Shown in pieces: positions 1-64,000 of a stretch of 64,000 nt of DNA. The position numbers and the translations under genes are program-made. The stretch spans positions 235,984 to 299,983 of the IMG/VR virus record IMGVR_UViG_3300046787_000408, one strand, 5' to 3'. Each line of letters starts with the position of its first letter. Positions within the stretch are counted from its first letter, which is position 1. The notes beneath the pieces are model-generated. The model was not told the DNA's origin, did no database searches, and saw only the letters and a list, made by a program, of their open reading frames with translations.

Positions 1-16
1 TAGCAAACTGGATCGA

Positions 17-640
17 TTGCAAAAATTTGGACTAACTGGTACTGGAAACTCAGCAGAAGTTATGAGCACAGTGGTTGACATTATGCGAGCGTTCCTGGAA
101 AAGTACAAAGACAAGATACAAGTGTTGTCGTTCAGCGCCAAAGAAGATTCACGCCAGGGCCTATATGCTAGAATGGTCAAACGACTGTTACCTGACTGGA
201 CCATGAAACAATCTGGTGAGCACTTTGTTCTTGTGGCTCCCAGACAAGATGTTACAGAAACCTGGGGAATTGAAAAATACGCCATTCCCTTGCCCATTGG
301 TGACTATCTTGATCATGACGAACACGATTTTGCTCCCCCGGGCAATTACAAAGATGTCGGCATCCTGCACGACGAAGTGTTTGACTTGATTGATACTGGG
401 GCAGAGCCAGACGTTGTGCCTGCTGACGCCAAACAGTTGCTGGCCACTCAAGACTGGCTGACCAATGCTGGTGGTGACGGACCGTTGTTTGACGAGTACC
501 CGGACAAGCCTGTGGTATATGAAAAAGCTGGTAAGTACTACATTCTCGACGGGCATCACAGAACCACACGAGCTTGGAAAATGGGCAGACCCATCTCAAT
601 ATACCTGTTTAGGGACGAACAATTAAAGGAATTTACATGA
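17..640 (+). CDS. 5'-truncated protein with C-terminal ParB/Srx-like domain
   Basis: YYILDGHHR motif; frame is open upstream to the window edge. Confidence 0.6.
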   Translation: MQKFGLTGTGNSAEVMSTVVDIMRAFLEKYKDKIQVLSFSAKEDSRQGLYARMVKRLLPDWTMKQSGEHFVLVAPRQDVTETWGIEKYAIPLPIGDYLDHDEHDFAPPGNYKDVGILHDEVFDLIDTGAEPDVVPADAKQLLATQDWLTNAGGDGPLFDEYPDKPVVYEKAGKYYILDGHHRTTRAWKMGRPISIYLFRDEQLKEFT

Positions 641-1308
641 ATCCAAATTTTGACAACGAAGAATACGATGACGAAGCCGGCATGGCTGACAACAATCTTG
701 AAACATTAAAACGTGCAGTTGAAGGCATTGATGATGTAATCAATGCAGGCGATAACTTGCCCGAATGGTGCCAAGAAAAGATTGCTGTGGCCAAGTCAAT
801 GCTGGTTGCAGTATGGGACTACATGCGAAGCGAAGAACAGCGTGGTGACGATTCTGATTCAGGACCTGACGAGTTAACTCGTGTGTTAGAACTTAGTGGT
901 ATTGGAATTACAGAAGATCTCAATGCTGATCGACAATTTGATATCATTGAAGAAATGGTTGAGCAACTGGCACTAGAGCACGGAGTTGATGCTGAACAAA
1001 TCTGGGAAGACTTTGAATCAGTAGACGACCATGAACTGTACGAAACTGCTGCATGGAGACGCAAAGAAGGCAAGAGCAAGAGTGGCGGCCTCAATGCCAA
1101 AGGTGTTGCTAGCTATCGTAGAGAGAACCCTGGTTCAAAACTGCAAACTGCTGTGACTACCAAGCCAAGCAAACTCAAGCCAGGATCAAAAGCAGCCAAG
1201 CGCCGCAAATCATTCTGTGCTAGAATGGGCGGAGTCAAAGGTCCAATGAAGAAGCCCAATGGCAAACCTACACGTAAAGCTCTAGCTCTACGTAAATGGA
1301 ACTGCTGA
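637..1308 (+). CDS. Phage protein with acidic N-terminus and basic DUF6321-like C-terminal domain
   Basis: C-terminus AAWRRKEGK...GGLNAKGVASYRRENPGSKL...RRKSFCARM...ALRKWNC; ATGA overlap with previous gene. Confidence 0.6.
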   Translation: MNPNFDNEEYDDEAGMADNNLETLKRAVEGIDDVINAGDNLPEWCQEKIAVAKSMLVAVWDYMRSEEQRGDDSDSGPDELTRVLELSGIGITEDLNADRQFDIIEEMVEQLALEHGVDAEQIWEDFESVDDHELYETAAWRRKEGKSKSGGLNAKGVASYRRENPGSKLQTAVTTKPSKLKPGSKAAKRRKSFCARMGGVKGPMKKPNGKPTRKALALRKWNC

Positions 1309-1309
1309 T

Positions 1310-1516
1310 ATGCGAGCAAGTGAATTTGTAACTGAAAACTTTGCTGATGGCAAAGTAAAGGGCAAAAGTAGGCCTGGACGTGTGAAACGTTCGGGCGCTA
1401 GCTGTTCAGGAAGTGTTACAGATCTACGTGCAAGAGCCAAAAATGCATCAGGCGAAAAAGCCCGGATGTATCATTGGTGTGCAAACATGAAATCAGGTCG
1501 CAACAAAAATAAATAA
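1310..1516 (+). CDS. Small basic phage protein, putative capsid-internal protein
   Basis: N-terminus MRASEFVTE resembles the T4 capsid-targeting sequence. Confidence 0.6.
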   Translation: MRASEFVTENFADGKVKGKSRPGRVKRSGASCSGSVTDLRARAKNASGEKARMYHWCANMKSGRNKNK

Positions 1517-1520
1517 CACT

Positions 1521-1721
1521 ATGCGAGCACAAGAATTTATTGCTGAATCGGTTGCCCCAGGGTTCAATGTGTACTCAGCTCGAGTACGAGTCAAGAATCC
1601 CATGTACAACACCAGCATTGATGTGGCTGTGTTTGCAAAGAGCCCACAGATGGCTCGTGTATTGTTACAAGCTCAGTATGGCAAGGACAGTACAGTATCT
1701 GATGTGACCAAGATTGCTTGA
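1521..1721 (+). CDS. Small phage protein, putative capsid-internal protein
   Basis: N-terminus MRAQEFIAE; TAAATA just upstream. Confidence 0.6.
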   Translation: MRAQEFIAESVAPGFNVYSARVRVKNPMYNTSIDVAVFAKSPQMARVLLQAQYGKDSTVSDVTKIA

Positions 1722-1961
1722 TTAAAAATTCTTGCAAACTGGTGTTGCTGCGGGTGTACGATGCGCTTGTATAACTTGTAACGCAACTATCTTGGCAGTT
1801 TCATTACCTGATTTAGCAATTTCTTGAAGTGCGTTCCACTTTGCAATTTCTGCCATAGAACTAGAATGTGCAATAGTCTTGGCAGTGTCAGCACATAGTT
1901 GTTGATTGGCACAACCTGACAAAATTGCTGTAAAAATCAATAAAAGTAATGTCTTTTTCAT
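1722..1961 (-). CDS. Small lipoprotein
   Basis: MKK, hydrophobic stretch, lipobox LSGC. Confidence 0.65.
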   Translation of the reverse strand: MKKTLLLLIFTAILSGCANQQLCADTAKTIAHSSSMAEIAKWNALQEIAKSGNETAKIVALQVIQAHRTPAATPVCKNF

Positions 1962-2042
1962 GCAAATACTTATTGCAAACTAAAGGCAAAGTTGACCAAA
2001 ATGATCAATTGTGATCATTTTGGATACCCTGTATACTACAAC

Positions 2043-2495
2043 AAGCGAGACACAAGGTTAGCAGGCCGGGATATAATACTGCTGGTGAATCCGTTCTGAT
2101 GTGTGACGGCAACCAATTCTTTTCCTCCGCAAAAGACTTCTATGCACTACCTCAAGCCACGGCTTGAGATGCCTTGAAATGTTGCCCCGCTGGGTTTTAC
2201 GTTTGCATAGTCGTACAGGTTGAGTGCAGCGCGAGCTGACTTAGATGCAATATGTCCATGAGAACAAATGACACCGAAGTTCTCTTAAAAATCGTAGTAG
2301 GTGGGGTAAGGTACAGAGCCCAGAGACATGCAATCCAAATACCTACGGTCAAGAAGCGAAAGCAACTCAGATGAAAATCTCAATGACGCCTTGAGTGGGT
2401 GTCATTGTCGCTCTGCAATCTAGATGAATTAAAAACCCGTAAGGATTTAAACAGCTCTGAGTGCAACGAAAGAGCAGATGTAGCGCAGCTACATC
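2043..2495 (+). ncRNA. Candidate ~450-nt structured non-coding RNA (unassigned)
   Basis: No credible ORF; promoter TTGTGA-17-TATACT (2009-2037); several hairpins, e.g. CTCAAGCC/GGCTTGAG, CAATGACGCC/GGTGTCATTG, GATGTAGC/GCTACATC. Confidence 0.4.
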
Positions 2496-3198
2496 AAGTC
2501 CTGATGACTACTAGGTTGCAGGATTTAAGCAATTTTACATACATCCAACCAATATCAAATTCCCATGTTTTGATGCTTAGTTTAGGACTTGCTGGGCTTA
2601 GGTGGTGATTGTTGTGCAGTTCTTCTCCGCCTATAATGATTCCCCACGGCGTGATGTTTCGACTGTGATCCTTGCTATCACCATTTCGATATCCCCACCA
2701 GTGTCCTAGACCATTAACTACCCCTGCGGCCCAGAATGGTATCCAGGCCATTTGTATCAGCCAAATAACAATACCTGCCCAGCCAAACGCTGCTAGGTTG
2801 AACAAAAAGAGAATGCCAATGCCAAGTCTACTGTGACGAGTGTATACGTTGTGCTCCATCCAATCAGCAGGAGTACCGCGACCGTATGAATCAACCATGA
2901 CTTTGTCTTTTGATGCTGCATGATATAATGCTGCTCCTTTGAATAACACACGCCAAAAACCATACACATGAGGACTGTGTGGATCACCTGCAACATCCGT
3001 ACTGCGATGATGTTTGCGATGTATTGCTACCCACTGCTTGGTTACCATGCCTGTAGTAAGCCATAGCCAAGCTCGCATAAAGTGTTCTACTACAGGATGA
3101 AATGTCAAGGATTTGTGTGCTTGAGCACGGTGCAAAAACAAAGTCACGCACACTATGGTAATGTGCGTGACTATCAAGGTGTAAATCAAATAAGTCAT
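2494..3198 (-). CDS. Membrane fatty-acid (acyl-CoA) desaturase
   Basis: Three His boxes HRAQAH, HRKHH, HNNHH; transmembrane segments; start overlaps the upstream stop (TAATG). Confidence 0.9.
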   Translation of the reverse strand: MTYLIYTLIVTHITIVCVTLFLHRAQAHKSLTFHPVVEHFMRAWLWLTTGMVTKQWVAIHRKHHRSTDVAGDPHSPHVYGFWRVLFKGAALYHAASKDKVMVDSYGRGTPADWMEHNVYTRHSRLGIGILFLFNLAAFGWAGIVIWLIQMAWIPFWAAGVVNGLGHWWGYRNGDSKDHSRNITPWGIIIGGEELHNNHHLSPASPKLSIKTWEFDIGWMYVKLLKSCNLVVIRT

Positions 3199-3746
3199 TA
3201 CATACTTAGTGGTGCCCAGAGCCATATGCCCTGAGTCATTAACAGTAATCCCACTGCACCAACACCCAACGACCCCCAATACATGCGCATGTTCACAGCA
3301 AGAATACTAGCTGAAAGCAATACGATAGCAAGTTGAAACAACATGCCAGAGAACGTGAGCCATGGGCTGTGCAATCTAGCTTCGTCTCTTGCAGCTTCTT
3401 GTGCTCGGGCCTTGGCTAGTAGTTCTTTCTTGCCTTCGCCTGTTTCAGGTTCACTCTCGTAACGATCAATCTTGGCTTGTAGTTTTGCAGCACGTTCCCG
3501 GTTGCCGGCTATCTTGGCTTCTTCCAGTTGTCCTTCTGCTAGTGTTTGCTTGATACTCTTGCTTTGATAAAAGCCATAAGTGTTTGAGGCTTTTAGCAGA
3601 TTGGTCTGTGCTGCACTGCTAAAGTTGTTGGCAATATAAGTGTTTGCTGCCAAGAACAAGGCCATTACAACAATAACCAAACCGGCTTTGTCTTTGATCT
3701 GTGCTTCACGTTCAGAACGTGTGAGTGTTTTCTTTTCTTCTGTCAT
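3198..3746 (-). CDS. DUF4337-like membrane protein
   Basis: N- and C-terminal TM helices; ASNTYGFYQSKSIK motif. Confidence 0.6.
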   Translation of the reverse strand: MTEEKKTLTRSEREAQIKDKAGLVIVVMALFLAANTYIANNFSSAAQTNLLKASNTYGFYQSKSIKQTLAEGQLEEAKIAGNRERAAKLQAKIDRYESEPETGEGKKELLAKARAQEAARDEARLHSPWLTFSGMLFQLAIVLLSASILAVNMRMYWGSLGVGAVGLLLMTQGIWLWAPLSM

Positions 3747-3761
3747 GTTGGTTCCTTTGAA

Positions 3762-4349
3762 TTATTTATTGGCCAAGGGGTTATCAATAGCCTTCTGGAT
3801 TTTGCCGTCAACTTCGCGTTTGAGCTGTTCTACTTCACGGCTAATTTCCCTACGTGCATCTGCCATTTCCTTGCGGATAGAGTTGACTTCGCCACGTGCT
3901 TTGTCAAGATCTTCACGAACATCTTTACGGGCCTGTCGCATTTCTTGTTCAGTTTCACGTTGTGCTTGTTTAACACTGCGTTCCACTTGCTCAGTTACTG
4001 ACTCGTTACGACGAATATCGTTTTTCAAGTCAGTTTTGATGTCACGAGTGTAGTCTGCACCCTTTTGACTGTTTTCTTCAATCACAGCCAAGCGCTTGTC
4101 AAACTCACTCAAGTCTGGGGCTGAATACTCGGCAATCTTTTTCTTCATGCTTTGATAGTCTTTGTACACTTCAAAAGCACCATACAAGCCGCCTAGTGTT
4201 GAACTCACAATGGTAGCTGCTACCATGAGTTTGGCCGGAGTAAATTCGTAGCCGCCAATACTGATAACAGTATCCTTGCTGGCATACTTTTTCATGGCTG
4301 CTTCTGCTTCGTCAATCTTGGCGTTTACATTTTTGATTGGTTCTGTCAT
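3762..4349 (-). CDS. Membrane-anchored coiled-coil protein
   Basis: One TM segment followed by a charged heptad-rich region. Confidence 0.7.
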   Translation of the reverse strand: MTEPIKNVNAKIDEAEAAMKKYASKDTVISIGGYEFTPAKLMVAATIVSSTLGGLYGAFEVYKDYQSMKKKIAEYSAPDLSEFDKRLAVIEENSQKGADYTRDIKTDLKNDIRRNESVTEQVERSVKQAQRETEQEMRQARKDVREDLDKARGEVNSIRKEMADARREISREVEQLKREVDGKIQKAIDNPLANK

Positions 4350-4359
4350 TTTAGTTTCC

Positions 4360-6636
4360 TTATTTGTATTGTAGGTTTACCAGATCTTGATGTAATCTAT
4401 CGCTGGCTCCCTGGAGCAATCGCTGTGCTCTTGCATTGTCAACAGTGCGTTGATTCTTGTAAATTTCTCGAGGTGCATAAAATGCCACATCTGGCATGGT
4501 AGCAGAGTATGTTTGATACCCTTGTGGTTGTGTAGCCATACTGGCAATATTAACTCCAGCTGCTAATTCATTAGATTGCACATTGCGATTTACAGTGTCT
4601 GTGCGTGACTCTTGTGTGCTAGATTGCACTATAGGACGTTGTTCCATTGCGTCATTTAGGGCGGAACGACTGCCAATTTTGATGCCTTCCATCTGTGGTA
4701 CTTCAGGCTCAGATTGTGTAGCATTGCGTCCTTGCGGTGCTTGCAAGCTGTACATATCAATTTGTCCCTGTGTCATACCTGACGGCAAAGCTGATCCTGG
4801 GTCTGCAATTACACTAGCACCAGGTGCTCGTAATCCACCAATATTGACCACGGAAGTTTGAGTAACGTTGGTTACGTTTACTGCTGCAATCTGTGATTGA
4901 CTGGTATTTGCCAGCGACACTGTAGAAGTAGCTGATGTTTGTGTCATGCTGGATGTGATACTTTGTGCAGTTAATGCACCAGCAACTGTTTCTGCTTGTT
5001 GTTGAGCCGATGTTGCTGCTTGCGTGGCCGATGATTCTGCGGCTTGTACCACTGACTTGGCTTCGTTGCCTATTCTAGCCTGGTTAGAGCTGATCATGCT
5101 CATAACTGATCCCAAGCTAGGTCCAGACGATGAACTGGATTTGCTGGTATCGCTTGCAGTTTTGACTTCACCAGCTCGGGGCTGCTGAGTGCTGCCACCT
5201 TGTGGGGGAGGTTGATTGGCAGGTGTTGTGCCGCCAGCTGCTGGTTGTCCAGGTGGCGGAGGTGGAGGTGGCGCACCTGGGGGAGGTTCTGTTCCAGGTG
5301 GAGGTGGTGGAGGAGATCCTGGCGGTGGTGGTGGGGGCTGTGTTGGATCAAGTACCGGTGTGCCTGTGGTAGAGTCCAGCGTTGTTGATTGTGATCCGTC
5401 GTTGTAAGTAACAGTCGAAGCTGTGGTTGCAGAAGCTTGCAATTGTCTAGCCATTGCTTCGCCATACTTTTTGCAATCTGGACTGTATAAAGGATTAGCC
5501 ACACAAGGATCAGCAGTGTAAATCAGTGTTGCCCAGGCACCTTCAATGGAAGAACCTGTGCCTCCAGCTGATCCTGTTATTCTACCAGTACCTAACATTG
5601 ATTGATTCAAGCTGGTTGGTAACAAAAACTTGTCACTGACTGATCCACTAGTACCGTCGCTCGAGAAACTGTAATTTTTTGAGTACAACAAACTTGGCTT
5701 ACCACTGTTGTTAGTAAGTGATACAGTAGCATTAGCATACGCAGGTATGTTCATGGTCCACGAACATGAACCGTCTTGATTCCAAGCAGTGCAACCAGAA
5801 AAACTTTGTCCAACTCTCCAGTTAAACCCGTAGTTGAATCCATGCACCATAGCACCTACTCCTGCATTCTGCAATGCGGTGTTAACAGCAAAGGCCTGAT
5901 TTAGGCTAGTTCCGCCCTGAGTTGAATCCAACAAGTTGTTTGTATTAAGTATACCGCTAAATCCAGCACATGTAGCACTATACGCAGGATTGGTTGCACA
6001 CGGATCTACTTTGTATTTTAGATCAAAGCTAACATTAATAATTTCTGGTCCATAGTTGCCAGCCCAGAAGTTATTGTCCCTACCTACAAACCCCACTTGT
6101 GCTGTGCTTAGTGATGATGCTACATAAGGTGTTGCAAAAGTCTCACTAAATTTAAAGTTAGTCCAGTTGTATAGTTGATTAGTTGATGATGAGTAATCGT
6201 AATTTGCAATTTCATTACCACCTGAACCGTACAACTTCACATACGCTGCCAAGTAGTCTTGTTGGCCACCATCCCAACCGTTGCCGTTCTTGGCGGTAAA
6301 TCCAAAGTTGAATCCACTTAATTGTACCCCAGTCCCACCAGCTGCTAGTGCTCGGTTGATGTTGACCACTTGATTAAGATCTGTTAGTCCATAACTGAAG
6401 TTGATACTACCACCGTTACCGATACTAGGGTTAGGGCCGCAGTTACCTGGTTCGCCGGCATAAAAGCACAGTTGGTTAACATAAACACCGTTGTTCCAAG
6501 TACTAGTTGTATCCGTAGGTGTAGTACCGGTATTGATTAAATTACCGGTAGTGGGATCTACTGTTTGACTATTAGAATAACTTGTGGACAAGCACGCCAA
6601 GAATAGCGCCAATGCCAATTTTCTTATAATTGTCAT
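4360..6636 (-). CDS. Large secreted protein with duplicated beta-rich domain and Pro-rich linker
   Basis: Signal peptide; repeated DPC..NP.YS..C and N.AL..AG.G....GFN.GF motifs; poly-Pro tract. Confidence 0.75.
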   Translation of the reverse strand: MTIIRKLALALFLACLSTSYSNSQTVDPTTGNLINTGTTPTDTTSTWNNGVYVNQLCFYAGEPGNCGPNPSIGNGGSINFSYGLTDLNQVVNINRALAAGGTGVQLSGFNFGFTAKNGNGWDGGQQDYLAAYVKLYGSGGNEIANYDYSSSTNQLYNWTNFKFSETFATPYVASSLSTAQVGFVGRDNNFWAGNYGPEIINVSFDLKYKVDPCATNPAYSATCAGFSGILNTNNLLDSTQGGTSLNQAFAVNTALQNAGVGAMVHGFNYGFNWRVGQSFSGCTAWNQDGSCSWTMNIPAYANATVSLTNNSGKPSLLYSKNYSFSSDGTSGSVSDKFLLPTSLNQSMLGTGRITGSAGGTGSSIEGAWATLIYTADPCVANPLYSPDCKKYGEAMARQLQASATTASTVTYNDGSQSTTLDSTTGTPVLDPTQPPPPPPGSPPPPPPGTEPPPGAPPPPPPPGQPAAGGTTPANQPPPQGGSTQQPRAGEVKTASDTSKSSSSSGPSLGSVMSMISSNQARIGNEAKSVVQAAESSATQAATSAQQQAETVAGALTAQSITSSMTQTSATSTVSLANTSQSQIAAVNVTNVTQTSVVNIGGLRAPGASVIADPGSALPSGMTQGQIDMYSLQAPQGRNATQSEPEVPQMEGIKIGSRSALNDAMEQRPIVQSSTQESRTDTVNRNVQSNELAAGVNIASMATQPQGYQTYSATMPDVAFYAPREIYKNQRTVDNARAQRLLQGASDRLHQDLVNLQYK

Positions 6637-7699
6637 CTAGTTTTGCCTCATCTGGTTTTGGTAGCTTCTCTGGATTAGCTTCCCATGATGCTTTAGCCTG
6701 CTCGCCAATCTTGCCTTCGTATGGGCAAGGTGTACCTGCTGCTAGCATAGCATCAAACACTCTACGGTCCTGACACATAGTTGCCACAGCAGCTACTTTC
6801 ATTCCCATGTCGTACAAAGTCTTGCTTAACTTCAAGCGTTCACAATTCATATCACGTACTGTTCCGCCTGAACTTACGCCAAACACTTGTGTTTGTACGC
6901 TACCGGAACTGCCTGTTGAACATAGATCAGCATTACCACCACTTAACATAGCAGGTGCTACAGCAGTTGGTGGAGGTTGAATTACTCGCTGAGTAATAGT
7001 GCTTTCGTTAATGTTACGGTTGGTCATGTCACCAGTCTGCACGTTTTGATTCACTGCGGTACTGGTGTTAACGTTGTTGTTAACGTTGTTACTGGTTGAC
7101 GTAGACGTGTTGATATTACGGTTGGTCATGTCACCTGTGTTGACGTTGTTGTTGGTAGCCGTACTGGTGCTTACGTTGTTATTGTTGTTAGTAGCAGTGC
7201 TGACATTGTTGTTGTTGTAGGTCATTGTGCCACTATTGATATTGTGGTTGGTATTGGTGTTGTTGCTGGTACTAGAACTAACGTTGTTGTTGTTGTAGGT
7301 CATTGTGCCAGAGTTGACATTGTTGTTGTTGTAGGTCATTGTGCCAGAGTTGACATTGTTGTTGTTGACCGTGCTGGTACCCGAGTTGATATTGTTGTTG
7401 GTGTTAACACTGGTACTGGTATTAGTATTGGTGTTAGCACTGGTGCTATTGACCTGGGCAGTACTGTTGCTGTTTGACGTGCTGTTGGTGTTGCTGTTTG
7501 ACGTCACAGTGCTGGTACTGTTGCTGGTACTGTTGGTATCAACCAAGGTTGATGAATCGTAGGTCCCTTGATTGATCAACTGAGTGTTGTTGGTAGTAGT
7601 GCCGCCTGTGCTAGTGGCAGTACTGGTGTTGGTGGTTTGTGCGCCGACGGCTGCTACAAACACCAGGCTGGCTAGGCCCATGGCAATTTTTCTTTTCAT
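6572..7699 (-). CDS. Secreted Asn/Thr-repeat protein with Cys-containing C-terminal domain
   Basis: Signal peptide; repeated NSGTMTYNNNNV and TGDMTNRNIN units; C-terminal CERLKLSK..YDMGMKVAAVATMCQD. Confidence 0.75.
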   Translation of the reverse strand: MKRKIAMGLASLVFVAAVGAQTTNTSTATSTGGTTTNNTQLINQGTYDSSTLVDTNSTSNSTSTVTSNSNTNSTSNSNSTAQVNSTSANTNTNTSTSVNTNNNINSGTSTVNNNNVNSGTMTYNNNNVNSGTMTYNNNNVSSSTSNNTNTNHNINSGTMTYNNNNVSTATNNNNNVSTSTATNNNVNTGDMTNRNINTSTSTSNNVNNNVNTSTAVNQNVQTGDMTNRNINESTITQRVIQPPPTAVAPAMLSGGNADLCSTGSSGSVQTQVFGVSSGGTVRDMNCERLKLSKTLYDMGMKVAAVATMCQDRRVFDAMLAAGTPCPYEGKIGEQAKASWEANPEKLPKPDEAKLDDNYKKIGIGAILGVLVHKLF

Positions 7700-7827
7700 T
7701 TTGCTCACCTTATGGTTATTATTATGTTGATATTTATTGCCCTAGAGCAAACAAATAGTGAGTACTGAATGTACAAAAGTACAGATTCAATAGCAGCGGT
7801 TAATCAAAATATCCCGCTAAATACCAC

Positions 7828-8118
7828 ATGAAGTTGCACAATATTCAAATACAATACGATGTTCACTGTGATTGGACAGACACTGCTCCAGTGTATCGTT
7901 TGTATGTCAACAATGAGTTGTTTACAGAACGCACTTATATTTGGCATGACCAGTATCTTGAAGAAGTTGTGGCTATTGATGCCGAACCTGGTGACTATAC
8001 CATACGTTACGAACTTGTAGGGGCAGGTTCCTTGACTGCTAGTAACCCCCGAGTCAATCATGGTGCTGCACACTTTGTAGACAACTACACTCTAAGGATA
8101 ATCAATGAAAATGCGTGA
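7828..8118 (+). CDS. Hypothetical protein
   Basis: ORF directly after TAAATA (7818-7823). Confidence 0.6.
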   Translation: MKLHNIQIQYDVHCDWTDTAPVYRLYVNNELFTERTYIWHDQYLEEVVAIDAEPGDYTIRYELVGAGSLTASNPRVNHGAAHFVDNYTLRIINENA

Positions 8119-8311
8119 TATAATGGAAACCACAACTGCTGGTTCAGTAGCCACTGTGAGCATGCCTTTAGGCGGAGTGAAAACAAGAAATGGTGGATCA
8201 ATGTTAACAGGTAAATATGTAACGGATTCGGACCCAACTCCAAATACGCCTAAAGAATACAAGAGGAATAAAAATGTTAGCGGACGCTTTAAAAACACTC
8301 CTGGCAACTGA
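8105..8311 (+). CDS. Small hypothetical protein, possible capsid-internal protein
   Basis: MKMRDIMET N-terminus; overlaps neighbours in operon. Confidence 0.5.
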   Translation: MKMRDIMETTTAGSVATVSMPLGGVKTRNGGSMLTGKYVTDSDPTPNTPKEYKRNKNVSGRFKNTPGN

Positions 8312-8714
8312 GTACGCTTTTGTCACAAAAGCACAACAGTTCCACTGGAATGTGGAAGGACCAGACTTTGGCCAACTGCACAAGTTCTTTAACATGATCT
8401 ACGATGATGTGTATGGTGCAATTGATCCCACAGCTGAATACATTCGTGCGCTGAACGAATATGCTCCTGGTAGTTTTGAGCGTTTTGCAGAGTTATCTCG
8501 TATTTCTGGACAAACAAAAATTCCACGTGCTCGACTCATGCTTGAAGAATTGCTGGCCAACAATGGTCAAATGATAGAACTATTAAATGAATGCTTTGGG
8601 GAAGCTGAACAAGAAAACCAACAAGGCATCATGGACTTTTTGGCCTCGCGTATTGACGCTCATCAAAAGCATGGCTGGATGTTGAGAAGTTATTTGAAAG
8701 ACCAACGAGCATGA
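8274..8714 (+). CDS. dps: Dps/ferritin-like DNA protection protein
   Basis: FHWNVEGPDFGQLHKFF, AEYIRAL, HQKHGWMLRS motifs. Confidence 0.9.
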   Translation: MLADALKTLLATEYAFVTKAQQFHWNVEGPDFGQLHKFFNMIYDDVYGAIDPTAEYIRALNEYAPGSFERFAELSRISGQTKIPRARLMLEELLANNGQMIELLNECFGEAEQENQQGIMDFLASRIDAHQKHGWMLRSYLKDQRA

Positions 8715-9442
8715 ATCACGACATACGATCAATTCTAGATCGACTAGCCACAGTGGAGAGTCGTACTACTCCAGTTAATGTCAAGTCTGGGCTGAATGCA
8801 CAACAAAAAAGTGTACCACAATTACCAGCTTTGTTTCAGCCACGCAACATCAGCACAGTGCTCAAAAGTAAAAAAGACCCTGCTCATCCCATGAAGGGCG
8901 AATTTGTGGGAGACTCAGTTGAGCCACAAGCACCAAGTTTGGCAGAAACCATGCAGGCTGTGGAAGAAGACATGCTGGGCAAAGTCAAACGTGACTTTGT
9001 AGACTACCTAGAACGTCTAGAAGACAAAAACAAAATTGACAAGGCCTTGGTACACAAAGCCAAGCAAGAACTTGACATAGAAGATCCCATTGAAGAAGAT
9101 CCCACACAAGCTGAACCAGCTGGCATAGCCCCACCTGCTCCAGCACAAGATCCTGTGTTGCCCGAAAGCGACTTTGAGGATTCAGAACTAGCACATGACA
9201 TTGACCAAACTGCTGCAAGTCAAGCAGTAGCAGCGGAACAACCAGTCAAAACAGTGGCCATGGAAGATGGCGCTGTGTTAGAAATCTACGGCGACCAAGG
9301 TCGCGGGTTTGAAGTACGACACGGTGGCCGTAGTTTGCCCACACGCTTTCCCAATATTGATCACGCTGACATGGCAGTGAAGATTTTCCAAAAACGCAGA
9401 AAAAACGCTGACTTGGACCAAGATTACCTGGAAGAAAAATAA
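8711..9442 (+). CDS. Hypothetical acidic phage protein
   Basis: 243-aa ORF with ATGA overlap. Confidence 0.7.
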   Translation: MNHDIRSILDRLATVESRTTPVNVKSGLNAQQKSVPQLPALFQPRNISTVLKSKKDPAHPMKGEFVGDSVEPQAPSLAETMQAVEEDMLGKVKRDFVDYLERLEDKNKIDKALVHKAKQELDIEDPIEEDPTQAEPAGIAPPAPAQDPVLPESDFEDSELAHDIDQTAASQAVAAEQPVKTVAMEDGAVLEIYGDQGRGFEVRHGGRSLPTRFPNIDHADMAVKIFQKRRKNADLDQDYLEEK

Positions 9443-9443
9443 A

Positions 9444-11471
9444 ATGTTTGTAGATGACCTCTTTGACCAAAAAACACTAACTGAAGCCCAAGGCGGCGGC
9501 AGTCCTTGGCACTCAGAACCTGAGCAACAGACCATTGACGCTACTCGTCAGGCACGGTTGAATCGCGAGCGTGAACCTGCTGGCAGTGATGCTATTGATG
9601 CTAGACTACGAGCACAAAATGATCAGTTGGCACAGTATGCACAAACAGGCAACTTTTGGATCAAGCGCAAAGACACACAAGAACACATTAGTGATGCCAT
9701 GGTAGGCAAGGCTGCTGCTGTGGCTGCTGCACAGGACATGTTGAAACAACAACCTGACTTGCGTGGCAACATTGTGATCACAGCATATGGTCCGGGTGAA
9801 ACTCAAGGTGTGGCGGAAGGCGCCGGGATACCAACCGATTGGATGGGAGTCCCTACTAGATTGTCCAAGAACGACAAGAAGCCAATCAAGAGACCATCCG
9901 GGTATGATGAATATATCAAGCGCGGCGCCAAACAAGGATTCCAAGATGATCCTACTAATCCTTTGCGTAAAAAAGTCAAAGAGCAAGGTGTGGCGGAAGG
10001 CATGATGGATAATCCTGGTGAACAAGACTCGCCAGTAGCACAAGCTATCATTCGCAGAATTCTAATGCAGCGTACAGACCTGTTGGCCAAACACGGCCCA
10101 GAAAAAGTTGGACAGGCAGTAGACGAAGTTGCTGACTTTGTGGGCGATGTAGATGAAATTGGATCTAGCGATGTGTCAGGTTGGGTTCGTCATGTTGAGC
10201 AAATGCTGGGCAACATGGGCGAAGGTCTAGCAGAAGGCCAATTAGACGAACTTAGTTTCAAAGACATTCAAAAAAGCGCCAATAAGTTTGCCAAGGGCGC
10301 AAACAAGTTTACAAAAAACGTAGCAGACACCGGTGCTGCCGTAGGCAATGCAGCTGGAGCATTAGGTGGTGCAATCAAACAAGTAGGCAAAACAGCTATT
10401 GCTGATCCAGTAGCTGCAACATACAATGCTACCAAGTCAGGCCTAGGTAAAGCATCCAATGTTGCTGCCAACACATACGGTGACCTAAAAAAAGGTGTAC
10501 AAGCTGTTGGCAAAGCTGGGCAAACCGTTGGCACAGATATTGGAGCAGCAGGCACAGCCGTTGGTAAAGGCATACAAAGTGTAGGTCGTGGAGTTGCCAA
10601 TGTTGCAGGCGGTACTGCTGGAGCATTAGGATCAGTTGCTGGTGGTGCTACTACTGGACTTGGTCGTGCAGCAGCTCGCGGATTCAATACCGGAGTACAA
10701 AATGTAGGCGGCGATGCCATTGACAAAATGCAAACCAACATAATGACTCCCAAAGCTGCTGACATACAGAAACAAATTGCTACCAAGCAAGATGAAATCA
10801 AAGCTTTGCAAGCAACACTGGCTGGTGAACAATCTGCTGCTGCAACGGAACCCAAAGCTGGTATACAAACTGGTGCCACTGCATTAATTGATCCTGACAC
10901 TAAGCGGCCTTACGAAAAAGACAAGCTGGCATCCATGTACGGATACAAAGAACCTGAAGCAGCCGATGCTGATAAAACTCCAGCAGCACCTGCTGCTCAG
11001 CCGCAAGGATTTAGTGCAGCCAATGTGATGAATTTGCCAGGCATGGCAAAGACTGCTGCTAAACCAGCAGCGCCTGCTAAAACAGCCAACTTTGCTGGCC
11101 CTGGCGGATACGGAGCAACTACAACTGGCATCAAGGCTCCGGCTGCACCTAGCTCACCAGCGCTGGCAGCTCCTAAACTACCTGGTGCGCCTCGAGTTAC
11201 TGCTGGTGGACCAACGCCAGCTGAAAAAGCCAATCTTGACAAGCGTATAGCAGCGGCAGCTCCGGCTGTGGCTGAAGCTTTGGCACAAGTTGAACGCATG
11301 TTGGAAAGTGTCAACAGCAAGAAAAGTGCGGAAATGGTCAAGGCTTATGTGGATCAGAGGTTTACAGAACTAGGCCTACGCAACACTACTGAATGCCGTA
11401 GCATCATGGCACGTGTGGTACAAGAATCAGCTATTCGTCGCAGACAATATGCGAAGAGTCTAGCAAAATAA
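9444..11471 (+). CDS. Large Ala/Gly-rich putative virion-internal protein
   Basis: 675 aa; repeated QGVAEG/GLAEG/LDE motifs resembling prohead-protease sites. Confidence 0.7.
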   Translation: MFVDDLFDQKTLTEAQGGGSPWHSEPEQQTIDATRQARLNREREPAGSDAIDARLRAQNDQLAQYAQTGNFWIKRKDTQEHISDAMVGKAAAVAAAQDMLKQQPDLRGNIVITAYGPGETQGVAEGAGIPTDWMGVPTRLSKNDKKPIKRPSGYDEYIKRGAKQGFQDDPTNPLRKKVKEQGVAEGMMDNPGEQDSPVAQAIIRRILMQRTDLLAKHGPEKVGQAVDEVADFVGDVDEIGSSDVSGWVRHVEQMLGNMGEGLAEGQLDELSFKDIQKSANKFAKGANKFTKNVADTGAAVGNAAGALGGAIKQVGKTAIADPVAATYNATKSGLGKASNVAANTYGDLKKGVQAVGKAGQTVGTDIGAAGTAVGKGIQSVGRGVANVAGGTAGALGSVAGGATTGLGRAAARGFNTGVQNVGGDAIDKMQTNIMTPKAADIQKQIATKQDEIKALQATLAGEQSAAATEPKAGIQTGATALIDPDTKRPYEKDKLASMYGYKEPEAADADKTPAAPAAQPQGFSAANVMNLPGMAKTAAKPAAPAKTANFAGPGGYGATTTGIKAPAAPSSPALAAPKLPGAPRVTAGGPTPAEKANLDKRIAAAAPAVAEALAQVERMLESVNSKKSAEMVKAYVDQRFTELGLRNTTECRSIMARVVQESAIRRRQYAKSLAK

Positions 11472-11560
11472 TCACCTTAGGACCGGTACTTGTTACCGCG
11501 GTGAGCCCGGCTGCTGGGCAGAGTAATCCGATTCGCTACCGGAACCTTTAAAGTGAGCAC
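11472..11560 (+). promoter_or_regulatory. Structured intergenic RNA element (three hairpins plus possible pseudoknot)
   Basis: TCACC/GGTGA, CGGTA/TACCG, GCCCGG/CTGGGC, TCCG/CGGA; loop TTCGCT complementary to AGTGAG. Confidence 0.45.
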
Positions 11561-11584
11561 TATCAACTCTTAGATAAATTCATT

Positions 11585-12451
11585 ATGATATTGGAATTTG
11601 TCTTTCCCACAAACCGTATTGAAGTGCAAGTTGACTTGTTGGAAAACCCAGGAGTGCAAGTCTGGACCAACAAGTTTCTAAATAACAATTACACCACCTC
11701 CGTGCTAGCACATGACCACTTGTGGGTTCCCGAAATGGATACTACAAAGTTCAATCATGCTGTAGCTGAGTGTAGCCGCTTGATTGGTCAACTAGTGCAG
11801 TACGGCATAATATATTCAGGACCTGATATCAGCACTGTTGACCACAACACACTTAATCGTGTGCATAGATTTTTTACCCACAACCAGCAACGATGCAATG
11901 TTAGAGATTTTGGCAGCAACTTTGACTATGACTCAGTAATGAGCATGTTGGATAGAGTAAACACTCATGTGCATGAACTAGAAAGTTTTTTGCCACGTGG
12001 ACCAGCTGATATTCCAGTTACACAAATTGAAGAAATAAAACTATATCATCCTACTCAGTATGGTACTTCTGATTGGATTGATTTGACTGGCTATCGTCAG
12101 TATCATAGTAGCCAACACCATGACATAATACTCAGTTCAGAAGTACTGGGCAAGACTCTATTACAAAGCTACCTGGACCAAGACGATCCAACTGACTGGG
12201 ATACCTCGGGACACTATGTGTCTGCTGGTGGATTACAAATTGCTTACTTGCCAACCCGACAGCAAATCTATCAAAGCAACAGTTTCAAGCAATGGCTTGC
12301 CCAATACAATGCTGACCCAGTTGATCTAATGTATGATTTTCCTATTGGTAACATACAGGATCGGGACACGGGTCCATTCCAGCAAGTACTAGCTGAACTG
12401 GATCATTGCAAATTTAGCGATGTGACAGTGAATTACAGAAAGAAAACATGA
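11585..12451 (+). CDS. Hypothetical protein
   Basis: 288-aa ORF. Confidence 0.7.
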   Translation: MILEFVFPTNRIEVQVDLLENPGVQVWTNKFLNNNYTTSVLAHDHLWVPEMDTTKFNHAVAECSRLIGQLVQYGIIYSGPDISTVDHNTLNRVHRFFTHNQQRCNVRDFGSNFDYDSVMSMLDRVNTHVHELESFLPRGPADIPVTQIEEIKLYHPTQYGTSDWIDLTGYRQYHSSQHHDIILSSEVLGKTLLQSYLDQDDPTDWDTSGHYVSAGGLQIAYLPTRQQIYQSNSFKQWLAQYNADPVDLMYDFPIGNIQDRDTGPFQQVLAELDHCKFSDVTVNYRKKT

Positions 12452-13536
12452 AATACTACTGCTCAGACCAGTTCAAGACCATGCATATACGCAGCACCAA
12501 CTCAGGGCAAGTGCTTGTGAGTCCGTGTTGTGCAGCACAAACTGACCCAGTGGTGGCTGACAAATTTGATTTTGCTACCAACGAGTTTTTGCAGCAGACA
12601 AGACAACATGCTGTTGATGATACTCCTGCGCCTGCTTGCAGCAACTGCTGGCGCCAAGAAGCACAAAATCCGCCTAGCCGTAGATTTTTCAGCAATCAAA
12701 ACAAAAGCCAAGACATTCGTGTTGAACTCAATCGCATTGATGTGACCACGCAAAATGTATGCAATTTGGCTTGCATTATGTGCAGTAGCTACAGCAGCAG
12801 CACGTGGGCACGTGAAGAAGGCTTAACTGATCAAGACTACAGCTTTGAAGACAAGCTACAACTGTTTCGTAGACTGGACTTTTCTCATGTGTACCAAATG
12901 CATTTCACTGGTGGCGAACCGCTAATGAGCACTGAGCATTTGAAAATGCTAGGCATCTATGCAGAATCTTCGCCACTAAGTCAACTGCACATCAGCTACA
13001 ACACCAATGGTACATTCTTTCCTGATCAACGTGTGTTGGATACATGGAGTCAGGTTAAAGCCATAGATCTTGTGATCAGTTTAGACGCAACTGGTGCCGC
13101 ATGCGAACTTATACGCTGGCCAGCTAAGTGGGAACAAATTGCTGCCAACATTGCTCAATTCTTTGAATTACGAACCCAAATGCCACACTTGAAAATTGGG
13201 TTCATTAGTTGTGCCAGTAACTACAATCTATTTGAGTTAGCAAATGTAATAGACTTTGTACACAGTCATGATCCTGATCTCACTGTGCATTTTCAAGTCA
13301 ACCACAAGCCGTACTTTGCGCCAGCCTTGATTCCGCCCGAAATGGTGGAGCCAGTAATAGCTCGATTGGCGGCATATCCAGAATTAGCAAACTTGCTGCC
13401 CACAGCTCAGACTCAGTTGGATCATGCTCGTTATCAAAGAGAAATTACAACCTACCATCGATTAATGGCCGAAATGGAAACCAGACGTGGCACAGATTGG
13501 AGATCAGTGTTGCAAATTGGCAAGTACATGAGTTGA
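12448..13536 (+). CDS. Radical SAM protein with extra N-terminal Cys motifs
   Basis: CNLACIMC; FTGGEP; YNTNGT. Confidence 0.85.
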   Translation: MKYYCSDQFKTMHIRSTNSGQVLVSPCCAAQTDPVVADKFDFATNEFLQQTRQHAVDDTPAPACSNCWRQEAQNPPSRRFFSNQNKSQDIRVELNRIDVTTQNVCNLACIMCSSYSSSTWAREEGLTDQDYSFEDKLQLFRRLDFSHVYQMHFTGGEPLMSTEHLKMLGIYAESSPLSQLHISYNTNGTFFPDQRVLDTWSQVKAIDLVISLDATGAACELIRWPAKWEQIAANIAQFFELRTQMPHLKIGFISCASNYNLFELANVIDFVHSHDPDLTVHFQVNHKPYFAPALIPPEMVEPVIARLAAYPELANLLPTAQTQLDHARYQREITTYHRLMAEMETRRGTDWRSVLQIGKYMS

Positions 13537-13583
13537 TTTTGTTTAGCAATGATGCTACAATAGCAACTCACAAGGAGTATTCT

Positions 13584-13844
13584 ATGGAAGCAAAAACATT
13601 CAACGGTGATCAAAAGATCAAACTGATTCAAATCATCAACGAGGGTATGCAAGTGACTCAAGAAATTGAAACACTCACAGGCGGACTCAATGATACAATC
13701 AAAGCAGTAGCAGAAGAACTGGAAATCAAACCAGGTGTTTTGAAAAAGGCTATCAAGCTGGCACACAAGGCTGAATTTGGTAAAGCCAAGCAAGACCATG
13801 AGCTGCTGGAAACAATTTTGGAAACCGTTGGCAAAACACTATAA
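13584..13844 (+). CDS. Small dsDNA-binding protein (T4 DsbA/GapR-like)
   Basis: 86-aa helical protein; SD AAGGAG; directly upstream of DNA polymerase. Confidence 0.55.
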   Translation: MEAKTFNGDQKIKLIQIINEGMQVTQEIETLTGGLNDTIKAVAEELEIKPGVLKKAIKLAHKAEFGKAKQDHELLETILETVGKTL

Positions 13845-13916
13845 GTACTGTTTTACACAGCGAGTCGCTCACGTTACGAGCATGAATCACGGCTTACCGG
13901 CCATAAACGGAGAACA

Positions 13917-16580
13917 ATGAGTTATATTGACGCACTATATGATCGTGAGCACGATCGCATCCACACAGTAGAACGCCGAGAAGGCAAGCGAGTGTATCGC
14001 GAATTCCCGGCCAACTATATCTTTTATTACGACGACCCGCGTGGCAAGTTCCGCAGTATCTATGACACTCCGGTGTCACGATTTAGCACACGCAACAACA
14101 AGGAATTTCGCAAAGAAGTTCGCATGCACTCGGGCAAGCAGTTGTATGAGTCGGATATCAATCCCATCTTTAGATGCTTGGAAGAAAATTACAAAGACCA
14201 AGATGCTCCTGAACTGCATACAGCGTTTTTCGACATTGAAGTAGATTTTCACAAGGACAAGGGTTTCTCACCAGTGGAGGATCCGTTCAACCCAATCACT
14301 GCTATATCAGTTTACTTGAACTGGATGGACCAATTGGTTACCTTGGCTGTTCCTCCTCGACACATGAGTATGGAGACTGCCCAAGAACTAGTAGCTGAGT
14401 TTGAAAACACATTCTTGTTTGAGAAAGAAGAGGACATGCTTAAAATGTTCTTGGACTTGATTGATGATGCAGATGTGCTCAGTGGCTGGAACTCAGAAGG
14501 CTATGATATTCCTTACACAGTGAATCGTATCACTAGGGTGCTCAGCAAGGATGATACTCGCAAGTTTTGTTTGTGGGGGCAGATACCTAAAAAGCGTATG
14601 TTTGAACGTTTTGGTGCAGAACAAGAAACATATGACCTGGTAGGCCGTGTGCATATGGACTATATGCAACTGTACCGCAAATACACTTACGAAGAACGTC
14701 ATAGCTATAGCTTGGATGCTATTGCTGAATACGAACTAGGCGATCGAAAAACACAGTTTGAAGGTACCTTGGATCAGTTGTACAACCAACACTTTAAAAA
14801 GTTTATTGAGTACAACCGTCAAGATACTGCACTGTTGGACAAGCTGGACAAGAAGTTACGCTTTCTTGAACTTGCAAGTGAACTGGCACACGCTAACACT
14901 GTGCTGTTGCAAACCACTATGGGTGCTGTGGCTGTGACCGAGCAGGCCATTATCAATGAAGCACATGAACGTGGTATGGTGGTGCCAAACCGTCAGCAAC
15001 GAAATGACAGTGCAGACAATCAGGCCGCTGGTGCTTATGTGGCTTATCCACGCAAGGGTCTACATGAGTGGGTAGGATCGGTAGACATTAACTCACTATA
15101 CCCATCAGCAATTCGCGCCATGAACATGGGCCCAGAAACAGTGGTTGGACAGTTGCGTCCTGTAATGACTGATCAGTATATCAAGACTCAGTTGTCCAAG
15201 AACGGTGGCAAGTTTGCTGAAGCCTGGGAAGGCTTGTTTGGTAGCCTTGAGTACACCGCTGTGATGAACACAGAAATTGGTACAGAGATTATTATTGACT
15301 GGCAGGATGGTACAGAAAGCACTCACTCAGCCGCTGAAATCTGGAAGATCATATTTGATAGTCACCAGCCTTGGATTCTCACTGCCAACGGAACTATTCT
15401 TACCTATGAGAAGAAAGGTATCATCCCGGGCTTGCTGGAACGTTGGTACTCAGAGCGTAAGGAAATGCAAGCCAAGAAGAAGCAAGCAACAGACCCCAAG
15501 GACATTGCGTTCTGGGACAAGCGGCAGCTGGTCAAGAAGATTAACTTGAACAGTTTGTACGGTGCTATTCTAAACCCTGGTTGTAGATTCTTCGACAAAC
15601 GTATTGGACAGTCAACTACGCTGACTGGTCGTGCAATTGCAAAACATATGGATGCACACATCAATGAGTGTATTACTGGAAAGTATGACCATGTGGGCGA
15701 AGCAGTGATCTATGGTGATACTGACTCTTGCTATTTTTCAGCGTGGCCTGTGTTAAAAGCTGAAGTGGAACAAGGTCGTATGGAGTGGAGTAAGGAAACT
15801 TGCATCGCACTGTATGATTCAATTGCCGATCAAGTCAACGACAGCTTTCCGGGCTTTATGGAACAAGCGTTTCATTGCCCCAGAGAAATGGGCGAGCTGA
15901 TCAAGTGTGGTCGAGAAACTGTGGCTGATCGTGGATTGTTTATTACCAAGAAACGATACGCTGTCAACGCTATTGATATTGAGAACAAGCGATTGGACGT
16001 GGATGGCAAAATTGGCAAGACCAAAGCCACTGGACTTGATCTCAAGAGGTCTGACACTCCCAAGGTTATTCAGGAATTCTTGCTAGAAGTTTTGAACAAG
16101 CTGTTGGCCGGAGCTCAACGTGACGAACTGATTGAACACATTCGTGCTTTCAAATACGAGTTTGCAGAGCGCCCAGGTTGGGAGAAAGGTTCGCCCAAGC
16201 GTGTTAATAACTTGACCAAGTATGCTGCTGAAGAAACTAGACTGGGCAAAGCCAACATGCCTGGACATGTGCGAGCTGCTATCAACTGGAACAACATGCG
16301 CAGAATGAACGGTGACAACTACTCAATGCAGATCGTTGACGGTATGAAGACCATTGTGTGCAAGTTGAAGTCTAATGCACTGGGATGGACCAGCATTGGT
16401 TACCCCACAGACGAGCAGAGACTACCAACTTGGTTTACTGAGTTGCCGTTTGACAATGCTCTAATGGAGGCCACTGTTGTGGACCAAAAGGTTGACAACT
16501 TGCTGGGCGTGTTGGCATGGGACTTGGCTTCTGCTACCAATACAGAAAACACCTTTACTAGTTTGTTTGATTTTGAATGA
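13917..16580 (+). CDS. Family B DNA polymerase
   Basis: Exonuclease motifs FDIE and GWNSEGYD; polymerase motifs DINSLYPS, KINLNSLYG, YGDTDS. Confidence 0.97.
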   Translation: MSYIDALYDREHDRIHTVERREGKRVYREFPANYIFYYDDPRGKFRSIYDTPVSRFSTRNNKEFRKEVRMHSGKQLYESDINPIFRCLEENYKDQDAPELHTAFFDIEVDFHKDKGFSPVEDPFNPITAISVYLNWMDQLVTLAVPPRHMSMETAQELVAEFENTFLFEKEEDMLKMFLDLIDDADVLSGWNSEGYDIPYTVNRITRVLSKDDTRKFCLWGQIPKKRMFERFGAEQETYDLVGRVHMDYMQLYRKYTYEERHSYSLDAIAEYELGDRKTQFEGTLDQLYNQHFKKFIEYNRQDTALLDKLDKKLRFLELASELAHANTVLLQTTMGAVAVTEQAIINEAHERGMVVPNRQQRNDSADNQAAGAYVAYPRKGLHEWVGSVDINSLYPSAIRAMNMGPETVVGQLRPVMTDQYIKTQLSKNGGKFAEAWEGLFGSLEYTAVMNTEIGTEIIIDWQDGTESTHSAAEIWKIIFDSHQPWILTANGTILTYEKKGIIPGLLERWYSERKEMQAKKKQATDPKDIAFWDKRQLVKKINLNSLYGAILNPGCRFFDKRIGQSTTLTGRAIAKHMDAHINECITGKYDHVGEAVIYGDTDSCYFSAWPVLKAEVEQGRMEWSKETCIALYDSIADQVNDSFPGFMEQAFHCPREMGELIKCGRETVADRGLFITKKRYAVNAIDIENKRLDVDGKIGKTKATGLDLKRSDTPKVIQEFLLEVLNKLLAGAQRDELIEHIRAFKYEFAERPGWEKGSPKRVNNLTKYAAEETRLGKANMPGHVRAAINWNNMRRMNGDNYSMQIVDGMKTIVCKLKSNALGWTSIGYPTDEQRLPTWFTELPFDNALMEATVVDQKVDNLLGVLAWDLASATNTENTFTSLFDFE

Positions 16581-17518
16581 AACTCAGTAGCATTGTACAT
16601 TATCGCAATCAACTGGACACTATGAGCGTAAAGCTCATATGTGCCCAAGCTGAGCATGAGCTGTCGGCTGTTGATCACTTGGTGTCCAGTCAAGAACACG
16701 ACATTGGATTTTACAAAGCTCGTATTGCCAAACGGTTAAGTGTGGTAAACGAATCCTTTGAACAGTTTGCCAAAGTGTATGACGGATTGAAAGCAGAGCT
16801 AGAAGCAGCAATACAAAAACAACAAGCGGCATACTTTCAAGAAAGCACAAAGCTGTATCATCACAGCATACGCCATGAACCCACAGACAATACTCTAAAT
16901 CGTCGCTTGTCCATTGACGATGACAGTAATTTGTTGTTGCGTACTAGACTTCGTAACTACACTGATTGGCGCATTCCAGGCATGATTATTCGTCCAGGCC
17001 TTGAAACATTCATTGAAGATCTGGTGCCCTTGGATCCGCTGTATGTGGTAGACCATGCTCAGGACCTGATTGATCCTGCCGTTATGGGATTCAACGAAAC
17101 ATATCGTGCTCGGCTGAGACAGTATGTGATCAACGAAGACAACGATAAAATTCTAGGCGATATGCCTGACAACCAGTTTGGATTGATATTTGCTTACAAC
17201 TATTTCAATTACAAACCCATGGAACTGATTGAAAGGTACCTTGCTGAATCGTATGAAAAATTACGAACTGGTGGCACCTTGGTCATGACCTACAACAACT
17301 GCGATCGAGCACACGGAGTTAAACTAGCAGAACGAAAATTCATGTGTTACACTCCGGAATCGCAAATTATAAAAATTGCCGAAACTATTGGATTTGATGT
17401 GATTTTTCAGCACACTGGATCTGGAGATTTGGCTTGGTTAGAACTGCGAAGGCCTGGCGAGATTGTTTCATTGCGCGGTGGACAAACTTTAGCCAAAGTT
17501 GTTGCACGATCTAAATAA
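16577..17518 (+). CDS. Coiled-coil plus methyltransferase-like fold protein
   Basis: C-terminal FGLIFAYNYFNY...LRTGGTLV resembles class I SAM-MTase motifs. Confidence 0.5.
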   Translation: MKLSSIVHYRNQLDTMSVKLICAQAEHELSAVDHLVSSQEHDIGFYKARIAKRLSVVNESFEQFAKVYDGLKAELEAAIQKQQAAYFQESTKLYHHSIRHEPTDNTLNRRLSIDDDSNLLLRTRLRNYTDWRIPGMIIRPGLETFIEDLVPLDPLYVVDHAQDLIDPAVMGFNETYRARLRQYVINEDNDKILGDMPDNQFGLIFAYNYFNYKPMELIERYLAESYEKLRTGGTLVMTYNNCDRAHGVKLAERKFMCYTPESQIIKIAETIGFDVIFQHTGSGDLAWLELRRPGEIVSLRGGQTLAKVVARSK

Positions 17519-17549
17519 ACCCTGTATACTTAAACATTAGGAGAAACTT

Positions 17550-18272
17550 ATGAGAGACTGTCTTTTAGACTTGGTAGAGCACACTTTTGACCTTGGTTGT
17601 ATTGACCTTGTGAAGATTGTTGGCGACGACAAAACTACTCAAATCAGCGGCTTGGCCGAAGACTTGAGCGTGGTAGTGCAAGGCAACTACCACAACCCTG
17701 TAGCCGACTTTGTGGGCACATTTGGTATGCCCAACCTCAACAAGCTCAAGACCTTGTTGAACTTGCAGGAATATCGTGAGGACGCTAAATTGGCAATTAC
17801 TCATCGTAATCCCGGAGAGCCGGACGGTATCAACTTTGAAAACAAGCACGGCGATTTCAAGAACAACTATCGTTTTATGACGTCTAGTGTGGTAAGTGAA
17901 AAACTTAAAACTGCCAAGATGAAACCAGTGAACTGGCATATTGAGTTTGAACCCACAAACGCCAGCATTCAGCGACTGAAGTGGCAAATGAGTGCCAACG
18001 TTGAAGAACCAACTTTTCAAGTCAAGACTGAAGGCACTGACCTTAAGTTTTACTTTGGTGATCACTCAACGCATGCTGGTAACTTTGTGTTCCAAGCTGG
18101 GGTCACAGGTCAACTCAAACGTGCTTGGAGCTACCCAGCCAAGCAGTTTGCTAGCATCATGGATCTCAACGGTGACAAAGTGGTACGTATCAGTGACGAC
18201 GGTGCTGCTCAGATCACAGTAGATTCTGGTATTGCAGTGTACAACTACATCCTCCCAGCACAAAGCAAGTAA
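17550..18272 (+). CDS. Putative sliding clamp (gp45-like)
   Basis: 240 aa, beta-rich two-domain pattern, replication context; strong SD AGGAG. Confidence 0.5.
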   Translation: MRDCLLDLVEHTFDLGCIDLVKIVGDDKTTQISGLAEDLSVVVQGNYHNPVADFVGTFGMPNLNKLKTLLNLQEYREDAKLAITHRNPGEPDGINFENKHGDFKNNYRFMTSSVVSEKLKTAKMKPVNWHIEFEPTNASIQRLKWQMSANVEEPTFQVKTEGTDLKFYFGDHSTHAGNFVFQAGVTGQLKRAWSYPAKQFASIMDLNGDKVVRISDDGAAQITVDSGIAVYNYILPAQSK

Positions 18273-19912
18273 TGGCACAAGACAACCTAACGGCTAAACA
18301 AACAGGTACTGATGGCAGAAGTCAGTACGCTGTATTCTTGCCAGCTATTAGTGGTTTTTATGCTACATTTGTGGGCCGTCAAAGAAACGAACAGTATGTA
18401 GATCCTGCTCGTTTCCCCAAGGGTCTTACAGACATGGAACAGATGAATTGGCTTGATAGTCAAAAAGCTTTGTTTCCGTATCGTTGGAGTTTGTACTCAG
18501 GTGGTCATGCCAACTTGGATTTGGCCAAGCAAGACTGGAGTGAGGACATGGTTCGTAATCGCGAACCTGGCACCTTTATCTTGGGCGACTCTGGAGGATT
18601 CCAGATTGCCAAGGGCTTGTGGGAAGGCGACTGGAAAGCCAACTCAGGATGCCCCAAAGCACAAAAAAAGCGTGATGGTGTACTCAAGTGGTTGGATAAC
18701 ATTGCTGACTACGGCATGATCCTTGATATTCCTACCTGGGTTATTCACAGCAAAGAAGCCAGCAAAGCCTGCGGTATTACTACGCTACAAGAAGCAGTTG
18801 ATGCTACCAAGTTCAACAACGAGTACTTTATGAAACACCGTCGTGGTGTCAAGAATGGTGGTGCAAGATTCTTGAACGTGCTACAAGGCGACAATCATAC
18901 CAGTGCAGAAGATTGGTACCAGCTCATGAAGGACTACTGCGACCCTGTCAAGTATCCTGACACGCACTTTGACGGTTGGAGTATGGGTGGCCAGAACATG
19001 TGTGATGTTCACTTGGTACTAAAGCGCTTGGTAGCATTGCGTTACGACAACTTGTTACAAGAAGGCAAGCATGATTGGATGCACTTCTTGGGCACAAGTA
19101 AACTGGAGTGGGCAGTTCTACTCACAGTTATTCAGCGAGCTGTGAGAAAATATGTTAACCCTGCTTTTACTATCTCTTTTGATTGTGCTAGTCCATTCCT
19201 TGCAACGGCGAACGGGCAAGTCTATTTTGAAAACGTCTTTGAGAACGATTCTAAGTGGAGCTACAGAATGGCGCCGTCGGCAGACGACAAAAAGTACTCA
19301 ACAGACACCCGCAAGTGGTCGGACGGAGTAGTTCAAGACGGAATTTATCCACGCTGGGAAGACAGCCCTATTAGCGATATGCTAACAATGAAGGACATCT
19401 GTATCTACAAAGCTGGTACTCCCAAGCCAGGCGTTGTTATTACAGAAGAAAACTTCCGCGATCCCGAACTGTATGATGTGCTGCCAGATCAAAACAAAAA
19501 CGGTAAGTGGGGCAAAACATCATGGGACAGTTTCAGTTATGCATTGCTCATGGGCCACAACGTTTGGATGCATTTGACTGCGGTACAAGAAGCCAATCGT
19601 CGATTTGACGCAGGAGAGCGTCCGGCCATGATGCAGCGTGACGGTGGCGACTATGACAAGTTTGAAGACATTGTAGAAGCTATTTTTGCAGCACCAGATC
19701 GCGAAAGTGCAGAAGCCATAATTGAGCATTACGATTCATACTGGATGGAAATTGTGGGCACTCGTGGGTTCAAAGGTAAAAAAGCCAAGAATGCACGTAC
19801 TCAGTTTAATGCGTTATTTGATTTTGAAGAACCTGAGGTTGAACAATTAGTTGATGATAGTGTACAATTAGACAACAACAAACTTGATCAACTTGAGCAG
19901 GATCAGCAATGA
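18272..19912 (+). CDS. TGT-superfamily transglycosylase (DpdA-like)
   Basis: GDSGGFQ, NVLQG, MHFLG, ISFD motifs; clustered with folE/queD/queE. Confidence 0.75.
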   Translation: MAQDNLTAKQTGTDGRSQYAVFLPAISGFYATFVGRQRNEQYVDPARFPKGLTDMEQMNWLDSQKALFPYRWSLYSGGHANLDLAKQDWSEDMVRNREPGTFILGDSGGFQIAKGLWEGDWKANSGCPKAQKKRDGVLKWLDNIADYGMILDIPTWVIHSKEASKACGITTLQEAVDATKFNNEYFMKHRRGVKNGGARFLNVLQGDNHTSAEDWYQLMKDYCDPVKYPDTHFDGWSMGGQNMCDVHLVLKRLVALRYDNLLQEGKHDWMHFLGTSKLEWAVLLTVIQRAVRKYVNPAFTISFDCASPFLATANGQVYFENVFENDSKWSYRMAPSADDKKYSTDTRKWSDGVVQDGIYPRWEDSPISDMLTMKDICIYKAGTPKPGVVITEENFRDPELYDVLPDQNKNGKWGKTSWDSFSYALLMGHNVWMHLTAVQEANRRFDAGERPAMMQRDGGDYDKFEDIVEAIFAAPDRESAEAIIEHYDSYWMEIVGTRGFKGKKAKNARTQFNALFDFEEPEVEQLVDDSVQLDNNKLDQLEQDQQ

Positions 19913-20424
19913 ACAGAGAAGGCCACAGCAATGTTCAGTTCTTTACTGGAACTGAAGTAGAACGTACTCCAGCATTTGGAAAACAAACACTATTTGTGGT
20001 TGGCGTTCAACCAGTTGATGAAATTGCACATCACTTTGACATGAACCCTCGCGGGATTGAGCACATCTTTTTTGGTGCCAATCACAGCTTCTGTCCTGAT
20101 CCTGATGATCATACGGAGTGGCAGCGTTGGGAAAGAATGATCACGCACTTTCTTGAAAAAGGTTACATGTGCAGTCTGGACATTCCGGTCAAGTGCGTGG
20201 AAACATTCAATGAGACTGGCCTGTGCGAGTATCGCAACTTCATCCCACAAATTCGTGTAAGTATTCCTTACATACAACTGTGGAACTACAACACCATGAT
20301 CAAGCTGGACGACAGTGATTTTGACGCTACCAATCCTGGCGTTTGGACTCACAGTCTGCACAGCTTGATGTCAAGACGAACATTCACTGACTGGGATCAG
20401 TACAACGAGGACTCAACATTATGA
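19909..20424 (+). CDS. Hypothetical protein coupled to the TGT-like gene
   Basis: ATGA overlaps on both sides. Confidence 0.7.
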   Translation: MNREGHSNVQFFTGTEVERTPAFGKQTLFVVGVQPVDEIAHHFDMNPRGIEHIFFGANHSFCPDPDDHTEWQRWERMITHFLEKGYMCSLDIPVKCVETFNETGLCEYRNFIPQIRVSIPYIQLWNYNTMIKLDDSDFDATNPGVWTHSLHSLMSRRTFTDWDQYNEDSTL

Positions 20425-20870
20425 GCATGACTATAGTACAACGAGAAGACATGGAACGAATTATGGCCGCAGCAGAACGCAAAATCTGGGTCACGTTTCG
20501 CAAAGAAGGCATCCACTGCTACCCTGCAGCAGCTACTGATCCGGCACTGGCCACAGGTGACGAATACGATGTAAGCTTTCTTGGCACACCACATCGTCAT
20601 ATCTTTCACTTTCGTGTATGGATTGATGTGATCCACAACGATCGAGACATTGAGTTTATCCAGTTCAAGCGTTGGCTGGAGAATCTCTACAGAGACAGCA
20701 TTTTACAACTGGACTACAAAAGTTGCGAAATGATGGCAGATGATCTGTATCTACAGATTGCTGCAAAGTATCCAGACCGTGCGGTTTGGATTGAGGTAGC
20801 CGAAGATGGTGAAAACGGCGCTCTTATCAAATATGAAACTCACCGCCCCCAACTTAGTGTTAATATTTAA
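20421..20870 (+). CDS. QueD-like T-fold paralog (possible DpdL-type CDG decarboxylase)
   Basis: LGTPHRHIF replaces CxxxHGH; DRDIEF and SCEMMA motifs. Confidence 0.6.
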   Translation: MSMTIVQREDMERIMAAAERKIWVTFRKEGIHCYPAAATDPALATGDEYDVSFLGTPHRHIFHFRVWIDVIHNDRDIEFIQFKRWLENLYRDSILQLDYKSCEMMADDLYLQIAAKYPDRAVWIEVAEDGENGALIKYETHRPQLSVNI

Positions 20871-20879
20871 GGAAGTACC

Positions 20880-21107
20880 ATGGCAAAGCCAACATTCAAA
20901 TCCAATGCCCGTGTAAACGAGATCTTTGAAGACCTGGAAAAACTCTATGAGTTTTGCCAAGACTATGGATATCGCTACAACGAAAGCGATCTCTACAACT
21001 TCAAGAGCTATGCGTGGCAGCAGTTCAACAAGTACTCACAAGGCAAAAACGCCAAGAACATGTGGGACGAAGACACTCGACGCTTTGCAGGATATCGTCC
21101 ACAATGA
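20880..21107 (+). CDS. Hypothetical protein
   Basis: SD AAGGA; operonic. Confidence 0.65.
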   Translation: MAKPTFKSNARVNEIFEDLEKLYEFCQDYGYRYNESDLYNFKSYAWQQFNKYSQGKNAKNMWDEDTRRFAGYRPQ

Positions 21108-21520
21108 GTGCCGCTCGAGAAAAAGACCAAGCAGATTTTGATCTCGAGCGATTTGTGGACATGTTCGACGAAGCGCTGACCAGTAAAGATCCGCGTGTGG
21201 TAAATGCACTACGCAGTCTCATGATGATGGTCACGCTAACTAGACCCGAGTCGCGTGATTCAGGATTGCATGATCGCAACGCAGGTCCGTTGCGTAGACT
21301 GCATGAAGACATGAACCACTTGCACAGAAGGATTGAGCGCATGGAAGAACAGCTTAGTCGAGCAGAACGTAGTCAACGTCCAGAACAGATTGATCCTTAC
21401 AACTATCCCTACGAAAAATACACAATGGCAGCAGCACAAAAAATGTCTCAAGCTATTGATCAAGATGTGCTGAATAAACTCAAGGCCACGTACCGCGGCA
21501 AAATACAAGGACTTAAATGA
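21104..21520 (+). CDS. Hypothetical protein
   Basis: MSAAREKDQ start with ATGA overlap. Confidence 0.65.
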   Translation: MSAAREKDQADFDLERFVDMFDEALTSKDPRVVNALRSLMMMVTLTRPESRDSGLHDRNAGPLRRLHEDMNHLHRRIERMEEQLSRAERSQRPEQIDPYNYPYEKYTMAAAQKMSQAIDQDVLNKLKATYRGKIQGLK

Positions 21521-22731
21521 GAAAACTATTTTACATGGGCTTGGAAAGTTACGAAGCCCGATACACACTACAGCTTACTGAGTGGAATCGTCGTGTGTTT
21601 GATCGTCGTGGCTTGGATGTGGTTTATGTGCCTGGTACCACCATTGACAACACACAGGCTATCTCAGTGGGTCAAGTTCTGGACGCACATGGTCGCAGTT
21701 TCTTTGCCATGAGCCAAATGATGAACTTGGTTCAAATGATGAAGAACGGCGAAGTTACTGAGTCTGACGTTATCTACTTTGAAGACATGTTCCAGCCAGG
21801 CTTTGAAAGTCTTGGTTACATTTTGAACCAGATCCCGCCAGGCCATTGTCCTCGCATCTTTGTACGTTGTTTGGCACAGGCCATTGATCCTGATGACTTT
21901 GTACATGTTTGGGGACTGAACAAGTGGATGGATTTGTATGAAAAGATGGTTAACGAAATTGTCACGTTCAGTGGCGGCGGCGTCTTGGCTACCAACGAAG
22001 AAATGGTCGCGCACATGCGCATTGCTGGATGGACTGCTCCGATCTACAACATTTCAGGGTTGGCATTTGGAAAAGAGGAAGTTCTTGAGCGCATCGGAGG
22101 TAGTTCCCAAATCACACCGTTTGGTGACCGTCCAAGACGGGTGGGTTTCGCGGCTCGTTTTGATCAAGAAAAGCAGCCCGGCTTCTTTATGGACCTTATT
22201 GAAATGTATGGCGAGCTTACGACCGAACCCTGTGAGTTTGCGATATACTCGGGAGGCCCATTGCGCAGCAACAATCCGGCTTATATCGAGCGGGCTCGAC
22301 GCATGGAGAAAGAGGGCAAGCTCAAGATCTACGAAAATCTAAAGAAAGATGACTACTACGCCTTACTTAATGATACTCGTGTTTTGTTTAATTGCGCTCT
22401 TCAAGACTGGGTATCTAACACTGTATCCGAAGCCGACACTGTGGGGTGTAATGTTCTTTATCCTGCATATCGTAGTTTCCCTGAAACTTTTGCAAATGAC
22501 CCTAACCGCCTATATGTCCCTTGGAGCATAGATGACGCTTATCACAAGATGCAAAACTTATTGCGTGAACCACATCACAACATGGGACTTATTTCTGACT
22601 GGAACAATGGCACTGTTGACCGTGTTGTTGATATTGTTACCGGACAAGGTGAGCAGTGGAATCGTGCGGGCAACCGATATCGTGACCATGTTGCTCACGA
22701 AAAGTATCAAGTTGTAAAGATCGAAGAATAA
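21517..22731 (+). CDS. GT-B fold glycosyltransferase
   Basis: FAARFDQEKQP and LQDWVSNTVSEA, similar to the GT4 EX7E region. Confidence 0.75.
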   Translation: MRKLFYMGLESYEARYTLQLTEWNRRVFDRRGLDVVYVPGTTIDNTQAISVGQVLDAHGRSFFAMSQMMNLVQMMKNGEVTESDVIYFEDMFQPGFESLGYILNQIPPGHCPRIFVRCLAQAIDPDDFVHVWGLNKWMDLYEKMVNEIVTFSGGGVLATNEEMVAHMRIAGWTAPIYNISGLAFGKEEVLERIGGSSQITPFGDRPRRVGFAARFDQEKQPGFFMDLIEMYGELTTEPCEFAIYSGGPLRSNNPAYIERARRMEKEGKLKIYENLKKDDYYALLNDTRVLFNCALQDWVSNTVSEADTVGCNVLYPAYRSFPETFANDPNRLYVPWSIDDAYHKMQNLLREPHHNMGLISDWNNGTVDRVVDIVTGQGEQWNRAGNRYRDHVAHEKYQVVKIEE

Positions 22732-23579
22732 TGCAAGTCGAAGGCATCAAGTGGGCGCACATAGAAGCAAGTTCTAGATGCAACGCATGGTGCCCTGCAT
22801 GTCCAAGGAACAACAACGGATATGGCTTGGCCGACGGTGTAGTCGAACAAGACTTGTCTCCGGACAAGTTTGAAGAAATCATCAGTGGCCTGCCCAACTT
22901 GTACGGTGTTCAATTCTGCGGCAACTTTGGAGATCCTCTTGCTTCTGTTCACATTGACCAGTTGATAGATATCGCAAAAAAGTACGCTAAAAAAATACAA
23001 ATACATACCAACGGTAGCCTACGAAACGTTGACTGGTGGACTGGTCTAGCTCAGACTCTAGTAGATGTTGATCATGATGTTTGGTTTGGGATTGATGGGT
23101 TAGCAGGCGTACATGAGATATATCGTCAAGGTACTAGCTTTGAAAAGATTATTAAAAATGCGCAGGCATTTATTTCTGCTGGCGGATATGCAACTTGGCA
23201 GTTTATACCGTACAAGCACAACGAACACCAAGTGTCCCAGTGCTTAAAACTAAGCCAACAGATGAAGTTTAAAAAATTTCATCTAGCAAAATTGTACCGA
23301 CGCAAAACACTAGCAAGGCACTACAAAACAGGTCAAGAATTTGACTTGTTGCCCACTGACTCGATGAGATTGCTAATCAACATTGATCGTGTTAAACTAG
23401 CAGTTGAAGATAAAAATTGTATGCATTTGTCTATGCCAAGTGTGTATGTGTCGGCGGCAGGGAACATCAGCAGATGTTGCTACTTGTCCGATCAAGAACA
23501 GTTTGGTAGTGTAAGCCAGTTATTAGAAAATGTTAGCACTGATCTAACGGATAAAATATGTATTAGGAGTTGTGGATAA
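22731..23579 (+). CDS. Radical SAM protein
   Basis: CNAWCPAC; HTNGS; C-terminal Cys motifs. Confidence 0.85.
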   Translation: MQVEGIKWAHIEASSRCNAWCPACPRNNNGYGLADGVVEQDLSPDKFEEIISGLPNLYGVQFCGNFGDPLASVHIDQLIDIAKKYAKKIQIHTNGSLRNVDWWTGLAQTLVDVDHDVWFGIDGLAGVHEIYRQGTSFEKIIKNAQAFISAGGYATWQFIPYKHNEHQVSQCLKLSQQMKFKKFHLAKLYRRKTLARHYKTGQEFDLLPTDSMRLLINIDRVKLAVEDKNCMHLSMPSVYVSAAGNISRCCYLSDQEQFGSVSQLLENVSTDLTDKICIRSCG

Positions 23580-23580
23580 A

Positions 23581-24519
23581 ATGAATATAGTAGTTACAGG
23601 AGCCGCTGGATACATTGGCGGCCAAATTGCATTACAGTTACGAGACGCCGGATATTCAGTAACCGGCATTGATAGTAGACCTTTGCCTGCTCATCTTGAA
23701 GGTGTTATGAATTTCTTGCAAGCAGACTTTGCTAGTGATGAATCATTTCGTCGTCTTCTTGATTTGCGCCCTGAAGCTATTGTGCATTGTGCCGGCACTA
23801 GCTTGGTTGGGCCCAGCATCAAAAACCCCAGCGATTACTACAACAACAATGTGGTCAAGACCATACAACTGTTGGACATTGTGATTTCTGCTATGCCTCG
23901 AACTAGAATAATTTTTAGTTCCAGTGCCGCAGTGTACGGCGTTCCCTTTATGAATCCATGTCATGAAGTTGACCCAAAAGAGCCCATTAGTCCATACGGC
24001 GAAAGCAAGCTTATGGTAGAACAAGTGCTGGAAAGCTATCATCGTGCATACGGCCTGGATTATGTGGCCTTTCGTTACTTCAACGCCTGCGGTGCTGACT
24101 CACAAGGACGACACGGTCAAGAGCCCGGAGCCACACATATTATTGCTAGAGTTCTTGAAAGCATTCGGGACAATCAAGAGTTTGTGCTCAACGGCATTGA
24201 CTACCCTACTCCTGATGGTACCTGTATACGCGACTATGTGCATGTGGAAGATATTGCTCGAGCACATGTTATGGCTCTGAGCTCTGCTGTGGAAACAGGA
24301 GTTTACAATCTTGCATCCAGCACAGGAACCAGCAACCGAGAAGTTATTGACATTGCACAACAAGTTACTGGTAGTGCAGTAATTATTCGTGCAGGTGAAA
24401 AGCGAGCAGGTGATCCGCCAATGCTTACTGCCAGCGCAGACAAGTTTAACAAGCTGGGAGAGTGGCAACGCTACAAGTTGTCTGACATGATTCAACACGC
24501 ATGGAACTGGTATGTTTGA
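23581..24519 (+). CDS. galE: UDP-glucose 4-epimerase-like SDR
   Basis: VTGAAGYIG, FSSSAAVYG, YGESK, RYFNACG, DGTCIRDYVHV. Confidence 0.9.
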   Translation: MNIVVTGAAGYIGGQIALQLRDAGYSVTGIDSRPLPAHLEGVMNFLQADFASDESFRRLLDLRPEAIVHCAGTSLVGPSIKNPSDYYNNNVVKTIQLLDIVISAMPRTRIIFSSSAAVYGVPFMNPCHEVDPKEPISPYGESKLMVEQVLESYHRAYGLDYVAFRYFNACGADSQGRHGQEPGATHIIARVLESIRDNQEFVLNGIDYPTPDGTCIRDYVHVEDIARAHVMALSSAVETGVYNLASSTGTSNREVIDIAQQVTGSAVIIRAGEKRAGDPPMLTASADKFNKLGEWQRYKLSDMIQHAWNWYV

Positions 24520-25099
24520 TAAAATTCTAAAGTTTGAACAGGCCCTAGCAGAGTTTACAGGTGCGCCATATGCAATCATGACTGATTGCTGTACCCACGC
24601 TATTGAACTGTGCTTGAGGCACGACCGTGTGCGCGAAGTTGTGATGACTCCTTACACCTACTTGAGTATTCCTATGACCATGCACAAGTTAGGCATCAAG
24701 TACTACTATCGTGAAGAAGACTGGACCGGCGAATACCAGTTCCATGGTACTAGAATCTGGGACAGTGCCCGACGTCTTGAAAAGAACATGTATCGTTCTG
24801 GACAGATGCAGTGCCTGAGTTTTGGGCACACCAAACCCTTGCATATTGGGCGCGGTGGCGCTATCTTGTTGGATGACTCACGAGCATACGACACCATGAT
24901 TCGTCAACGATATGATGGTCGCGACCTAAATATATCACCATGGCAAGAACAGCACACATTCCAAATTGGGTATCACTACAAGCCCACACTGGAAGAAGCC
25001 GTGCAAGGGCTTGCCTTGCTAGAAGGTATCAAGGAAACCAATCCTGTACCCATACATGTACAGTATCCAGATTTACGCAAGATAACCATTACTGCTTGA
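24512..25099 (+). CDS. Short DegT/DnrJ-family PLP aminotransferase-like protein
   Basis: CCTHAIEL, WDSAR, SFGHTKPLHIGRGG. Confidence 0.7.
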   Translation: MFDKILKFEQALAEFTGAPYAIMTDCCTHAIELCLRHDRVREVVMTPYTYLSIPMTMHKLGIKYYYREEDWTGEYQFHGTRIWDSARRLEKNMYRSGQMQCLSFGHTKPLHIGRGGAILLDDSRAYDTMIRQRYDGRDLNISPWQEQHTFQIGYHYKPTLEEAVQGLALLEGIKETNPVPIHVQYPDLRKITITA

Positions 25100-25166
25100 C
25101 TTTGCGATCTAAATACATTACAATTAACAAAAAAGCAATCCACTGCTTCAACATCGGAGAACCATA

Positions 25167-25985
25167 TTGACAAAAGAATTCGTACCAGATAAAATTTTGC
25201 ACGCCAGCGCAGAATTTGTCCCAGATCCAGTTATAACCCAAGCACAACCAGCCCCAGGAAAAAAATTGACACAGTTACATTATAGAGAAGAAGACGGTAG
25301 ACCACTTAGCCAAGTTATCCGTGATAGACTCAAACAAGACAACAAACGTTTTTGGGCTGGCGACAACATTAGCGAATACATTAGCGATGTTGAAAAAGAT
25401 ACCTTGATTGGCGAAGCTACAGCAGCATTTGAAAAAGTCTTGGACACCCTACTGATTGACAGAGAAAATGATCCCAATAGCAAGGGCACGGCGCGGCGAC
25501 TGGCCAAGATGTACTACAATGAAATCATGTCTGGTCGATATGAGGCGAGCCCTAATGCTACGGCTTTCCCGAACGACACAGATGGAGCGTACGACGGCAT
25601 GTTGGTTGTACGCTCTGAGCTTAAGAGCATGTGCTCGCATCATCACCAGCCTGTTACGGGTGTTGCTTATATTGGAATCATTGCTGGGCCTAAACTCATT
25701 GGTCTTAGCAAGTACACTCGCATCGCGCAGTGGTGTGCCCGTCGGGGTACTCTCCAGGAAGAGCTATGTATGGATATTGCTAGGGAAATCGAATTTGCTA
25801 CCGGCTCAAGGGATGTGGCTGTTTATATCCAAGCTACCCACGGATGCTGTGAGAATCGCGGTATTATGGCACACTCTAGTCTCACGCAAACTACAGTGCT
25901 AAGAGGCGCTTTCAAAGAAGATCAAAGTGTCAAGAAAGAATTCTTTGACAACATCAAACTGCAACAGGACTTTGCACCACGATGA
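25167..25985 (+). CDS. folE: GTP cyclohydrolase I
   Basis: SMCSHHHQP, IGLSKYTRI, LQEEL, HGCCENRG. Confidence 0.93.
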   Translation: MTKEFVPDKILHASAEFVPDPVITQAQPAPGKKLTQLHYREEDGRPLSQVIRDRLKQDNKRFWAGDNISEYISDVEKDTLIGEATAAFEKVLDTLLIDRENDPNSKGTARRLAKMYYNEIMSGRYEASPNATAFPNDTDGAYDGMLVVRSELKSMCSHHHQPVTGVAYIGIIAGPKLIGLSKYTRIAQWCARRGTLQEELCMDIAREIEFATGSRDVAVYIQATHGCCENRGIMAHSSLTQTTVLRGAFKEDQSVKKEFFDNIKLQQDFAPR

Positions 25986-26377
25986 ACGATCTAGAACAAG
26001 CATATCATGACAAAGTTGCTCCTTGGGATTTAAAGGTTGATGACCTTAGTGATTTTCATGTGACTGTGTTCCAAGATCGATTTCCTGTTGCAGTAGGGCA
26101 CTTGTTGTTTGTGCCTAATTTTAATACCCGCACAGTGATAGTTGATGCTTTTGAATCTGCACTAGCACATGGTAATCGCCTAGTAGCCGCAGGAGAATGT
26201 GATGCCTTCAACGTTGGTATCAACATGGGTGCTGCTGCTGGTCAAACTGTGATGTACCCACATGTGCATTTGATCCCAAGAAAACACGGCGACTGTGCGG
26301 ATCCCGTAGGTGGAGTGCGTGGAGTAATTTTTGGGCAAGCCAACTACAAGAAATCTGGCTATCAACAGCCAGTATAA
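25982..26377 (+). CDS. HIT family hydrolase
   Basis: AGQTVMYPHVHLIPR. Confidence 0.88.
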   Translation: MNDLEQAYHDKVAPWDLKVDDLSDFHVTVFQDRFPVAVGHLLFVPNFNTRTVIVDAFESALAHGNRLVAAGECDAFNVGINMGAAAGQTVMYPHVHLIPRKHGDCADPVGGVRGVIFGQANYKKSGYQQPV

Positions 26378-26462
26378 GTAATATTCTCAGCGGCCTTTAC
26401 GGCATTCATCCCGCTATACAAATTCTGCAAGCCTATGCTATAATCTAACATAGGAGAACACC

Positions 26463-26987
26463 ATGGCAAAATATCTATCAACAAAAACATACGGTAACGA
26501 TCGAGGTCTAAGCTGTTGCTTTAGACAGTGGCGCAGTAAGCACAGCCACTGCTCGTTGCTACACGGATACAGTATCGGTATCAAACTTGTATTTGAATCA
26601 GAAACACTAGACGACCGTAACTGGGTCATGGACTTTGGTGGCCTCAAGGCATTCAAAGAGTGGAGCGAATGGCAGTTTGATCATACCACTGTGATTGGAT
26701 CTGATGATCCACATCTGGCAAAGTTTAAAGAACTAGCCAAGTTGGGCAAACAAGCAGAGGGTGGTGTTCTGGATCTGCGTATTGTAGAAGCTGTGGGCTG
26801 TGAGAAGTTTGCCGAACTGGCATATCGCACCATGCAAGAAATTCTAGAAGCCTATCAACAAGGTCGAGGTTGGACACACCCTGATGGACGTGTGTTTGAA
26901 GCTCGTTATCCTGTGGGCGCTGGCGTTAGATTGCGTAGTGTGGAAGTATTTGAACACGCTGGAAACTCAGCTACTTACGAAGGATAA
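26463..26987 (+). CDS. queD: 6-carboxy-tetrahydropterin synthase
   Basis: CSLLHGY, VMDFG, FDH, GCEKFA. Confidence 0.85.
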   Translation: MAKYLSTKTYGNDRGLSCCFRQWRSKHSHCSLLHGYSIGIKLVFESETLDDRNWVMDFGGLKAFKEWSEWQFDHTTVIGSDDPHLAKFKELAKLGKQAEGGVLDLRIVEAVGCEKFAELAYRTMQEILEAYQQGRGWTHPDGRVFEARYPVGAGVRLRSVEVFEHAGNSATYEG

Positions 26988-26990
26988 TGA

Positions 26991-27845
26991 ATGAGCGAAA
27001 CTACTACACCTGAATTTGACATTGCTATCTTGTTGCCCACTCGCGGGCGATCAGATTCACTTGAACGCAGTATCAAAAGCGTTATTGAACTAGCATCTGA
27101 TGCTAGTCGTGTGCAGTTGATGTTTGGGTTTGACAACGATGACCCAGTGGGTATTACTCACTTTGTACAAGAACTGCAACCCTGGCTGGATCAGCAAAAT
27201 GTTAACTACACTGCTATCAAGTTTCCGCCTTTGGGTTACATTCGACTCAACGAATATGTTAACGAACTAGCTCGCAAGAGCGATGCACGTTGGTTGGTAT
27301 TCTGGAACGACGATGCTGTAATGGAGACTCAAGGCTGGGACTCCAAGATCATGGAGTGGGAAGGCAAGTTCAAGTTGCTGGCCTTTCATACTCACAACGA
27401 TCATCCGTATAGTATTTTCCCTATTGTGCCTCGCAAGTGGTTGGATCTGTTGGGGTACTTGAGTCCGCATCAAATCTCTGACGCTTGGCTGAGTCAGCAG
27501 GCGTATATGCTAAACATTTGGCAGCGTATTGAAGTTGATGTATTGCACGATCGGCATGACCTTACTGGCAACAACAATGACGAAACATTCCAAAATCGTC
27601 CCATGTTGGAAGGAAATCCTGCCAACCCCAAGGACTTTCACAGCATGACACAGATGGACATTCGTCACCGAGACTGTCATAAAATTGCCGAGTATTTGAG
27701 AACACAAGGTATTGACTTGACATTTTTTGATCAAGTGTTCCGCGGTGAACAAGATCCCTGGGAACACCTTGCCAAGAATGATGTAAACCGTCAAATGATG
27801 CAGTTTAAAAATCCGCATACACATTTCCAAACAGGTGCCAAATGA
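26991..27845 (+). CDS. GT-A (GT2-like) glycosyltransferase
   Basis: ILLPTRGR; FWNDD. Confidence 0.75.
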   Translation: MSETTTPEFDIAILLPTRGRSDSLERSIKSVIELASDASRVQLMFGFDNDDPVGITHFVQELQPWLDQQNVNYTAIKFPPLGYIRLNEYVNELARKSDARWLVFWNDDAVMETQGWDSKIMEWEGKFKLLAFHTHNDHPYSIFPIVPRKWLDLLGYLSPHQISDAWLSQQAYMLNIWQRIEVDVLHDRHDLTGNNNDETFQNRPMLEGNPANPKDFHSMTQMDIRHRDCHKIAEYLRTQGIDLTFFDQVFRGEQDPWEHLAKNDVNRQMMQFKNPHTHFQTGAK

Positions 27846-28630
27846 CACACATGACTCTTGAAGAACGTATCAAAAAATACTGGAATACACAACCATGTAA
27901 CATCAAGCACGGTCAAAGTGATATTGGCACAACAGAGTTCTTTCGCGAAGTAAGTGAACGCAGATATCGTGTTGAGCCGCACATTGCTGAGTTTGCTGGT
28001 TTCCATTTGTGGGCTGGTAAACGTGTGCTGGAAATTGGTTGCGGCATTGGTAGTGATGCTGAAGAGTTTGCCAAACACGGTGCTGAATATGTGGGTATTG
28101 ATCTGTCAGATCAGAGTATCGCACTAAGTCAGCAAAGGTTTGAAACACTAGGGCTTGAAGGTGAGTTTCATAATGTTGATGCAACAGATGCTGCCGCTCT
28201 AGCCAAACTAGGCGAGTTTGACCTTGTGTACAGTTATGGTGTTATCCATCACTTTCCTGGCATTGACAAAATCATCAGCAATGTGCAAGCAGTTATCAAA
28301 CCAGGTGGCGAGTTCCGTTATATGGTGTATGCCAAGAACTCTTGGAAGTATGCTATGATCCAAAAGGGTCTGGACCAATTTGAAGCACAAGCTGGTTGTC
28401 CGTATGCACAAGCGTTCTCCAAAGATGAAATACATCAACTGATGAACGAGCAAAACGGTTGGCACATTGAGAGGTTGCGTCAGGACCACTGTTTCATGTA
28501 TAATGTAGACTCGTACAAGGCAGGACGCTATGAGTTAGAACCGTGGTTTGAGGCCATGAGTGAATCACATCGTCAAGCTGTTAGAGAATATCTAGGTTGG
28601 CATCTTTTAGTTAAAGCAAAGAAATTATGA
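27842..28630 (+). CDS. Class I SAM-dependent methyltransferase
   Basis: VLEIGCGIG, FDLVYSYGVIHH, IKPGG. Confidence 0.9.
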   Translation: MTHMTLEERIKKYWNTQPCNIKHGQSDIGTTEFFREVSERRYRVEPHIAEFAGFHLWAGKRVLEIGCGIGSDAEEFAKHGAEYVGIDLSDQSIALSQQRFETLGLEGEFHNVDATDAAALAKLGEFDLVYSYGVIHHFPGIDKIISNVQAVIKPGGEFRYMVYAKNSWKYAMIQKGLDQFEAQAGCPYAQAFSKDEIHQLMNEQNGWHIERLRQDHCFMYNVDSYKAGRYELEPWFEAMSESHRQAVREYLGWHLLVKAKKL

Positions 28631-29472
28631 AATTCAAAGTATCAGAACTGTTCTACTCAGCACAAGGCGAAGGCCGTTATGTAGGCGTTCCTAGTGTGTT
28701 CCTTCGCATGTTTGGCTGTAACTTTACCTGCTCTGGGTTTGGCTGCAAGCCTGGTGAAAAAAGCACAGGAGCAGATGAAGTAGCCAAGACTGTGGAACTG
28801 TACAAAACGTTTGAAGAATTGCCATTGGTGAGCACAGGATGTGACAGCTATGCAAGTTGGCATCCAGCCTTCAAACACTTGAGCCCAAGCTATACTGCTG
28901 AACAACTAGTGGACAAAATGGCTGCATTACTGCCACACGGTAACTGGTTGCAACCTAATGGGAACCCAGTACACTTGGTTATCACAGGCGGCGAACCACT
29001 ACTGGGCTGGCAACGAGCATATCCTGAACTGCTGGACTTGTTGCATGCACGTGGCTTACGACACATCACATTTGAGACCAACGGTACTCAGGAACTGTCA
29101 AGAGAGTTTAGAACATATCTAGACGACTGGCATGGTGAAATTACATTTAGTGTCAGTCCCAAGTTAAGTGTCAGTGGCGAAAAACGTGAAGACGCTATTC
29201 GTCCAGAAATTGTGTTTGACTATGAAACACATGGTATCACATATCTAAAGTTTGTGGTAGACAAGATTGCAGACTTTGACGAATTGGATCAAGCAGTAGA
29301 TGAATATCGACTGGCTGGATTTGCTGGTCCTGTGTTTGTGATGCCAGTAGGCGGTGTGGTTAGTGTGTATGATGGTAACAGAATTCATGTTGCAGACGAA
29401 GCACTCAAGCGCGGTTACTGGTATACTCCAAGATTGCATGTGGATCTTTGGGGTAATGGCTGGGGGAAATAA
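28627..29472 (+). CDS. queE: 7-carboxy-7-deazaguanine synthase
   Basis: SAQGEG, FLRMFGCNFTC, CDS, ITGGEP, FETNGT, SVSPK, PRLH. Confidence 0.88.
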   Translation: MKFKVSELFYSAQGEGRYVGVPSVFLRMFGCNFTCSGFGCKPGEKSTGADEVAKTVELYKTFEELPLVSTGCDSYASWHPAFKHLSPSYTAEQLVDKMAALLPHGNWLQPNGNPVHLVITGGEPLLGWQRAYPELLDLLHARGLRHITFETNGTQELSREFRTYLDDWHGEITFSVSPKLSVSGEKREDAIRPEIVFDYETHGITYLKFVVDKIADFDELDQAVDEYRLAGFAGPVFVMPVGGVVSVYDGNRIHVADEALKRGYWYTPRLHVDLWGNGWGK

Positions 29473-29895
29473 ATGTTTGATCGAATCAAAAGTTTGTTTG
29501 GCAAAAATGCCAATGTGAATCCACCTCCCACACAATCAAGGCCTGTACCACCGCCTCCACCACCACCAAAGCCAAGGCCCAAGGCTCCTGAAAAGTCAGC
29601 CAAAGAACTAGCTACCGAACGTGGCGAGCCTTATGTAGCAGTACTCAGCATGGACGTGGATCCGGATAATCTGCACCAAGGGGCATTTGAGCTGGACTGG
29701 AACGAAAAGTTCGTGGCCAACTTGATTAGAGCTGGATACCAAGGTAAAACAGACAATGACGTGGTGGACCAGTGGTTCCAGAACGTGTGCAGGCACGTGG
29801 TAATGGAAACATGGGAGCAGGAGCAAGCTATCAAGAATTCCGGCATTTATGTACAGAGTCGCAACATTGGCGACGGAAGAAGCGAAGTATCATGA
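29473..29895 (+). CDS. Hypothetical phage protein
   Basis: Pro-rich N-terminus; FELDWN motif. Confidence 0.7.
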   Translation: MFDRIKSLFGKNANVNPPPTQSRPVPPPPPPPKPRPKAPEKSAKELATERGEPYVAVLSMDVDPDNLHQGAFELDWNEKFVANLIRAGYQGKTDNDVVDQWFQNVCRHVVMETWEQEQAIKNSGIYVQSRNIGDGRSEVS

Positions 29896-30383
29896 TTTTC
29901 AATCACATCAAAGAACTCAAAGCCCAAGGCAAACGTATTGGCATCACATTCAGTCAATTTGACATGCTGCATGCTGGGCACATTGCCATGTTGGCCGAAG
30001 CCAAGAACCACTGCGATTATCTTATTGCAGGTTTACAAACTGACGCCAGCATTGACCGTCCAGGTGTTAAAAATGCTCCTGTGCAAAGCATTGTGGAGCG
30101 ACAGATACAACTCAGTGCCTGCAGATTTGTAGACGAGATTGTGGTGTACACCACAGAGCGAGACTTGGTTGACTTGATTTTAACCTTGCCCATTGATGTA
30201 CGCATCCTGGGCCAAGAGTACGAAGACACCAACTTTACCGGACGCAACGAAGGCTCTGGACTGGGTATAGAGCATGTGTTCAACAGCAGAGATCATTCGT
30301 TCTCCAGCAGTAGTTTGCGTAAACGTGCGGCGGCTGCTGAAGCTGAAAAGGAACAGTTGAATGGAATCACTAAAGCCTCCTAA
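29892..30383 (+). CDS. Cytidylyltransferase (TagD-like)
   Basis: FDMLHAGH, CDYLIAGL, SSSSLR. Confidence 0.85.
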   Translation: MIFNHIKELKAQGKRIGITFSQFDMLHAGHIAMLAEAKNHCDYLIAGLQTDASIDRPGVKNAPVQSIVERQIQLSACRFVDEIVVYTTERDLVDLILTLPIDVRILGQEYEDTNFTGRNEGSGLGIEHVFNSRDHSFSSSSLRKRAAAAEAEKEQLNGITKAS

Positions 30384-30603
30384 GACTTTCAAAGTCTATT
30401 CACTAATCAGACAGACTGGTCTGTTGCTGAACTATGTGTACGTGGCTGGTACCGGAGCGGTTCAATTTGGTCCAGGTTTTTATGCCACCCGGGACGAGGC
30501 CGAACACAGTAGAACACTGGAACTGCTCAAAGAAACTTCAGAAACTAGATCACACTTTCATGTGTTTGAGTTAGAAATTCCCAATCCTGCATATCGAGAA
30601 TAA
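30361..30603 (+). CDS. Hypothetical protein
   Basis: Operonic ORF with SD AAGGA. Confidence 0.55.
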   Translation: MESLKPPKTFKVYSLIRQTGLLLNYVYVAGTGAVQFGPGFYATRDEAEHSRTLELLKETSETRSHFHVFELEIPNPAYRE

Positions 30604-31275
30604 ATGAACATACTTTTCAACGGCGACTCCAACATGAGTGGAGAAGAATTAGACAATCGTGATCAATGCATGGCTGGTGTTATAGCCAGCCACTTTGGTG
30701 CTACTGCTACAAACATTGCAGTGAGTGGAGCCAGCAATGACTTGATATACAACAGCACCTTGGATTACATACACAATAATCCTGCGCCGGATCTTGTGGT
30801 AATTGGGTGGACTGAACATGGTCGTGAGCAATGGTACTTTGACGGTGAGTTTCACGAGATCAATCAACTGGACGTAGGACAACGTATTCCTGAGCAGTTT
30901 CGTCGCAGATATCAGTTCTGGAAAAATCACATTCAGAAAGAAGGCGAGTGGCACCGTGTGATGGGTTACTACTGGCACAACAAGATCTACAACTTGCACT
31001 TGATGCTGCAAGAGAAACAGATACCACACTTGTTTTTCAATGCGTTCAATGCATTTCAAGTCGAGAACCCAGCTGAATGGTTGCCTTGGCAGGATTGTTT
31101 TTTCCGTCCTTACCATCAAAACCTTTGTTATGTGAACTGGTGTAGCGAACGTGGCTTCAACGAAATCACTCCCGGGTGGCAACACTATGATGAAGCAGCC
31201 CATGCCGCATGGGGCAATACCATGATTGATTACATGAACAACCATCCTGCTTATGATACTATATGTAAACGGTGA
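30604..31275 (+). CDS. SGNH-hydrolase-like protein
   Basis: FNGDS, AVSGASN, C-terminal H..E.AH. Confidence 0.6.
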   Translation: MNILFNGDSNMSGEELDNRDQCMAGVIASHFGATATNIAVSGASNDLIYNSTLDYIHNNPAPDLVVIGWTEHGREQWYFDGEFHEINQLDVGQRIPEQFRRRYQFWKNHIQKEGEWHRVMGYYWHNKIYNLHLMLQEKQIPHLFFNAFNAFQVENPAEWLPWQDCFFRPYHQNLCYVNWCSERGFNEITPGWQHYDEAAHAAWGNTMIDYMNNHPAYDTICKR

Positions 31276-31981
31276 TAGTCACGCGGCTGCGGCTGAAGCA
31301 GTAAACCCTCATGGTTGGGCACAAGATGATGGTATGTTTTGGGGGCTAGGTAAACTACCACATCCTGACAACGAACGTGCAAGCTTTGGATGCGAGTTGG
31401 CCAACTGGTTACGAGCGATCCTGTACCTGGATGCACAAGCTGGCGGAAGCAATCGTCGTATTATACGTACCACTCGTGAGTGGTTGCTGACCCAAGAAGA
31501 TGTTAAAGATCTGTTTGTGGTATTGCAATGGTCAACTTGGGAACGAGAAGAGTGGTTTGATGGCAGCGATGATTGGGTGCAAGTAAACGCCAGCGGAGCT
31601 GATGAAGTTCCGGACCACTTCAAACAACGTTACAAAGAATACATTGCAGACATTGATTGGAAAAAATGTACCGAAAAAGCACATGAAACAATTTGGCAAT
31701 TCCATCAAGAGCTCAAGGCACAGGGAATTCGGCATGTGATGTTTAACGGAAACAATCATTTTGGTGATGCCCAAAACCGCTATGATTGGGAAAACTGCTA
31801 TATCAACCCGTACGATCCTGCTTACACATACAATAGTATACTTCGAGCAAAAGGGTTTAATACGGTCAATCCAAATAGTTGGCATTTTGGGCCAGATGCC
31901 CATTGCTTTTGGGGCGAATATCTGTTACAATACATCAAGACTAATCAACTACTTGAGCCACATGAAATACCTACTTATTGA
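31253..31981 (+). CDS. SGNH-hydrolase-like protein (paralog of the previous gene)
   Basis: VNGDSH, AQAGGSN, WHFGPDAH. Confidence 0.6.
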   Translation: MILYVNGDSHAAAAEAVNPHGWAQDDGMFWGLGKLPHPDNERASFGCELANWLRAILYLDAQAGGSNRRIIRTTREWLLTQEDVKDLFVVLQWSTWEREEWFDGSDDWVQVNASGADEVPDHFKQRYKEYIADIDWKKCTEKAHETIWQFHQELKAQGIRHVMFNGNNHFGDAQNRYDWENCYINPYDPAYTYNSILRAKGFNTVNPNSWHFGPDAHCFWGEYLLQYIKTNQLLEPHEIPTY

Positions 31982-33005
31982 CACTAGCAACATGTTTTTT
32001 CGTGCTCGACACCAGGCACACCGAGCAGCAGACACATGGACCAAGCTAGGGTTTGCGTTACACTTGACTATCATGAGTGCTAACAAAGTGGCACGTGATT
32101 TGGGTGCAGATCACGTGGTGTTCGCACTGGAAGGACGCAGCTGGCGCAAGGACTTTTACAAGCCCTACAAAGCCAACCGTGCTGTGGCACGTGGTGCAAT
32201 GACAGAAACTGAAGCAGAAGAAGACACGCTGTTCTGGGAAACCTACGATGCGCTGACTAAATACTTGTCTACGAAAACCAATTGCAGTGTGATCCGTTGC
32301 GCAACAGCCGAAGCGGATGACGTCATTGCACGTTGGATTGCATTACACCCCCAAGACGACCACACAATTGTAAGCACAGACTCAGATTTTGTGCAACTCG
32401 TGGCACCCAACGTGCGATTGTACAACGGTGTTAACGATCACTTGTTTAGTGTTGATGGTGTCAAAGACGGCAAGGGCAAGAATCTAAGTTTTACAATTGA
32501 AAGCAATTCAAAGATCAAAGTGGGCAAATCAGATCCTTACTTTATTGCACCTGTGGATTACCAAAAGTGGGTGTTGTTTTTGAAATGTGTACGTGGCGAT
32601 CCCGGTGACAATGTGTTCTCAGCATATCCAGGTGCCCCGGTAAAAGGTACAAAGAATCGTGTGGGCATTACAGAAGCATTTGAAGATCGTGGCAAAAAAG
32701 GCTATGCGTGGAACAACATGATGTTGCAACGTTGGACTGACCATGAGCAAGTAGAACACAAGGTGTTAGAAGATTACGAGCGTAACGTGGCTCTGATTGA
32801 CCTTACTGCACAACCGCAGGACATCAAAGATGTTGTAGACACAGCCATTCGCGAACAGGTAAGTCACAGAGACGTGGGCATGGTGGGTGCGCACTTTCTA
32901 AAGTTCTGTGGCAAGTACGAGTTAAACAAGCTCAGCGACCATGCAGATGCAGTGGGACGCTGGATGAACAATACATACAAAGGAGTATTAGATGATACAC
33001 GCTAA
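31962..33005 (+). CDS. 5'-3' exonuclease / T4 RNase H-like flap nuclease
   Basis: LIDTSN, YKANR, EADD, STDSDF, GDPGDN. Confidence 0.9.
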   Translation: MKYLLIDTSNMFFRARHQAHRAADTWTKLGFALHLTIMSANKVARDLGADHVVFALEGRSWRKDFYKPYKANRAVARGAMTETEAEEDTLFWETYDALTKYLSTKTNCSVIRCATAEADDVIARWIALHPQDDHTIVSTDSDFVQLVAPNVRLYNGVNDHLFSVDGVKDGKGKNLSFTIESNSKIKVGKSDPYFIAPVDYQKWVLFLKCVRGDPGDNVFSAYPGAPVKGTKNRVGITEAFEDRGKKGYAWNNMMLQRWTDHEQVEHKVLEDYERNVALIDLTAQPQDIKDVVDTAIREQVSHRDVGMVGAHFLKFCGKYELNKLSDHADAVGRWMNNTYKGVLDDTR

Positions 33006-33447
33006 ACCAGTGGTAGCCAATCAGTATTGGATCCTGAAGCAGGACGATCAAAAAGTAGGCAATATCCAGGCTGTAGATGATGGTTATCAAATTACTATTC
33101 GTAATAAAACTGCCAGCTACAAAACCATTCCCATGTTGAGAAATCGTGAGAATGTTGAATTTGAACCTGTTACAAAGAAACCCAAAGAACTTGGACATCA
33201 AGTTCACGGCTATGACACTGGATGTCGTGTGTACAATCCCATCTGGGATGTCAAACACAAATTACCATTGTTTACTACCAGCAACAAAAGCAAATCATGG
33301 TTTGCCGCAGGTTGGTACATGATCAAACAGCATCGTAACTGGCGTGCTGTGCAAAACCCCAAACTCATTGTACTTGAACGCTACAAGTATCAAGGTCCTT
33401 TTCACTCTAAAGAAGAAGCAAATGCAAATCAAAGTCAAGTCTCTTGA
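32992..33447 (+). CDS. Hypothetical protein
   Basis: SD AGGAG; operonic. Confidence 0.7.
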   Translation: MIHAKPVVANQYWILKQDDQKVGNIQAVDDGYQITIRNKTASYKTIPMLRNRENVEFEPVTKKPKELGHQVHGYDTGCRVYNPIWDVKHKLPLFTTSNKSKSWFAAGWYMIKQHRNWRAVQNPKLIVLERYKYQGPFHSKEEANANQSQVS

Positions 33448-33856
33448 TCCCCGGGCACAACTGCCCGTTTACGCCACCACAGGTGCTGCCTGTTTTGATA
33501 TCTGTACTATTTCAGACAACACTGATATCCTAACCGGAGACAGTGCAGTGTTCAAAACTGGCCTGAGCTTTGAGATTCCTGAAGGCCATGTCATGATGGT
33601 GTACAGCCGCAGTGGACACGGTTTCAAACAAGGCCTTCGTCTCAGCAACACCACTGGCATTATCGACTCAGACTATCGTGGCGAACTCATGGTCAAGTTG
33701 CACAACGACGGCGTCAAGACAGCGCACATTGCCGCAGGCGAGCGTATTGCACAAGGCATGATTGTTCCAGTACAGCAGGTGCAGTTTGCCTTGGTTGACG
33801 AATTGTCTGACACTGATCGCGGCACAGGCGGCCTGGGTAGTACAGGACGAGTATGA
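33422..33856 (+). CDS. dut: dUTPase
   Basis: AACFD, SRSG, GIIDSDYRGE, RIAQ, RGTGGLGSTG. Confidence 0.95.
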   Translation: MQIKVKSLDPRAQLPVYATTGAACFDICTISDNTDILTGDSAVFKTGLSFEIPEGHVMMVYSRSGHGFKQGLRLSNTTGIIDSDYRGELMVKLHNDGVKTAHIAAGERIAQGMIVPVQQVQFALVDELSDTDRGTGGLGSTGRV

Positions 33857-34149
33857 CCAACGCTGAACAGTTAAAACAGATCAAGGCATACTCAGACGAG
33901 TTGCTCAATGATCCAGTGAGACTCAAAGCGTTCATGCGCAAAGTAATGGGACCGCCTAGGCGTACACTAGAGGGTGCAGAACGTGAGCAAGTGCTGACCA
34001 TGTTGGCCTTGATTGGTCCTTCTGTGACTACCAACAACCAGCACTCGTGGTCAGAAGATTATGTACAAGGTGGTCAGCACTGGTGTGTAACTTACTTTCC
34101 CAATGAAGAACCTGTAGTAGAGGAGATTGAGCGTGACCTTGATCAATGA
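33853..34149 (+). CDS. Hypothetical protein
   Basis: ATGA overlap. Confidence 0.6.
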   Translation: MTNAEQLKQIKAYSDELLNDPVRLKAFMRKVMGPPRRTLEGAEREQVLTMLALIGPSVTTNNQHSWSEDYVQGGQHWCVTYFPNEEPVVEEIERDLDQ

Positions 34150-34273
34150 CGAATACAACGACTGTTGGGTCTGGGTTGAAGACAACAATCATGACCTAGA
34201 GCTTAGTCCGCACTTTGACTACGAAGAAGACGCTATTCAATGGCGTGATCGTTTGAAAGACATGTTGAAATGA
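34133..34273 (+). CDS. Small hypothetical protein (46 aa, GTG start)
   Basis: SD GGAG; fills the gap and ends in an ATGA overlap. Confidence 0.5.
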   Translation: MTLINDEYNDCWVWVEDNNHDLELSPHFDYEEDAIQWRDRLKDMLK

Positions 34274-34614
34274 GTACACAAGTCAATATTGAGTTTGACG
34301 CTGATCCTGATTACAACAAAGTGATCACGGTGCATAGAGGTGAGTTTACCATGGAAGACTGGGTGGCCACTCTTGATCAACAAGAACAACAAGAGTGGCG
34401 TCGGCAGCACGACATCCATGAAGCTGCTGTACATGCCGCAGTAGCCGCAGGTGACGCAGAAGTACACACGCCTGATCCAAAAAATGCCACCATCAAGTGG
34501 CGAAATCAAGAGATTCACTTGAAGTGGATGAACACCATCAGCGCTGAAGACAATGCCAGTTACCATAGCTTTTGGGCTAGATACCACGCCGCAATGGCTG
34601 AAAGAAACACATGA
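34270..34614 (+). CDS. Hypothetical protein
   Basis: Operonic ORF. Confidence 0.6.
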   Translation: MSTQVNIEFDADPDYNKVITVHRGEFTMEDWVATLDQQEQQEWRRQHDIHEAAVHAAVAAGDAEVHTPDPKNATIKWRNQEIHLKWMNTISAEDNASYHSFWARYHAAMAERNT

Positions 34615-34817
34615 GTCTACATATCAACCGATTTATTGATCTAATCAAAGCGCAGGAAAGTCGCGGCGGTCGCGACATCAATATGAGTCTCAAAGATGCT
34701 AAAGATCTACATGCTGATATTACCAAACTGCTACTAGTACTAGAATCCTTGAGAAGTCAGCACAATACTCCACGCGACGAAGTTATCAAAGTAGAACTTA
34801 CTGGTGGTACATTTTAA
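34611..34817 (+). CDS. Hypothetical protein
   Basis: ATGA overlap. Confidence 0.6.
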   Translation: MSLHINRFIDLIKAQESRGGRDINMSLKDAKDLHADITKLLLVLESLRSQHNTPRDEVIKVELTGGTF

Positions 34818-34855
34818 AACGGCGTAGTTTTTGGCTAAATAAAACTAGGAGTTTA

Positions 34856-35155
34856 ATGATGTCAAGACCAAAACCCAGTGTGCTAATTGAGCATACACAC
34901 AAACAAACCTACAAGACTGAGCAAGTGCTGGCGTCTGAAGGAGTATGGGCGGTGTTCTACGATACCAAGCCTATCAACCTAAAGACCAGCAATTTGCTGA
35001 CTCAGTACCCTGGCCCCAAGTACAAAAAAGTATCGTTTAGCAATCCAGGGCATGCTATTAATCTAGCTCGCAAACTCAACACACAGTTCAAGACTGACAA
35101 ATTTAGTGTGGTGTTATTGACTCACGGGGCTCAGGTATTCCCCAATGTTCAGTAA
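34856..35155 (+). CDS. Hypothetical phage protein
   Basis: TAAATA and SD AGGAG upstream. Confidence 0.7.
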   Translation: MMSRPKPSVLIEHTHKQTYKTEQVLASEGVWAVFYDTKPINLKTSNLLTQYPGPKYKKVSFSNPGHAINLARKLNTQFKTDKFSVVLLTHGAQVFPNVQ

Positions 35156-35507
35156 ACAGCAAATTACTCAAGCTGTGCTGGGGTTGGTCACTGGAGACTT
35201 TAGGCCAACCCTAGATCAAGCACTACAACAATGGTGGAAGGATCCACGGGACGATACGGGTCTTAGGCTCAGTGCTGAAGGACTGTTTGTTTTTGGGCTA
35301 ACTGAAATTGTTTACCACAAATTTCCAGTACCACCTGGCATTCATGCCAAAGCTGCTACCTTGTTGACGCTGGATCGCAAAATGACCTGTCCTTACTATC
35401 TCACACAAGGCAAATCACCAGAGATCTATATCTATGGTGGTAAAGAAGCCACCATGTTTGCTCTGTACGGAGATGTAGAAAAGTTCTTACGGGGTATAGC
35501 TGGGTAA
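35145..35507 (+). CDS. Hypothetical protein
   Basis: Operonic ORF. Confidence 0.65.
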   Translation: MFSKQQITQAVLGLVTGDFRPTLDQALQQWWKDPRDDTGLRLSAEGLFVFGLTEIVYHKFPVPPGIHAKAATLLTLDRKMTCPYYLTQGKSPEIYIYGGKEATMFALYGDVEKFLRGIAG

Positions 35508-36473
35508 CAGCTGATCAGCTAGTGCATGAGCTTGCACTACAAATTCTCTTTCCATTCGATCAGGCAGACCCCATAATGCCCATTCTCGGTTGCGTTCCAG
35601 TCTGCGTCGATAAGGCGTTAAATCAATTCGCCCTTGAATAAGATCGCGATTCAAGATCAGCGCTTGTTCAGCTCGTTCTAGTCCTAGATCATTGCTAATG
35701 GTGTCATAGCTGGTGTCAACTAGATCATCAAACATGTCAAACCCCATGCGGCGGCAATGCTCCACAATACCGGGATGGCCAATCACTATAGGTATCTGTT
35801 CCGCAGCAAATGCCATTAAAGTTTTTTCTGTCACAATACCAGTAGGATCAAAGTACTGAGTCTCGGTTACTATGTTAACAGCTGAACTACTGTACACATA
35901 GGACAGGGCCAAAAAGTTTGGATAATTTTCGCAGCCAAAGTAATTGCTGTAGTCAAATTCAGGCAAGGGTATTTCTGTGCCAAGACTCAGCCAGTTATTA
36001 TCGCCGCCCCAACTTTTTAATGTATATGCAACCCTGCTGCGATTCACACAGATTCTGCCATTTAGACACTGCCATGCATGGGTACGTGGTTGTGTCAACA
36101 TGTGGCGCCACTCGTCAAAGCCTGCAGCCAGGGCGTTGCAAAGGTCATAGTTGTGGTTGCTGAACTTGATAAGATTGATAGGACCAGAATAAAATTTGTC
36201 CAGATCAGCAGTCCAGTACGTGACTAGAACTTGCTTGGAATGTTCGCCGTAAAAACGTTCTATGGTTTCTAGCTCTAGCCATTTTCCGTCCCTAAAAGTA
36301 ATAAAATCAGTAAAGTGCAATACTACTAGAGTATTGGGAGTAAACTCAGCAACTGGCAAATTCAACGGCCATCCTGTGTTGTAATCGTAATCACCGCAGG
36401 TGACCTGATACCGAGTCACTAGGTCAAAGCCCATTGGTCCCAGTGTTTGATTGATAAAGTGTGCAAAATTCAT
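35487..36473 (-). CDS. Hypothetical protein, possibly glycosyltransferase-like
   Basis: NIVTET...TEKT...GFDMFDDLVDTSYD shared with 37134-38219; TAAATA upstream on minus strand. Confidence 0.65.
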   Translation of the reverse strand: MNFAHFINQTLGPMGFDLVTRYQVTCGDYDYNTGWPLNLPVAEFTPNTLVVLHFTDFITFRDGKWLELETIERFYGEHSKQVLVTYWTADLDKFYSGPINLIKFSNHNYDLCNALAAGFDEWRHMLTQPRTHAWQCLNGRICVNRSRVAYTLKSWGGDNNWLSLGTEIPLPEFDYSNYFGCENYPNFLALSYVYSSSAVNIVTETQYFDPTGIVTEKTLMAFAAEQIPIVIGHPGIVEHCRRMGFDMFDDLVDTSYDTISNDLGLERAEQALILNRDLIQGRIDLTPYRRRLERNREWALWGLPDRMEREFVVQAHALADQLLPSYTP

Positions 36474-36501
36474 GTTGTGGTATTTACTCTGTAAATACTA
36501 C

Positions 36502-37146
36502 ATGCAACTCACAATTGAACAAGCTCTGGGCGCAGAATATCTTATGTTTTATCATGCAGCATGGCCAGTGGATCTATTGCAGCCAGTATGTACATTGCCC
36601 CAATGTGTTGCTGCTGTGAACCATGACATGGCCACAAAAGGCAAAGATCTACAGCAATGGAACAGTGTTCAGCAAGATGCAGTAGCAAGACTAATGTGGG
36701 TGAACTGGATCTATCAACGACTGGGCGCGGAGCCCATACGCAAGCCTGTACTCACACACTGGCACCTTGGGCAACACATAGTGGACTGTGGGGACACACG
36801 ATTGATGGCCTTGAATCTATTGTTGGACCCAGGAACTGTAGGAGTTGCAGTCACAGTGCCCGTGGAACATGCTGATCAATTTGGTGACTGGGATCCAATA
36901 CGCACCAATCAAGACTTGATTCAAGTTACTGGGTTTGGTAATACTGCTCAAGTCTTGCTTCGTTCTGGAACTGAGCAGGCCATTGAGTGGTTGGAGATTG
37001 GTGATCACACCACTGCTCATCACTTGCATTCTGTTGATCAGCGTGTGGGCATGATGCAGAATTACTTGAACCAGCAGTCTGCAGATTTTGAATTCTCAGT
37101 AGACTGGGCCCGCAGCTATATCAACTGGACAAATTATGCCAGTTGA
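36502..37146 (+). CDS. Hypothetical protein
   Basis: Divergent TAAATA just upstream of ATG. Confidence 0.6.
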   Translation: MQLTIEQALGAEYLMFYHAAWPVDLLQPVCTLPQCVAAVNHDMATKGKDLQQWNSVQQDAVARLMWVNWIYQRLGAEPIRKPVLTHWHLGQHIVDCGDTRLMALNLLLDPGTVGVAVTVPVEHADQFGDWDPIRTNQDLIQVTGFGNTAQVLLRSGTEQAIEWLEIGDHTTAHHLHSVDQRVGMMQNYLNQQSADFEFSVDWARSYINWTNYAS

Positions 37147-38219
37147 TTCATGTGTTGCTGCTGCCATGTGTCAAAGTCTCGTGGCCATTGTTGTTTAAAC
37201 GAAGCCAGTAATGCCTGATTGTGTGCAGCCGCCTGACTGCATCTCTGAGCAATTGTTGCAGGATCAGCAGTACGCATGTCGTTGACCACTCGCATGCTTT
37301 TCCAAACAAAAATGTTGTTTTTGTTTTCTACTTCCTTGAGACGGTCATAATGATTGTGATCAATAATGTCTCGCATGCAATCAAACCCCAGGCTTTCAAG
37401 ATAAGCCACACCGTATCGTCCCATGTATGCAGTCCATGGACTAGGCGAAACCAGCAAGCGAAATATCTTTTCGCTAAGTGCTACTGAGTTGTCACTGCTG
37501 TAGGTTTCACATTCAATGTTGGTGTAACTGCGAGTGTATATTTCGTCGTGTTCTAGTTCATGATTGCGCAGGGGAATTTGTGGCGCAACCAGTTTGAAAC
37601 TGGCTGACCAAAATTCTCGATCTTCCACAGACAAGTTTTCCCAAAAATCTGCAAAGTTCACTGCTAGTTGTTCAGGCGCTTCTAGTTCTCGACGCCCAAT
37701 GGTTCGTTGTGCATTGAAGTTTACATGGCCCTTGTGCAAGTGAGCTCGCTTGGCTATTTCCAGCATGAGTTTGAATCTACGTGTGTCTATACGATTCACA
37801 CTGAAAGTAAAATGTCGTTCAGGTTGCCATACTCGTGGTTGCGGAGCATAACTGTAGATTCCGTAGAAGCTGGCCGGCAAACGCCACACACGATATTGAG
37901 TAGGGCAAGTGATATAGTTGTCAGTGATCACTGTGGTGTTCTTGTCCCACAAGTAAGGCAGGTCCACATGATAGTCACTACTGCAACTGCGAATGTCGTC
38001 TACCAAACATACCACAACTTGTTGATCTCCACGACGCCAAACTCTGCGATCCACACCTTGACTCTGAGCTGAATTGTCAATGGGTTCGTAACCCAGGTTG
38101 GAGAGAGCATTGGTAAAATAAGTGGCTGTGGCTTCTTCTTGCTGAAGGCACTGACTGTGTTGCCATATCTCATCGTCGTATATGAATTTTTTGGTGTGCG
38201 GATCAAGGTTTGTGGTCAT
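37134..38219 (-). CDS. Hypothetical protein, paralog of 35487-36473
   Basis: NIECET...SEKI...GFDCMRDIIDHNHYD. Confidence 0.65.
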   Translation of the reverse strand: MTTNLDPHTKKFIYDDEIWQHSQCLQQEEATATYFTNALSNLGYEPIDNSAQSQGVDRRVWRRGDQQVVVCLVDDIRSCSSDYHVDLPYLWDKNTTVITDNYITCPTQYRVWRLPASFYGIYSYAPQPRVWQPERHFTFSVNRIDTRRFKLMLEIAKRAHLHKGHVNFNAQRTIGRRELEAPEQLAVNFADFWENLSVEDREFWSASFKLVAPQIPLRNHELEHDEIYTRSYTNIECETYSSDNSVALSEKIFRLLVSPSPWTAYMGRYGVAYLESLGFDCMRDIIDHNHYDRLKEVENKNNIFVWKSMRVVNDMRTADPATIAQRCSQAAAHNQALLASFKQQWPRDFDTWQQQHMNQLA

Positions 38220-38316
38220 TCAAATACTTACCGGTTGATGTTTTGGTTGACCAAATAATCCAGATCGCTTATACTGTAATTGTAGTAGTTGATAACCCAG
38301 GCGAAAGGAGCTCAAA

Positions 38317-38511
38317 ATGGCAGAAGTCAAACTTTCCGGACTGTATAAAGTCACAGTAACTGAATATGAGCGGGGTTGGGGACAACGTGTTGACCCCAAT
38401 GATACCCGGTTCTTTACTACACTGCCCGAAGCTGAAGCTTACAAAGCTCGTTGGGAAACAGGCGGTAACCCTGATTATTACTGGCGTGCTGAAATCCAAA
38501 AAGTAAGCTAA
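38317..38511 (+). CDS. Small early protein
   Basis: sigma70-like promoter (TTGACC...TATACT) and SD AGGAG upstream. Confidence 0.65.
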   Translation: MAEVKLSGLYKVTVTEYERGWGQRVDPNDTRFFTTLPEAEAYKARWETGGNPDYYWRAEIQKVS

Positions 38512-38563
38512 AGTATACACCAGGTAGTACTACAAAAGTACTACCTTTTTCATGTGCAAAAAC

Positions 38564-38602
38564 GGTTGACCAAAAATGCCCAATTTGCTATAATATACAC
38601 AT
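38564..38602 (+). repeat. Early sigma70 promoter module, copy 1
   Basis: GGTTGACCAAAAATGCCCAATTTGCTATAATATACACAT, 35/39 identical to 42121-42159; preceded by a GTAGTAC/GTACTAC hairpin with T-tract. Confidence 0.8.
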
Positions 38603-38939
38603 GAACACAAAAACAGTAACCCGTAAAAAGCGCTCAGATCGTACTCACATCATTTACATGATTGAGTCGGGCTCTGACTTCTATATTGGTGTTACTGCTA
38701 AAACTGCATCAACTGTGAAACTGAGTGTTATGACTCGTTGCCGCAAGCACCTGTATCGTTCACGTAGCGAAGACAAGAGCTGGATGCTGTACGAAACCAT
38801 GCGTGAGCGTGGTGTTGGTGAGTTCACTGTGCGTGTTTTGGATGTGGTGCGCGGCAAGACTCAAGCCCACAACCTGGAGCGTGGCTTGATCCGTGAGATG
38901 AAGCCAAATTTGAACACAGACGTGCGTGGTGTTGCATAA
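38601..38939 (+). CDS. GIY-YIG-like nuclease-domain protein (probably leaderless mRNA)
   Basis: IIYMIESGSDFYIGVT; E...I....P.LN. Confidence 0.6.
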   Translation: MNTKTVTRKKRSDRTHIIYMIESGSDFYIGVTAKTASTVKLSVMTRCRKHLYRSRSEDKSWMLYETMRERGVGEFTVRVLDVVRGKTQAHNLERGLIREMKPNLNTDVRGVA

Positions 38940-38951
38940 GGAACAATCAAA

Positions 38952-39179
38952 ATGAGAACACAATTACAAGCCGAAATGAAACGCATTCGTGACCTGTTGC
39001 CCACAGAGTTGTTTGAAGGCAGCAAGGACTGGCGCGAAGGCAATACAGTTGAACGCATTGAATGGCTGCTTTCCATGTACGAAAGTTCAAAGCAAGAAGT
39101 TGAGCGTTTGGAAAAGTTGGTCGACGATATTGAAGATGATCTTGCTACCGAAAGGCAGTTTAACTTTGATCGGACTTGA
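38952..39179 (+). CDS. Hypothetical coiled-coil protein
   Basis: SD AAGGA. Confidence 0.6.
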   Translation: MRTQLQAEMKRIRDLLPTELFEGSKDWREGNTVERIEWLLSMYESSKQEVERLEKLVDDIEDDLATERQFNFDRT

Positions 39180-39263
39180 CAAATAATACTAAAGGTGTTA
39201 TACTAAGACTAAATACAAAGCAACGAGATAGACTCCGAGCACATTTATACAAAGGATTTTTGT

Positions 39264-39620
39264 ATGCCAAAAGCAACTACATTCACCATCAAAAAAGCCT
39301 ATGCACTGAGTGCAATAGACAAAGCAGGCAAGCGTGTCTATTACGACACTGACTCACACAGCGGCGGCTATCCATACTGGAGCCCGTACTTCAACCAACA
39401 CAAGACTTGGGAATCGCTGGGCAAGATTCCAACATTCTCCAGCACAGACTACATGCGTCGAGATGTTACAGTCATCGAAGCACTTGAAGTTAAAATTCAA
39501 GCCAAGGTAGTTTCTACTACTGAAATCGTTTCAGAAGCACGAGCAAAGGCCATGGCAGAGATTGCCAAAATTGAACAAGAACTGCGCCGCAAAGTCGCCA
39601 TGTTGGAAGGTACAAAATGA
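39264..39620 (+). CDS. Hypothetical protein
   Basis: sigma70 promoter TTGACA-17-TATACT upstream; ATGA overlap with nadM. Confidence 0.65.
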   Translation: MPKATTFTIKKAYALSAIDKAGKRVYYDTDSHSGGYPYWSPYFNQHKTWESLGKIPTFSSTDYMRRDVTVIEALEVKIQAKVVSTTEIVSEARAKAMAEIAKIEQELRRKVAMLEGTK

Positions 39621-40633
39621 AAAAATACGATACCTTGGTCCTTATTGGACGCTTTCAACCTTTTCATAACGCTCACTTGGAGATTGTCAAGCGTGCCACC
39701 GCACTTTGCGATCGGCTGATTATTGTTGTTGGTAGTTCGCGCCAACCACGCACTTACAAGAATCCATTTACGTTCGAAGAACGTGCGCGAATGATTCGCG
39801 AAGCTACCATGGGCCTTAGCTTGCAGATTGCCATTGAACCCAACACTGATACTATCTATAACGATCAAGCCTGGGCAGTTCGTGTACAGCAAATTGTGGC
39901 ACAACACACCAAGTCCGGCGAACGTGTGGGTATCATTGGTCACAAAAAAGACGACAGCAGTTTCTACCTTGACATGTTCCCACAGTGGGGTTACGAAGAT
40001 GTCGAGCTGGTAGAATTCCTTAGTGCCGTTGATGTACGTGACTTGTATTTCAAATGGACTTTTAACAGCAACTTTATCAAGAACGTTGTTCCTGAATCAG
40101 CTTATGATTTCTTAATGGCCTTTCGCCAAACTGAAGAGTTTGCACAGACCATTCGTGAACGCGAGTTCATTGCAGAACACAATAAACAGTATGCAGGCCT
40201 CAAGTATCCTCCAATTTTTTCGACTGCTGATGCAGTTGTGATTTGTTCAGGTCATGTGTTGATGATCAAACGCCGTGCCGAGCCAGGTCGAGGTTTATGG
40301 GCACTGCCCGGTGGCTATGTCAATGCTCGAACTGACAAGTCGGTAGAAGATGCGGCTATCCGTGAACTACGCGAAGAAACTATGATCAAAGTACCAGCTC
40401 CAGTTTTGCGTGGTAGCATTCAACGCAGTAAGGTGTTCGATGCTATCGACCGTAGCCCAAGAGGACGTATTATTACTCATGCGTTTCACATTCAATTACC
40501 CGACGGCGAACTGCCTAAGGTAAAAGGAAGCGATGACGCTGAAAAGGCACGGTGGGTGCCTATTGCAGAAGTCCGGTCGGAGGACTGCTTTGAAGACCAC
40601 TACGAAATCCTGCAACATTTTGTAGGTGCCTAA
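39617..40633 (+). CDS. nadM: Bifunctional NMN adenylyltransferase / NUDIX ADP-ribose pyrophosphatase
   Basis: GRFQPFHNAH, KNPFTFEER; Nudix box WALPGG...AAIRELREET; GSDDA. Confidence 0.93.
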   Translation: MKKYDTLVLIGRFQPFHNAHLEIVKRATALCDRLIIVVGSSRQPRTYKNPFTFEERARMIREATMGLSLQIAIEPNTDTIYNDQAWAVRVQQIVAQHTKSGERVGIIGHKKDDSSFYLDMFPQWGYEDVELVEFLSAVDVRDLYFKWTFNSNFIKNVVPESAYDFLMAFRQTEEFAQTIREREFIAEHNKQYAGLKYPPIFSTADAVVICSGHVLMIKRRAEPGRGLWALPGGYVNARTDKSVEDAAIRELREETMIKVPAPVLRGSIQRSKVFDAIDRSPRGRIITHAFHIQLPDGELPKVKGSDDAEKARWVPIAEVRSEDCFEDHYEILQHFVGA

Positions 40634-40674
40634 GCGATAGACGCAAAGGCTTTTAACTTTAAAGGAACTTTAAA

Positions 40675-42072
40675 ATGAAACTCGCAAAAAATCTTATCCT
40701 CAACACTGACAGCTACAAAGTCAGTATGTTCAAACAATATCCAGCAGGAACCACAGGTGTATACTCGTATATTGAGTCGCGGGGCGGACGTTACAATCGA
40801 ACAGTTATGTTCGGACTCCAGGCCTTTATCAAAGAGTACTTGCTCGAACCAATCACTCAAGCAGATATCGATATCGCTGATGAAATCCTTACCGCACACG
40901 GTGAGCCTTTCAACCGAGCAGGATGGCAGTACATTCTTGACAAGCGCGACGGATACCTCCCAGTTGTTATTCGATCCGTCCCTGAAGGAACAGTGGTACC
41001 TGTGTCCAACGTCTTGGCAACAATTGAAAACACTGATCCAGAGTGCTTCTGGTTGACCACTTGGTTGGAAACAGCCCTGCTTCGTGCAGTGTGGTATGGT
41101 ACTACTGTGGCAACACAAAGTTATACAATTAAACAAGTGATTCTTGACTACTTGGAGAAGACAGGTGAACCTAGTACTATTGATTTTAAGTTACACGATT
41201 TTGGTGCTCGTGGTGTTAGTAGCATGGAGAGCGCAGGAATTGGTGGGGCGGCACACTTGGTTAATTTTATGGGTACGGATACTATTACTGGCGTGCTTTT
41301 TGCTAGGGAGTATTACAATGCTGGCGTCGCTGGGTTCTCCATCCCAGCCGCTGAACACAGCACAATCACCAGTTGGGGTCGTGACGGAGAAGTTGACGCC
41401 TACCGAAACATGCTCAACCAGTTTGCCCGTGCAGGCAGTGTCCTCGCCGTTGTTTCTGACAGCTATGATATCTACAATGCTGCCAGCAAGCTCTGGGGAG
41501 AAGAACTGCGTCAACAAGTAATTGACAGCGGCGCTACTGTTGTTATTCGTCCTGACAGCGGTGATCCTGTTGAAGTTAACCGTAAGCTGGTTGAGATCCT
41601 GGGAGAGAAGTTTGGGTACACAGTAAACGCTAAAGGCTTCAAAGTGTTGAACAATGTACGTCTTATTCAAGGTGATGGCATCAACGAGCTTACAGTTCGT
41701 AGTATTCTTGGTGCGTTCATGGCCATGGGCTGGAGTGCCGACAACATTGCTTTTGGTATGGGTGGCGCTCTACTTCAAATTGTAGATCGTGACACACAGC
41801 GTTTTGCAATGAAATGCAGTGCTATGCAAATGAACGGTGAGTGGGTTGATGTTGTCAAAGACCCTGTCACTGATCCTGGCAAGAAGAGCAAGGCAGGTCG
41901 TGTAACACTTTGGAAGTCAGGCGTTGAATTTGCATCAACTGTTGGACAGCCACTGAATTGGACAGACCAAGGCATTGGTCCTTGGACAGAGGCTTTGGAA
42001 GAAGTCTATCGCGATGGAAAGTTGATCAAAGAAATTGACTTTGCTACTGTGCGAGCCAACGCTAAAAAGTAA
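40675..42072 (+). CDS. nadV: Nicotinamide phosphoribosyltransferase
   Basis: TDSYK, LHDFGARG, SIPAAEHS, VSDSYD, IRPDSGDP, IQGDG. Confidence 0.93.
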   Translation: MKLAKNLILNTDSYKVSMFKQYPAGTTGVYSYIESRGGRYNRTVMFGLQAFIKEYLLEPITQADIDIADEILTAHGEPFNRAGWQYILDKRDGYLPVVIRSVPEGTVVPVSNVLATIENTDPECFWLTTWLETALLRAVWYGTTVATQSYTIKQVILDYLEKTGEPSTIDFKLHDFGARGVSSMESAGIGGAAHLVNFMGTDTITGVLFAREYYNAGVAGFSIPAAEHSTITSWGRDGEVDAYRNMLNQFARAGSVLAVVSDSYDIYNAASKLWGEELRQQVIDSGATVVIRPDSGDPVEVNRKLVEILGEKFGYTVNAKGFKVLNNVRLIQGDGINELTVRSILGAFMAMGWSADNIAFGMGGALLQIVDRDTQRFAMKCSAMQMNGEWVDVVKDPVTDPGKKSKAGRVTLWKSGVEFASTVGQPLNWTDQGIGPWTEALEEVYRDGKLIKEIDFATVRANAKK

Positions 42073-42120
42073 TACTTTAGCGCACCTAAAAAGTAGTACT
42101 TGTGTACTACTTTTTTTTTT

Positions 42121-42159
42121 GGTTGACTCAAAATGCTCAATTTGTTATAATATACACAT
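42121..42159 (+). repeat. Early sigma70 promoter module, copy 2
   Basis: TTGACT-17-TATAAT; near-identical to 38564-38602; upstream hairpin plus poly-T terminator. Confidence 0.8.
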
Positions 42160-42182
42160 AGCAAAGCAAAAAAGAGCACACA

Positions 42183-42347
42183 ATGGCAATTCTAACCCGT
42201 GAACAAAAGTCCCAGAAGATTATGGAACTTGAGATTGAAGCCAGCAAGATCGTCCAGCAAGCAAGTGGTAGCATTTATAGTTCTAATCTGTTTCCAAAGT
42301 ATCTGAAACTGGTTCGTAAAATTCAAAAACTGAGGGATTCGCTATGA
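42183..42347 (+). CDS. Small early protein (54 aa)
   Basis: MAILTREQK...; ATGA overlap with next gene. Confidence 0.55.
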   Translation: MAILTREQKSQKIMELEIEASKIVQQASGSIYSSNLFPKYLKLVRKIQKLRDSL

Positions 42348-42553
42348 CAAAATTCGTACACATCGTTCAAGTCCATCCCGTAGAGAATGGTGAGCCTAAC
42401 CTGTACAAGGTCAAGGCAGAGCGTGAGTTTGCGACTAAAGAACAAGCCGATGCGTGGATCATAGATCACAACAGACTGCATGATCCATACGAATGGAATT
42501 ATGAAGCAGTCTACTACGGCTGTGTCAACGATGAAACCGGAGAACTGGTATGA
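42344..42553 (+). CDS. Hypothetical protein
   Basis: Chain of overlapping small ORFs. Confidence 0.6.
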   Translation: MTKFVHIVQVHPVENGEPNLYKVKAEREFATKEQADAWIIDHNRLHDPYEWNYEAVYYGCVNDETGELV

Positions 42554-42804
42554 ACATCCAAACCGTAGCAGTCAATCTGCGTAACACAATTGCCGGCAAG
42601 GAAAATATGTTGCTGGCTGTTCAACAAGAGCGAACCTTTGTTGGTTTGCGTGATGGCGAAGATATCGCACTTAAAACAACTGCCCAGTTCCTTACTATCA
42701 ACATCGGCGAACTCAAGCGTATCTTGCAGGATGTGGAACAGTGTATTCCTAAGAGTGAATATTCCCTCGATGGCCCAATGATTAAAATGTTCCGAGAGGA
42801 CTAA
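42550..42804 (+). CDS. Hypothetical protein
   Basis: ATGA overlap; SD GGAG. Confidence 0.6.
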   Translation: MNIQTVAVNLRNTIAGKENMLLAVQQERTFVGLRDGEDIALKTTAQFLTINIGELKRILQDVEQCIPKSEYSLDGPMIKMFRED

Positions 42805-42805
42805 A

Positions 42806-43534
42806 ATGAGCATTATCACAGCATACAAATCAGACGCAGACGGCAAGATCTTTGAAGACAAGTCAAAGTATCAAGCCCACCTGCGAACACTGGCCCGACA
42901 TCGCAATGCTCAACGCAAACTGCAAATTGCCGAAGCAGCCAAAGATGCTGCCTGGGCTGAACTGTACGAGCGTGAGCAAAGCATTGACGACTGGATGCAA
43001 ATGGTTATTGACAACCAGCACCTGTTCTGGGCCGAAGCTGCCGAGGGCGATCCTTACGACTGGGAATGTGTTGGCAAAAAAGTTAGTCGACGCAAAGATG
43101 CTCAAGTTGTGCCGGTGCCGCGGCTGTTGCAGATCACTCACAGCCTGCGCTGGAACGACATGGTTAGTAATAGCCACTCATGTCCTGTAGGTGGTGTTCA
43201 ATGCTGGAGCAGCCACGAAGCCAAGGACGGTCGCCCACGTGGCTACCCAGGTTGGCAAGGACGTATTGACTGGCTGGTTGAATGGCCTAAAGAGTTTGAC
43301 GGTATCTATCTTGGCAGCGACTTGTTCTCTAAAGGTACTTTCCGCAGTGGTCGTCAACGTGCTCACACTGGTACAGGCGGTGGTGGTGGCGGGTACTTTG
43401 ACAAAGAGTTCAATACCTGGTGCCAGCGTCCTGGCTACAGTTTCAGCATCTTTGCCAGTGACTGGCCGGGCATGGCTCGTTACCATGAGAAGCGTAAAAT
43501 GTGGAAAACACTCAGCACCAAGGAGTTTGCATGA
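42806..43534 (+). CDS. Hypothetical phage protein
   Basis: 242 aa; SNSHSCP, GYPGWQGRI, HTGTGGG motifs. Confidence 0.7.
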   Translation: MSIITAYKSDADGKIFEDKSKYQAHLRTLARHRNAQRKLQIAEAAKDAAWAELYEREQSIDDWMQMVIDNQHLFWAEAAEGDPYDWECVGKKVSRRKDAQVVPVPRLLQITHSLRWNDMVSNSHSCPVGGVQCWSSHEAKDGRPRGYPGWQGRIDWLVEWPKEFDGIYLGSDLFSKGTFRSGRQRAHTGTGGGGGGYFDKEFNTWCQRPGYSFSIFASDWPGMARYHEKRKMWKTLSTKEFA

Positions 43535-43806
43535 ACGAACGAATTAAAGAACTTGCCCGCAAAGCTGGCATCAGCATCCTGTACGAATACGATGGGTACG
43601 ATGGTCATGCTGGTGTTTTAAACTTTGACGACATTGAAAAGTTTACCCAACTGCTGGTAAGCGATGTGCTTCGCGAAGTCGACACCCGTGCATACGTTTC
43701 GGGTGACCGTGCCTGGAGCGATGACCTGGATCGTCCCTGGATCGAACTGGAGTACGGCTTTGGCAAATTAGCTGATGCACAACGTCAAGCAGGAAAGAGA
43801 AAATAA
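43531..43806 (+). CDS. Hypothetical protein
   Basis: MNERIKELA start; SD AAGGAG. Confidence 0.6.
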   Translation: MNERIKELARKAGISILYEYDGYDGHAGVLNFDDIEKFTQLLVSDVLREVDTRAYVSGDRAWSDDLDRPWIELEYGFGKLADAQRQAGKRK

Positions 43807-44021
43807 TGGGATACATTTACATCTTGATGATCTGGACTGTAGTTGGTGTAGGTGACGCCAAGGGTTCTCGCACAGTGGTCAAATACGATTGGCGACCTCT
43901 AGGTGAGTTTCATATGGAAGAAGGCCGGACGAACATGAAGTCTGCCCTGCAAATGTGCGAAGATGCTGCAAAGCAACTTGGATTGAAGTATGAAAACTAC
44001 CGTTGCGTGAGGAGCAAATGA
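43806..44021 (+). CDS. Hypothetical protein
   Basis: TAATG overlap. Confidence 0.55.
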   Translation: MGYIYILMIWTVVGVGDAKGSRTVVKYDWRPLGEFHMEEGRTNMKSALQMCEDAAKQLGLKYENYRCVRSK

Positions 44022-44131
44022 CCTATATTACCAACTACAACAACACCATTCAGTTGCCTTGGGAGCCAGGGCTGTTGGAATGGTTGCAAGCAAAATATCC
44101 ACATTCTCGTTATAGGATTGTAACACGATGA
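44018..44131 (+). CDS. Small hypothetical protein (37 aa)
   Basis: ATGA overlaps at both ends; SD GAGGAG. Confidence 0.5.
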   Translation: MTYITNYNNTIQLPWEPGLLEWLQAKYPHSRYRIVTR

Positions 44132-44295
44132 TTCCGCACACTGAATGGGAACGCCTTGACCTGCTCAAAGAAATTGAGTGTGGCGATAAAATTGTTATTC
44201 CTGTGAGTTATGAACATGCAGTGAACATGTTGAACGTTGCTAGCAGGTACATCCAAGAACAACATCAACAAATGTGGAAAGCACTGCAACAATGA
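44128..44295 (+). CDS. Small hypothetical protein (55 aa)
   Basis: ATGA overlaps at both ends. Confidence 0.5.
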   Translation: MIPHTEWERLDLLKEIECGDKIVIPVSYEHAVNMLNVASRYIQEQHQQMWKALQQ

Positions 44296-44564
44296 TCTAC
44301 TACAAAATTCGCAAGCTGTCAGATCCTACCGAGTTTGTAAAGGGTACACCTGTGTACTTGAGTTACGACAAGACTGGTCGCATCTTTCAGTCACTGGGCA
44401 GCTTGAGGACATTCTTGACCGGCGTGATGAATGCTGACAAACGAAGCGGCTGGAACCGTATAGCAGACTGGGAAATAGTTGAACTTGAAATGGTGATCAA
44501 AGAAGTCAAACAACCGTTTGACGTTATTGACCCTAAAAAAGTATGGAACATGTTGAAGAAATGA
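44292..44564 (+). CDS. Hypothetical protein
   Basis: ATGA overlaps. Confidence 0.6.
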   Translation: MIYYKIRKLSDPTEFVKGTPVYLSYDKTGRIFQSLGSLRTFLTGVMNADKRSGWNRIADWEIVELEMVIKEVKQPFDVIDPKKVWNMLKK

Positions 44565-44872
44565 AATACAAATACATTGGATGGTGCAAAGACGAGAAGA
44601 CCAACGCCGACAAGGTCTGGGGCGCAATTTGTTTGCGAGAACCTACTGCATCTTACCGTAGTGATGGCAAGTACGTAACCTTTTGGGGGCGCCGTGGCAA
44701 AAAGCTACAAACCAAATTGGTCGAAGGTAGTCTCTGGGATGTGCATCATCCTTTCCTTAAAAAGCTAGACAAAGGCTACAAGGAAATTCAAGAAAATCAA
44801 TTGGATGAAGTGTACCCTGAGTTTCAACAAGACTTGGAAAAGACTGCCTTCTGGGCTGCACTGCAATCATGA
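44561..44872 (+). CDS. WGR-domain-like protein
   Basis: ADKVW...VTFWGRRG...KKLDKGY. Confidence 0.6.
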   Translation: MKYKYIGWCKDEKTNADKVWGAICLREPTASYRSDGKYVTFWGRRGKKLQTKLVEGSLWDVHHPFLKKLDKGYKEIQENQLDEVYPEFQQDLEKTAFWAALQS

Positions 44873-45105
44873 GTGTATATGCAGACGGAGTACGGTATCA
44901 AACAATGCACTTGCCCTGTGGCGGTGTTGCAAAGTTTGATCACTCAAGCGGTATTAGTTATCGTTGCCTAGATTGCATGGCTGTGGTAGGATCTGTAGGT
45001 ATGCCCAGAGCCTGCCAGAGTGAAATTGCCAAGTACGATGTGCTCAAACAACTTGGCGGCAACGTCAAGTGGGACTATAATAAGGGCTGTGAGGTAACTG
45101 AATGA
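44869..45105 (+). CDS. Small Cys-rich protein
   Basis: PCGG...YRCLDC zinc-ribbon-like motif. Confidence 0.55.
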   Translation: MSVYADGVRYQTMHLPCGGVAKFDHSSGISYRCLDCMAVVGSVGMPRACQSEIAKYDVLKQLGGNVKWDYNKGCEVTE

Positions 45106-45293
45106 CTCAAGATCAAATTTTAGGCTACGCCGAACAGCCTGATGGTAGCTGGGAACCAATCCTGCCTGCTCAACGTGGCTACATTTATACCCAGGCTTTT
45201 ATACTTTGTCGGGAGTGCCAAACTGCCATTCGCCCACAAGGTGGTCCCAACCGTAACGCACTTTGCCCCACTTGCTATGAACAAAACACCTAA
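45102..45293 (+). CDS. Small zinc-finger protein
   Basis: CREC...CPTC. Confidence 0.55.
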   Translation: MTQDQILGYAEQPDGSWEPILPAQRGYIYTQAFILCRECQTAIRPQGGPNRNALCPTCYEQNT

Positions 45294-45597
45294 TCGATTC
45301 CGCCCTAGCTCTAGCATGGACACTAAGAGTATCATGCGTGAACGCCGAAAGTATGGCGCTTTGCACGGTAGCTACAATTGGCAAAGCCGAATTAAGTGGT
45401 ATCCTGCAGGTTACAAACTCAACAAGAAAACTATCTTTCGACAGTTTGGTAATCTTCATTATCTTGCTTGTCACAGTCCCGAGCCAATCTCAAAGAAGTG
45501 GCAGAAAGCCTACAACAACTATTACAAAAAGCACTTTGGGTCGTTCGGTGCAAGTGTACGTTATCTCAACAAGTGGTCATGCCACTCTTGGTTATGA
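45277..45597 (+). CDS. Basic hypothetical protein
   Basis: Overlapping chain. Confidence 0.5.
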   Translation: MNKTPNRFRPSSSMDTKSIMRERRKYGALHGSYNWQSRIKWYPAGYKLNKKTIFRQFGNLHYLACHSPEPISKKWQKAYNNYYKKHFGSFGASVRYLNKWSCHSWL

Positions 45598-45791
45598 ACG
45601 AAAAACTCAACACATTTAGAACACTGCAAGACTTGCCGCCGGCTGTGACTAGTTTTTGGTGCCGATTCAACTGGCATACTTGGACCAAGTGGAGTGCGGT
45701 AGAACACAATGGTCATTCAATCTGGGCACGGCAAAATCGCTATTGTGTACACTGTCATGCCTTGGATCAAAAGAAATGGCAAGTGGCATGA
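45594..45791 (+). CDS. Small hypothetical protein
   Basis: WCRFNWHTWTKW...CVHC; ATGA overlaps. Confidence 0.55.
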   Translation: MNEKLNTFRTLQDLPPAVTSFWCRFNWHTWTKWSAVEHNGHSIWARQNRYCVHCHALDQKKWQVA

Positions 45792-46039
45792 AAACAACAA
45801 AACCACCTATTGAACATCAAGACCTGTTTGGACAGGCCCTGGAGGTTGGCGACTGTGTGGTGTATCCACGTAGCAACAGCATGACAGTGGGCACAGTGGC
45901 CAAGCTCAATCCCAAGATGGTCGGCGTTAAAAGTGTCGGCCATAGCTGGGGCAACTGCAACAAGTATCCACAGGAGCTGGTGAAAGTTTCGGGTTCAGAA
46001 GTCACAATGTATTTGCTGAAAAAGATGTCCAAGGCTTGA
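45788..46039 (+). CDS. Small SH3/KOW-like hypothetical protein
   Basis: DLFGQALEVGDCVVY. Confidence 0.55.
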   Translation: MKTTKPPIEHQDLFGQALEVGDCVVYPRSNSMTVGTVAKLNPKMVGVKSVGHSWGNCNKYPQELVKVSGSEVTMYLLKKMSKA

Positions 46040-46073
46040 CACTAAATAAAAACCCTGTTACAATAGTTTTTTA

Positions 46074-46148
46074 GGGCCAATAGCTTAATGGTAAAGCAGT
46101 CGACTCATAATCGATTGAGTCTAAGTTCAATTCTTAGTTGGCCCACCA
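46074..46148 (+). tRNA. tRNA-CAT (probably Ile2, or Met)
   Basis: Cloverleaf; loop CTCATAA; CCA; own sigma70 promoter. Confidence 0.9.
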
Positions 46149-46153
46149 AACAT

Positions 46154-46228
46154 CTGGCGTTCGTATAATGGATAATACACGGGTCTTCTAAGCCCTTTAT
46201 ATAGGTTCGATTCCTGTACGCCGGACCA
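46154..46228 (+). tRNA. tRNA-Arg(TCT)
   Basis: Cloverleaf; loop CTTCTAA; CCA. Confidence 0.85.
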
Positions 46229-46235
46229 CTATAGT

Positions 46236-46272
46236 ATAAATTATTTCAATTACAGCAATAGAAATAATTTCA
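46236..46272 (+). promoter_or_regulatory. OxyR-box-like operator upstream of ahpC
   Basis: ATAA-N7-CAAT-N7-ATAG-N7-TTCA spacing. Confidence 0.4.
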
Positions 46273-46373
46273 GACAAAAACAATGAATCTGCTTGATTTC
46301 ATTGCTATATACTATTACAATAAACACTCAGTATAAACACTGAGACTCAACATTTTAACACAAGGAAATCAAA

Positions 46374-46943
46374 ATGAAAACAGTTGGCGATAAATTGGCC
46401 CCATTCGCAGTCACCGGCGTTCGTCCCGGTCAACCTGAAGATGCGTTTTATACCATCACAGACACCAGCTTTGAAGGCAAGTGGAAAGTAATCGTTTACT
46501 ACCCCAAGGACTTTACATTCGTATGCCCCACAGAAATTGTAGCTTACGACAAGTTGGCACAGGACTTTGCTGATCGTGACGCAGTGTTGCTCACAGGTTC
46601 AACAGACAATGAGTTCTGCAAAGTGGCTTGGCAAAATGCACACGCTGATTTGAAGAAGATCACACACCACCAGTTTGCTGACACACAACGTGCCACCTAC
46701 GATGCTGCAACCAACACAGTAAAGAACCTGAGCTTGATTGAACAATTGGGTGTGTTCTATGCTCCAGCTGGTGCCGCACTTCGTGCCACATTCATTGTTG
46801 ATCCCAACAATGAGATCCAACACGTTACAGTCAACAACTTGAACGTGGGTCGCAGTCCAGAAGAAACACTTCGTGTGTTGGATGCATTGCAAACAGGTGA
46901 ACTGTGTGCTTGCAACCGTACAGTTGGCGGCGAGACACTGTAA
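46374..46943 (+). CDS. ahpC: Peroxiredoxin AhpC
   Basis: YPKDFTFVCPTE; RATFIVDP; GELCAC. Confidence 0.93.
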   Translation: MKTVGDKLAPFAVTGVRPGQPEDAFYTITDTSFEGKWKVIVYYPKDFTFVCPTEIVAYDKLAQDFADRDAVLLTGSTDNEFCKVAWQNAHADLKKITHHQFADTQRATYDAATNTVKNLSLIEQLGVFYAPAGAALRATFIVDPNNEIQHVTVNNLNVGRSPEETLRVLDALQTGELCACNRTVGGETL

Positions 46944-47566
46944 TGTTAGAAACTATATGCGACACATTAGTCGAAGCATATAGCCGCAACTGGATTACCA
47001 GTCGTGATGGCAATGTAAGTATTCGTCATCACGACCGTGATCACTTTTATATCACGCCTAGTGGTGTGCGTAAGCAAACGCTACAGCCTGATCAATTTAA
47101 AAAGATTAGAATTGTAAGTAGTCTTATGTGGACAGAAGAATTCTACACAGACATTAGTGCTAATTTAAAGCCCAGCGGAGAGATTCCCTTGCACTTTGGG
47201 TTACAAAAGAATATGGGTCAGCATAGCAATGATGTTAGGGTAGTAGTTCACTTGCATCCTACATATTGTGTAGCGGCTATGCATCGTGGTATTGAGTTAA
47301 GCAGCCTTGCTGATAGCTTTCCAGAACTCAGTCGTTATACAAGTGTGGCGCCTAACGTAGGAGATGTAGCACCTATCAGTCAAGAACTTGCTGATCGTTG
47401 CCATGAGAACTTGCAGTTAGATAACTACGGAAATATTGCTTATGACATTGTTGGGATCAAAGGTCATGGAGTAGTGGCTATTGACACTAGTCCGTGGCGT
47501 GCGTTTGAGCACATTGAACGATTAGAACATATTTGCCAAATTGTGTTGGCATCAGGAAAATATTAA
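46943..47566 (+). CDS. Class II aldolase/adducin family protein
   Basis: DGNVS, ITPSG, PSGEIPLH, VVHLHP, KGHG. Confidence 0.85.
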   Translation: MLETICDTLVEAYSRNWITSRDGNVSIRHHDRDHFYITPSGVRKQTLQPDQFKKIRIVSSLMWTEEFYTDISANLKPSGEIPLHFGLQKNMGQHSNDVRVVVHLHPTYCVAAMHRGIELSSLADSFPELSRYTSVAPNVGDVAPISQELADRCHENLQLDNYGNIAYDIVGIKGHGVVAIDTSPWRAFEHIERLEHICQIVLASGKY

Positions 47567-47567
47567 C

Positions 47568-47966
47568 ATGTTGGATTGTTTGATCATTGGGGATAGTATT
47601 GCAGTGGGCACACACCAAGCAAGACCCGAGTGTGTGGCCTATGCCAAAGGCGGCTGGAATACCTGGCAATGGAATCGCGAATACTTGAACAAAGATTTGT
47701 CTGCCCGGACAGTTATTATCAGCTTGGGCAGTAACGACCACAAGGGCGTACGAACCCGAGCAGAGTTACAACGTATTCGTGAGAAAGTTGGAACAACTGC
47801 TAGAGTATTTTGGATCTTGCCTGCAATCAATCCAGACATTCAAGCAACAATCAAAAGCATGGCGGCAGAGTACGGAGATTCTGTACTGCCAATGACTCGT
47901 TTACAAAAGGATGGCGTACATCCTAGCTGGGCGGGTTATAAAGAATTAGCGGAGAAAACAAAATGA
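47568..47966 (+). CDS. Small SGNH/GDSL hydrolase
   Basis: IGDS, SLGSND, DGVHP. Confidence 0.75.
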   Translation: MLDCLIIGDSIAVGTHQARPECVAYAKGGWNTWQWNREYLNKDLSARTVIISLGSNDHKGVRTRAELQRIREKVGTTARVFWILPAINPDIQATIKSMAAEYGDSVLPMTRLQKDGVHPSWAGYKELAEKTK

Positions 47967-48478
47967 CAACATGGGTAGATCAACTCAAAGAAACCATCCC
48001 TGACTATGCCAAGGATACTCGACTCAACATTGACGCTGTGATCAAACGTTCGAGCTTGGCTCCTGAATTAGCTGAAGCTATTGCTCTAGCGGCAGCATTT
48101 GCCACAGGCAACACCAAGCTGTGGACCTGGATTCACAGTGTGTTGGCAGACCGCAAAGAAGCTGATGCAGCACTGACCGCTGCCTCAATCATGGCTCAAA
48201 ACAACGTTTGGTATCCATTCGTTGAAATGGCAGATGATCCTGCTTTAGCCGGGTTGCCTGCACAGTTGCGCATGAATGCTATTGCAAGTCATGGTGGAAC
48301 AACCAAGGCCAACTTTGAAGCTTACAGCTTGGCCGCAAGTATTGTGGGCAAGTGCCATTTCTGTGTAAAAGCTCACTATGAGACTTTGAAAGCAGAAGGT
48401 TACACTGTGGAACAACTTCGCGACATTGGACGTATTGCCGCAGTAGTTACCAGCACTGCCCGAGTGTTAGCCAACTAA
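47963..48478 (+). CDS. ahpD: Alkyl hydroperoxide reductase AhpD
   Basis: PDYAKD, MAQNNVWY, CHFCVKAH. Confidence 0.9.
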   Translation: MTTWVDQLKETIPDYAKDTRLNIDAVIKRSSLAPELAEAIALAAAFATGNTKLWTWIHSVLADRKEADAALTAASIMAQNNVWYPFVEMADDPALAGLPAQLRMNAIASHGGTTKANFEAYSLAASIVGKCHFCVKAHYETLKAEGYTVEQLRDIGRIAAVVTSTARVLAN

Positions 48479-48492
48479 AATTAGTAGCTGTC

Positions 48493-49047
48493 ATGATTAG
48501 TTCTAGTCCAGACCGTGGCTGTTTCCAAATTGAGTGCGAACTCAAGCGAGTTGCTGAAGGCGACAAAACTGCTGAAGAAGCAAACGACATGATTGAGTTT
48601 TACCAGTCACATCGAGCACAAATTCGCGAAAAAGAAGCTGACCCTGAATGGCAGAAAAACAACATGGAGTTTGATCTCCGTGCCACAGACTGGATTGTGG
48701 CCAAAGTACGTGCATCTGAAGCTTACGCACAGAATCTGTATGCTGCCATGTGCAATCAGAACTTTCAGAAAAACGAAGTATGGTCTGTGTTGAAAAATCA
48801 AACCTGGGGTGCCAGCTGGCGCTATGCTGGAGGTATTGTTGCTGACATGCGTGGCGAAGGTGACTACATGGACTGGTACTGCTCGGGCATCCAAGGTGAC
48901 GCAGACATCGAAACCATGACTCCTGAGCAGCTGGAACGGCATCAATGGTACAAGGCCAACTTTGTGGGCGAAAGTGTAGTCACCAACGAGATCCGAGAAG
49001 ATCTAAAAAAATTAGGATGGTGGGTGGTAGAAGATGCTGTTGAATAA
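48493..49047 (+). CDS. Hypothetical phage protein
   Basis: YAQNLYAAMCN, SWRYAGG, DYMDWYCSG. Confidence 0.7.
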   Translation: MISSSPDRGCFQIECELKRVAEGDKTAEEANDMIEFYQSHRAQIREKEADPEWQKNNMEFDLRATDWIVAKVRASEAYAQNLYAAMCNQNFQKNEVWSVLKNQTWGASWRYAGGIVADMRGEGDYMDWYCSGIQGDADIETMTPEQLERHQWYKANFVGESVVTNEIREDLKKLGWWVVEDAVE

Positions 49048-50179
49048 TCGTTGTACCTACAACGCTGACAAGTTTGGATTCTACCAGTCTGGTGATATCA
49101 AAACCTACAGCAAAATAGAAGCTATTGAAGCCCAGAAACGAACTGGGCATTTTCCTGAATGGAATTTCAATAGGCCAGTGTTTGACAACATGAATTGGAA
49201 AGTTGAACCTCCTGGACAGTTGTGGGACTATTACAAGGCTCGTGCTAGACAAATACGCGAAAGTTATGACTATTGTGTGTTGTTTTATTCTGGCGGCAGT
49301 GATAGTCATAATATCCTTAACGCATGGCTAGAAGAAGGGTGTCAAATTGACGAAGTAGCAAGTTTTTGTTATTTTGATGCGGCTGGCACCCAATCTTTTA
49401 TGAACAGCGAAGTTGATCAAGTGGCAATTCCCATCATGAAAGAATTGGCCAAGTTTCAAAATATCAAATTCAGACTGATTGATTTTAGCAAGGATATAGT
49501 TGATGCAGTTGATCAGTTCTCCGATGAGTGGAAATATCTAAGCAACTTTCATTGGACGCCAAATTCCAAAACCATCTTGATGTGGCGCAAGCGCATTGAA
49601 GAGTATCGACGCATGATTGACGCTGGTAAAAAAGTTTGTTTTGTTTGGGGATCAGACAAGCCTAAGGTTTTTTACGATGGGAAGTTGTACTTTCAATTTG
49701 TTGATATTATTGACAATTGCATTAGTCCAAAAATGCAACAAGAATACAACAACGGGTTCTTTGATGAATTGTTTTACTGGACTCCTGACATGCCCGAAAT
49801 TGTGGTAAAGCAGGCACACGTGGTAAAACGTTTTGTTGAAACAGTGCATGATCCAGTGTTTTACGAACCAGCTGGTTCTAAAGATGCACACGGTTCCGGG
49901 TATAACAAGGTGTTAAAAACTCATTTGTCGCAGTGGGGACTCAAACAAGTAATATATCCTCGATGGGATCCTACCACGTTTGTTGATGGCAAAAGCCCTA
50001 GTCGTGTGTATAGCATACGCGATACTTGGTTTATCAACGGAAACTTGGACCAGAGCCAGAAGTTCCGAGACTTATCACAAGGATTTTTCTCATCTGTAGA
50101 TCAATACTGGCTGAGTGATACTAGCAATTTTTTAAAAGGAATCAAGGGCAGTGTTTCACCCAAGTACTACCTAGAGTAA
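49034..50179 (+). CDS. PP-loop (adenine nucleotide alpha-hydrolase-like) protein
   Basis: LFYSGGSDS. Confidence 0.6.
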   Translation: MLLNNRCTYNADKFGFYQSGDIKTYSKIEAIEAQKRTGHFPEWNFNRPVFDNMNWKVEPPGQLWDYYKARARQIRESYDYCVLFYSGGSDSHNILNAWLEEGCQIDEVASFCYFDAAGTQSFMNSEVDQVAIPIMKELAKFQNIKFRLIDFSKDIVDAVDQFSDEWKYLSNFHWTPNSKTILMWRKRIEEYRRMIDAGKKVCFVWGSDKPKVFYDGKLYFQFVDIIDNCISPKMQQEYNNGFFDELFYWTPDMPEIVVKQAHVVKRFVETVHDPVFYEPAGSKDAHGSGYNKVLKTHLSQWGLKQVIYPRWDPTTFVDGKSPSRVYSIRDTWFINGNLDQSQKFRDLSQGFFSSVDQYWLSDTSNFLKGIKGSVSPKYYLE

Positions 50180-50196
50180 GAATAATAAATACCAAC

Positions 50197-50376
50197 ATGA
50201 TTATCAACATCCATTTACAAAATACATTGTGGCAAACTCAAACCATACCAGGCCCTGGCTACAACGTCACAGAAATTCTGGACAGCATTGAAAGTGCTCG
50301 TGAGGCTGGTGAGCTGAATTGGTTGTTGTGGGATCAACCCTTACGGCTTGACATACAAGTCGTAGAGCCGCTATAA
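50197..50376 (+). CDS. Small hypothetical protein (59 aa)
   Basis: TAAATA immediately upstream of ATG. Confidence 0.45.
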   Translation: MIINIHLQNTLWQTQTIPGPGYNVTEILDSIESAREAGELNWLLWDQPLRLDIQVVEPL

Positions 50377-50383
50377 TACAAGT

Positions 50384-50878
50384 TATTGCTGTATGAAGCA
50401 AAGAGAAAAGGATTCAAGACGCGGGGGCAGTGCCCGCCAGGTCCACCATAAGGAAGTTTGATGAGTCGTAGTAGTCCATGGTTAAGTAAAGATAGTCCAA
50501 AAACTCTCAAGGAGTTTTATATTGAACTACACCCAGATTGGGTAGAGATTGATGGTCAGTACTTAACTGAGGATAGATGGAACGACATCGAACCAGAGAT
50601 ACTGGTTGCCATGAAGCGAGAATATGTTAAGTGTTCTGAACTTCTTGGTTGGCAAGTTTCTTTATGATGGGCCTGACACAGGATCGATTGGGTCAAGAGT
50701 AACAGAGTGGACAGCACGGCATGCAATCACCGACACAAGATTCTGAATCAAGGCTAGTCTTTGGTAGTAGGAACGACTTGGAAAACGAAGTAAACAAATT
50801 AAACGCAAACGACTCACAGTTCGCATTGGCCGCCTAAACGTAGCCTAGGGTAAGACATACCTCGTAACAGAAACTCAA
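50384..50878 (+). ncRNA. ssrA: Circularly permuted (two-piece) tmRNA: acceptor piece ~50384-50448, coding piece ~50669-50878, tag (A)ANDSQFALAA at 50805-50837
   Basis: CAGGTCC-A-CCA precedes GGGCCTG (7-bp acceptor with G3:U70); GAC plus T-arm; TTGGGTC/GATTCAA and ACAGCA/TGCTGT helix 2; promoter TTGACA-18-TATAAT. Confidence 0.92.
50458..50667 (+). CDS. 69-aa ORF inside the tmRNA intervening segment
   Basis: SD TAAGGA right after the CCA; stop TGA ends one base before GGGCCTG. Confidence 0.55.
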   Translation: MMSRSSPWLSKDSPKTLKEFYIELHPDWVEIDGQYLTEDRWNDIEPEILVAMKREYVKCSELLGWQVSL

Positions 50879-50899
50879 GGGCCCACTTCGGTGGGTTTC
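50879..50899 (+). terminator. Hairpin after tmRNA
   Basis: GCCCAC-TTCG-GTGGGT followed by a short T tract. Confidence 0.55.
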
Positions 50900-50916
50900 C
50901 TACTGAAAGGACTACT

Positions 50917-51537
50917 ATGAAAAAACTACTATTCATTACCGCGTTGTTGGCATCTGCAGTCAACGCACAAACTATCGATAACTGGACTGCATCTGGCGCT
51001 CCAGTAAAAAACAGCACCAACTTGTGCTGGCGCGATGCTAACTGGACTCCGGCTACTGCCCATCCTGATTGCGACGGAGCACTCAAGCCTGCACCGGTCA
51101 AGGCAGTTGCACCTGTTGCAGTACCAGTAACTGTAACTCCAGCAACACCAGCACCTAGGGCGGCTGAAGCTCCCAGGCCCTTGGTAATCAAACACTCGTA
51201 TGCCGCTGACGCATTCTTTGACTTTGATCGTGCTGTGATCCGACCAGAAGGCAAGGCCAAGTTGGACGCCTTGGTTGCACAGATCAGCAAGATCACTTTG
51301 GAAGTCGTGATTGCTGTGGGACACACTGACAGCGTTGGTACAGATGCTTACAATCAAAAGCTAGGCGATCGTAGAGCACAAGCAGTCAAGGCCTACTTGA
51401 TCAGCCGAGGTGTTGAGCGCAATCGTGTGTACACTGAAAGCCGTGGCGAGAAGCAACCTGTAGCAGACAACAAGACTTCTGTGGGCAGGGCCAAGAATCG
51501 CAGGGTGGAAATTGAAGTAATTGGTACTACCAAATAA
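50917..51537 (+). CDS. ompA: OmpA-family protein
   Basis: Signal peptide; FFDFD, GHTDSVG, YNQKLGDRRA, NRRVEI; N-terminal CWRDANWTPATA..CDG. Confidence 0.9.
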   Translation: MKKLLFITALLASAVNAQTIDNWTASGAPVKNSTNLCWRDANWTPATAHPDCDGALKPAPVKAVAPVAVPVTVTPATPAPRAAEAPRPLVIKHSYAADAFFDFDRAVIRPEGKAKLDALVAQISKITLEVVIAVGHTDSVGTDAYNQKLGDRRAQAVKAYLISRGVERNRVYTESRGEKQPVADNKTSVGRAKNRRVEIEVIGTTK

Positions 51538-51544
51538 CACTAAC

Positions 51545-51571
51545 AAAAGCGCCCAAGGGCGCTTTTGTTTT
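51545..51571 (+). terminator. Intrinsic terminator
   Basis: AAAAGCGCCC-AA-GGGCGCTTTT-GTTTT. Confidence 0.8.
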
Positions 51572-51692
51572 GGGCAAAGTCTCAAACTTTCGTGTCAAAC
51601 ATGTGCGCACACGCACATGTTTTGTTAGATAACCACTGTATAATAGCAACATAAACAATCAGTTTATAAATCATTTTTAAAAGGAAAAAATA

Positions 51693-52592
51693 ATGACTAC
51701 AACAATCACCATCAAAGACAAAGCAGTAAACACCACATACCAAAACGTTACTGGATTAACAGGCGGCGCAGGCGTTGATGCAGTATTTGATGTAACCAAA
51801 ACCAACGGAACATATTCTGTTGTGCTCGACAGCTTGGCAGCAAGTGCTGGTACAGGCTATGTGGCTGGCGACACAATCACTCTTGCTGGCACAGCCCTGG
51901 GTGGTACAGTTGCCAACAACTTGATCGTTACAGTTGCCACAGTTGGTGCCGCAGGTAAAATTGCCACATTTGGTGTGGTAGGTACAGGTCGTGTTGGCGA
52001 CGGTACAGTTGACGTTGCGGTTGATGTTACTGGTACCGAAGGCGTTGACACCTACACATTTGGGGGCTCCAGCACAGAATTCACTGTGACCAAGGCCGCA
52101 GACAAGATCACAGCAGCCAGCACCCTGGCTACCAATGTTTCATACACTCTTGAAGATCACGAGCGTGTGGTGTTCACAGACAAGGCCATTGCTTATGATG
52201 CTGACGGTCGTGCAGGTGATGTATATGCATTGTTAGCTGCCGCTTTGGGCACAGCAGATGTTACTGATGCGTATACTGGAATTGGTATCCATCTTGCTGA
52301 CGCTGGTTGGACCAACAAGCAATTGGCAGAAGCCTTGTTGGCCACAGACACTTACAAAACTGATGCTGGCGGCGTAAGCACAGAAACTTTCATCAAGCAC
52401 GTTTACAAAAACGTCACAGGTACTGACGCTACATTAGCTGATGTTACCGAACTTACCAATTGGATGAACGGTAACCAGTACAGCCAAGCTGATGTGTTGG
52501 TGATTGCTAGCGAGTTGGCCAGCTTTGAAACTGCTATTGGCTTGACTGGTCTTGCCACTACAGGCATTGACTACACGCCATTTGTTGCCTAA
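51693..52592 (+). CDS. Thr/Gly/Ala-rich protein with C-terminal DUF4214/S-layer-like domain
   Basis: LAEALL...STETFIKHVYKNVTG; SD AAGGA. Confidence 0.6.
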   Translation: MTTTITIKDKAVNTTYQNVTGLTGGAGVDAVFDVTKTNGTYSVVLDSLAASAGTGYVAGDTITLAGTALGGTVANNLIVTVATVGAAGKIATFGVVGTGRVGDGTVDVAVDVTGTEGVDTYTFGGSSTEFTVTKAADKITAASTLATNVSYTLEDHERVVFTDKAIAYDADGRAGDVYALLAAALGTADVTDAYTGIGIHLADAGWTNKQLAEALLATDTYKTDAGGVSTETFIKHVYKNVTGTDATLADVTELTNWMNGNQYSQADVLVIASELASFETAIGLTGLATTGIDYTPFVA

Positions 52593-52651
52593 ATTGACAA
52601 AAAGAGCAACAAAATATTTGACTTTTGTTGCTCTGTCATATATACTACACT

Positions 52652-52750
52652 ATGATGACAGCAATCGCAATCACGTTTAAAAACATACCTGCCAATTATG
52701 AGCAGGCCTATGAGCGCGATTGTATCTCGGGGCTTTGTCGTTGTAGTTAA
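52652..52750 (+). CDS. Leader peptide 1 (MMTAIAITFKNIPANYEQAYERDCISGLCRCS)
   Basis: ATG at the predicted +1 of TTGACT-17-TATACT (52618-52646); stop lies in the loop of the antiterminator hairpin. Confidence 0.6.
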   Translation: MMTAIAITFKNIPANYEQAYERDCISGLCRCS

Positions 52751-52800
52751 CAAAAGTACTACATTCTACAAAGACCCGCACATGATGCGGGTTTTTCTTT
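52728..52800 (+). terminator. Attenuator 1 (antiterminator/terminator)
   Basis: CGGGGCTTTGT/ACAAAGACCCG and TGTAGT/ACTACA versus ACCCGCA-CATGA-TGCGGGT-TTTTCTTT. Confidence 0.7.
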
Positions 52801-52806
52801 ATGTAC

Positions 52807-53029
52807 TAGACCAATAATTGAAAGAGTGTTACAATAGAAACAAGTTAGAGATACAGCGAAGTTTGCAAAGACCCTACAGTGATGCGGGGCTTTTGCAAAA
52901 CAAGTTGACCAGTATTGCACATCGTGTTATACTAGAGGCTAGTTAGGAAGAACAACAACTGCTCCGGAAACGGTAGCACTGCTAGAAGACACAGAAGCAG
53001 TTGACAAATATTCCCAACAGTGTTATAAT
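52807..53029 (+). promoter_or_regulatory. Three tandem sigma70-like promoters
   Basis: TAGACC-17-TACAAT, TTGACC-17-TATACT, TTGACA-17-TATAAT. Confidence 0.75.
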
Positions 53030-53380
53030 AAACACTTAGCAACAAACGATCGAGTAGTTGCGTAGAATTCCTTAAAAATTTACATGTATGATTACCCGGC
53101 AAGACAACACTTGACACGATTTTGATGTTCGGTGATAACAGTCCGTAATGCTGTGAAGCAAAACGTAGCCGGGGATCATATAAAAATGCACATTAGTTAG
53201 AAAGTCCAGCTAAGTTGAGCGTCCCCTGTAAAACGGGGAAAGAGCTAGAATTGCAGGTTAGTATTGCTTTTGTGTGTTTTTATATGATTTTTGATGCACT
53301 ACTTGCCTGAGCGAAAAACTCGTGGTAAACTACAAGAGACAGAGGGTTCGAATCCCTGGGACTGGTAGTGTGTCTTTTAT

Positions 53381-53455
53381 ACTGGGTTCGTCTATCGGTT
53401 AGGACATCAGGTTTTCAACCTGAGAAGACGGGTTCGACTCCCGTACCCAGTACCA
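53381..53455 (+). tRNA. tRNA-Glu(TTC)
   Basis: Cloverleaf; loop TTTTCAA; CCA. Confidence 0.9.
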
Positions 53456-53519
53456 AGTTTATGAGTTCGTCTAGAAACCGGTAAATTGTAGTTTAGTCTA
53501 CAAGCTCGTAATTGATCAT

Positions 53520-53594
53520 GGTGCGTTCATATAATGGTCATTATCCTGGATTGTCTATCCAGAGACGGGAGTTCGATTCTCCCACGCATCGCCA
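53520..53594 (+). tRNA. tRNA-Asp(GTC)
   Basis: Cloverleaf; loop TTGTCTA; GCCA. Confidence 0.9.
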
Positions 53595-53601
53595 AGTTAC
53601 T

Positions 53602-53690
53602 GGATCTTGTTCCCCATTGCCGGCTGTAACCCGGTAGGCATTGTCAAGTGGGGTGGTTGCCAAGTAGTTCGATTCTATCAAGATCCACCA
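53602..53690 (+). ncRNA. Non-canonical tRNA-Tyr(GTA)-like RNA
   Basis: 8-bp acceptor GGATCTTG/CAAGATCC, 4-bp T stem, ACCA; GCCGG-CTGTAAC-CCGGT arm; no normal D arm. Confidence 0.55.
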
Positions 53691-53766
53691 GTTTTATAGG
53701 AGAGTCGCTGCGAAGCGAATTCTTAAACGACCCGTAGAACTCCCGGGCGTCCTGTAGTTAGTATAT

Positions 53767-53851
53767 GGAGAATCCGCCGCAATGGTGTGGCAGGGGACTG
53801 TAAATCCTCCGACTTAGGTCATGACTGGTTCGATCCCAGTATTCTCCACCA
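53767..53851 (+). tRNA. tRNA-Tyr(GTA)
   Basis: Cloverleaf with variable arm; loop CTGTAAA. Confidence 0.9.
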
Positions 53852-53857
53852 ATTTTT

Positions 53858-53997
53858 GTGGTAAGTTTGGTTGACAGGCTATTTGACTGTATGCGTAGCA
53901 GGATTGCAAACCCGAGGGGCATATGGCGATGGGAAGTGATATCACCCGTTTGTAAAAACAGATAGCTAGGCAGGTTCGAATCCTGTTTACTACACCA
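53858..53997 (+). ncRNA. Expanded (140 nt) tRNA-like RNA with Cys(GCA)-like loop
   Basis: GTGGTAA/TTACTAC acceptor, GCAGG-TTCGAAT-CCTGT T arm, ACCA; internal TTGCAAA loop. Confidence 0.5.
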
Positions 53998-54099
53998 AGT
54001 TTATGTCTGGGTCTGACATGGTGTTTCTGATGCGATTGATCACGCAAAGGAGAATGTGGCTCGATACCACGCCCGGCGCCAAATACTAAGGCAATAACA

Positions 54100-54282
54100 A
54101 GTACTAGAGTAGATGGAAACCGACCCATGCGAGACTGCGTGGGCTTCACACTTAGAATGTGACGATGCGAAAGTAAGTCGGTCCAGTAGGGTAAGGAAAA
54201 GTGTTGCTGGCGGAAAAAGCTGCTACCAGACAGAAGTTAAGCGGGCCTAGGCTGACAGTTTAACGCCGTGTACTCTGGAACT
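54100..54282 (+). ncRNA. Orphan structured RNA
   Basis: Closing stem CTAGAGTA/TACTCTGG; internal ACCGAC/GTCGGT and CCCATGC/GCGTGGG. Confidence 0.4.
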
Positions 54283-54351
54283 AATTTATGCTCTATTAGC
54301 TCAATTGGGAGAGGAAAGTAGAGCACGGACTAAATATAGTAGAGGTCTACT

Positions 54352-54741
54352 ATGTTAAAAATTTTTAAATGTCTTTACTGTCAAAAAGAAAATCCGTGCA
54401 AAAAGAATCACATGCACAAGTACTGCAATAATATGTGTCAGAGATTGCACAGCATTACCGAAGCGATGAATGGTGATTCTCCCACTAAAGGAGTTGCACA
54501 AAACTATATGCGGAAATTTGTTGAATACAAATGTGTACATTGTGGAATAGGTTCTGAGTACAACGATAAACCTATAACATTGCAAATTGATCATATTAAT
54601 GGAGTTCGGACTGATCACAGAAAAGTAAATCTGCGATGGTTATGCCCGAATTGTCATTCCCAAACTGAGACTTGGGGATATAAGAATGTTTCAGATGAAG
54701 GTAAACGCAAAATACAACTTGCGTTAAACGGTAAGAAATAG
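54352..54741 (+). CDS. HNH endonuclease (free-standing, homing-type)
   Basis: CVHC...LQIDHING...NLRWLCPNCHSQT; AT-rich; inside the tRNA array. Confidence 0.9.
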   Translation: MLKIFKCLYCQKENPCKKNHMHKYCNNMCQRLHSITEAMNGDSPTKGVAQNYMRKFVEYKCVHCGIGSEYNDKPITLQIDHINGVRTDHRKVNLRWLCPNCHSQTETWGYKNVSDEGKRKIQLALNGKK

Positions 54742-54815
54742 GTCTCAAAGTGTTCATGGACGCACACAACACTGTCACTGTTGAAGAAGGGGATCGTTAC
54801 CCCTTGAGACCGCCA
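54741..54815 (+). tRNA. tRNA-Asp(GTC), second copy
   Basis: Loop CTGTCAC; atypical T loop ATCGTTA. Confidence 0.85.
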
Positions 54816-54822
54816 AGTTAAT

Positions 54823-54900
54823 GGGCGATGACTGTTGTAAAGGATAACAGGCGGCAGTAACTCTGCCGTGACAGTGGTTCGATTCCACTATCGTCCACCA
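54823..54900 (+). ncRNA. tRNA-like RNA with Ala-type acceptor (G3:U70, A73)
   Basis: GGGCGAT/ATCGTCC-A-CCA; T arm AGTGG-TTCGATT-CCACT; 7-bp arm with 5-nt loop instead of a normal anticodon arm. Confidence 0.6.
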
Positions 54901-54907
54901 TGAATAT

Positions 54908-55016
54908 GGGTTGTCAAGGAAGGTCACATGCACGGTGAGTAGCCGTAGGAGCATTATCGAGTGTGCGCCACCGCACTCTTGGTCAGACATGGGTTCAAGT
55001 CCCATACAATCCACCA
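54908..55016 (+). ncRNA. 109-nt tRNA-like RNA with Ala-type acceptor
   Basis: GGGTTGT/ACAATCC-A-CCA; GAC plus ATGGG-TTCAAGT-CCCAT. Confidence 0.55.
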
Positions 55017-55020
55017 AGTT

Positions 55021-55242
55021 TTGTTGTAGTGTTAGCAAGTGAAGTCACGCTAGCGAGGTTTCTTCGAAGGACCGAGTCAGTAGAAGGTTGCGGGTTCGAT
55101 GCCCGACTGGTCGCTTGAGTGGGACTGGTATACATGATGGCGTATCAACTGGATGAATCTCAAGTAACGTACCGAGTCCTAGCCCGGGCTATATGCAAAT
55201 AGGTGAATGGTGTCAATAACGATGGTGACACTACTGCAACAA
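55021..55242 (+). ncRNA. Orphan structured RNA
   Basis: Closing stem GTAGTGTTA/TGACACTAC; internal T-loop hairpin CGGG-TTCGATG-CCCG. Confidence 0.4.
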
Positions 55243-55251
55243 ATTCAACAT

Positions 55252-55326
55252 GTCGCATTAGACTTCTGGTGAGGTCATCACCCTTTCAAGGTGACCAGAC
55301 GGGATCGTAACCCGTATGCGACTCCA
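55252..55326 (+). tRNA. tRNA-Glu(TTC), second copy
   Basis: Loop CTTTCAA; T loop ATCGTAA. Confidence 0.85.
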
Positions 55327-55421
55327 TTGATAAACACACTTACAGATCCGCCCGAGTAGTAAGGGAGACAGCGACTAACCGTTGAAGGACTGTTTAAAAG
55401 TGTGTTTTTCAATGGAACAAT

Positions 55422-55513
55422 GCCCCTATAGTTTAATGGTAAAACGGCGGATTTATATCCCGTAAGCAACAGATAATTGGTTCATCTGGGTTCAATTCCC
55501 GGTGGGGGTACCA
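55422..55513 (+). tRNA. tRNA-Ile(TAT) with long variable region
   Basis: Loop TTTATAT; ~22-nt variable region; ACCA. Confidence 0.7.
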
Positions 55514-55520
55514 AAAAGTT

Positions 55521-55708
55521 AAGCTGGCCTGCCTGCGTCTAAAACTCAATGACGATGGGCCCAACTACCAGGGACTCCAGTTGATCCACTGCCTCTGGGG
55601 ATTAAGTTGCCATGACTGCTAGTCACAGTCGAACCATGTTGGTGGAAGGAAGGGAGTGCAGTGATGTATTCCGTACCTTTAAACGCAGGGTAGTAGGCGG
55701 ATCAGTTT
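55521..55708 (+). ncRNA. Orphan ~190-nt rod-like RNA (6S-like size and shape, unverified)
   Basis: CCTGCGTCTAAA/TTTAAACGCAGG closing helix. Confidence 0.35.
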
Positions 55709-55783
55709 ATCCAATTTGTGTTGACAAGCAATGTTGTTTGTCATACAATAGATACTTAGACAGTAACAAAAGTCTTTAAACAC

Positions 55784-55876
55784 ATGCACATCAAGGCGCC
55801 GTACACGCCGATGATATGTGGTATTCAGCACTGCCACTGGCAGTGTGAGGCAGGTTCGAATCCTGTATAGTGTGCA
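55784..55876 (+). ncRNA. tRNA-like RNA without CCA, with its own promoter
   Basis: TGCACAT/GTGTGCA stem; GCAGG-TTCGAAT-CCTGT; promoter TTGACA-17-TACAAT (55721-55749). Confidence 0.4.
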
Positions 55877-55939
55877 GTTGTTTACAGATTTGGTAAAATT
55901 AGTTGTTGACAAGTTCAACAATTGATGTTACAATAAGAT

Positions 55940-56828
55940 TCCGGGGCAGTTTAATGTCCTACTAGGTAGCTTGCTATCTAGTGAAGAATAAGCTGAGTGA
56001 TCAGCCCAAAGGAGGTATGCCTACATAACTCCGCCAGCAATGGTTCGTTTAGACAAGCCTGCTCAGACTCGCGAGAGTCCCTTTACTGATAAGACCGGTG
56101 GAGGTAACAATGACGCTGGATGTTGTGGAAAGAACGTTTGCTTACCGGCCCGCAAGGGTAACCGGAGCAGATGGAAAGTAACAGGTGGTGCTGACTTCAC
56201 AACTAAACCAGTCCAGTTAATTGGTATGAGAAAGGGTAGTGTATTTGTCCGAGGTGTTGCAACCAAGGGCTCGTATGCAGTTTGAGTGGTTGGTGGATTG
56301 GCAGCAATGTCAAGACGCAGATCGCAAAAGACGACTGAGTAGTTCGCAAGACGAAAGGTACGTGGTGTGTTGTATTGTGTATTCCAAAAGAGTATGCAGC
56401 AACTGAGTCAGCACATCGCAGTAGGTTGTTATAAGCTAATGGTAAGCTAACTCCCTGTTAAGGAGTCGACTGCGGGTTCAACTCCCGCTAACGATTAAAA
56501 TGCAAAGACTGACTCGGTCGTATGTGAAAAGCATCTAATACTTGAGGCGCAAGCTAATCAAGTCAGACGTAACTCGCAAGGTGAAATCTGTTTATGCTGG
56601 AAGTTTCGTAAGGTGTTAGCGCACTTGAATGGCTCGCAAGGTCAACGGGATAGATGGCGTAGAATAGCATACGGCGACAAGACTACTGCCTGTCTTTAAA
56701 AACGGCGATGCTGATAGCAGACATGGATACCTGGCAACAGGGCTGTGTGGAAGTCGAGAGAAAGCTGGCTCGCAAGGCTGGTAATAATGCTCGAGGTGCT
56801 ATTGGGAGAGATGTATTCTCAGTCCTCC
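55940..56828 (+). ncRNA. GOLLD-like large ornate RNA
   Basis: ~890 nt without a credible ORF; promoter TTGACA-17-TACAAT (55906-55934); at least six CGCAAG-capped hairpins; lies in a phage tRNA array; contains an embedded tRNA. Confidence 0.75.
56425..56495 (+). tRNA. tRNA-Asn(GTT)-like domain embedded in the large RNA (no CCA)
   Basis: GTTGTTA/TAACGAT; AGCT-AATGGTA-AGCT; ACTCC-CTGTTAA-GGAGT; GCGGG-TTCAACT-CCCGC. Confidence 0.75.
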
Positions 56829-56933
56829 ACTATTCTAAAACACATTACATGCACAATGGGTAGACATGGTAGTATTGCTTGTGATACAGCAGTATAACGC
56901 TGTGGTAGTGTATTTCAGAATGGTAAATAATTG

Positions 56934-57007
56934 CGCGGGTAGGGTGGTCACCACACCGGTCTCATAAGCCAGGTGCATCGGCAGTTCAAATCTGTCACCC
57001 GCATCCA
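56934..57007 (+). tRNA. tRNA-fMet-like (CAT), degenerate D arm
   Basis: C1:A72 mismatch; loop CTCATAA; CCA. Confidence 0.65.
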
Positions 57008-57139
57008 AATTCGTAGTTTTTCAGCATGTGGTATAAATACAACACTGAAAAACATTTAGTGGTTGACAACAATCACTAAGTAAAGTATAATTAACACTTG
57101 AACAGCAACAAAGCTGTTTGAGTAACCCAAGGAAACAAA

Positions 57140-57271
57140 ATGACTTCTATTACTTGTTCACTGTTAACCAAACAAATGCTCCAGGCGACACAAACCTGGT
57201 CGCACGCCTTTGGTCGCGTGAATAGTATTCCGGGAGTCTCAGGGTCTTGTGAAGGTGGTGGTTACGCATAA
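57140..57271 (+). CDS. Leader peptide 2 (MTSITCSLLTKQMLQATQTWSHAFGRVNSIPGVSGSCEGGGYA)
   Basis: Promoter TTGACA-17-TATAAT (57063-57091); SD AAGGA; stop in the antiterminator loop. Confidence 0.7.
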   Translation: MTSITCSLLTKQMLQATQTWSHAFGRVNSIPGVSGSCEGGGYA

Positions 57272-57329
57272 TAGCAGTAACTAACAAACTCAAAAGACCC
57301 TGGAACTAAAAACTCCAGGGTTTTTCTTT
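57240..57329 (+). terminator. Attenuator 2 (antiterminator/terminator)
   Basis: CAGGGTCTT/AAGACCCTG and GGTTAC/GTAACT versus CCCTGGA/TCCAGGG-TTTTTCTTT. Confidence 0.75.
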
Positions 57330-57511
57330 ATGTGTAATGAGTAACGAGGACTCAGCCAGCACACTAAACTAGGCAAACGGGCGGACAGGACACATGAACG
57401 TGTGGTGAGAACACACTAGTAAGACTCCTGGTCGGGGTATCAACCCCGTCATGTGGTGTAGCAATACACTGCATTCTAAAACACACTTGCTGAGTATGTT
57501 TTAGAATGTAT

Positions 57512-57586
57512 GGGCTGTTAGTGATAGTGGTAGCACAGTGGCTTTGCAAGCCTCGGGCAGGAGTTCGATTCTCCTACGGTCCACCA
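57512..57586 (+). tRNA. tRNA-Ala(TGC)
   Basis: G3:U70; loop TTTGCAA. Confidence 0.88.
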
Positions 57587-57595
57587 TATGTTAAT

Positions 57596-57670
57596 GTATC
57601 TCTGGTGTAATGGCAGCATCGCGGATTCCAAATCCGTTAGGTCAGGGTTCGAGTCCTTGGGGGTACGCCA
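57596..57670 (+). tRNA. tRNA-Trp(CCA)
   Basis: Loop TTCCAAA; G73. Confidence 0.9.
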
Positions 57671-57678
57671 ATTTTTGT

Positions 57679-57752
57679 TCGGGAATGGTGTAGAGGTAAC
57701 ACAACAGACTTTGACTCTGTCGTCCCTGGTTCGATCCCAGGTTCCCGTGCCA
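57679..57752 (+). tRNA. tRNA-Gln(TTG)
   Basis: Loop CTTTGAC. Confidence 0.9.
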
Positions 57753-57760
57753 GTTTTTGT

Positions 57761-57836
57761 GGGGGTATAGCTCATCTGGTAGAGCAGGTGCTTTGCAAGC
57801 ATCAGGTGGCAGGTTCGAGTCCTGTTGCCTCCACCA
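57761..57836 (+). tRNA. tRNA-Ala(TGC), second copy
   Basis: Canonical cloverleaf. Confidence 0.93.
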
Positions 57837-57837
57837 T

Positions 57838-57912
57838 AGCCGTGTAGCTCAGAGGAAGAGCGCTGTCTTGATAAGGCATAGGTCGACATTTCGAAATTGT
57901 CCATGGCTACCA
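57838..57912 (+). tRNA. tRNA-Ile(GAT)
   Basis: Loop TTGATAA. Confidence 0.85.
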
Positions 57913-57920
57913 ATTTTTAT

Positions 57921-57999
57921 TCCGAGAAACTCGAGCAAGGTGCATGAGCTTGACTGTTAATCAATGGTTAGGTGGGTTCGATTCCCACACTCGGAGCCA
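57921..57999 (+). tRNA. tRNA-Asn(GTT)
   Basis: Loop CTGTTAA; atypical D arm. Confidence 0.8.
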
Positions 58000-58041
58000 A
58001 TTTTTTTGTAGTAGGCGAGAGTGCCTACTAAGTAGTTTACT

Positions 58042-58131
58042 GGTGCGGTCCTATAATGGTATTAGAGCAGATTGCTAATCTGTCGCTCGGCGTAATCCGG
58101 GTTCTGAGTTCGAGTCTCAGTCGCACCGCCA
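58042..58131 (+). tRNA. tRNA-Ser(GCT)
   Basis: Loop TTGCTAA; long variable arm. Confidence 0.9.
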
Positions 58132-58139
58132 GACAACAT

Positions 58140-58215
<76 letters not shown>

Positions 58216-58222
58216 TGTTTGT

Positions 58223-58297
58223 TCCTCGATAGCTCAGTGGTAGAGTGCCGGACTGTTAATCCGTTGGTCCCTGGTTCGAGCCCAGGTCGAGGAGCCA
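58223..58297 (+). tRNA. tRNA-Asn(GTT), second copy
   Basis: Canonical cloverleaf. Confidence 0.92.
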
Positions 58298-58304
58298 TAA
58301 TTTA

Positions 58305-58379
58305 GCCCTTGTATCCTTAGTGGTAGAGGTCCTGTTTTGTAAGCAGGGTGTGGTGGTTCGATTCCATCCTGGGGCACCA
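58305..58379 (+). tRNA. tRNA-Thr(TGT)
   Basis: Loop TTTGTAA. Confidence 0.85.
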
Positions 58380-58434
58380 CAAACATAGTCAATACTCTCC
58401 CTTGACGAGCTAGGTCACTAGACTATTTTCTTTC

Positions 58435-58508
58435 GCCCTATTAGTATAATGGTATTACACCTGTTTTGTAATCAGGTTACGGCAGTTCGATTCTGTCATG
58501 GGGCACCA
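58435..58508 (+). tRNA. tRNA-Thr(TGT), second copy
   Basis: Loop TTTGTAA. Confidence 0.88.
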
Positions 58509-58559
58509 CTTTCAAGCCTATACTCAATCCTGCCGTGACGACTGTCCCTGGGCTTTTAT

Positions 58560-58636
58560 CTTTGTATGGCGCAGCCTGGTAGCGCACTAGTCTGGGGGAC
58601 TAGGGGTCGCAGGTTCGAACCCTGCTACAAAGACCA
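58560..58636 (+). tRNA. tRNA-Pro(GGG)
   Basis: Loop CTGGGGG. Confidence 0.9.
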
Positions 58637-58645
58637 ACTTTCAAT

Positions 58646-58723
58646 CTCTGTGTAATGTCAATCTGGTAGACGGCCTGATCTGGAGTCAGGAGGCTGTACG
58701 TTCGAATCGTACCATGGAGACCA
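58646..58723 (+). tRNA. tRNA-Pro(TGG), atypical C33/A37
   Basis: CCTGA-TCTGGAG-TCAGG. Confidence 0.8.
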
Positions 58724-58730
58724 ATTCAAC

Positions 58731-58806
58731 GCCGCGGTAGCTCATCAGGTAGAGCAGCAGACTGAAAATCTGTGTGTGGCTGGTTCGAGTCCAGCTCGTG
58801 GCACCA
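58731..58806 (+). tRNA. tRNA-Phe(GAA)
   Basis: Loop CTGAAAA. Confidence 0.92.
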
Positions 58807-58899
58807 TTTTATCCTTGAGTTAAGCGGGGCCGTATACACCCTTGCCAATAGAGTTAGTAATGTGTTCTGCAACAGACACCTCAGGGGCCAATTTACGAT

Positions 58900-58977
58900 G
58901 CGTCTCTAGTTCAACTGGATAGAACACCGGCCTACGAAGCCGTGAGGTTGGGGATTCGAATTCCTCGGGACGCACCA
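58900..58977 (+). tRNA. tRNA-Arg(ACG)
   Basis: Loop CTACGAA. Confidence 0.9.
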
Positions 58978-59041
58978 AAAAACAGTTGACAACATTCTGT
59001 AATTGTTGTATAATTAGAACTTAAACAAAAGAGGTAACACT

Positions 59042-59065
59042 ATGAAACGTTCAGGTAAACGATAG
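59042..59065 (+). CDS. Mini leader ORF MKRSGKR
   Basis: Promoter TTGACA-17-TATAAT (58986-59014); SD AAGAGG; stop abuts hairpin 59065-59101. Confidence 0.5.
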   Translation: MKRSGKR

Positions 59066-59127
59066 TGTCATCCTAGACCCCCGTATGGTCCTGGATGGCA
59101 CGTAAAAGACAATTCTTTACGATCCAT

Positions 59128-59204
59128 CCCTTCAAGATGTTACTGGTTAGCATACCGGACTCTTAATCCGAGAAGTCTGAGTTCGAATCTCAGTGGAGGG
59201 ACCA
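59128..59204 (+). tRNA. tRNA-Lys(CTT)
   Basis: Loop CTCTTAA. Confidence 0.82.
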
Positions 59205-59207
59205 TAT

Positions 59208-59285
59208 GGGGGTATAGTGTTAACGGTTTAGCACAGCGGACTTTTAATCCGCCAGGTCAGGGTTCGAATCCCTGTGCCCCTACCA
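59208..59285 (+). tRNA. tRNA-Lys(TTT)
   Basis: Loop CTTTTAA. Confidence 0.9.
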
Positions 59286-59411
59286 TATGCAAACACATTA
59301 ACCTGCGAAAAAGAATTCCGATGCATAATCGGCCAGTGTATAGTGTGTTTACATATGGTATTAATCTATCGACGGGTAGACACCATGCTGGGGAGTAATT
59401 AACCTCAGGAA

Positions 59412-59484
59412 CTCGCGGTCTTCTAAGTGGTAAGAAAGCCCCGTTATGGGGGTGAATGCAGGTTCGAACCCTGCCCGCAATGAG
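59412..59484 (+). pseudogene. Degenerate tRNA
   Basis: Intact D and T arms; 6-nt anticodon loop; broken acceptor stem; no CCA. Confidence 0.5.
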
Positions 59485-59503
59485 TTTGCTAGACTTCTTT
59501 GGT

Positions 59504-59578
59504 GTGGCTATGTTGTAACGGTTAGCAACAGAGATTGTGATTCTCTTAGTCTGGGTTCGATTCCCAGTAGTCACCCCA
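59504..59578 (+). tRNA. tRNA-His(GTG)
   Basis: Loop TTGTGAT; C73; no encoded G-1. Confidence 0.88.
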
Positions 59579-59588
59579 AAGAGGTTTT

Positions 59589-59663
59589 GGTTGTATGGCG
59601 TAGACGGATGCGCACGGGCTTCATAAGCCCAGGAGGTTGGATCGATACCAACTACAACCACCA
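59589..59663 (+). tRNA. tRNA-Met(CAT)
   Basis: Loop TTCATAA; T loop ATCGATA. Confidence 0.82.
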
Positions 59664-59664
59664 C

Positions 59665-59739
59665 GGGTCTTTAGTTCAACGGATAGAATGCCATGCTTCG
59701 AACTTGGCGATGTGGGTTCGATTCCTGCAGGACCCGCCA
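59665..59739 (+). tRNA. tRNA-Arg(TCG)
   Basis: Loop CTTCGAA. Confidence 0.88.
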
Positions 59740-59747
59740 AACAACAG

Positions 59748-59794
59748 TTGACAAATAAACATGCTTGCGTTATAATACAAGCTGTTCTTTAAAA
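59748..59794 (+). promoter_or_regulatory. sigma70 promoter plus boxA-like element
   Basis: TTGACA-17-TATAAT followed by TGTTCTTTAAAA. Confidence 0.7.
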
Positions 59795-59814
59795 ACTTAA
59801 TTCAAGATTAAAGT

Positions 59815-59888
59815 GCCTGGGTAGTTAAATGGTATAACAAGCGGCTGATAACCGCTAATCACAAGTTCAATTCTTGTCCTAGGTACCA
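59815..59888 (+). tRNA. tRNA-Ile(GAT), second copy
   Basis: Loop CTGATAA. Confidence 0.88.
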
Positions 59889-59889
59889 A

Positions 59890-60060
59890 TTAAAACTTTT
59901 CAATGAAATTCATGGCGTCTTCCATGCTGGTAAAATATCGCATGGTCAGGCGTTCGTTGTAAATATCATTGACAAAGATGTAACACACAGAACCTGTGTC
60001 GTTGACGCTCAAGTGTATTTGTACACTGCCGTTAGCTGCAATAAAGTTTCTTGTTCGCAT
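59890..60060 (-). CDS. Small antisense-oriented protein within the tRNA array (56 aa)
   Basis: MRTRNFIAANG...; TAAATA upstream on minus strand; fits exactly between two tRNAs. Confidence 0.55.
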   Translation of the reverse strand: MRTRNFIAANGSVQIHLSVNDTGSVCYIFVNDIYNERLTMRYFTSMEDAMNFIEKF

Positions 60061-60072
60061 CGTGTATTTAAC

Positions 60073-60146
60073 GCGGGGTTGGTATAGTGGCTGTGCTCTA
60101 GCCTTCCAAGCTAGTGAGACGAGTTCGATCCTCGTACCCCGCTCCA
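60073..60146 (+). tRNA. tRNA-Gly(TCC)
   Basis: Loop CTTCCAA. Confidence 0.9.
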
Positions 60147-60153
60147 TATTTTT

Positions 60154-60229
60154 GCCTGGTTGCGCAGAGAGGTTATGCATCTCCTTTACACGGAGAACGA
60201 TGTCAGTTCGAGTCTGACACCAGGTACCA
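60154..60229 (+). tRNA. tRNA-Val(TAC)
   Basis: Loop TTTACAC. Confidence 0.88.
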
Positions 60230-60238
60230 GTTAGTTTT

Positions 60239-60312
60239 CTCGGTATGGTGAAATGGTATCACTGAACGTTTGGGACGTTCGAGCGTAGGTTCGATTCCTG
60301 CTACCGAGACCA
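60239..60312 (+). tRNA. tRNA-Pro(TGG), second copy
   Basis: Loop TTTGGGA. Confidence 0.9.
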
Positions 60313-60457
60313 AGAGCAGCGTATGAGTTACATCATTCAGTATGAGTCACAAGGTACCGCGGTAAATCCTTGGGCAAGCAATAGTACGTACATCAATGTA
60401 ACAGGTGGTAGTGATCTACTAACGGGCCAGCCTCAAAAATTGTGTCCACCAATCTAT

Positions 60458-60535
60458 GCACAGGTGGCGGAGAGGCCCAACGCAAGGGATTGCAAATCCC
60501 TAAAACCGTGAGTTCAAATCTCACCCTGTGCTCCA
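60458..60535 (+). tRNA. tRNA-Cys(GCA)
   Basis: Loop TTGCAAA; U73. Confidence 0.9.
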
Positions 60536-60541
60536 AACAAC

Positions 60542-60633
60542 GGAAAGTAATGCAGCGGGGATGGTCCTGCGACTGGCCTTGAAAACCAGGTTCTCTTAAC
60601 AGGGATGGGGTTCGACTCCTCTGCTTTCCGCCA
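60542..60633 (+). tRNA. tRNA-Ser(TGA) with 8/4 fold
   Basis: 8-bp acceptor GGAAAGTA/TGCTTTCC; 4-bp T stem; loop CTTGAAA; long variable arm; G73. Confidence 0.8.
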
Positions 60634-60658
60634 ATAAGTAAGTGCAAAGGATTTAGTG

Positions 60659-60832
60659 ATGGAAAACAAAACACAACTATTTGAAAACAAGATCACTCTT
60701 GAGCGCTACATTTGCGACAATGTTCGCATGGTTCGCACACTTGAAGGACAAGAGTTCCTGAGTGTACGTCGAGAAGGCGAAACTCGCAAATTTTTAATTC
60801 GTCGAGACAGTTTGCGTCAAGTAAACAGTTAA
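60659..60832 (+). CDS. Small protein within the tRNA array (57 aa)
   Basis: SD AAGGA; MENKTQLFENK...; stop abuts the next tRNA. Confidence 0.6.
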   Translation: MENKTQLFENKITLERYICDNVRMVRTLEGQEFLSVRREGETRKFLIRRDSLRQVNS

Positions 60833-60907
60833 GTCTCTATAGTTCAATGGATAGAACAAGTTCCTCCTAAGAATTAGATACAGGTTCGATTCCTGTTGGA
60901 GACACCA
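60833..60907 (+). tRNA. tRNA-Arg(CCT)
   Basis: Loop CTCCTAA. Confidence 0.9.
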
Positions 60908-60914
60908 AACAAAT

Positions 60915-60999
60915 GCGTTAGTGGTGGAATGGTATACACGTTGGTCTTAGAAGCCAATGCCCTAGTGGATTGAGAGTTCGAGTCTCTCCTGACGCACCA
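60915..60999 (+). tRNA. tRNA-Leu(TAG)
   Basis: Loop CTTAGAA; variable arm. Confidence 0.9.
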
Positions 61000-61050
61000 T
61001 GAACTCGCTTTTGCTGACAGCGTATAATAGGACAAGTAGTCAGCACACTT

Positions 61051-61124
61051 AGGTCATTAGCTCAAAGGTAGAGCGCTTGGTCGACATCCAAGATACAGCG
61101 GATCGATACCGTTATGACCTACCA
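61051..61124 (+). tRNA. tRNA-Val(GAC)
   Basis: Loop TCGACAT (C33); T loop ATCGATA. Confidence 0.8.
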
Positions 61125-61131
61125 AACACAT

Positions 61132-61208
61132 GCCCCGGTGGTGGAATTGGTAGACACGCAACGTTGAGGTCGTTGTATCTGTGGGTTCGAGTCCCATCTG
61201 GGGTACCA
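61132..61208 (+). tRNA. tRNA-Leu(GAG) with short variable loop
   Basis: Leu-type D arm; loop TTGAGGT; 5-nt variable region. Confidence 0.85.
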
Positions 61209-61214
61209 AACAAC

Positions 61215-61298
61215 GCGACTGTGGTGGAATGGTATACACAGCAGACTTAAAATCTGCCGCTTAATTGATTGAGGGTTCAAGTCCCTCCAGTCGCACCA
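61215..61298 (+). tRNA. tRNA-Leu(TAA)
   Basis: Loop CTTAAAA. Confidence 0.92.
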
Positions 61299-61302
61299 TT
61301 AT

Positions 61303-61373
61303 GGGCCTACTCTGGCTGATCTTGTGAGGTCCAAACTCACAAGTCGAAGGTTCAATTCCTGAAGGGCCTGCCA
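61303..61373 (+). ncRNA. D-armless tRNA-Trp(CCA)-like RNA
   Basis: CTTGTGAG-GTCCAAA-CTCACAAG arm; AGG-TTCAATT-CCT; ends GCCA. Confidence 0.55.
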
Positions 61374-61378
61374 TTTTT

Positions 61379-61585
61379 GCAAACAATGATTCGTGCGGGG
61401 GTAATACCCCTTGGAGCTCTGTGCAGGGATGTAGCATCTCCTATGGACCAGTTGTACAGGTGAGAGGCCTGTAAACGTTCCCGGTGTCAAGAGTTATCTA
61501 TTGCAGGAGGCCGCGAAAGCCCTAGAGTGCCGACCCTGTGTCGATAGTTCACGTCCACACGCCCCGGCGAAACCGGATTGTTTGC
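61379..61585 (+). ncRNA. Orphan structured RNA at the end of the array
   Basis: GCAAACAAT/ATTGTTTGC closing stem; GGGG-GTAATA-CCCC, TACAGG/CCTGTA and CCGG/CCGG hairpins; followed by a T tract. Confidence 0.45.
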
Positions 61586-61624
61586 GTTTTTATTTTTAGA
61601 ACTCAGCGGTATATAAATATTTGA

Positions 61625-63109
61625 ATGTTAATAAAAAATGTAGATGTGGTACTTCTTTGCCATTCGTTGATATCTTTTAAAAAAGCTGGTCCATATAGAA
61701 TTGCTACCGAGCTTCGATCAAATGGGTACTCATGTCAAATTATTGATGCCGCCTGGTATTTTGATCAAAATGAACTCAAAACAATACTAGATTTTTGCAT
61801 AGGTCCAGATACAAAAATTGTTGCATGGAGCAGTCCATATGCTGACATGCACGAAAAAGAACAATGGGGTGTGGGATTTAGAGAACACCTGACTGTTGAG
61901 TTTCATGAGGAATTCATTATTGACTATGCAAAAACCATCAACAACAAGATCAAATTTGTAGTAGGTGGGCCTACTGCTTACAAAAGGCAATCTGACCCGG
62001 GAATCAACACTGTATTTTATGGCATGAGTGATGCTGCCATTGTTGCTTATCTCAAGTTCCTAGAAGGAAAAAATCCGTTTTTTCAGTACACAGTTCAAGA
62101 TGGTACCATGATAGTAGATGGTAATTCTTACAATCTGTCATGGGAGTTCAACCAAAGCTTGATAGAGTACCAGCCAGAAGACAATATACTACATGGCGAT
62201 GCAACCATGATTGAGATTGCTAGAGGTTGTATTTTCAAATGCGATTTTTGTAGTTACCCATTAAACGGTAAAAAGAGCAATGAATATATCAAGTACAAAG
62301 ATACCTTGTACAACGAATTTTTGCACAACTACACACATTTTGGAATTAAAAAATACATTGTGTCCGATGACACATTTAACGACAATCTGCAAAAGTTACA
62401 AATGATGGCCGAGATTGCACAGTCTCTTCCGTTTAAACTTGAACTAGCTTGCTATATCAGGATTGACCTAATACGGGCACATCCTGAACAGTATCAATTG
62501 CTCAAAGACATTGGTCTTGCTGGAGCATTTTTTGGTATAGAAAGCTTGAATCACCAATCGCTCAAGTCTATAGGTAAAGGATTGCATCCTGACAAAGTGG
62601 TTGCAGAACTGTATCAATTTAGAGATCAACTGCCCAATTGCGGCACTATGGGTAGTTTTATTGCAGGACTTCCTTATGAGACCAAACATAGTCTAGAGAA
62701 CACAGTGTCGCTGACCATGGATCACGATTTCCCTATTGACATATTGCGCATGGAACCATTGACTATAAACTCAATGAGAAAGCACAATTCAAGTGAGTTT
62801 GAGAAAAATTCTTCAAAATATTTTTCTATTGATCCAAGCAAACGCAACTATCTTGGACATGAATTTTGGCACAATGGAGATTTTGATCTAGCATATGCCA
62901 AGGATTTTTGTCAAGATTTCATGAAAAAATTAAGCAGTACTGGTAGAAATCGAATTGGCGGATTCCAAGTAATGGCCTTGCACAACTACTATCCGGATGT
63001 ACCGGCGGCCCATGTGTCCCCAAGTCAACTGCCAGTAACATTGGAAATGCAACAAGCAAAACTTGATAGGTACAAGAGCATGGTATTTGACAACAAAATC
63101 AAAACATAG
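61625..63109 (+). CDS. B12-binding-type radical SAM protein
   Basis: EIARGCIFKCDFC, SDDTFN, FFGIES, FIAGLPYET. Confidence 0.85.
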   Translation: MLIKNVDVVLLCHSLISFKKAGPYRIATELRSNGYSCQIIDAAWYFDQNELKTILDFCIGPDTKIVAWSSPYADMHEKEQWGVGFREHLTVEFHEEFIIDYAKTINNKIKFVVGGPTAYKRQSDPGINTVFYGMSDAAIVAYLKFLEGKNPFFQYTVQDGTMIVDGNSYNLSWEFNQSLIEYQPEDNILHGDATMIEIARGCIFKCDFCSYPLNGKKSNEYIKYKDTLYNEFLHNYTHFGIKKYIVSDDTFNDNLQKLQMMAEIAQSLPFKLELACYIRIDLIRAHPEQYQLLKDIGLAGAFFGIESLNHQSLKSIGKGLHPDKVVAELYQFRDQLPNCGTMGSFIAGLPYETKHSLENTVSLTMDHDFPIDILRMEPLTINSMRKHNSSEFEKNSSKYFSIDPSKRNYLGHEFWHNGDFDLAYAKDFCQDFMKKLSSTGRNRIGGFQVMALHNYYPDVPAAHVSPSQLPVTLEMQQAKLDRYKSMVFDNKIKT

Positions 63110-63121
63110 TATAATCGAAAC

Positions 63122-63355
63122 ATGTATAAATTAATAAACAAAGCAGGAACAGAGTTAGATGGGTTCAACACCCTAGACTCTGCTATGCAAGCGGCAAAAG
63201 CAGTGGGATTCTTTGTAACAATCAAAGGACCCGACTTTGAAGTTTGTGGTATTTTTGGTGTGGACACAATTGCAAACGGCTTGTGTCCTGATGGTGTTAA
63301 ATACGATTGGAACAAAGCCAGTCGCATAGGTGCGGCCAAACGAGTTCGAGCATAA
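63122..63355 (+). CDS. Hypothetical protein
   Basis: Promoter TTGACA-17-TATAAT immediately upstream (leaderless). Confidence 0.6.
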
Positions 63356-63756
63356 TGATACACGAATTGTTTGAAGGATTAGACGTAAAGACGAAAACTT
63401 GCGGGATGTGTTTAAAAGACCTCCCTGTGGGCATGTTCGGAACAGACGGTGGTGCAAAGTATCTAAGATACGAGTGTAAACCGTGTGCAAAGAAACAATC
63501 AGCTTTGCTAAAGAAGATCAAACTATCCGCACCAGTTAGGCCCACAGATTATCGATGCCCTATTTGTGATAAAAACGAAGAGGAAGCTAAAGGACACAAT
63601 CCTAATAAAAAAGGAGTATGGTGTGCAGACCATGATCATGCCACTGGAAAATTTAGAGGTTGGTTGTGTCATAAATGCAATTTAGGATTAGGTAATTTTA
63701 ATGATGACATTGACAGATTATCTAGAGCAAAAGCATATTTAAAGGAGCGAGTATGA
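63355..63756 (+). CDS. Endonuclease VII-like HNH protein
   Basis: CPIC...[22 protein letters not shown]. Confidence 0.85.
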
Positions 63757-64000
63757 AACGAGTAATAGAGGTTAGAGCTGCCGAAGGTGGCGAGGATTCA
63801 AAACTGTTTGTGAAAGATCTAGCACAAGCCTATATCAAATTTGCACAAAGCAAGGGCTGAGCTACCCGCTTGATAAATGAGTATCAAGGCGAACTTCACT
63901 TGGAAGTACAGGGTACTGATTTATCTGGCTTACTAAACGAAGCCGGTGGACACCGAATACAGCGTGTTCCGCCAACTGAGCGCAAAGGTCGCGTTCATAC
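63753..64000 (+). CDS. RF1-like peptide chain release factor lacking domain 1, with in-frame TGA at codon 36; 3'-truncated by the window
   Basis: SD AAGGAG; [15 protein letters not shown]...[11 protein letters not shown]...[20 protein letters not shown], same frame on both sides of the TGA (63858-63860). Confidence 0.85.

What the first reader, a model, noticed from the sequence alone, without database searches (positions are those of the whole stretch)
55906..56828. GOLLD-like giant RNA carrying an internal tRNA-Asn domain
Seen: ~890 nt, own promoter, dense GCAA-capped hairpins, and a full cloverleaf with GTT anticodon (56425-56495) lacking CCA inserted mid-molecule. Established: GOLLD RNAs occur in phages near tRNA genes, some contain tRNAs, and they form large multimeric structures; their function is unknown. 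Family assignment is by size, texture and context only.
Basis: partly seen in the sequence, partly recalled or inferred. Interest (0 to 1): 0.65.

Follow-up and report, generated by a model that had tools for sequence, protein, structure and literature searches.

The report
Phage GOLLD RNA with tethered tRNA
This is a genuine roughly 890-base GOLLD RNA gene inside the tRNA array of a large freshwater phage; the tRNA-shaped insert is a known GOLLD feature, but here it looks like a permanently attached module, not a working tRNA gene.

Summary
The observation and the family guess both hold. Rfam's GOLLD model matches window 56362-56825 end to end (192.6 bits, cut-off 150, E 1e-52). A tRNA-Asn(GTT) cloverleaf at 56425-56496 sits in the GOLLD linker. 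A near-consensus sigma-70 promoter lies at 55906-55934.

The whole molecule (about 55941-56829) aligns end to end with 68 distinct relatives from IMG/VR phage contigs. Covariation supports it: 117 pairs in the 5' domain and 96 in the 3' domain, about 98% canonical.

Contigs from freshwater metatranscriptomes of four studies lie on exactly this interval and hardly on its flanks. Some run straight across the tRNA.

Internal tRNAs in GOLLD are already published, so this is a new member of a known kind.

The internal tRNA is the only one of the window's 38 without an encoded CCA. The same holds in relatives: 0 of 45 embedded tRNAs encode CCA, against 869 of 903 free-standing ones. Its acceptor stem is usually eroded in relatives, while the anticodon loop stays CU-NNN-AA with U36.

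The likeliest reading is a self-assembling RNA cage with a covalently tethered, unreleased tRNA-like module. What the cage does remains unknown.

The parts
55906..55934 (+). Sigma-70-type promoter (-35 TTGACA at 55906-55911, 17-nt spacer with TG, -10 TACAAT at 55929-55934). Predicted transcription start near 55941.
   Evidence: 11 of 12 matches. The same promoter sits at the same distance in the nearest relatives; 24 of 65 relatives score 10 of 12 or better. Homology to relatives begins at 55936-55944.
55941..56361 (+). GOLLD 5' domain, about 420 nt. It corresponds to the 'cap' domain, residues 1-420, of the solved env-38 GOLLD.
   Evidence: RNAalifold on 68 unique relatives: 117 pairs, 98% canonical, 74 pairs with compensatory double changes. 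RNA-library contigs cover it. Rfam's model does not cover this half.
56362..56421 (+). First hairpin of the Rfam GOLLD model, at the start of the 3' domain; provisionally P14 in the published numbering.
   Evidence: alignment (model positions 1-62). 21 pairs, 99% canonical, 8 compensatory.
56425..56496 (+). tRNA-like cloverleaf with anticodon GUU (Asn) in the GOLLD linker. It has a 7-bp A/U-rich acceptor stem with two G-U pairs, U at position 73 and no encoded CCA.
   Evidence: It is the only one of the window's 38 tRNAs without NCCA. The module is present in all 68 relatives. 0 of 45 embedded tRNAs encode CCA, against 869 of 903 free-standing ones.
56497..56825 (+). Remainder of the conserved GOLLD 3' domain ('ring' domain). 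It includes the long-range helix 56517-56525 / 56667-56675 (drawn as a pseudoknot in Rfam) and the terminal GUAUUCUCAG loop.
   Evidence: Rfam alignment. 96 pairs, 98.4% canonical, 49 compensatory.
56826..56829 (+). UCCA directly after the last GOLLD helix; a possible tRNA-style NCCA 3' end.
   Evidence: Sequence. CCA is found here in 40 of 63 relatives and GCA in 17. Whether this is the mature 3' end is an inference.
56829..56925 (+). Conserved spacer hairpin (arms ACUAUUCUAAAACACAUUAC / GUAGUGUAUUUCAGAAUGGU with a variable interior), followed by tRNA-Met at 56934-57007. Probably a processing element and not part of the stable RNA.
   Evidence: Present in 61 of 63 relatives, with covarying arms. 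RNA-library depth falls about 500-fold here.

Best explanation
The interval encodes a full-length GOLLD RNA of about 55941-56829 on the + strand. It is carried by a large T4-like or jumbo freshwater phage and is transcribed from its own sigma-70-type promoter in the middle of the phage's 38-gene tRNA array.

The RNA has the two-domain GOLLD layout. A structured 5' domain of about 420 nt is followed by the conserved 3' domain that Rfam models.

By homology with the solved env-38 and S. agalactiae GOLLD structures, it should self-assemble without protein. The product would be a closed dihedral cage of 12-14 copies, with 5' domains forming the caps and 3' domains the rings. The variable linker after the first 3'-domain hairpin would point into the lumen (inferred, not tested here).

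In this RNA and in all 68 close relatives, that linker is a tRNA-shaped cloverleaf. The most likely reading is that this module is not a conventional tRNA gene. It stays covalently attached and gives each cage a set of tethered tRNA bodies whose anticodon loops are kept in the CU-NNN-AA form.

Shown here: family membership, structure conservation, presence in RNA libraries, RNA-library contigs that bridge the tRNA, and the missing CCA with acceptor-stem erosion. Inferred: cage assembly, lumenal position, non-release as the main fate, and any downstream role such as binding or titrating a factor that recognises tRNA. The 3' end is probably made by processing at an NCCA-like end followed by a spacer hairpin, as at neighbouring tRNAs (inferred).
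For: Family and structure:
- Rfam GOLLD 192.6 bits against a cut-off of 150, full model.
- End-to-end homology with 80 IMG/VR loci, 68 of them unique, at 69-87% identity.
- Covariation: 5' domain 117 pairs at 98% canonical with 74 compensatory; 3' domain 96 pairs at 98.4% canonical with 49 compensatory.

Phage context:
- T4-type DNA polymerase, endonuclease VII and NAMPT.
- The window is part of a 299,983-b IMG/VR virus record.
- A cultured jumbo phage, Sinorhizobium phage Phosso, has a homologue at 186.6 bits with a tRNA-like insert at the same place.

Expression:
- In four freshwater metatranscriptomes from four studies, contigs lie on 55974-56777. Word depths there are 70-500,000, against 0-400 in the flanks.
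- Contigs 56036-56531 (run X9) and 56393-56546 (run X18) run across the tRNA.

The tRNA module is atypical:
- It is the only one of 38 tRNAs in the window without NCCA. The free-standing tRNA-Asn at 58223-58297 has G73 plus CCA.
- In relatives, 0 of 45 embedded tRNAs encode CCA, against 869 of 903 free-standing ones. 7 of 7 acceptor pairs are found in 6 of 45 embedded, against 772 of 903 free-standing.
- The D, anticodon and T arms covary and stay paired. The anticodon loop is CU-NNN-AA in 54 of 58, with U36 in 58 of 58.
- No CCA-adding enzyme domain was found in the phage record.

Literature:
- The GOLLD 14-mer cage has its linker inside, and tRNAs are sometimes in the linker (PMC12286853).
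- In M. aubagnense the internal 'pseudo tRNA' was not detectable as a separate RNA on Northern blots (PMC6582537).
Against: - Cage formation was not tested for this sequence. GOLLD stoichiometry varies between members (10, 12 or 14 copies).
- The RNA evidence comes from assembled contigs, many of them from relatives at 88-99% identity. Contigs cannot show ends, strand or the ratio of processed to unprocessed RNA, so excision of part of the pool is not excluded.
- This particular copy has a complete 7-bp acceptor stem (with two G-U pairs) and conserved D-loop GG and T-loop. It could therefore be an RNase P / RNase Z substrate, and the host's CCA-adding enzyme could finish it.
- Among relatives, Lys-type anticodons tend to go with A at position 73 (10 of 13 ARAGORN-called Lys modules; counted by hand from the table, not phylogenetically corrected). 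That hints at some selection on aminoacylation identity.
- The phage record is only 81% complete, so absence of a CCA-adding enzyme is weak evidence.
Confidence: 0.85

Rival explanations
1. The internal cloverleaf is a working tRNA-Asn gene. GOLLD would serve as its precursor or storage form. RNase P and a 3' endonuclease would release it, the host CCA-adding enzyme would complete it, and it would decode AAY codons for the phage. This matches the 'inhibited storage' idea in the review.
For: - High tRNA scores (62.4 bits) and an ARAGORN call.
- This copy has 7 of 7 acceptor pairs, D-loop GG, T-loop TTCAA and a canonical anticodon loop.
- In relatives the anticodon changes within one scaffold between Asn, Lys, Thr, Ile and Arg. 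Lys types tend to have A73 (counted by hand from the table).
- The idea is raised in the literature.
Against: - It is the only tRNA of 38 in the window without encoded CCA, and 0 of 45 embedded tRNAs in relatives encode it, against 96% of free-standing ones.
- Position 73 is U, whereas the phage's own tRNA-Asn has G73. G73 as an Asn identity element rests on general knowledge, not on a test here.
- The outer acceptor pairs are lost in most relatives (7 of 7 in 8 of 58). Seven relatives have also lost the D-loop GG and the canonical T-loop yet keep the anticodon arm.
- The phage already has a canonical tRNA-Asn(GTT) at 58223-58297.
- RNA-library contigs bridge both junctions.
- In Mycobacterium the internal tRNA was not detected as a free species.
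Confidence: 0.2
2. The interval holds two or three independent genes (a 5' RNA, a tRNA and a 3' GOLLD core) that are merely adjacent, not one giant RNA.
For: - Rfam's model covers only 56362-56825.
- BLAST against Phosso aligns only query positions 420-807.
- GOLLD 5' domains are known to be variable.
Against: - The 5' part, tRNA and 3' part are collinear at fixed spacing in all 68 relatives.
- There is a single promoter upstream and none between the parts.
- A 496-nt RNA-library contig spans 56036-56531.
- The 420 + 410 nt layout equals that of the solved env-38 GOLLD.
Confidence: 0.03
3. The region is protein-coding or a chance match; it is not a structured RNA gene.
For: Short ORFs of up to 81 aa exist on both strands.
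Against: - E-value of 1e-52 to a covariance model.
- More than 120 pairs with compensatory changes.
- RNA-library contigs restricted to the interval.
- No ORF of 100 aa or more.
Confidence: 0.01

Closest known systems
GOLLD RNA (Rfam RF02032); solved examples are the env-38 14-mer (PDB 9MEE) and the S. agalactiae 12-mer (PDB 9L0R)
   Same: - The full 3'-domain model is matched above the gathering score.
- The layout is the same: a 5' domain of about 420 nt, then the 3' domain.
- The linker follows the first 3'-domain hairpin, at about nt 482-565 here against 497-538 in env-38.
- It is phage-encoded and lies in a tRNA array, next to a tRNA-Met as env-38 does.
   Different: - The linker here is a complete tRNA-like cloverleaf, not a short disordered loop.
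- The 3' end is followed by a spacer hairpin and a tRNA, with no terminator.
- The 5' domain cannot be aligned by sequence outside its own clade.
- Oligomeric state was not tested.
Mycobacterial/Mycolicibacterium GOLLD inside horizontally acquired tRNA arrays (Behra 2019, PMC6582537; Morgado 2020, cited in PMC12990946)
   Same: - GOLLD lies in a large tRNA cluster that also holds an HNH endonuclease gene (here 54352-54741).
- A tRNA or pseudo-tRNA sits inside the GOLLD linker and was not seen there as a free RNA.
   Different: - The internal tRNA there is reported as tRNA-Phe or a pseudo-tRNA. Here and in relatives it always has U36, reading A-starting codons (Asn, Lys, Thr, Ile, Arg).
- The host and phage lineage differ: freshwater phage contigs here, actinobacterial chromosomes there.
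GOLLD of Sinorhizobium phage Phosso (PV764938.1, 33,0xx-34,0xx; unannotated gap between CDS 79 and 81)
   Same: - Rfam GOLLD 186.6 bits.
- A tRNA-like insert (Rfam tRNA 54.1 bits) at the same linker position, with the loop CUUCUAA (anticodon UCU, U36-A37-A38), a short acceptor stem and no CCA.
- The host phage is a jumbo phage.
   Different: - Only 67% identity, over the 3' half.
- It ends in an intrinsic terminator, not a spacer hairpin plus tRNA.
- It is not inside a dense tRNA array.
- ARAGORN does not call its insert.
ROOL RNA
   Same: A large phage-borne RNA near tRNA islands that forms RNA-only cages with an internal linker.
   Different: Unrelated sequence and fold. No ROOL match reached its gathering score in the window.

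Membership tests
GOLLD RNA (RF02032) | Covariance-model score at or above Rfam's gathering score over the conserved 3' domain | tested here: met
   192.6 bits against 150, model positions 1-416 of 416, E 9.5e-53. Repeated on the whole virus record.
GOLLD RNA (RF02032) | Long-range helix or pseudoknot and the terminal GUAAUCUCAG-type loop of the 3' domain | tested here: met
   Helix 56517-56525 / 56667-56675 is kept in the Rfam alignment (9 of 10 pairs) and in RNAalifold on the relatives. The terminal loop GUAUUCUCAG lies at 56811-56820.
GOLLD RNA (RF02032) | Large structured but variable 5' domain joined to the 3' domain in one RNA of more than 800 nt | tested here: met
   426 nt, 117 covariation-supported pairs. 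Collinear in 68 relatives. An RNA-library contig spans 56036-56531.
GOLLD RNA (RF02032) | Phage or prophage location, usually in or beside tRNA clusters | tested here: met
   IMG/VR virus record; T4-type polymerase and other phage genes; 38 tRNAs in the window; tRNAs flank the RNA in nearly all relatives.
GOLLD RNA (RF02032) | Protein-free assembly into a closed dihedral multimer (nanocage) | not testable with these tools
   Known only for env-38 and S. agalactiae GOLLD. Needs cryo-EM or native gels of this RNA.
GOLLD RNA (RF02032) | Expression as a stable RNA, reported to rise during phage lysis | tested here: inconclusive
   Contigs in four metatranscriptomes cover the interval and not the flanks. 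Timing, strand and ends cannot be read from contigs.
Canonical (decoding) tRNA-Asn | Cloverleaf with anticodon GUU and conserved D-loop and T-loop elements | tested here: met
   ARAGORN; Rfam tRNA 62.4 bits; parsed arms 4/5/5 pairs, D-loop GG, T-loop TTCAA.
Canonical (decoding) tRNA-Asn | 3' end like the phage's other tRNAs: discriminator plus encoded CCA, with G73 as in the phage's own tRNA-Asn | tested here: not met
   U73 followed by AAAA. The 37 other tRNAs in the window all encode NCCA, and tRNA-Asn at 58223-58297 ends in GCCA. 0 of 45 embedded tRNAs encode CCA, against 869 of 903 free-standing ones in relatives.
Canonical (decoding) tRNA-Asn | A 7-bp acceptor stem maintained by selection | tested here: inconclusive
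   This copy has 7 of 7 pairs, two of them G-U. In relatives only 8 of 58 reach 7 of 7, and only the inner 4-5 pairs covary.
Canonical (decoding) tRNA-Asn | Release from the precursor and aminoacylation | not testable with these tools
   Contigs show that junction-spanning RNA exists but cannot quantify processing.
ROOL RNA | Match to the Rfam ROOL model | tested here: not met
   No ROOL match at the gathering threshold in the window or at E 0.1 or below in 50000-62000.

The most novel reading that the evidence does not exclude
In this large freshwater-phage clade the GOLLD linker tRNA may have been converted from a tRNA gene into a dedicated, non-released tRNA mimic.

What supports a mimic:
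- It has lost CCA and the outer acceptor pairs.
- It is held to an L-shaped body with a CU-NNN-AA, U36-A37 anticodon loop. This is the class of tRNAs that read A-starting codons: Asn, Lys, Thr, Ile and Arg.

A cage displaying 12-14 such anticodon arms could act as a multivalent decoy or sponge for a host factor that recognises these loops. Candidates are anticodon nucleases used in anti-phage defence, or a tRNA-modifying or tRNA-binding enzyme.

Separately, the GOLLD 3' end may be matured like a tRNA. It has an NCCA followed by the same spacer hairpin that follows neighbouring tRNAs.
Probability: 0.15. Interest if true: 0.75.

Novelty: new member of a known kind. Interest (0 to 1): 0.4.

Why it matters
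GOLLD is one of the largest bacterial and phage non-coding RNAs. It has striking cage structures but no known function.

This locus does not change what GOLLD is. It belongs to a very large, easily aligned clade of more than 100 environmental phage contigs, and a related GOLLD with a tRNA-like insert at the same linker position is carried by a cultured phage (Phosso on Sinorhizobium meliloti). In the clade the internal tRNA is universal, CCA-less and decaying at its acceptor end, yet constrained at its anticodon arm.

That turns 'what is the tRNA in the linker for?' into a testable question: released cargo or tethered mimic. The RNA is also visibly abundant in freshwater metatranscriptomes.

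Tried and rejected
- A generic GOLLD 3'-end pattern (ATAATC...TAATCTCAG) scanned over IMG/VR gave 113 loci, of which only 2 were GOLLD-like. It was therefore no use for sampling distant clades. The statement about anticodon classes rests on one clade plus four outliers (L001, L315, L412, L298).
- A genome-contig scan with the clade motif gave 120 loci, nearly all chance matches. The one true GOLLD lies on a contig of a Gammaproteobacteria MAG. No host could be assigned; the permuted tmRNA hints at a proteobacterial host but was not followed.
- The genome search 'relatives' is not available for virus records.
- A literature search linking GOLLD with anticodon nucleases, decoys or RNase P found nothing relevant. 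No functional GOLLD paper newer than the 2025-26 structures was found. Morgado 2020 (PMC7549688) is not held.
- A phage CCA-adding enzyme (PF01743) was not found.
- The T4 Rnl1 family search was uninformative, because nothing rang in the control genomes either.
- One RNA_ligase-family hit lies outside the window at C1:146277-146819 and was not followed.
- My first hand-set register for the pseudoknot was wrong (last table). The correct helix is the one RNAalifold and Rfam give.
- Protein-coding and chance explanations were rejected.

Full report
**Observation**

- A sigma-70-type promoter, TTGACA-17-TACAAT with a TG extension, lies at 55906-55934.
- A non-coding stretch follows, with no ORF longer than 81 aa.
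- GCAA-capped hairpins occur at about twelve times the density of the rest of the window. There are 5 with at least 3 closing pairs; 500 shuffles gave a mean of 0.17 and a maximum of 2.
- A cloverleaf with anticodon GTT is called by ARAGORN at 56424-56497 and by Rfam's tRNA model at 56425-56496 with 62.4 bits. It is followed by U and AAAA, not by CCA.

**Identity**

Rfam's GOLLD model (RF02032) matches 56362-56825 over its full length: 192.6 bits, gathering score 150, E 9.5e-53. The same result came from the whole virus record. No ROOL match reached threshold. That model covers only the conserved 3' half.

Three results show that the 5' 420 nt belong to the same molecule.
- nhmmer with 55935-56830 finds 104 matches among IMG/VR loci fetched with two short clade motifs. 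80 of them run end to end, 68 are unique, and they are 840-909 nt long at 69-87% identity.
- RNAalifold on these gives 117 pairs in 55936-56361. They are 98% canonical, and 74 pairs show compensatory changes in at least two sequences. The first 3'-domain hairpin adds 21 pairs, and the rest of the 3' domain adds 96 pairs at 98.4% canonical with 49 compensatory.
- A 496-nt contig from an RNA library spans 56036-56531.

The layout is a 5' domain of about 420 nt, a hairpin, a linker and then the 3' domain. It mirrors the solved env-38 GOLLD, which has a 5' region at 1-420, a 3' region at 421-833 and a disordered linker at 497-538 facing the cage lumen.

**Context**

The window is the last 64 kb of a 299,983-b IMG/VR virus record estimated to be 81% complete. 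It encodes a T4-type DNA polymerase, an exonuclease, endonuclease VII, NAMPT and other auxiliary genes.

All 38 tRNA genes are on the + strand. Runs that hold the sequence are mostly freshwater or other aquatic metagenomes.

In relatives the RNA is always inside tRNA arrays, with up to 27 tRNAs within 3 kb. The only isolate phage with a match is the 469-kb Sinorhizobium phage Phosso. An unannotated gap there holds a GOLLD (186.6 bits) with a tRNA-like insert at the same place and a terminator after it.

**Expression**

Logan contigs of four freshwater metatranscriptomes from four studies were laid on 54500-58500. They lie on 55974-56777, where summed word depths are 68-120, 141,000-505,000, 345-1,718 and 74-298 in the four runs. 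The bins on either side show 0-1,084.

The silent flanks argue against DNA carry-over. Contigs 56036-56531 (X9) and 56393-56546 (X18) cross the whole tRNA.

Joints at 56427->56496, and loose ends that begin a different D-arm at 56427, come from relatives that carry a different tRNA between identical flanks.

Contigs cannot give ends, strand or processing ratios. This therefore shows that junction-spanning RNA exists, not how much of it there is.

**The internal tRNA**

Internal tRNAs in the GOLLD linker are already published. They are mentioned by Kretsch et al. 2025, by a 2026 review citing tRNA-Phe in Mycolicibacterium, and by Behra et al. 2019. The last group found an internal 'pseudo tRNA' that was undetectable as a free RNA on Northern blots, in a tRNA cluster that also holds an HNH gene. 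An HNH ORF is present here too, at 54352-54741.

The comparison made here adds the following.
- The other 37 tRNAs of the window all encode NCCA. 35 of them have 7 of 7 acceptor pairs and 3 have 6 of 7. The embedded one alone lacks CCA, has two G-U pairs and has U73. The phage's free-standing tRNA-Asn(GTT) at 58223-58297 ends in GCCA.
- Across the relatives' loci, 869 of 903 unique free-standing tRNAs encode CCA and 772 have 7 of 7 acceptor pairs. Among the embedded ones, 0 of 45 encode CCA and 6 of 45 have 7 of 7 pairs.
- All 68 relatives have the module. Of these, 58 parse as full cloverleaves with D, anticodon and T stems kept by abundant covariation. Only the inner four or five acceptor pairs are maintained.
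- Anticodons among the 58 are GTT 37, TTT 12, CTT 4, TCT 2, TGT 1, GAT 1 and ATT 1. All have U36, and the loop is CU-NNN-AA in 54 of 58. Near-identical scaffolds differ only in the anticodon.
- More distant GOLLDs carry Arg-UCU (Phosso and L315) or Ile-UAU (L412). L298 has no tRNA.
- A subclade of seven has lost the D-loop GG and the canonical T-loop but keeps the anticodon arm.
- No CCA-adding-enzyme domain was found in the phage record.

**Interpretation**

The RNA is a GOLLD and, by homology, most likely forms an RNA-only cage with its linker inside. That step is inferred.

The linker tRNA looks like a module under selection for its body and anticodon arm but not for a chargeable 3' end. 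I therefore favour a covalently tethered tRNA mimic over a released tRNA.

Evidence on the other side:
- This copy has an intact 7-bp stem.
- The elbow elements are conserved.
- There is a trend for Lys-type anticodons to go with A73 (10 of 13 ARAGORN-called Lys modules; counted by hand from the table and not corrected for phylogeny).
- Contig data cannot exclude partial excision.

What the tethered tRNA arms would do is speculation. Possibilities are a decoy for anticodon-loop-recognising host factors, or capture of a tRNA-binding protein. I found no literature on this.

**3' end**

There is no terminator. The last GOLLD helix is followed by UCCA (56826-56829) and then a roughly 95-nt hairpin (56829-56925). 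The arms of this hairpin covary in relatives, and it is present in 61 of 63. CCA is found at that spot in 40 of 63 relatives and GCA in 17. The next tRNA starts about 93 nt after the conserved block in many relatives, and 104 nt after it here.

Hairpins of the same family follow the CCA ends of ordinary tRNAs or lie in spacers at 53167-53296, 55322-55417, 57472-57508 and 59280-59361. RNA-library depth drops about 500-fold over the hairpin. I read it as a processing or spacer element of the array. This suggests that the GOLLD 3' end is made the way a tRNA's is, but that is an inference.

**Verdict**

Both the observation and the interpretation are confirmed. This is a new member of a known family carrying a known kind of insert. 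The comparative data give a modestly new and testable angle on the role of the internal tRNA.

Noticed in passing
window 50344-50879 (+): The phage appears to carry a two-piece (circularly permuted) tmRNA. Rfam tmRNA_permuted scores 97.4 bits (cut-off 47) at 50387-50837, and alpha_tmRNA scores 55.9 bits (cut-off 50). ARAGORN did not call it. The tag peptide was not worked out.
   Followed up: no
window 53167-53296, 55322-55417, 56829-56925, 57472-57508, 59280-59361: A family of spacer hairpins in the tRNA array, with arms like (C)CAT-NNN-AAACACA / TGTGTTT-NNN-ATGG. They often start at or include the CCA of the preceding tRNA. The copy after GOLLD is conserved, with covariation, in 61 of 63 relatives. 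A similar hairpin also follows a tRNA in L298. Their function is unknown; they may be processing sites.
   Followed up: partly
window 46074-61298: All 37 free-standing tRNA genes encode the 3' CCA. No CCA-adding-enzyme domain (PF01743) was found in the 300-kb virus record.
   Followed up: yes
window 55721-55900 (+): A second near-consensus promoter (TTGACA-17-TACAAT, 55721-55749) precedes a roughly 145-nt unit. The unit folds into a four-way junction with a T-arm-like CAGGUUCGAAUCCUG (-45 kcal/mol, z -2.7). Neither ARAGORN nor Rfam calls it a tRNA.
   Followed up: partly
window 54950-55140 (+): Two tRNA-like fragments that no tool calls. One ends ...GGGTTCAAGTCCCATACAATCCACCA near 55016 and the other contains GCGGGTTCGATGCCCGAC near 55090. 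RNA-library contigs give high depth at 55036-55303 in runs X17 and X18.
   Followed up: no
window 57063-57330 (+): A perfect 12-of-12 promoter (57063-57091) leads a roughly 250-nt non-tRNA unit. RNA-library contigs cover it (57091-57288 and 57120-57326). It may hold a very small ORF or another small RNA.
   Followed up: no
window 54352-54741 (+): An HNH endonuclease ORF (129 aa) lies inside the tRNA array. The same association of tRNA cluster, GOLLD and HNH is described for mycobacteria (PMC6582537).
   Followed up: partly
window 55422-55513 and 60542-60629 (+): tRNA-Ile(TAT) is unusually long at 92 nt. A sub-threshold tRNA-Sec-like match (36.1 bits, cut-off 47) lies at 60542-60629. Further tRNA matches seen only by Rfam lie at 59208-59282 (61.8 bits), 58647-58719 (31.5 bits) and, below the tRNA cut-off, 57921-57996 (25.7 bits).
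   Followed up: no
L001 (Sinorhizobium phage Phosso, PV764938.1) 7605-8545: The deposited annotation leaves a 1-kb gap between CDS 79 and CDS 81. The gap holds a GOLLD RNA (Rfam 186.6 bits), an internal tRNA-like element (54.1 bits, anticodon UCU) and a terminator. None of these is annotated.
   Followed up: yes
window 40675-42072, 46374-48478, 61625-63109: Auxiliary metabolic genes lie around the array: NAMPT, AhpC/TSA peroxiredoxin, class II aldolase, a CMD-family protein and a radical SAM protein. An OmpA-domain protein lies at 50917-51537.
   Followed up: no

Follow-up and report, generated by a model that had tools for sequence, protein, structure and literature searches.

Leader-peptide attenuators of amino-acid operons (trpL, hisL, pheL, thrL, leuL and ilvL) carry a short ORF close to the promoter, a hairpin early in the leader that could pause the RNA polymerase, and mutually exclusive antiterminator and terminator folds, at which the ribosome position decides between the two and a ribosome at the end of the ORF favours termination. 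The pyrBI and pyrE attenuators of E. coli, with a leader of about 44 codons, sense the distance between the polymerase and the leading ribosome rather than one amino acid; a closely following ribosome runs into the terminator and prevents it. In the antibiotic-responsive uORF attenuators (vmlR, bmrCD and msr/mef leaders), a ribosome stalled in a short leader ORF lets an antiterminator form and transcription reads through, so that they act as sensors of impaired translation (PMC9226507, PMC4335068). In tnaC and SecM, a short ORF with a conserved Trp 11–12 residues before a conserved Pro is coupled to a decision on transcription or translation downstream. On the other hand, in the recently described zipper-type attenuator cATT of plasmid pLS20, a long central hairpin is extended by pairing between an upstream segment and the terminator, with the antiterminator as the default state, and the text of that paper mentions neither a ribosome nor a leader peptide (PMC13401043). 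In the literature we searched, no report was found of an attenuator or a leader peptide controlling phage tRNA arrays.

Here we examined a 64,000-nt stretch of DNA (the window) from an uncultivated freshwater jumbo phage (IMG/VR contig of 299,983 bp). Its family-B DNA polymerase is about 50% identical to those of Sinorhizobium phage Phosso and Agrobacterium phage Atu_ph07. The right third of the window is an RNA island with 38 tRNA genes, a permuted tmRNA and a GOLLD RNA, driven by several perfect sigma-70 consensus promoters. A sequence-only reading had proposed an attenuator gating 15 tRNAs, at a site that lies between tRNA-Met (56934–57007) and tRNA-Ala (57512). The features it described, all on the + strand, were each found at the positions it gave, and thus the observation is confirmed.

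The promoter, TTGACA-17-TATAAT at 57063–57091, matches the sigma-70 consensus at 12 of 12 positions. The perfect consensus means that the element can be studied in E. coli or in a cell-free system, although the host is unknown. A Shine-Dalgarno sequence, AAGGA, lies at 57129–57133, and the leader ORF at 57140–57271, which begins 48 nt after the -10, has 43 codons plus TAA, with 32 distinct codons and 19 of the 20 amino acids (Asp is missing). The arm CAGGGTCTT at 57240–57248 pairs with AAGACCCTG at 57294–57302, and the fold extends this antiterminator helix to 57239–57252 with 57290–57303. The 5′ arm lies inside codons 34–38, with CAGGGTC as its core. An apical hairpin at 57260–57282 holds the stop codon (57269–57271) in its loop. 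The intrinsic terminator (57294–57329) consists of CCCTGGA (57298–57304), a 9-nt A-rich loop, TCCAGGG (57314–57320) and the U-tract TTTTTCTTT (57321–57329; T5CT3), its full stem pairing 57296–57304 with 57314–57322 at -13.9 kcal/mol. A terminator scan did not list it on the + strand, as its loop of 9 nt exceeds the limit of 8 used in the scan. The terminator shares 57294–57303 with the 3′ arm of the antiterminator, so the two folds exclude each other. The arrangement is more than a chance pattern. The predicted transcript (57098–57335) folds at -80.2 kcal/mol, against -55.9 ± 4.7 for shuffled sequences (z = -5.2), and its minimum-energy fold uses the antiterminator rather than the terminator.

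As a promoter inside the unit would have argued against the proposed gating, we searched the + strand between 57091 and 58986 and found no promoter matching at 10 of 12 positions or better; only one weak promoter-like site (9 of 12) was detected, at 58402. Behind the element (57512–58977), ARAGORN identified 13 tRNAs, in the order Ala, Trp, Gln, Ala, Ile, Ser, Gly, Asn, Thr, Thr, Pro, Phe and Arg. Two tRNA-like sequences, at 58647–58719 (31.5 bits) and at 57921–57996 (25.7 bits, below threshold), bring the number to the 15 of the sequence-only reading. We considered whether the latter could be a suppressor tRNA; this was rejected, as its anticodon loop reads GTT (Asn-like) and it scores below the tRNA threshold.

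To find relatives of the element, we first searched about 50,000 cultured phage genomes with BLASTN and TBLASTN, and no match was found for the region or for the peptide. However, exact and degenerate DNA patterns, a peptide-alignment search and a protein search recovered the same module in contigs from IMG/VR, JGI, ENA and Logan and in one contig binned with a Haliscomenobacter MAG; a single-peptide query was too short for this purpose. In total, 23 modules with DNA were obtained from related loci of uncultivated freshwater jumbo phages (individual loci are denoted below by L and a number), with 19 distinct combinations of arm sequences, while 18 further members of the peptide family were found, all unannotated. 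One genome hit, in Paraburkholderia (L045), is a chance match inside a gene. Most modules lie between a tRNA-Met gene and a cluster that begins with Trp/Ala/Gln/Ile tRNAs, and the distance to the first tRNA ranges from 180 to about 1,700 nt. In L021 and L014, where the spacer is long, no strong promoter lies between the terminator and the tRNAs. In three loci (L016, L018 and L043), however, a protein gene (a 56-codon ORF) and not tRNAs follows the terminator. Neither PHROGs nor NCBIfam gave a family for the peptide, and no Rfam 15 model reached its gathering threshold within 56800–57520, even at E up to 10. The weak hits were driven by the terminator, the best being Thr_leader (19 bits against 55), with Trp_leader at 14.8 bits against 41.

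The promoter is kept in all 23 modules as TTGAC(A/C)-17-TA(T/C)AAT. Upstream of it, a hairpin at 57017–57054 with TATAAATA at its apex lies between tRNA-Met and the promoter, and a similar (T/G)ATAAATA hairpin with co-varying stems precedes the promoter in most homologues. Perhaps it is a T4-type late promoter or the end of the upstream unit; however, TATAAATA occurs only twice in the window, which is not more than chance, and does not indicate an enriched late-promoter motif. The modules fall into two clades. One has a 48-nt 5′UTR with a 5′ stem-loop (57100–57119 in the window), the stems of which co-vary in L020, L034, L041 and L042, followed by the Shine-Dalgarno sequence. The other has only 6–10 nt between the -10 and ATG(ATG) and is, by inference, probably leaderless or nearly so.

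The leader frame is the only frame open in all 23 modules, at 36–44 codons, whereas the other two + frames and the minus strand are not kept open, and upstream indels come in multiples of 3. The N-terminal 19 residues change fast, with 13 non-synonymous changes and 1 synonymous change between the window and L023. In contrast, the core WSHAFGRVNSIPG (codons 20–32), in which the third residue is His or Arg and the fourth Ala or Gly among homologues, shows pS of 0.2–0.7 against pN of 0.06–0.36, and third codon positions vary in 10 of 14 columns. The ORF is therefore translated and part of the peptide matters.

A rival reading is an ordinary small gene for a secreted, modified or signalling peptide, for example a RiPP precursor, with its own promoter and terminator and with the tRNAs expressed by incidental read-through. 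In line with this, the N-terminal part is conserved and the C-terminus is variable, a radical SAM gene lies directly upstream in L042 and L043, and another lies 4.3 kb downstream of the element in the window. However, these neighbours belong to different families (twitch-domain in L042 and L043, B12-binding in the window), most modules have tRNAs on both sides and no enzyme, and the peptide showed no signal peptide and no family match. Moreover, this reading does not explain the frame-independent antiterminator arm or its covariation, and we consider it very unlikely; the RiPP precursor idea was rejected on the inconsistent enzyme neighbours.

Within the ORF, a hairpin (H1, 57181–57199; CCAGG…CCTGG) is made from the Gln CAG and Trp TGG codons and is present in all variants with co-varying stems (CCAGA/TCTGG, CCAGAC/GTCTGG and CCAGGC/GCCTGG). 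A G(-10) Y(-1) G(+1) pause-like context at 57211/57212 lies 12 nt after the stem. H1 is thus a candidate polymerase pause hairpin that would synchronise ribosome and polymerase, pausing itself being inferred from the sequence context only.

The comparative data support each RNA helix. The terminator is 98.6% paired over 22 sequences and four pairs change on both sides (CCCTGG/CCAGGG to CCCAGG/CCTGGG, A:T to G:C, and an inserted pair); none of 500 shuffles reached the observed covariation. In the antiterminator, the core GGG:CCC and the adjacent T:A are invariant in the 19 distinct arm combinations. The next pair is C:G in 17 and T:A in 2 (L036 and L041, in two different clades) and is never broken, while the pair after that is T:A in 6, C:G in 5, T.G in 1 and mismatched in 7. 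L044 loses one core pair but gains three outer pairs. On the MAFFT alignment the antiterminator helix is 85% paired, against 68% and 50% when slid by one column, and its covariation score (0.146) was reached by 6 of 500 shuffles. This support is real but modest, as it rests on two or three positions. In addition, the CAGGGTC motif is kept while the reading frame across it shifts by one nucleotide in 6 of the 23 modules, at which Ser-Gly-Ser becomes Arg-Val, so here the nucleotides and not the amino acids are selected. The apical hairpin is built from unrelated sequences in different clades, yet the stop codon always lies inside the antiterminator hairpin, at or next to the apical hairpin, 20–33 nt upstream of the terminator core.

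In all 23 modules, the RNA available before the 3′ arm of the terminator is made folds with the 5′ arm of the terminator paired to the coding arm. This fold is worth -22 to -32 kcal/mol (about -29 in the window), against -12.6 to -14 for the terminator, with z-scores of -1.3 to -4.9 against shuffled upstream sequence. In stepwise folding of the window, the switch to the antiterminator occurs as soon as 57300 is available. The minimum-energy fold of 57226–57324 (-36.3 kcal/mol) also zips the 3′ arm of the terminator onto the Ile-Pro-Gly codons, with 57228–57248 paired to 57294–57322; this form was seen in 11 of the first 13 homologues. The best terminator-containing fold is 5.1 kcal/mol higher, and the estimated barrier from antiterminator to terminator is about 15 kcal/mol. 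The decision must therefore be made during the roughly 20 nt of transcription between the emergence of 57294–57303 and that of 57314–57322. We then removed from the folding the RNA covered by a ribosome, taken as the P-site plus 15 nt. In this model the antiterminator forms for P-site codons 1–28, and the terminator forms from codon 31 (Pro, 57230) to the stop.

The zipped fold matches the architecture of pLS20 cATT, a central stem-loop lengthened by complementarity between an upstream segment and the terminator with antitermination as the default. The resemblance is of architecture only, and the host and cargo differ. It raises the possibility that the attenuator, or leaky terminator, is independent of translation, at which the choice between the folds would be fixed by folding kinetics or set by a phage or host factor, and the ORF would be a separate small protein gene that happens to overlap the 5′ arm. 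The purifying selection on the peptide core is consistent with this, the terminator loop is unusually conserved, which could mark a binding site, and a paralogous peptide motif, KNIPAN, occurs at 52652–52750 in a second module of the window (52618–52800). This second module has the same layout, but its equilibrium fold favours the terminator, and thus we do not treat it as equivalent. However, the stop codon stays inside the hairpin in all 23 modules even though the C-terminal peptide sequence and its frame are free to change, the coding segment that forms the arm is conserved as nucleotides and not as amino acids, and a default-on antiterminator with no trigger would make the conserved terminator pointless. 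We regard this rival as unlikely, though it is the strongest of those considered.

The switch in the footprint model lies exactly at codons 29–31 (Ser-Ile-Pro), inside the conserved core. Perhaps the element is a nascent-peptide sensor, at which the core (W20 … I30-P31-G32) arrests or slows the ribosome at the switch point in response to a specific signal, in the manner of TnaC or SecM, and this sets termination. The core is conserved as protein, the Trp lies 11 residues before the Pro, a spacing like that of SecM and TnaC, and the paralogue keeps N-I-P-A. However, no arrest motif was identified by any search, L014, L016 and L043 have I-T-A in place of I-P-G, and the Trp and Gln codons are also explained by H1. 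This variant is less likely still. In comparison with tnaC and SecM, the motif differs and termination here is intrinsic rather than Rho-dependent.

The element is transcribed in nature. In one lake metatranscriptome the leader has a word depth of 38–46, against 0.4 in the 190 nt upstream; transcripts therefore start here and do not run in from GOLLD, whose depth exceeds 100,000. A 307-nt contig of an L023-like strain spans about 57055–57361, and about 32 of its letters lie beyond the U-tract; as these were not aligned to the window, crossing of the terminator is likely rather than shown. The next bins have a depth of 15–45. Another run has an RNA contig that starts at 57091, and more than twenty RNA libraries from over ten studies hold part of the element. 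As these are assembler contigs, they show presence and suggest read-through but are too coarse to give termination efficiency. The first sequence released by read-through would be a conserved structured RNA directly behind the terminator (57331–57511), with a pseudoknot P1/P2/P3 at about 57331–57386, then AAACGGGCGG and further helices. Three of its helices co-vary in 18 homologues, and it has no Rfam match.

Taken together, we suggest that this is a ribosome-dependent (leader-peptide) transcription attenuator at the head of the main tRNA operon of the phage, with antitermination as the default state, a reading to which we assign a probability of about 0.55. In this model, host RNA polymerase starts at the consensus promoter and transcribes the ORF, and as soon as 57290–57303 leaves the polymerase it pairs with 57239–57252, forming the long hairpin that encloses the stop codon and locks away the 5′ arm of the terminator, so that polymerase runs on into the structured RNA and the tRNA genes. 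If a ribosome follows closely and is on or past codon 31 when the polymerase reaches 57310–57329, the 5′ arm of the antiterminator would be covered or held apart from its partner, the weaker terminator would form, and transcription would end near 57327. Slow, stalled or absent translation of the leader would thus raise tRNA transcription, and well-coupled translation would lower it. What our analysis establishes, and what we are confident is real and selected, are the two exclusive folds with their conservation and covariation and the conserved translated frame; the conserved promoter, the position before the tRNA cluster and transcription in nature are likewise shown. That the ribosome decides between the folds, the polarity of the switch, the pause role of H1 and the physiological purpose, matching tRNA supply to translation performance during infection, are on the other hand inferred, as no experiment or read-level 3′-end data link termination to translation. 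It should also be noted that in most variants, where the 5′ arm ends 20–29 nt upstream of the stop codon, a ribosome at the stop does not physically cover the core of the arm, and blocking there relies on the ribosome sitting inside the would-be loop.

The interpretation given by the sequence-only reading is thus partly supported. It had proposed that a ribosome reaching the stop melts the antiterminator and causes termination, while any upstream stall gives read-through. The footprint model gives this polarity; however, the ribosome would prevent the antiterminator from forming rather than melt it, given the barrier to refolding. It had also proposed a broad-spectrum translation sensor, based on the diversity of the leader. 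This is not supported, as 12% and 7% of random 43-codon windows of this phage's own genes reach 19 amino acids and 32 codons, respectively, homologues have 16–19 amino acids, and an ordinary ORF has the same generic sensitivity anyway. There are no codon runs, and the leader is not enriched for codons read by the 13 tRNAs behind it (17 of 43, against a background of 0.40; P = 0.59). Codons 24–30 alone give 6 of 7, but as that stretch was chosen after the fact it is only a hint. The leader does use unusually rare synonymous codons for this phage, as 0 of 5,000 background windows score as low. Eleven of its 43 codons are read by no ARAGORN-called phage tRNA, although one of them, AAA, may be read by the tRNA that Rfam alone finds at 59208–59282. 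This could reflect RNA-structure constraints or deliberate dependence on host tRNAs. Furthermore, a passive any-codon sensor would not need a peptide core under purifying selection, located exactly at the switch point, which leaves room for an arrest-peptide variant or for an independent peptide function.

The anatomy of the locus is that of a leader-peptide attenuator. Compared with the amino-acid operon leaders, however, it has no run of regulatory codons, it precedes tRNA genes, it is carried by a phage and its peptide core is conserved. A 1:2 protector hairpin can form in the window but is not conserved in homologues, so no translation is predicted to give read-through rather than super-attenuation. 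The predicted polarity is opposite to that of pyrBI and pyrE, as the ORF here stops at least 20 nt before the terminator and the ribosome would prevent the antiterminator. The logic by which a stalled ribosome gives read-through is shared with the antibiotic-responsive uORF attenuators; those, however, need a drug and a specific stalling peptide and control resistance genes of bacteria, whereas here no drug is implied and the cargo is tRNAs.

A further-reaching reading, which we consider possible but rather unlikely, is that a virus carries its own feedback sensor of translation performance, at which the leader measures how closely ribosomes follow RNA polymerase on a generic ORF and releases transcription of a 15-gene tRNA operon, plus a new pseudoknotted RNA, whenever translation lags. 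Lag could arise when the tRNAs of the host are depleted or cleaved during infection, and the conserved peptide core may hold the ribosome at the switch point. If true, this would be the first leader-peptide attenuator known to control tRNA genes, and the first in a phage tRNA island.

Many large phages carry tRNA arrays, and it is debated whether they serve codon matching, replacement of degraded host tRNAs or evasion of anticodon nucleases, while almost nothing is known about how these arrays are regulated. A conserved switch that ties tRNA transcription to the quality of ongoing translation would give a direct, testable mechanism for demand-driven tRNA supply in a virus. It would also extend leader-peptide attenuation, a textbook mechanism for amino-acid operons, to RNA genes and to a default-on logic without regulatory codon runs.

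In the region upstream of the leader, a permuted (two-piece type) tmRNA (50344-50879) lies right after a perfect promoter at 50348, an HNH endonuclease gene (54352-54741) sits inside the tRNA island, and the tRNA-Ile(tat) (55422-55513) is unusually long at 92 nt. A second module having the same layout as the leader module was identified at 52618-52800. It has a promoter, then ATGATG 5 nt after the -10, and a 32-codon ORF (52652-52750) whose peptide contains KNIPAN, similar to the KNITAN of L014, one of the homologous loci from other uncultivated freshwater jumbo phages. The arm CGGGGCTTTG pairs with CAAAGACCCG around the stop codon, and the terminator has the same 3′ flank, GGGTTTTTCTTTATGT. 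However, the predicted equilibrium fold favours the terminator in this second module.

Metatranscriptome depth of 10^4 to 10^5 covered about 950 nt (55891-56845), starting just after the promoter at 55906-55934, and this covered stretch is about twice the length of the GOLLD match in Rfam (56362-56825). The tRNA-Asn (56424-56497) lies inside this covered stretch, while immediately downstream of it the depth falls to below 1.

Between tRNA-Met and the leader promoter, a hairpin with TATAAATA at its apex was detected (57017-57054), and a (T/G)ATAAATA hairpin with co-varying stems is found at this place in most homologues. Perhaps it is a T4-type late promoter, or else a structural element. In two relatives, L042 and L043, a twitch-domain radical SAM gene (NF033640) lies directly upstream of the module (L042 224-1408 and L043 89-1369), with an Asp/Arg hydroxylase gene also present there in L042. 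The window instead has a B12-binding radical SAM gene at 61625-63109, which is preceded by the only other TATAAATA in the window. As for the host, a 183 kb contig (L044, NZ_JBBAKG010000001.1) carrying the module and a 20-tRNA island is binned as a Haliscomenobacter sp. MAG, which is either a hint to the host or the result of a phage contig being placed in the wrong bin; sigma-70 consensus promoters fit a proteobacterial host better.

The leader (57140-57268) uses unusually rare synonymous codons for this phage, since 0 of 5,000 background 43-codon windows scored as low. Eleven of its 43 codons are read by none of the phage tRNAs called by ARAGORN, against 14% of background codons, although one of the eleven, AAA, may be read by a tRNA at 59208-59282 that only Rfam finds. 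The latter is one of three tRNA or tRNA-like sequences missed by ARAGORN: the first (57921-57996) has an Asn-like GTT anticodon loop and scores 25.7 bits, below threshold, the second (58647-58719) scores 31.5 bits, whereas the third (59208-59282) is a clear Rfam tRNA at 61.8 bits, at the place where the homologous locus L020 has tRNA-Lys(ttt). At 58986-59065, a perfect promoter is followed by the SD AAGAGG and a 7-codon mini-ORF (MKRSGKR, 59043-59066) embedded in an inverted repeat, just before tRNA-Lys, with no terminator following it.

Directly behind the leader terminator, we identified a conserved structured RNA (57331-57511, with its core at 57331-57386), at which helices P1, P2 and P3 co-vary in 18 homologues. 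The 3′ strand of P1 lies in the loop of P3, giving an H-type pseudoknot. The loops AACGAG and TAAAC are conserved, and they are followed by AAAYGGGCGG and further co-varying helices in most relatives. No match was found in Rfam, and this structured RNA may be a new RNA family.

Follow-up and report, generated by a model that had tools for sequence, protein, structure and literature searches.

A conserved lysine-codon leader ORF with alternative pairings onto phage tRNA-Lys genes: a probable, inferred ribosome-operated switch

Why would a phage place a seven-codon reading frame, with its own ribosome binding site, immediately upstream of a tRNA gene? The question arises in a stretch of 64,000 nucleotides (the window; positions 235,984 to 299,983 of IMG/VR record IMGVR_UViG_3300046787_000408), which is a jumbo-phage tRNA array. 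A first-pass annotation, made from the sequence alone, had described there a strong promoter, a Shine-Dalgarno (SD) sequence, a Lys/Arg-rich mini-ORF (MKRSGKR) whose TAG abuts a hairpin without a U-tract terminator, and an alternative pairing of one hairpin strand with the 5' end of tRNA-Lys(CTT). We found each of these features at the positions given, so the observation holds, but the element is larger than was described: the second tRNA-Lys, a long-range pairing of 59077-59090 with 59200-59213, and a 3' hairpin had been missed. The elements, all on the + strand, are as follows.

58986-59014 (+), perfect sigma-70 consensus promoter: TTGACA (58986-58991), 17-nt spacer, TATAAT (59009-59014).
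59030-59035 (+), SD sequence AGAGGT (AGAGG at 59030-59034), 7 nt before the ATG.
59037-59043 (+), 5' strand of P0 (ACACUAU, overlapping the AUG), which can pair with 59062-59068 (AUAGUGU), closing the start region of the ORF when P1 is open.
59042-59065 (+), leader mini-ORF MKRSGKR, with Lys AAA at 59045-59047 (codon 2), Lys AAA at 59057-59059 (codon -2, the second to last) and UAG at 59063-59065.
59065-59101 (+), hairpin P1: lower stem 59065-59073 with 59093-59101, upper stem 59076-59079 with 59087-59090, loop 59080-59086; the first G of the lower stem is the G of UAG.
59077-59090 (+), element L ("anti-acceptor"), the apical part of P1, complementary to 59200-59213.
59093-59098 (+), a' (GGAUGG), which can pair with the 5' strand of P1 or with b.
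59101-59121 (+), hairpin P2 (CGUAAA/UUUACG), stacking under the alternative helix a':b.
59124-59129 (+), b (CCAUCC), the leader of tRNA-Lys(CUU) plus its first two nucleotides.
59128-59204 (+), tRNA-Lys(CUU) with encoded CCA, found by ARAGORN and by the Rfam tRNA model (49.5 bits).
59200-59213 (+), L': GACCA (3' end of tRNA-Lys(CUU)), the UAU spacer and GGGGGU (5' acceptor strand of tRNA-Lys(UUU)).
59208-59285 (+), tRNA-Lys(UUU) with encoded CCA, missed by ARAGORN but matched by the Rfam tRNA model (61.8 bits at 59208-59282), with the anticodon loop CTTTTAA.
59281-59360 (+), 3' hairpin pairing the ACCA end and trailer of tRNA-Lys(UUU) (59281-59300) with 59341-59360.

We first asked whether the mini-ORF could be a chance ORF. 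The exact 24-nt sequence occurs in 46 IMG/VR contigs; however, an exact-match search is biased by construction toward nucleotide conservation, so the search was repeated in two ways. A degenerate back-translation recovered synonymous variants; of its nine hits in MAG contigs, only two (L191 and L198) entered the parsed module set. A search anchored only on sequence downstream of the ORF found the SD sequence plus ORF in 122 of 129 unique upstream regions, the other 7 being unrelated chance hits, and the ORF was in frame in all 122 homologous regions. Both chance and conservation at the nucleotide level only were therefore rejected. Among 131 unique viral modules the ORF is in frame in all and has 6-9 sense codons, codon 2 is AAA in 123 and AAG in 8, codon -2 is AAA in 130 and AAG in 1, the stop is always TAG, and an SD core is present in 127, mostly 6-8 nt from the ATG. 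Length changes come only in multiples of three, and the spacing AAA-NNN-UAG onto P1 is essentially invariant. About 88 further metagenome modules follow the same rules, giving 210 unique modules in total. Codon -2 is AAA in 185 of 185 modules with both tRNAs, and AAG in 4 of 12 modules with tRNA-Lys(UUU) only. A C follows both Lys codons in about 95% of modules, for which we have no explanation, and AAA at codon 2 is also a general feature of well-expressed genes.

The peptide, in contrast, varies widely (MKRSGKR, MKRAKR, MKRGKL, MKLDKI, MKASKS, MKHDKM, MKRKSRKL), with only the two Lys positions fixed. This bears on the possibility that the product itself matters, either as a basic micropeptide with its own target or as a lambda bar-like minigene, that is, a very short ORF (2-3 codons) whose expression traps a tRNA as peptidyl-tRNA. 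The ORF is very short, inferred to be strongly expressed and phage-encoded, and the commonest peptide, MKRSGKR, is kept through synonymous changes; however, this reading explains neither the covarying RNA pairings nor the exclusive linkage to tRNA-Lys, and we consider it the least likely of those examined.

The promoter is one of six perfect consensus copies in the window, against 0.05 expected by chance, yet it appears to be an optional part of the module, as promoter-like sequences were found in 38 of 129 unique upstream contexts (about 30%), the others following a tRNA or a protein gene. No terminator-like site was found on the + strand between 58986 and 59300, and no U tract follows P1, P2 or the alternative helix. 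The first-pass annotation had offered Rho-dependent termination as one outcome, and a related view is that translation of the leader, at the head of an otherwise untranslated transcript, would protect it from Rho or from 5'-end-dependent decay, the hairpins being stabilisers and the complementarity to the tRNAs incidental to processing. The strong SD sequence, the perfect promoter directly upstream in the window and the lack of an intrinsic terminator are in agreement with this view. However, nothing points to Rho, about 70% of modules lack their own promoter and lie inside arrays, a 24-nt ORF cannot shield 250 nt or more of downstream RNA, tRNAs are highly structured and make poor Rho loading sites, and neither the Lys specificity nor the covarying L:L' is explained, so that we regard it as quite improbable.

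We next examined whether the alternative pairings are conserved. The lower stem of P1 is paired in 95.4% of alignment cells, with covarying pairs and with GUGUCA/UGGCAC invariant. The a':b helix is paired in 88% of cells with 47 double-sided changes at one pair: columns 88-125 of a 230-column alignment are AU in 53 sequences, UA in 42 and GC in 5, and column 88 also covaries with its P1 partner. Its duplex energy within loci is -9.3 kcal/mol versus -7.1 when shuffled. Support for P2 is weak (65-68% of cells paired), although a repeat search reported 59093-59106 with 59116-59129. For L:L', the within-locus energy is -25.3 versus -20.8 kcal/mol shuffled, with 0 of 1000 shuffles as low, whereas control pairings differ by only 0.3-0.5 kcal/mol; these shuffles ignore phylogeny, and the control pairings also beat all shuffles, though by margins about ten times smaller. 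The same arms were reported independently by the repeat search (59073-59091 with 59199-59217; 19 nt, 89% complementary), enclosing P2 and tRNA-Lys(CUU). The length of the spacer between the tRNAs tracks that of the middle of L (Spearman 0.82, n = 88), and in 12 modules lacking tRNA-Lys(CUU), L instead matches the linker plus the 5' end of tRNA-Lys(UUU), at -15 to -27 kcal/mol. Column-wise counts on the MAFFT alignment are blurred by indels, with 79% of cells paired in the variable half of L:L'. P0 forms in the predicted minimum-energy structure of the window, and its pairing potential (UGACAU with GUGUCA) is conserved but does not covary (-7.56 within loci versus -7.38 kcal/mol shuffled). The 3' hairpin (20 nt, 90% complementary) is present in about 92% of 112 related modules, at -24.1 within loci versus -17.2 kcal/mol across loci. 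Two further complementarities of the window (I3 and I5 of the repeat search) were not seen in relatives and are treated as chance.

The fold in which L pairs with L', here called locked, is the predicted minimum-energy structure in 117 of 118 modules, by 9.2 kcal/mol on average; for the window the values are -95.3 versus -80.7 kcal/mol (z = -5.4). In simulated growing transcripts, P1 forms first and is displaced only once L' is made. Blocking a ribosome footprint at either Lys codon shrinks the gap to 3.6-3.9 kcal/mol, but the nearest-neighbour model still favours the locked fold in 97-102 of 118 modules, such that a switch would need unmodelled tRNA tertiary stability or kinetics.

Taken together, the best reading appears to be a ribosome-operated RNA switch that gates maturation of the two lysine tRNAs, working like an attenuator whose output is tRNA folding rather than a terminator. 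In one state P1 is closed, hiding L and a', and both tRNAs would fold and could be processed. In the locked state four pairings would form, in that a' pairs with the tRNA-Lys(CUU) leader and its first two bases, L pairs across the CCA end of tRNA-Lys(CUU), the spacer and the 5' acceptor strand of tRNA-Lys(UUU), the freed 5' strand of P1 pairs with the start region of the ORF (P0), and both RNase P sites then lie inside helices. The sensor would be the leader ORF, shorter than one ribosome footprint and with its UAG embedded in the base of P1. A ribosome waiting for Lys-tRNA at codon 2 or codon -2 would block P0 but leave P1 intact; with AAA(-2) in the A site, the first P1 base pair lies at about +12 from the P-site codon, the helicase position of the ribosome reportedly being near +11 (Takyar, Hickerson and Noller 2005; Yusupova et al. 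2001). A ribosome reaching UAG would unwind the invariant six base pairs at the base of P1 and release a' and L. Slow decoding of AAA (scarce Lys-tRNA UUU) would therefore favour tRNA-Lys maturation and fast decoding the locked precursor, as a feedback loop on lysine decoding capacity. What the sequences themselves establish is the conserved frame, the positions of the codons, the covarying alternative pairings and the predicted energetics, whereas translation, the effect on RNase P, the biological trigger and the sign of the response are inferred, the last from geometry, so that it could be the reverse. There is no experimental evidence for translation, for either fold or for any effect on processing, and the two sensor codons are not adjacent, unlike the codon runs of classical leaders; we hold the model with about even confidence. 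The proposal of the first-pass annotation that ribosome position controls tRNA-Lys folding or processing is thus partly supported: comparative evidence favours it, but the main regulated contact appears to be L:L', which it had not described.

Two other readings were considered for the same helices. In the first, L:L' (14-19 bp), a':b plus P2, and the 3' hairpin would be constitutive double-stranded sites for RNase III or another endonuclease, cutting the array transcript around the tRNA-Lys pair as the leader-trailer stems of rRNA operons are cut, with the mini-ORF as an accessory that times or protects the cut. Complementary flanks do enclose a stable RNA, both tRNA-Lys 3' ends sit in predicted helices of about two turns, the locked fold is the predicted ground state, and the module is often internal to polycistronic arrays without its own promoter. 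However, the length of L:L' is borderline for RNase III, and this reading does not explain the invariant Lys codons, the fixed spacing onto P1, the conserved SD sequence, or why P1 and b both mimic partners of the same strand. In modules with a single tRNA the helix encloses only a small hairpin, and no comparable conserved SD sequence plus mini-ORF was found upstream of any other tRNA among 3331 tRNAs in 174 loci. rRNA processing stems, moreover, have no ORF, whereas here one arm is held in a competing hairpin next to an ORF inferred to be translated. We consider this reading unlikely, although it is the strongest of the alternatives.

In the second, the AAA triplets would act as specifier codons and UGGUC in L would bind the free ACCA end of a mature, uncharged tRNA-Lys in trans, as in a T-box, without ribosomes. 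The conserved triplets are lysine codons, and UGGUC with GACCA is paired in 99.7% of cells, but the helix continues past CCA into the spacer and the next tRNA, which fits the precursor in cis. The in-frame ORFs, their length changes and the well-spaced SD sequence argue for translation, and no T-box or other Rfam family matches 59015-59127 at E up to 1. T-boxes monitor tRNA supply, as the proposed switch would, and choose between alternative folds with a UGG-type sequence that pairs with a tRNA 3' ACCA end, but they bind mature tRNA in trans without ribosomes, have conserved Stem I and T-box sequences and control synthetase or transporter genes. This reading seems very unlikely.

The module shares with the ribosome-mediated transcription attenuators (trpL, hisL, pheL, thrL, and pheM of pheST) a short leader ORF with an SD sequence, codons for the amino acid whose decoding is at stake, a first helix abutting the end of the ORF, and mutually exclusive helices between which the position of the ribosome is inferred to choose. 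It differs from them in lacking a terminator hairpin with a U tract, in an output helix that competes with a tRNA acceptor stem and covers RNase P sites, in having the tRNAs themselves downstream instead of biosynthetic or synthetase genes, in having only two sensor codons, at fixed first and last "safe" positions, and in being encoded by a phage, often inside a tRNA array. With translational attenuation (ermC, cat) it would share remodelling of an adjacent hairpin by a ribosome on a short leader, without a terminator; there, stalling depends on a specific nascent peptide plus an antibiotic and the output is exposure of a downstream ribosome-binding site, whereas here the peptide is not conserved and tRNAs follow.

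Leader-peptide switches are described for protein genes, acting through terminators or ribosome-binding sites; a translated leader deciding whether a tRNA folds and is processed is not known to us, and searches of the literature for the MKRSGKR peptide and for leader peptides combined with tRNA operons, RNase P and phages returned nothing relevant. If confirmed, the "anti-acceptor" pairing would be a new output for ribosome-sensing RNA switches, and would show that giant phages regulate tRNA supply rather than only encoding it. It would also single out lysine as the one codon family these phages monitor. Lysine decoding is already a battleground, as host nucleases target tRNA-Lys(UUU) and phages respond with T5 tRNA-Lys against PARIS or T4 repair of PrrC-cut tRNA-Lys (PMC11464382; PMC10264068); these cases share with the module a phage investment specifically in lysine decoding, but they concern the tRNA or its repair enzymes, and neither paper describes a regulatory leader for the phage tRNA gene. 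A more speculative possibility, which we consider doubtful, is a defence-triggered supply of lysine tRNA: destruction of host tRNA-Lys(UUU) by a PrrC- or PARIS-type nuclease would stall ribosomes on the AAA codons and keep P1 closed, so that the phage tRNA-Lys pair matures, whereas in unchallenged cells the precursor would stay locked. This would be the first sensor coupling translation failure at one codon directly to maturation of the matching tRNA. Being compact (about 340 nt) and having about 210 natural variants with built-in compensatory changes, the module is directly testable in a cell-free translation plus RNase P system, and could be reused as a synthetic sensor of codon-specific translation speed.

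The module is conserved in uncultured giant phages and no cultured phage carries it: blastn against GenBank phages returned only tRNA hits, or chance hits of 19-26 nt for the leader, and in the KVP40-like Vibrio phage V09 tRNA-Lys lies 6 nt after tRNA-Phe with no leader. Nor is a neighbouring protein conserved with it: the upstream ORFs differ between loci, encoding a DSP-type phosphatase, a DUF7448 protein or an unannotated product.

The window derives from a 300-kb uncultured jumbo phage (contig IMGVR_UViG_3300046787_000408) whose DNA polymerase is about 50% identical to those of Sinorhizobium phage Phosso and Agrobacterium phage Atu_ph07. Positions 46-61 kb hold an array of 38 tRNAs detected by ARAGORN, plus several that were detected only with Rfam models. 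A GOLLD RNA (Rfam RF02032, 192.6 bits, full-length model match) lies inside the array at 56362-56825, with tRNA-Asn (56424-56497) embedded in it, and the tRNA-Ile(TAT) called at 55422-55513 is 92 nt long, unusually long for an Ile tRNA, such that it may carry an insertion or an intron. Six perfect TTGACA-17/18-TATAAT promoters occur in the + strand of the window, at 50348, 53001, 57063, 58986, 59748, and 63087, against 0.05 expected; several of them share a similar initial transcribed sequence (roughly aNACTTa..ACA..AACAAA), which suggests one phage promoter class. The promoter at 58986 heads the element examined here, whose components are as follows.

58986-58991 and 59009-59014, + strand: the -35 and -10 hexamers of the promoter
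7 nt before the ATG: the putative SD sequence, AGAGG
59042-59065: the mini-ORF, encoding MKRSGKR followed by a stop
59037-59043 with 59062-59068: P0, a potential pairing of the bases at and just before the AUG with the P1 5' strand
59065-59101: hairpin P1, in which 59065-59073 pairs with 59093-59101 and a short upper stem pairs 59076-59079 with 59087-59090
59077-59090: L, the apical part of P1
59093-59098: a' (GGATGG), in the 3' strand of P1
59101-59121: hairpin P2
59124-59129: b (CCATCC), complementary to a', whose last two bases begin tRNA-Lys(CTT)
59128-59204: tRNA-Lys(CTT)
59200-59213: L', complementary to L
59208-59285: tRNA-Lys(UUU), which follows after 3 nt
59281-59300 with 59341-59360: the 3' hairpin

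The first-pass annotation, made from the sequence alone, had described the promoter, the SD sequence, the seven-codon ORF, the hairpin abutting its stop codon, and the alternative pairing onto the 5' end of tRNA-Lys(CTT), and all of these were found in place. Its statement that there is no U-tract terminator also held, as no terminator-like site was found nearby on the + strand. However, it did not see the contact between L and L'. The second tRNA, Lys(UUU), was missed by ARAGORN but scored 61.8 bits with Rfam. Three further weak tRNA-like hits lie in the array (58647-58719, 57921-57996, and 60542-60629), including one to the tRNA-Sec model (36 bits, below threshold); a recurring pseudo-ORF, MQRGWSCD.P, overlaps that last element here and recurs next to tRNAs in relatives.

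We then asked whether the mini-ORF is conserved as a reading frame. The exact 24-mer was found in 46 IMG/VR contigs whose flanks differ widely; however, as this search could only find identical copies, it was repeated in two other ways. A degenerate back-translation revealed at least 84 contigs and six synonymous spellings, with changes at CGA/CGT/CGC, TCA/TCT/TCC, GGT/GGC, and AAA/AAG. An anchor lying wholly downstream of the ORF (the end of P1 plus the CUU anticodon loop) retrieved at least 120 stretches; of 129 unique upstream regions, 122 carry an SD sequence and an in-frame ORF ending in TAG-TGTC, whereas the other 7 are unrelated coding sequence. Among 131 unique viral modules, the ORF has 6-9 sense codons, codon 2 is AAA in 123 and AAG in 8, the second-to-last sense codon (codon -2) is AAA in 130 and AAG in 1, the stop is always TAG, and an SD core is present in 127. 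In the alignment, differences in ORF length are gaps of 3, 6, or 9 nt. A metagenome scan added at least about 88 unique modules that follow the same rules, the single exception at codon 2 (MNRSGKR) being located in a visibly decayed copy; in total, at least 210 unique modules were found. The peptide itself varies (MKRSGKR, MKRAKR, MKRGKL, MKRTGKL, MKRKSRKL, MKLDKI, MKASKS, MKHDKM, and others), which conflicts with a role as a functional peptide or minigene. What is conserved is therefore a translatable frame, two lysine codons, and the spacing AAA-NNN-UAG-UGUCA onto the hairpin. Both Lys codons (the following bases are 59048 and 59060 in the window) are followed by C in 125-126 of the 131 modules (about 95%), giving AAAC twice, and neither the peptide nor any pairing tested explains this. 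A ribosome-free sensor of the T-box type conflicts with the strict conservation of the frame, and no Rfam match was obtained.

The lower stem of P1, GUGUCA/UGGCAC, is invariant, and its first G is the G of the UAG stop; above it lie a covarying middle and the short upper stem. The P1 3' strand a' can pair instead with b. In the 230-column alignment, the a':b pair at columns 88-125 is AU in 53 sequences, UA in 42, and GC in 5, and the same column also covaries with its P1 partner (UA 53, AU 26, CG 5), which is the signature of one strand with two partners. Within-locus a':b duplexes are 2.2 kcal/mol better than those with shuffled partners. When P1 is open, its 5' strand can pair with the bases at and just before the AUG to form P0, a potential that is conserved (UGACAU with GUGUCA) but does not covary.

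L' consists of GACCA at the 3' end of tRNA-Lys(CUU), the UAU spacer, and GGGGGU at the 5' end of tRNA-Lys(UUU), and its complementarity to L was independently reported by a repeat finder (19 nt, 89% complementary). Across 85 unique L/L' combinations, the within-locus duplex averages -25.3 kcal/mol against -20.8 for shuffled partners, with 0 of 1000 shuffles as low, whereas two control pairings differ by only 0.3-0.5 kcal/mol; these shuffle controls ignore shared ancestry, and indels in the MAFFT alignment blur the column counts for L:L'. Matching sequence classes are evident, for example CCCCCGUAUGGUC with GACCAUAUGGGGG, and AUCCCAUGUAUGGUC with GACCAUACAUGGGAU. In addition, the length of the spacer between the tRNAs tracks the length of the middle of L (Spearman 0.82, n=88). 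In 12 unique modules that lack tRNA-Lys(CUU), L is complementary to whatever precedes tRNA-Lys(UUU) plus its 5' acceptor strand, at -15 to -27 kcal/mol; the constant target of L is thus the 5' end of tRNA-Lys(UUU). The 3' hairpin pairs the ACCA end and trailer of tRNA-Lys(UUU) with AUAUGGUA downstream; it encloses a variable insert of 40-110 nt, is present in about 92% of 112 related modules, and is sometimes tandemly repeated (related loci L012 and L014). A constitutive processing-stem role of the RNase III type would explain the helices, but not the Lys codons, the spacing, or the SD sequence.

The predicted minimum-energy fold of the whole precursor is a "locked" state made of P0, a':b stacked on P2, and L:L'. 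For the window it is -95.3 kcal/mol (z = -5.4), against -80.7 when P1 is enforced, and the locked state is the minimum in 117 of 118 modules, by 9.2 kcal/mol on average. Blocking a ribosome-sized stretch with the A site on either Lys codon reduces this advantage to 3.6-3.9 kcal/mol. As these energies do not include tRNA tertiary stability, the two states may be closer in reality. In growing transcripts, P1 and the tRNA-Lys(CUU) acceptor stem are the predicted stable structures until about position 59204, and the predicted fold flips as soon as L' is included.

From these observations, we propose a model in which the position of the ribosome selects the fold. The conserved frame, the codon positions, and the alternative pairings are supported by the comparative and thermodynamic analyses, which constitute all of our evidence, whereas translation of the ORF, the response to ribosome position, and the effect on RNase P sites are inferred. 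The ORF is shorter than a ribosome footprint, such that any ribosome on it would cover the P0 5' strand. The mRNA tunnel and helicase of the ribosome lie at about +11 from the first P-site nucleotide; a ribosome with AAA(-2) in the A site would then place the first P1 base pair at about +12, leaving P1 intact. Two translocations later, with UAG in the A site, the invariant six base pairs would have to be unwound, freeing a' and then L. In this view, codons 2 and -2 are the first and last A-site positions at which a waiting ribosome blocks P0 yet spares P1. Slow decoding of AAA would hold the RNA in the tRNA-competent state while tRNA-Lys(UUU) is transcribed and folded, and fast decoding would push it into the locked state, in which both RNase P sites and the CCA end lie in helices. 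The sign of this response is the least certain part of the model. The interpretation in the first-pass annotation, that ribosome position may control folding or processing of tRNA-Lys, or Rho-dependent termination, was supported only in part. Protection from Rho or from decay does not fit modules buried inside arrays, and about 70% of modules lack their own promoter.

The logic is that of ribosome-mediated attenuation; however, the defining terminator and the protein-gene targets are absent, so the element is not a member of that family. It differs in being a putative leader-ORF switch whose output would be tRNA acceptor-stem formation, and no description of it was found in Rfam 15, in GenBank phages, or in the literature searched.

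Among 3331 tRNAs in 174 loci, conserved SD sequences plus mini-ORFs occur only upstream of tRNA-Lys. When both tRNAs are present, Lys(-2) is AAA in 185 of 185 modules, AAA being read only by the UUU anticodon, whereas AAG appears in 4 of 12 modules when only tRNA-Lys(UUU) follows (Fisher p about 8e-6, not corrected for phylogeny). Host tRNA-Lys(UUU) is the target of PrrC (PMC10264068) and of PARIS, which phage T5 escapes with its own tRNA-Lys (PMC11464382); a defense-responsive role is therefore plausible, although for this module it remains a hypothesis. In related loci such as L029, L030, L042, and L023, some tRNA-Lys(CUU) and tRNA-Lys(UUU) copies of the module are non-canonical, with a T loop reading GGATCGTTACC instead of GGTTCGAATCC and an unusual D arm, and they may be nuclease-evading or otherwise specialized tRNAs. 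In another locus (L051:8872-10426), an ORF for a 241-aa HNH endonuclease is inserted in the P1 loop directly after ...GACCCCCGTATGGT, splitting the leader from its tRNAs in what looks like a homing-endonuclease insertion. Complete modules were also found on short contigs binned into bacterial MAGs, one of Bacteroidetes (L191) and one of Polynucleobacter (L198); these are most likely phage contigs mis-binned with bacteria, and they hint at freshwater hosts.
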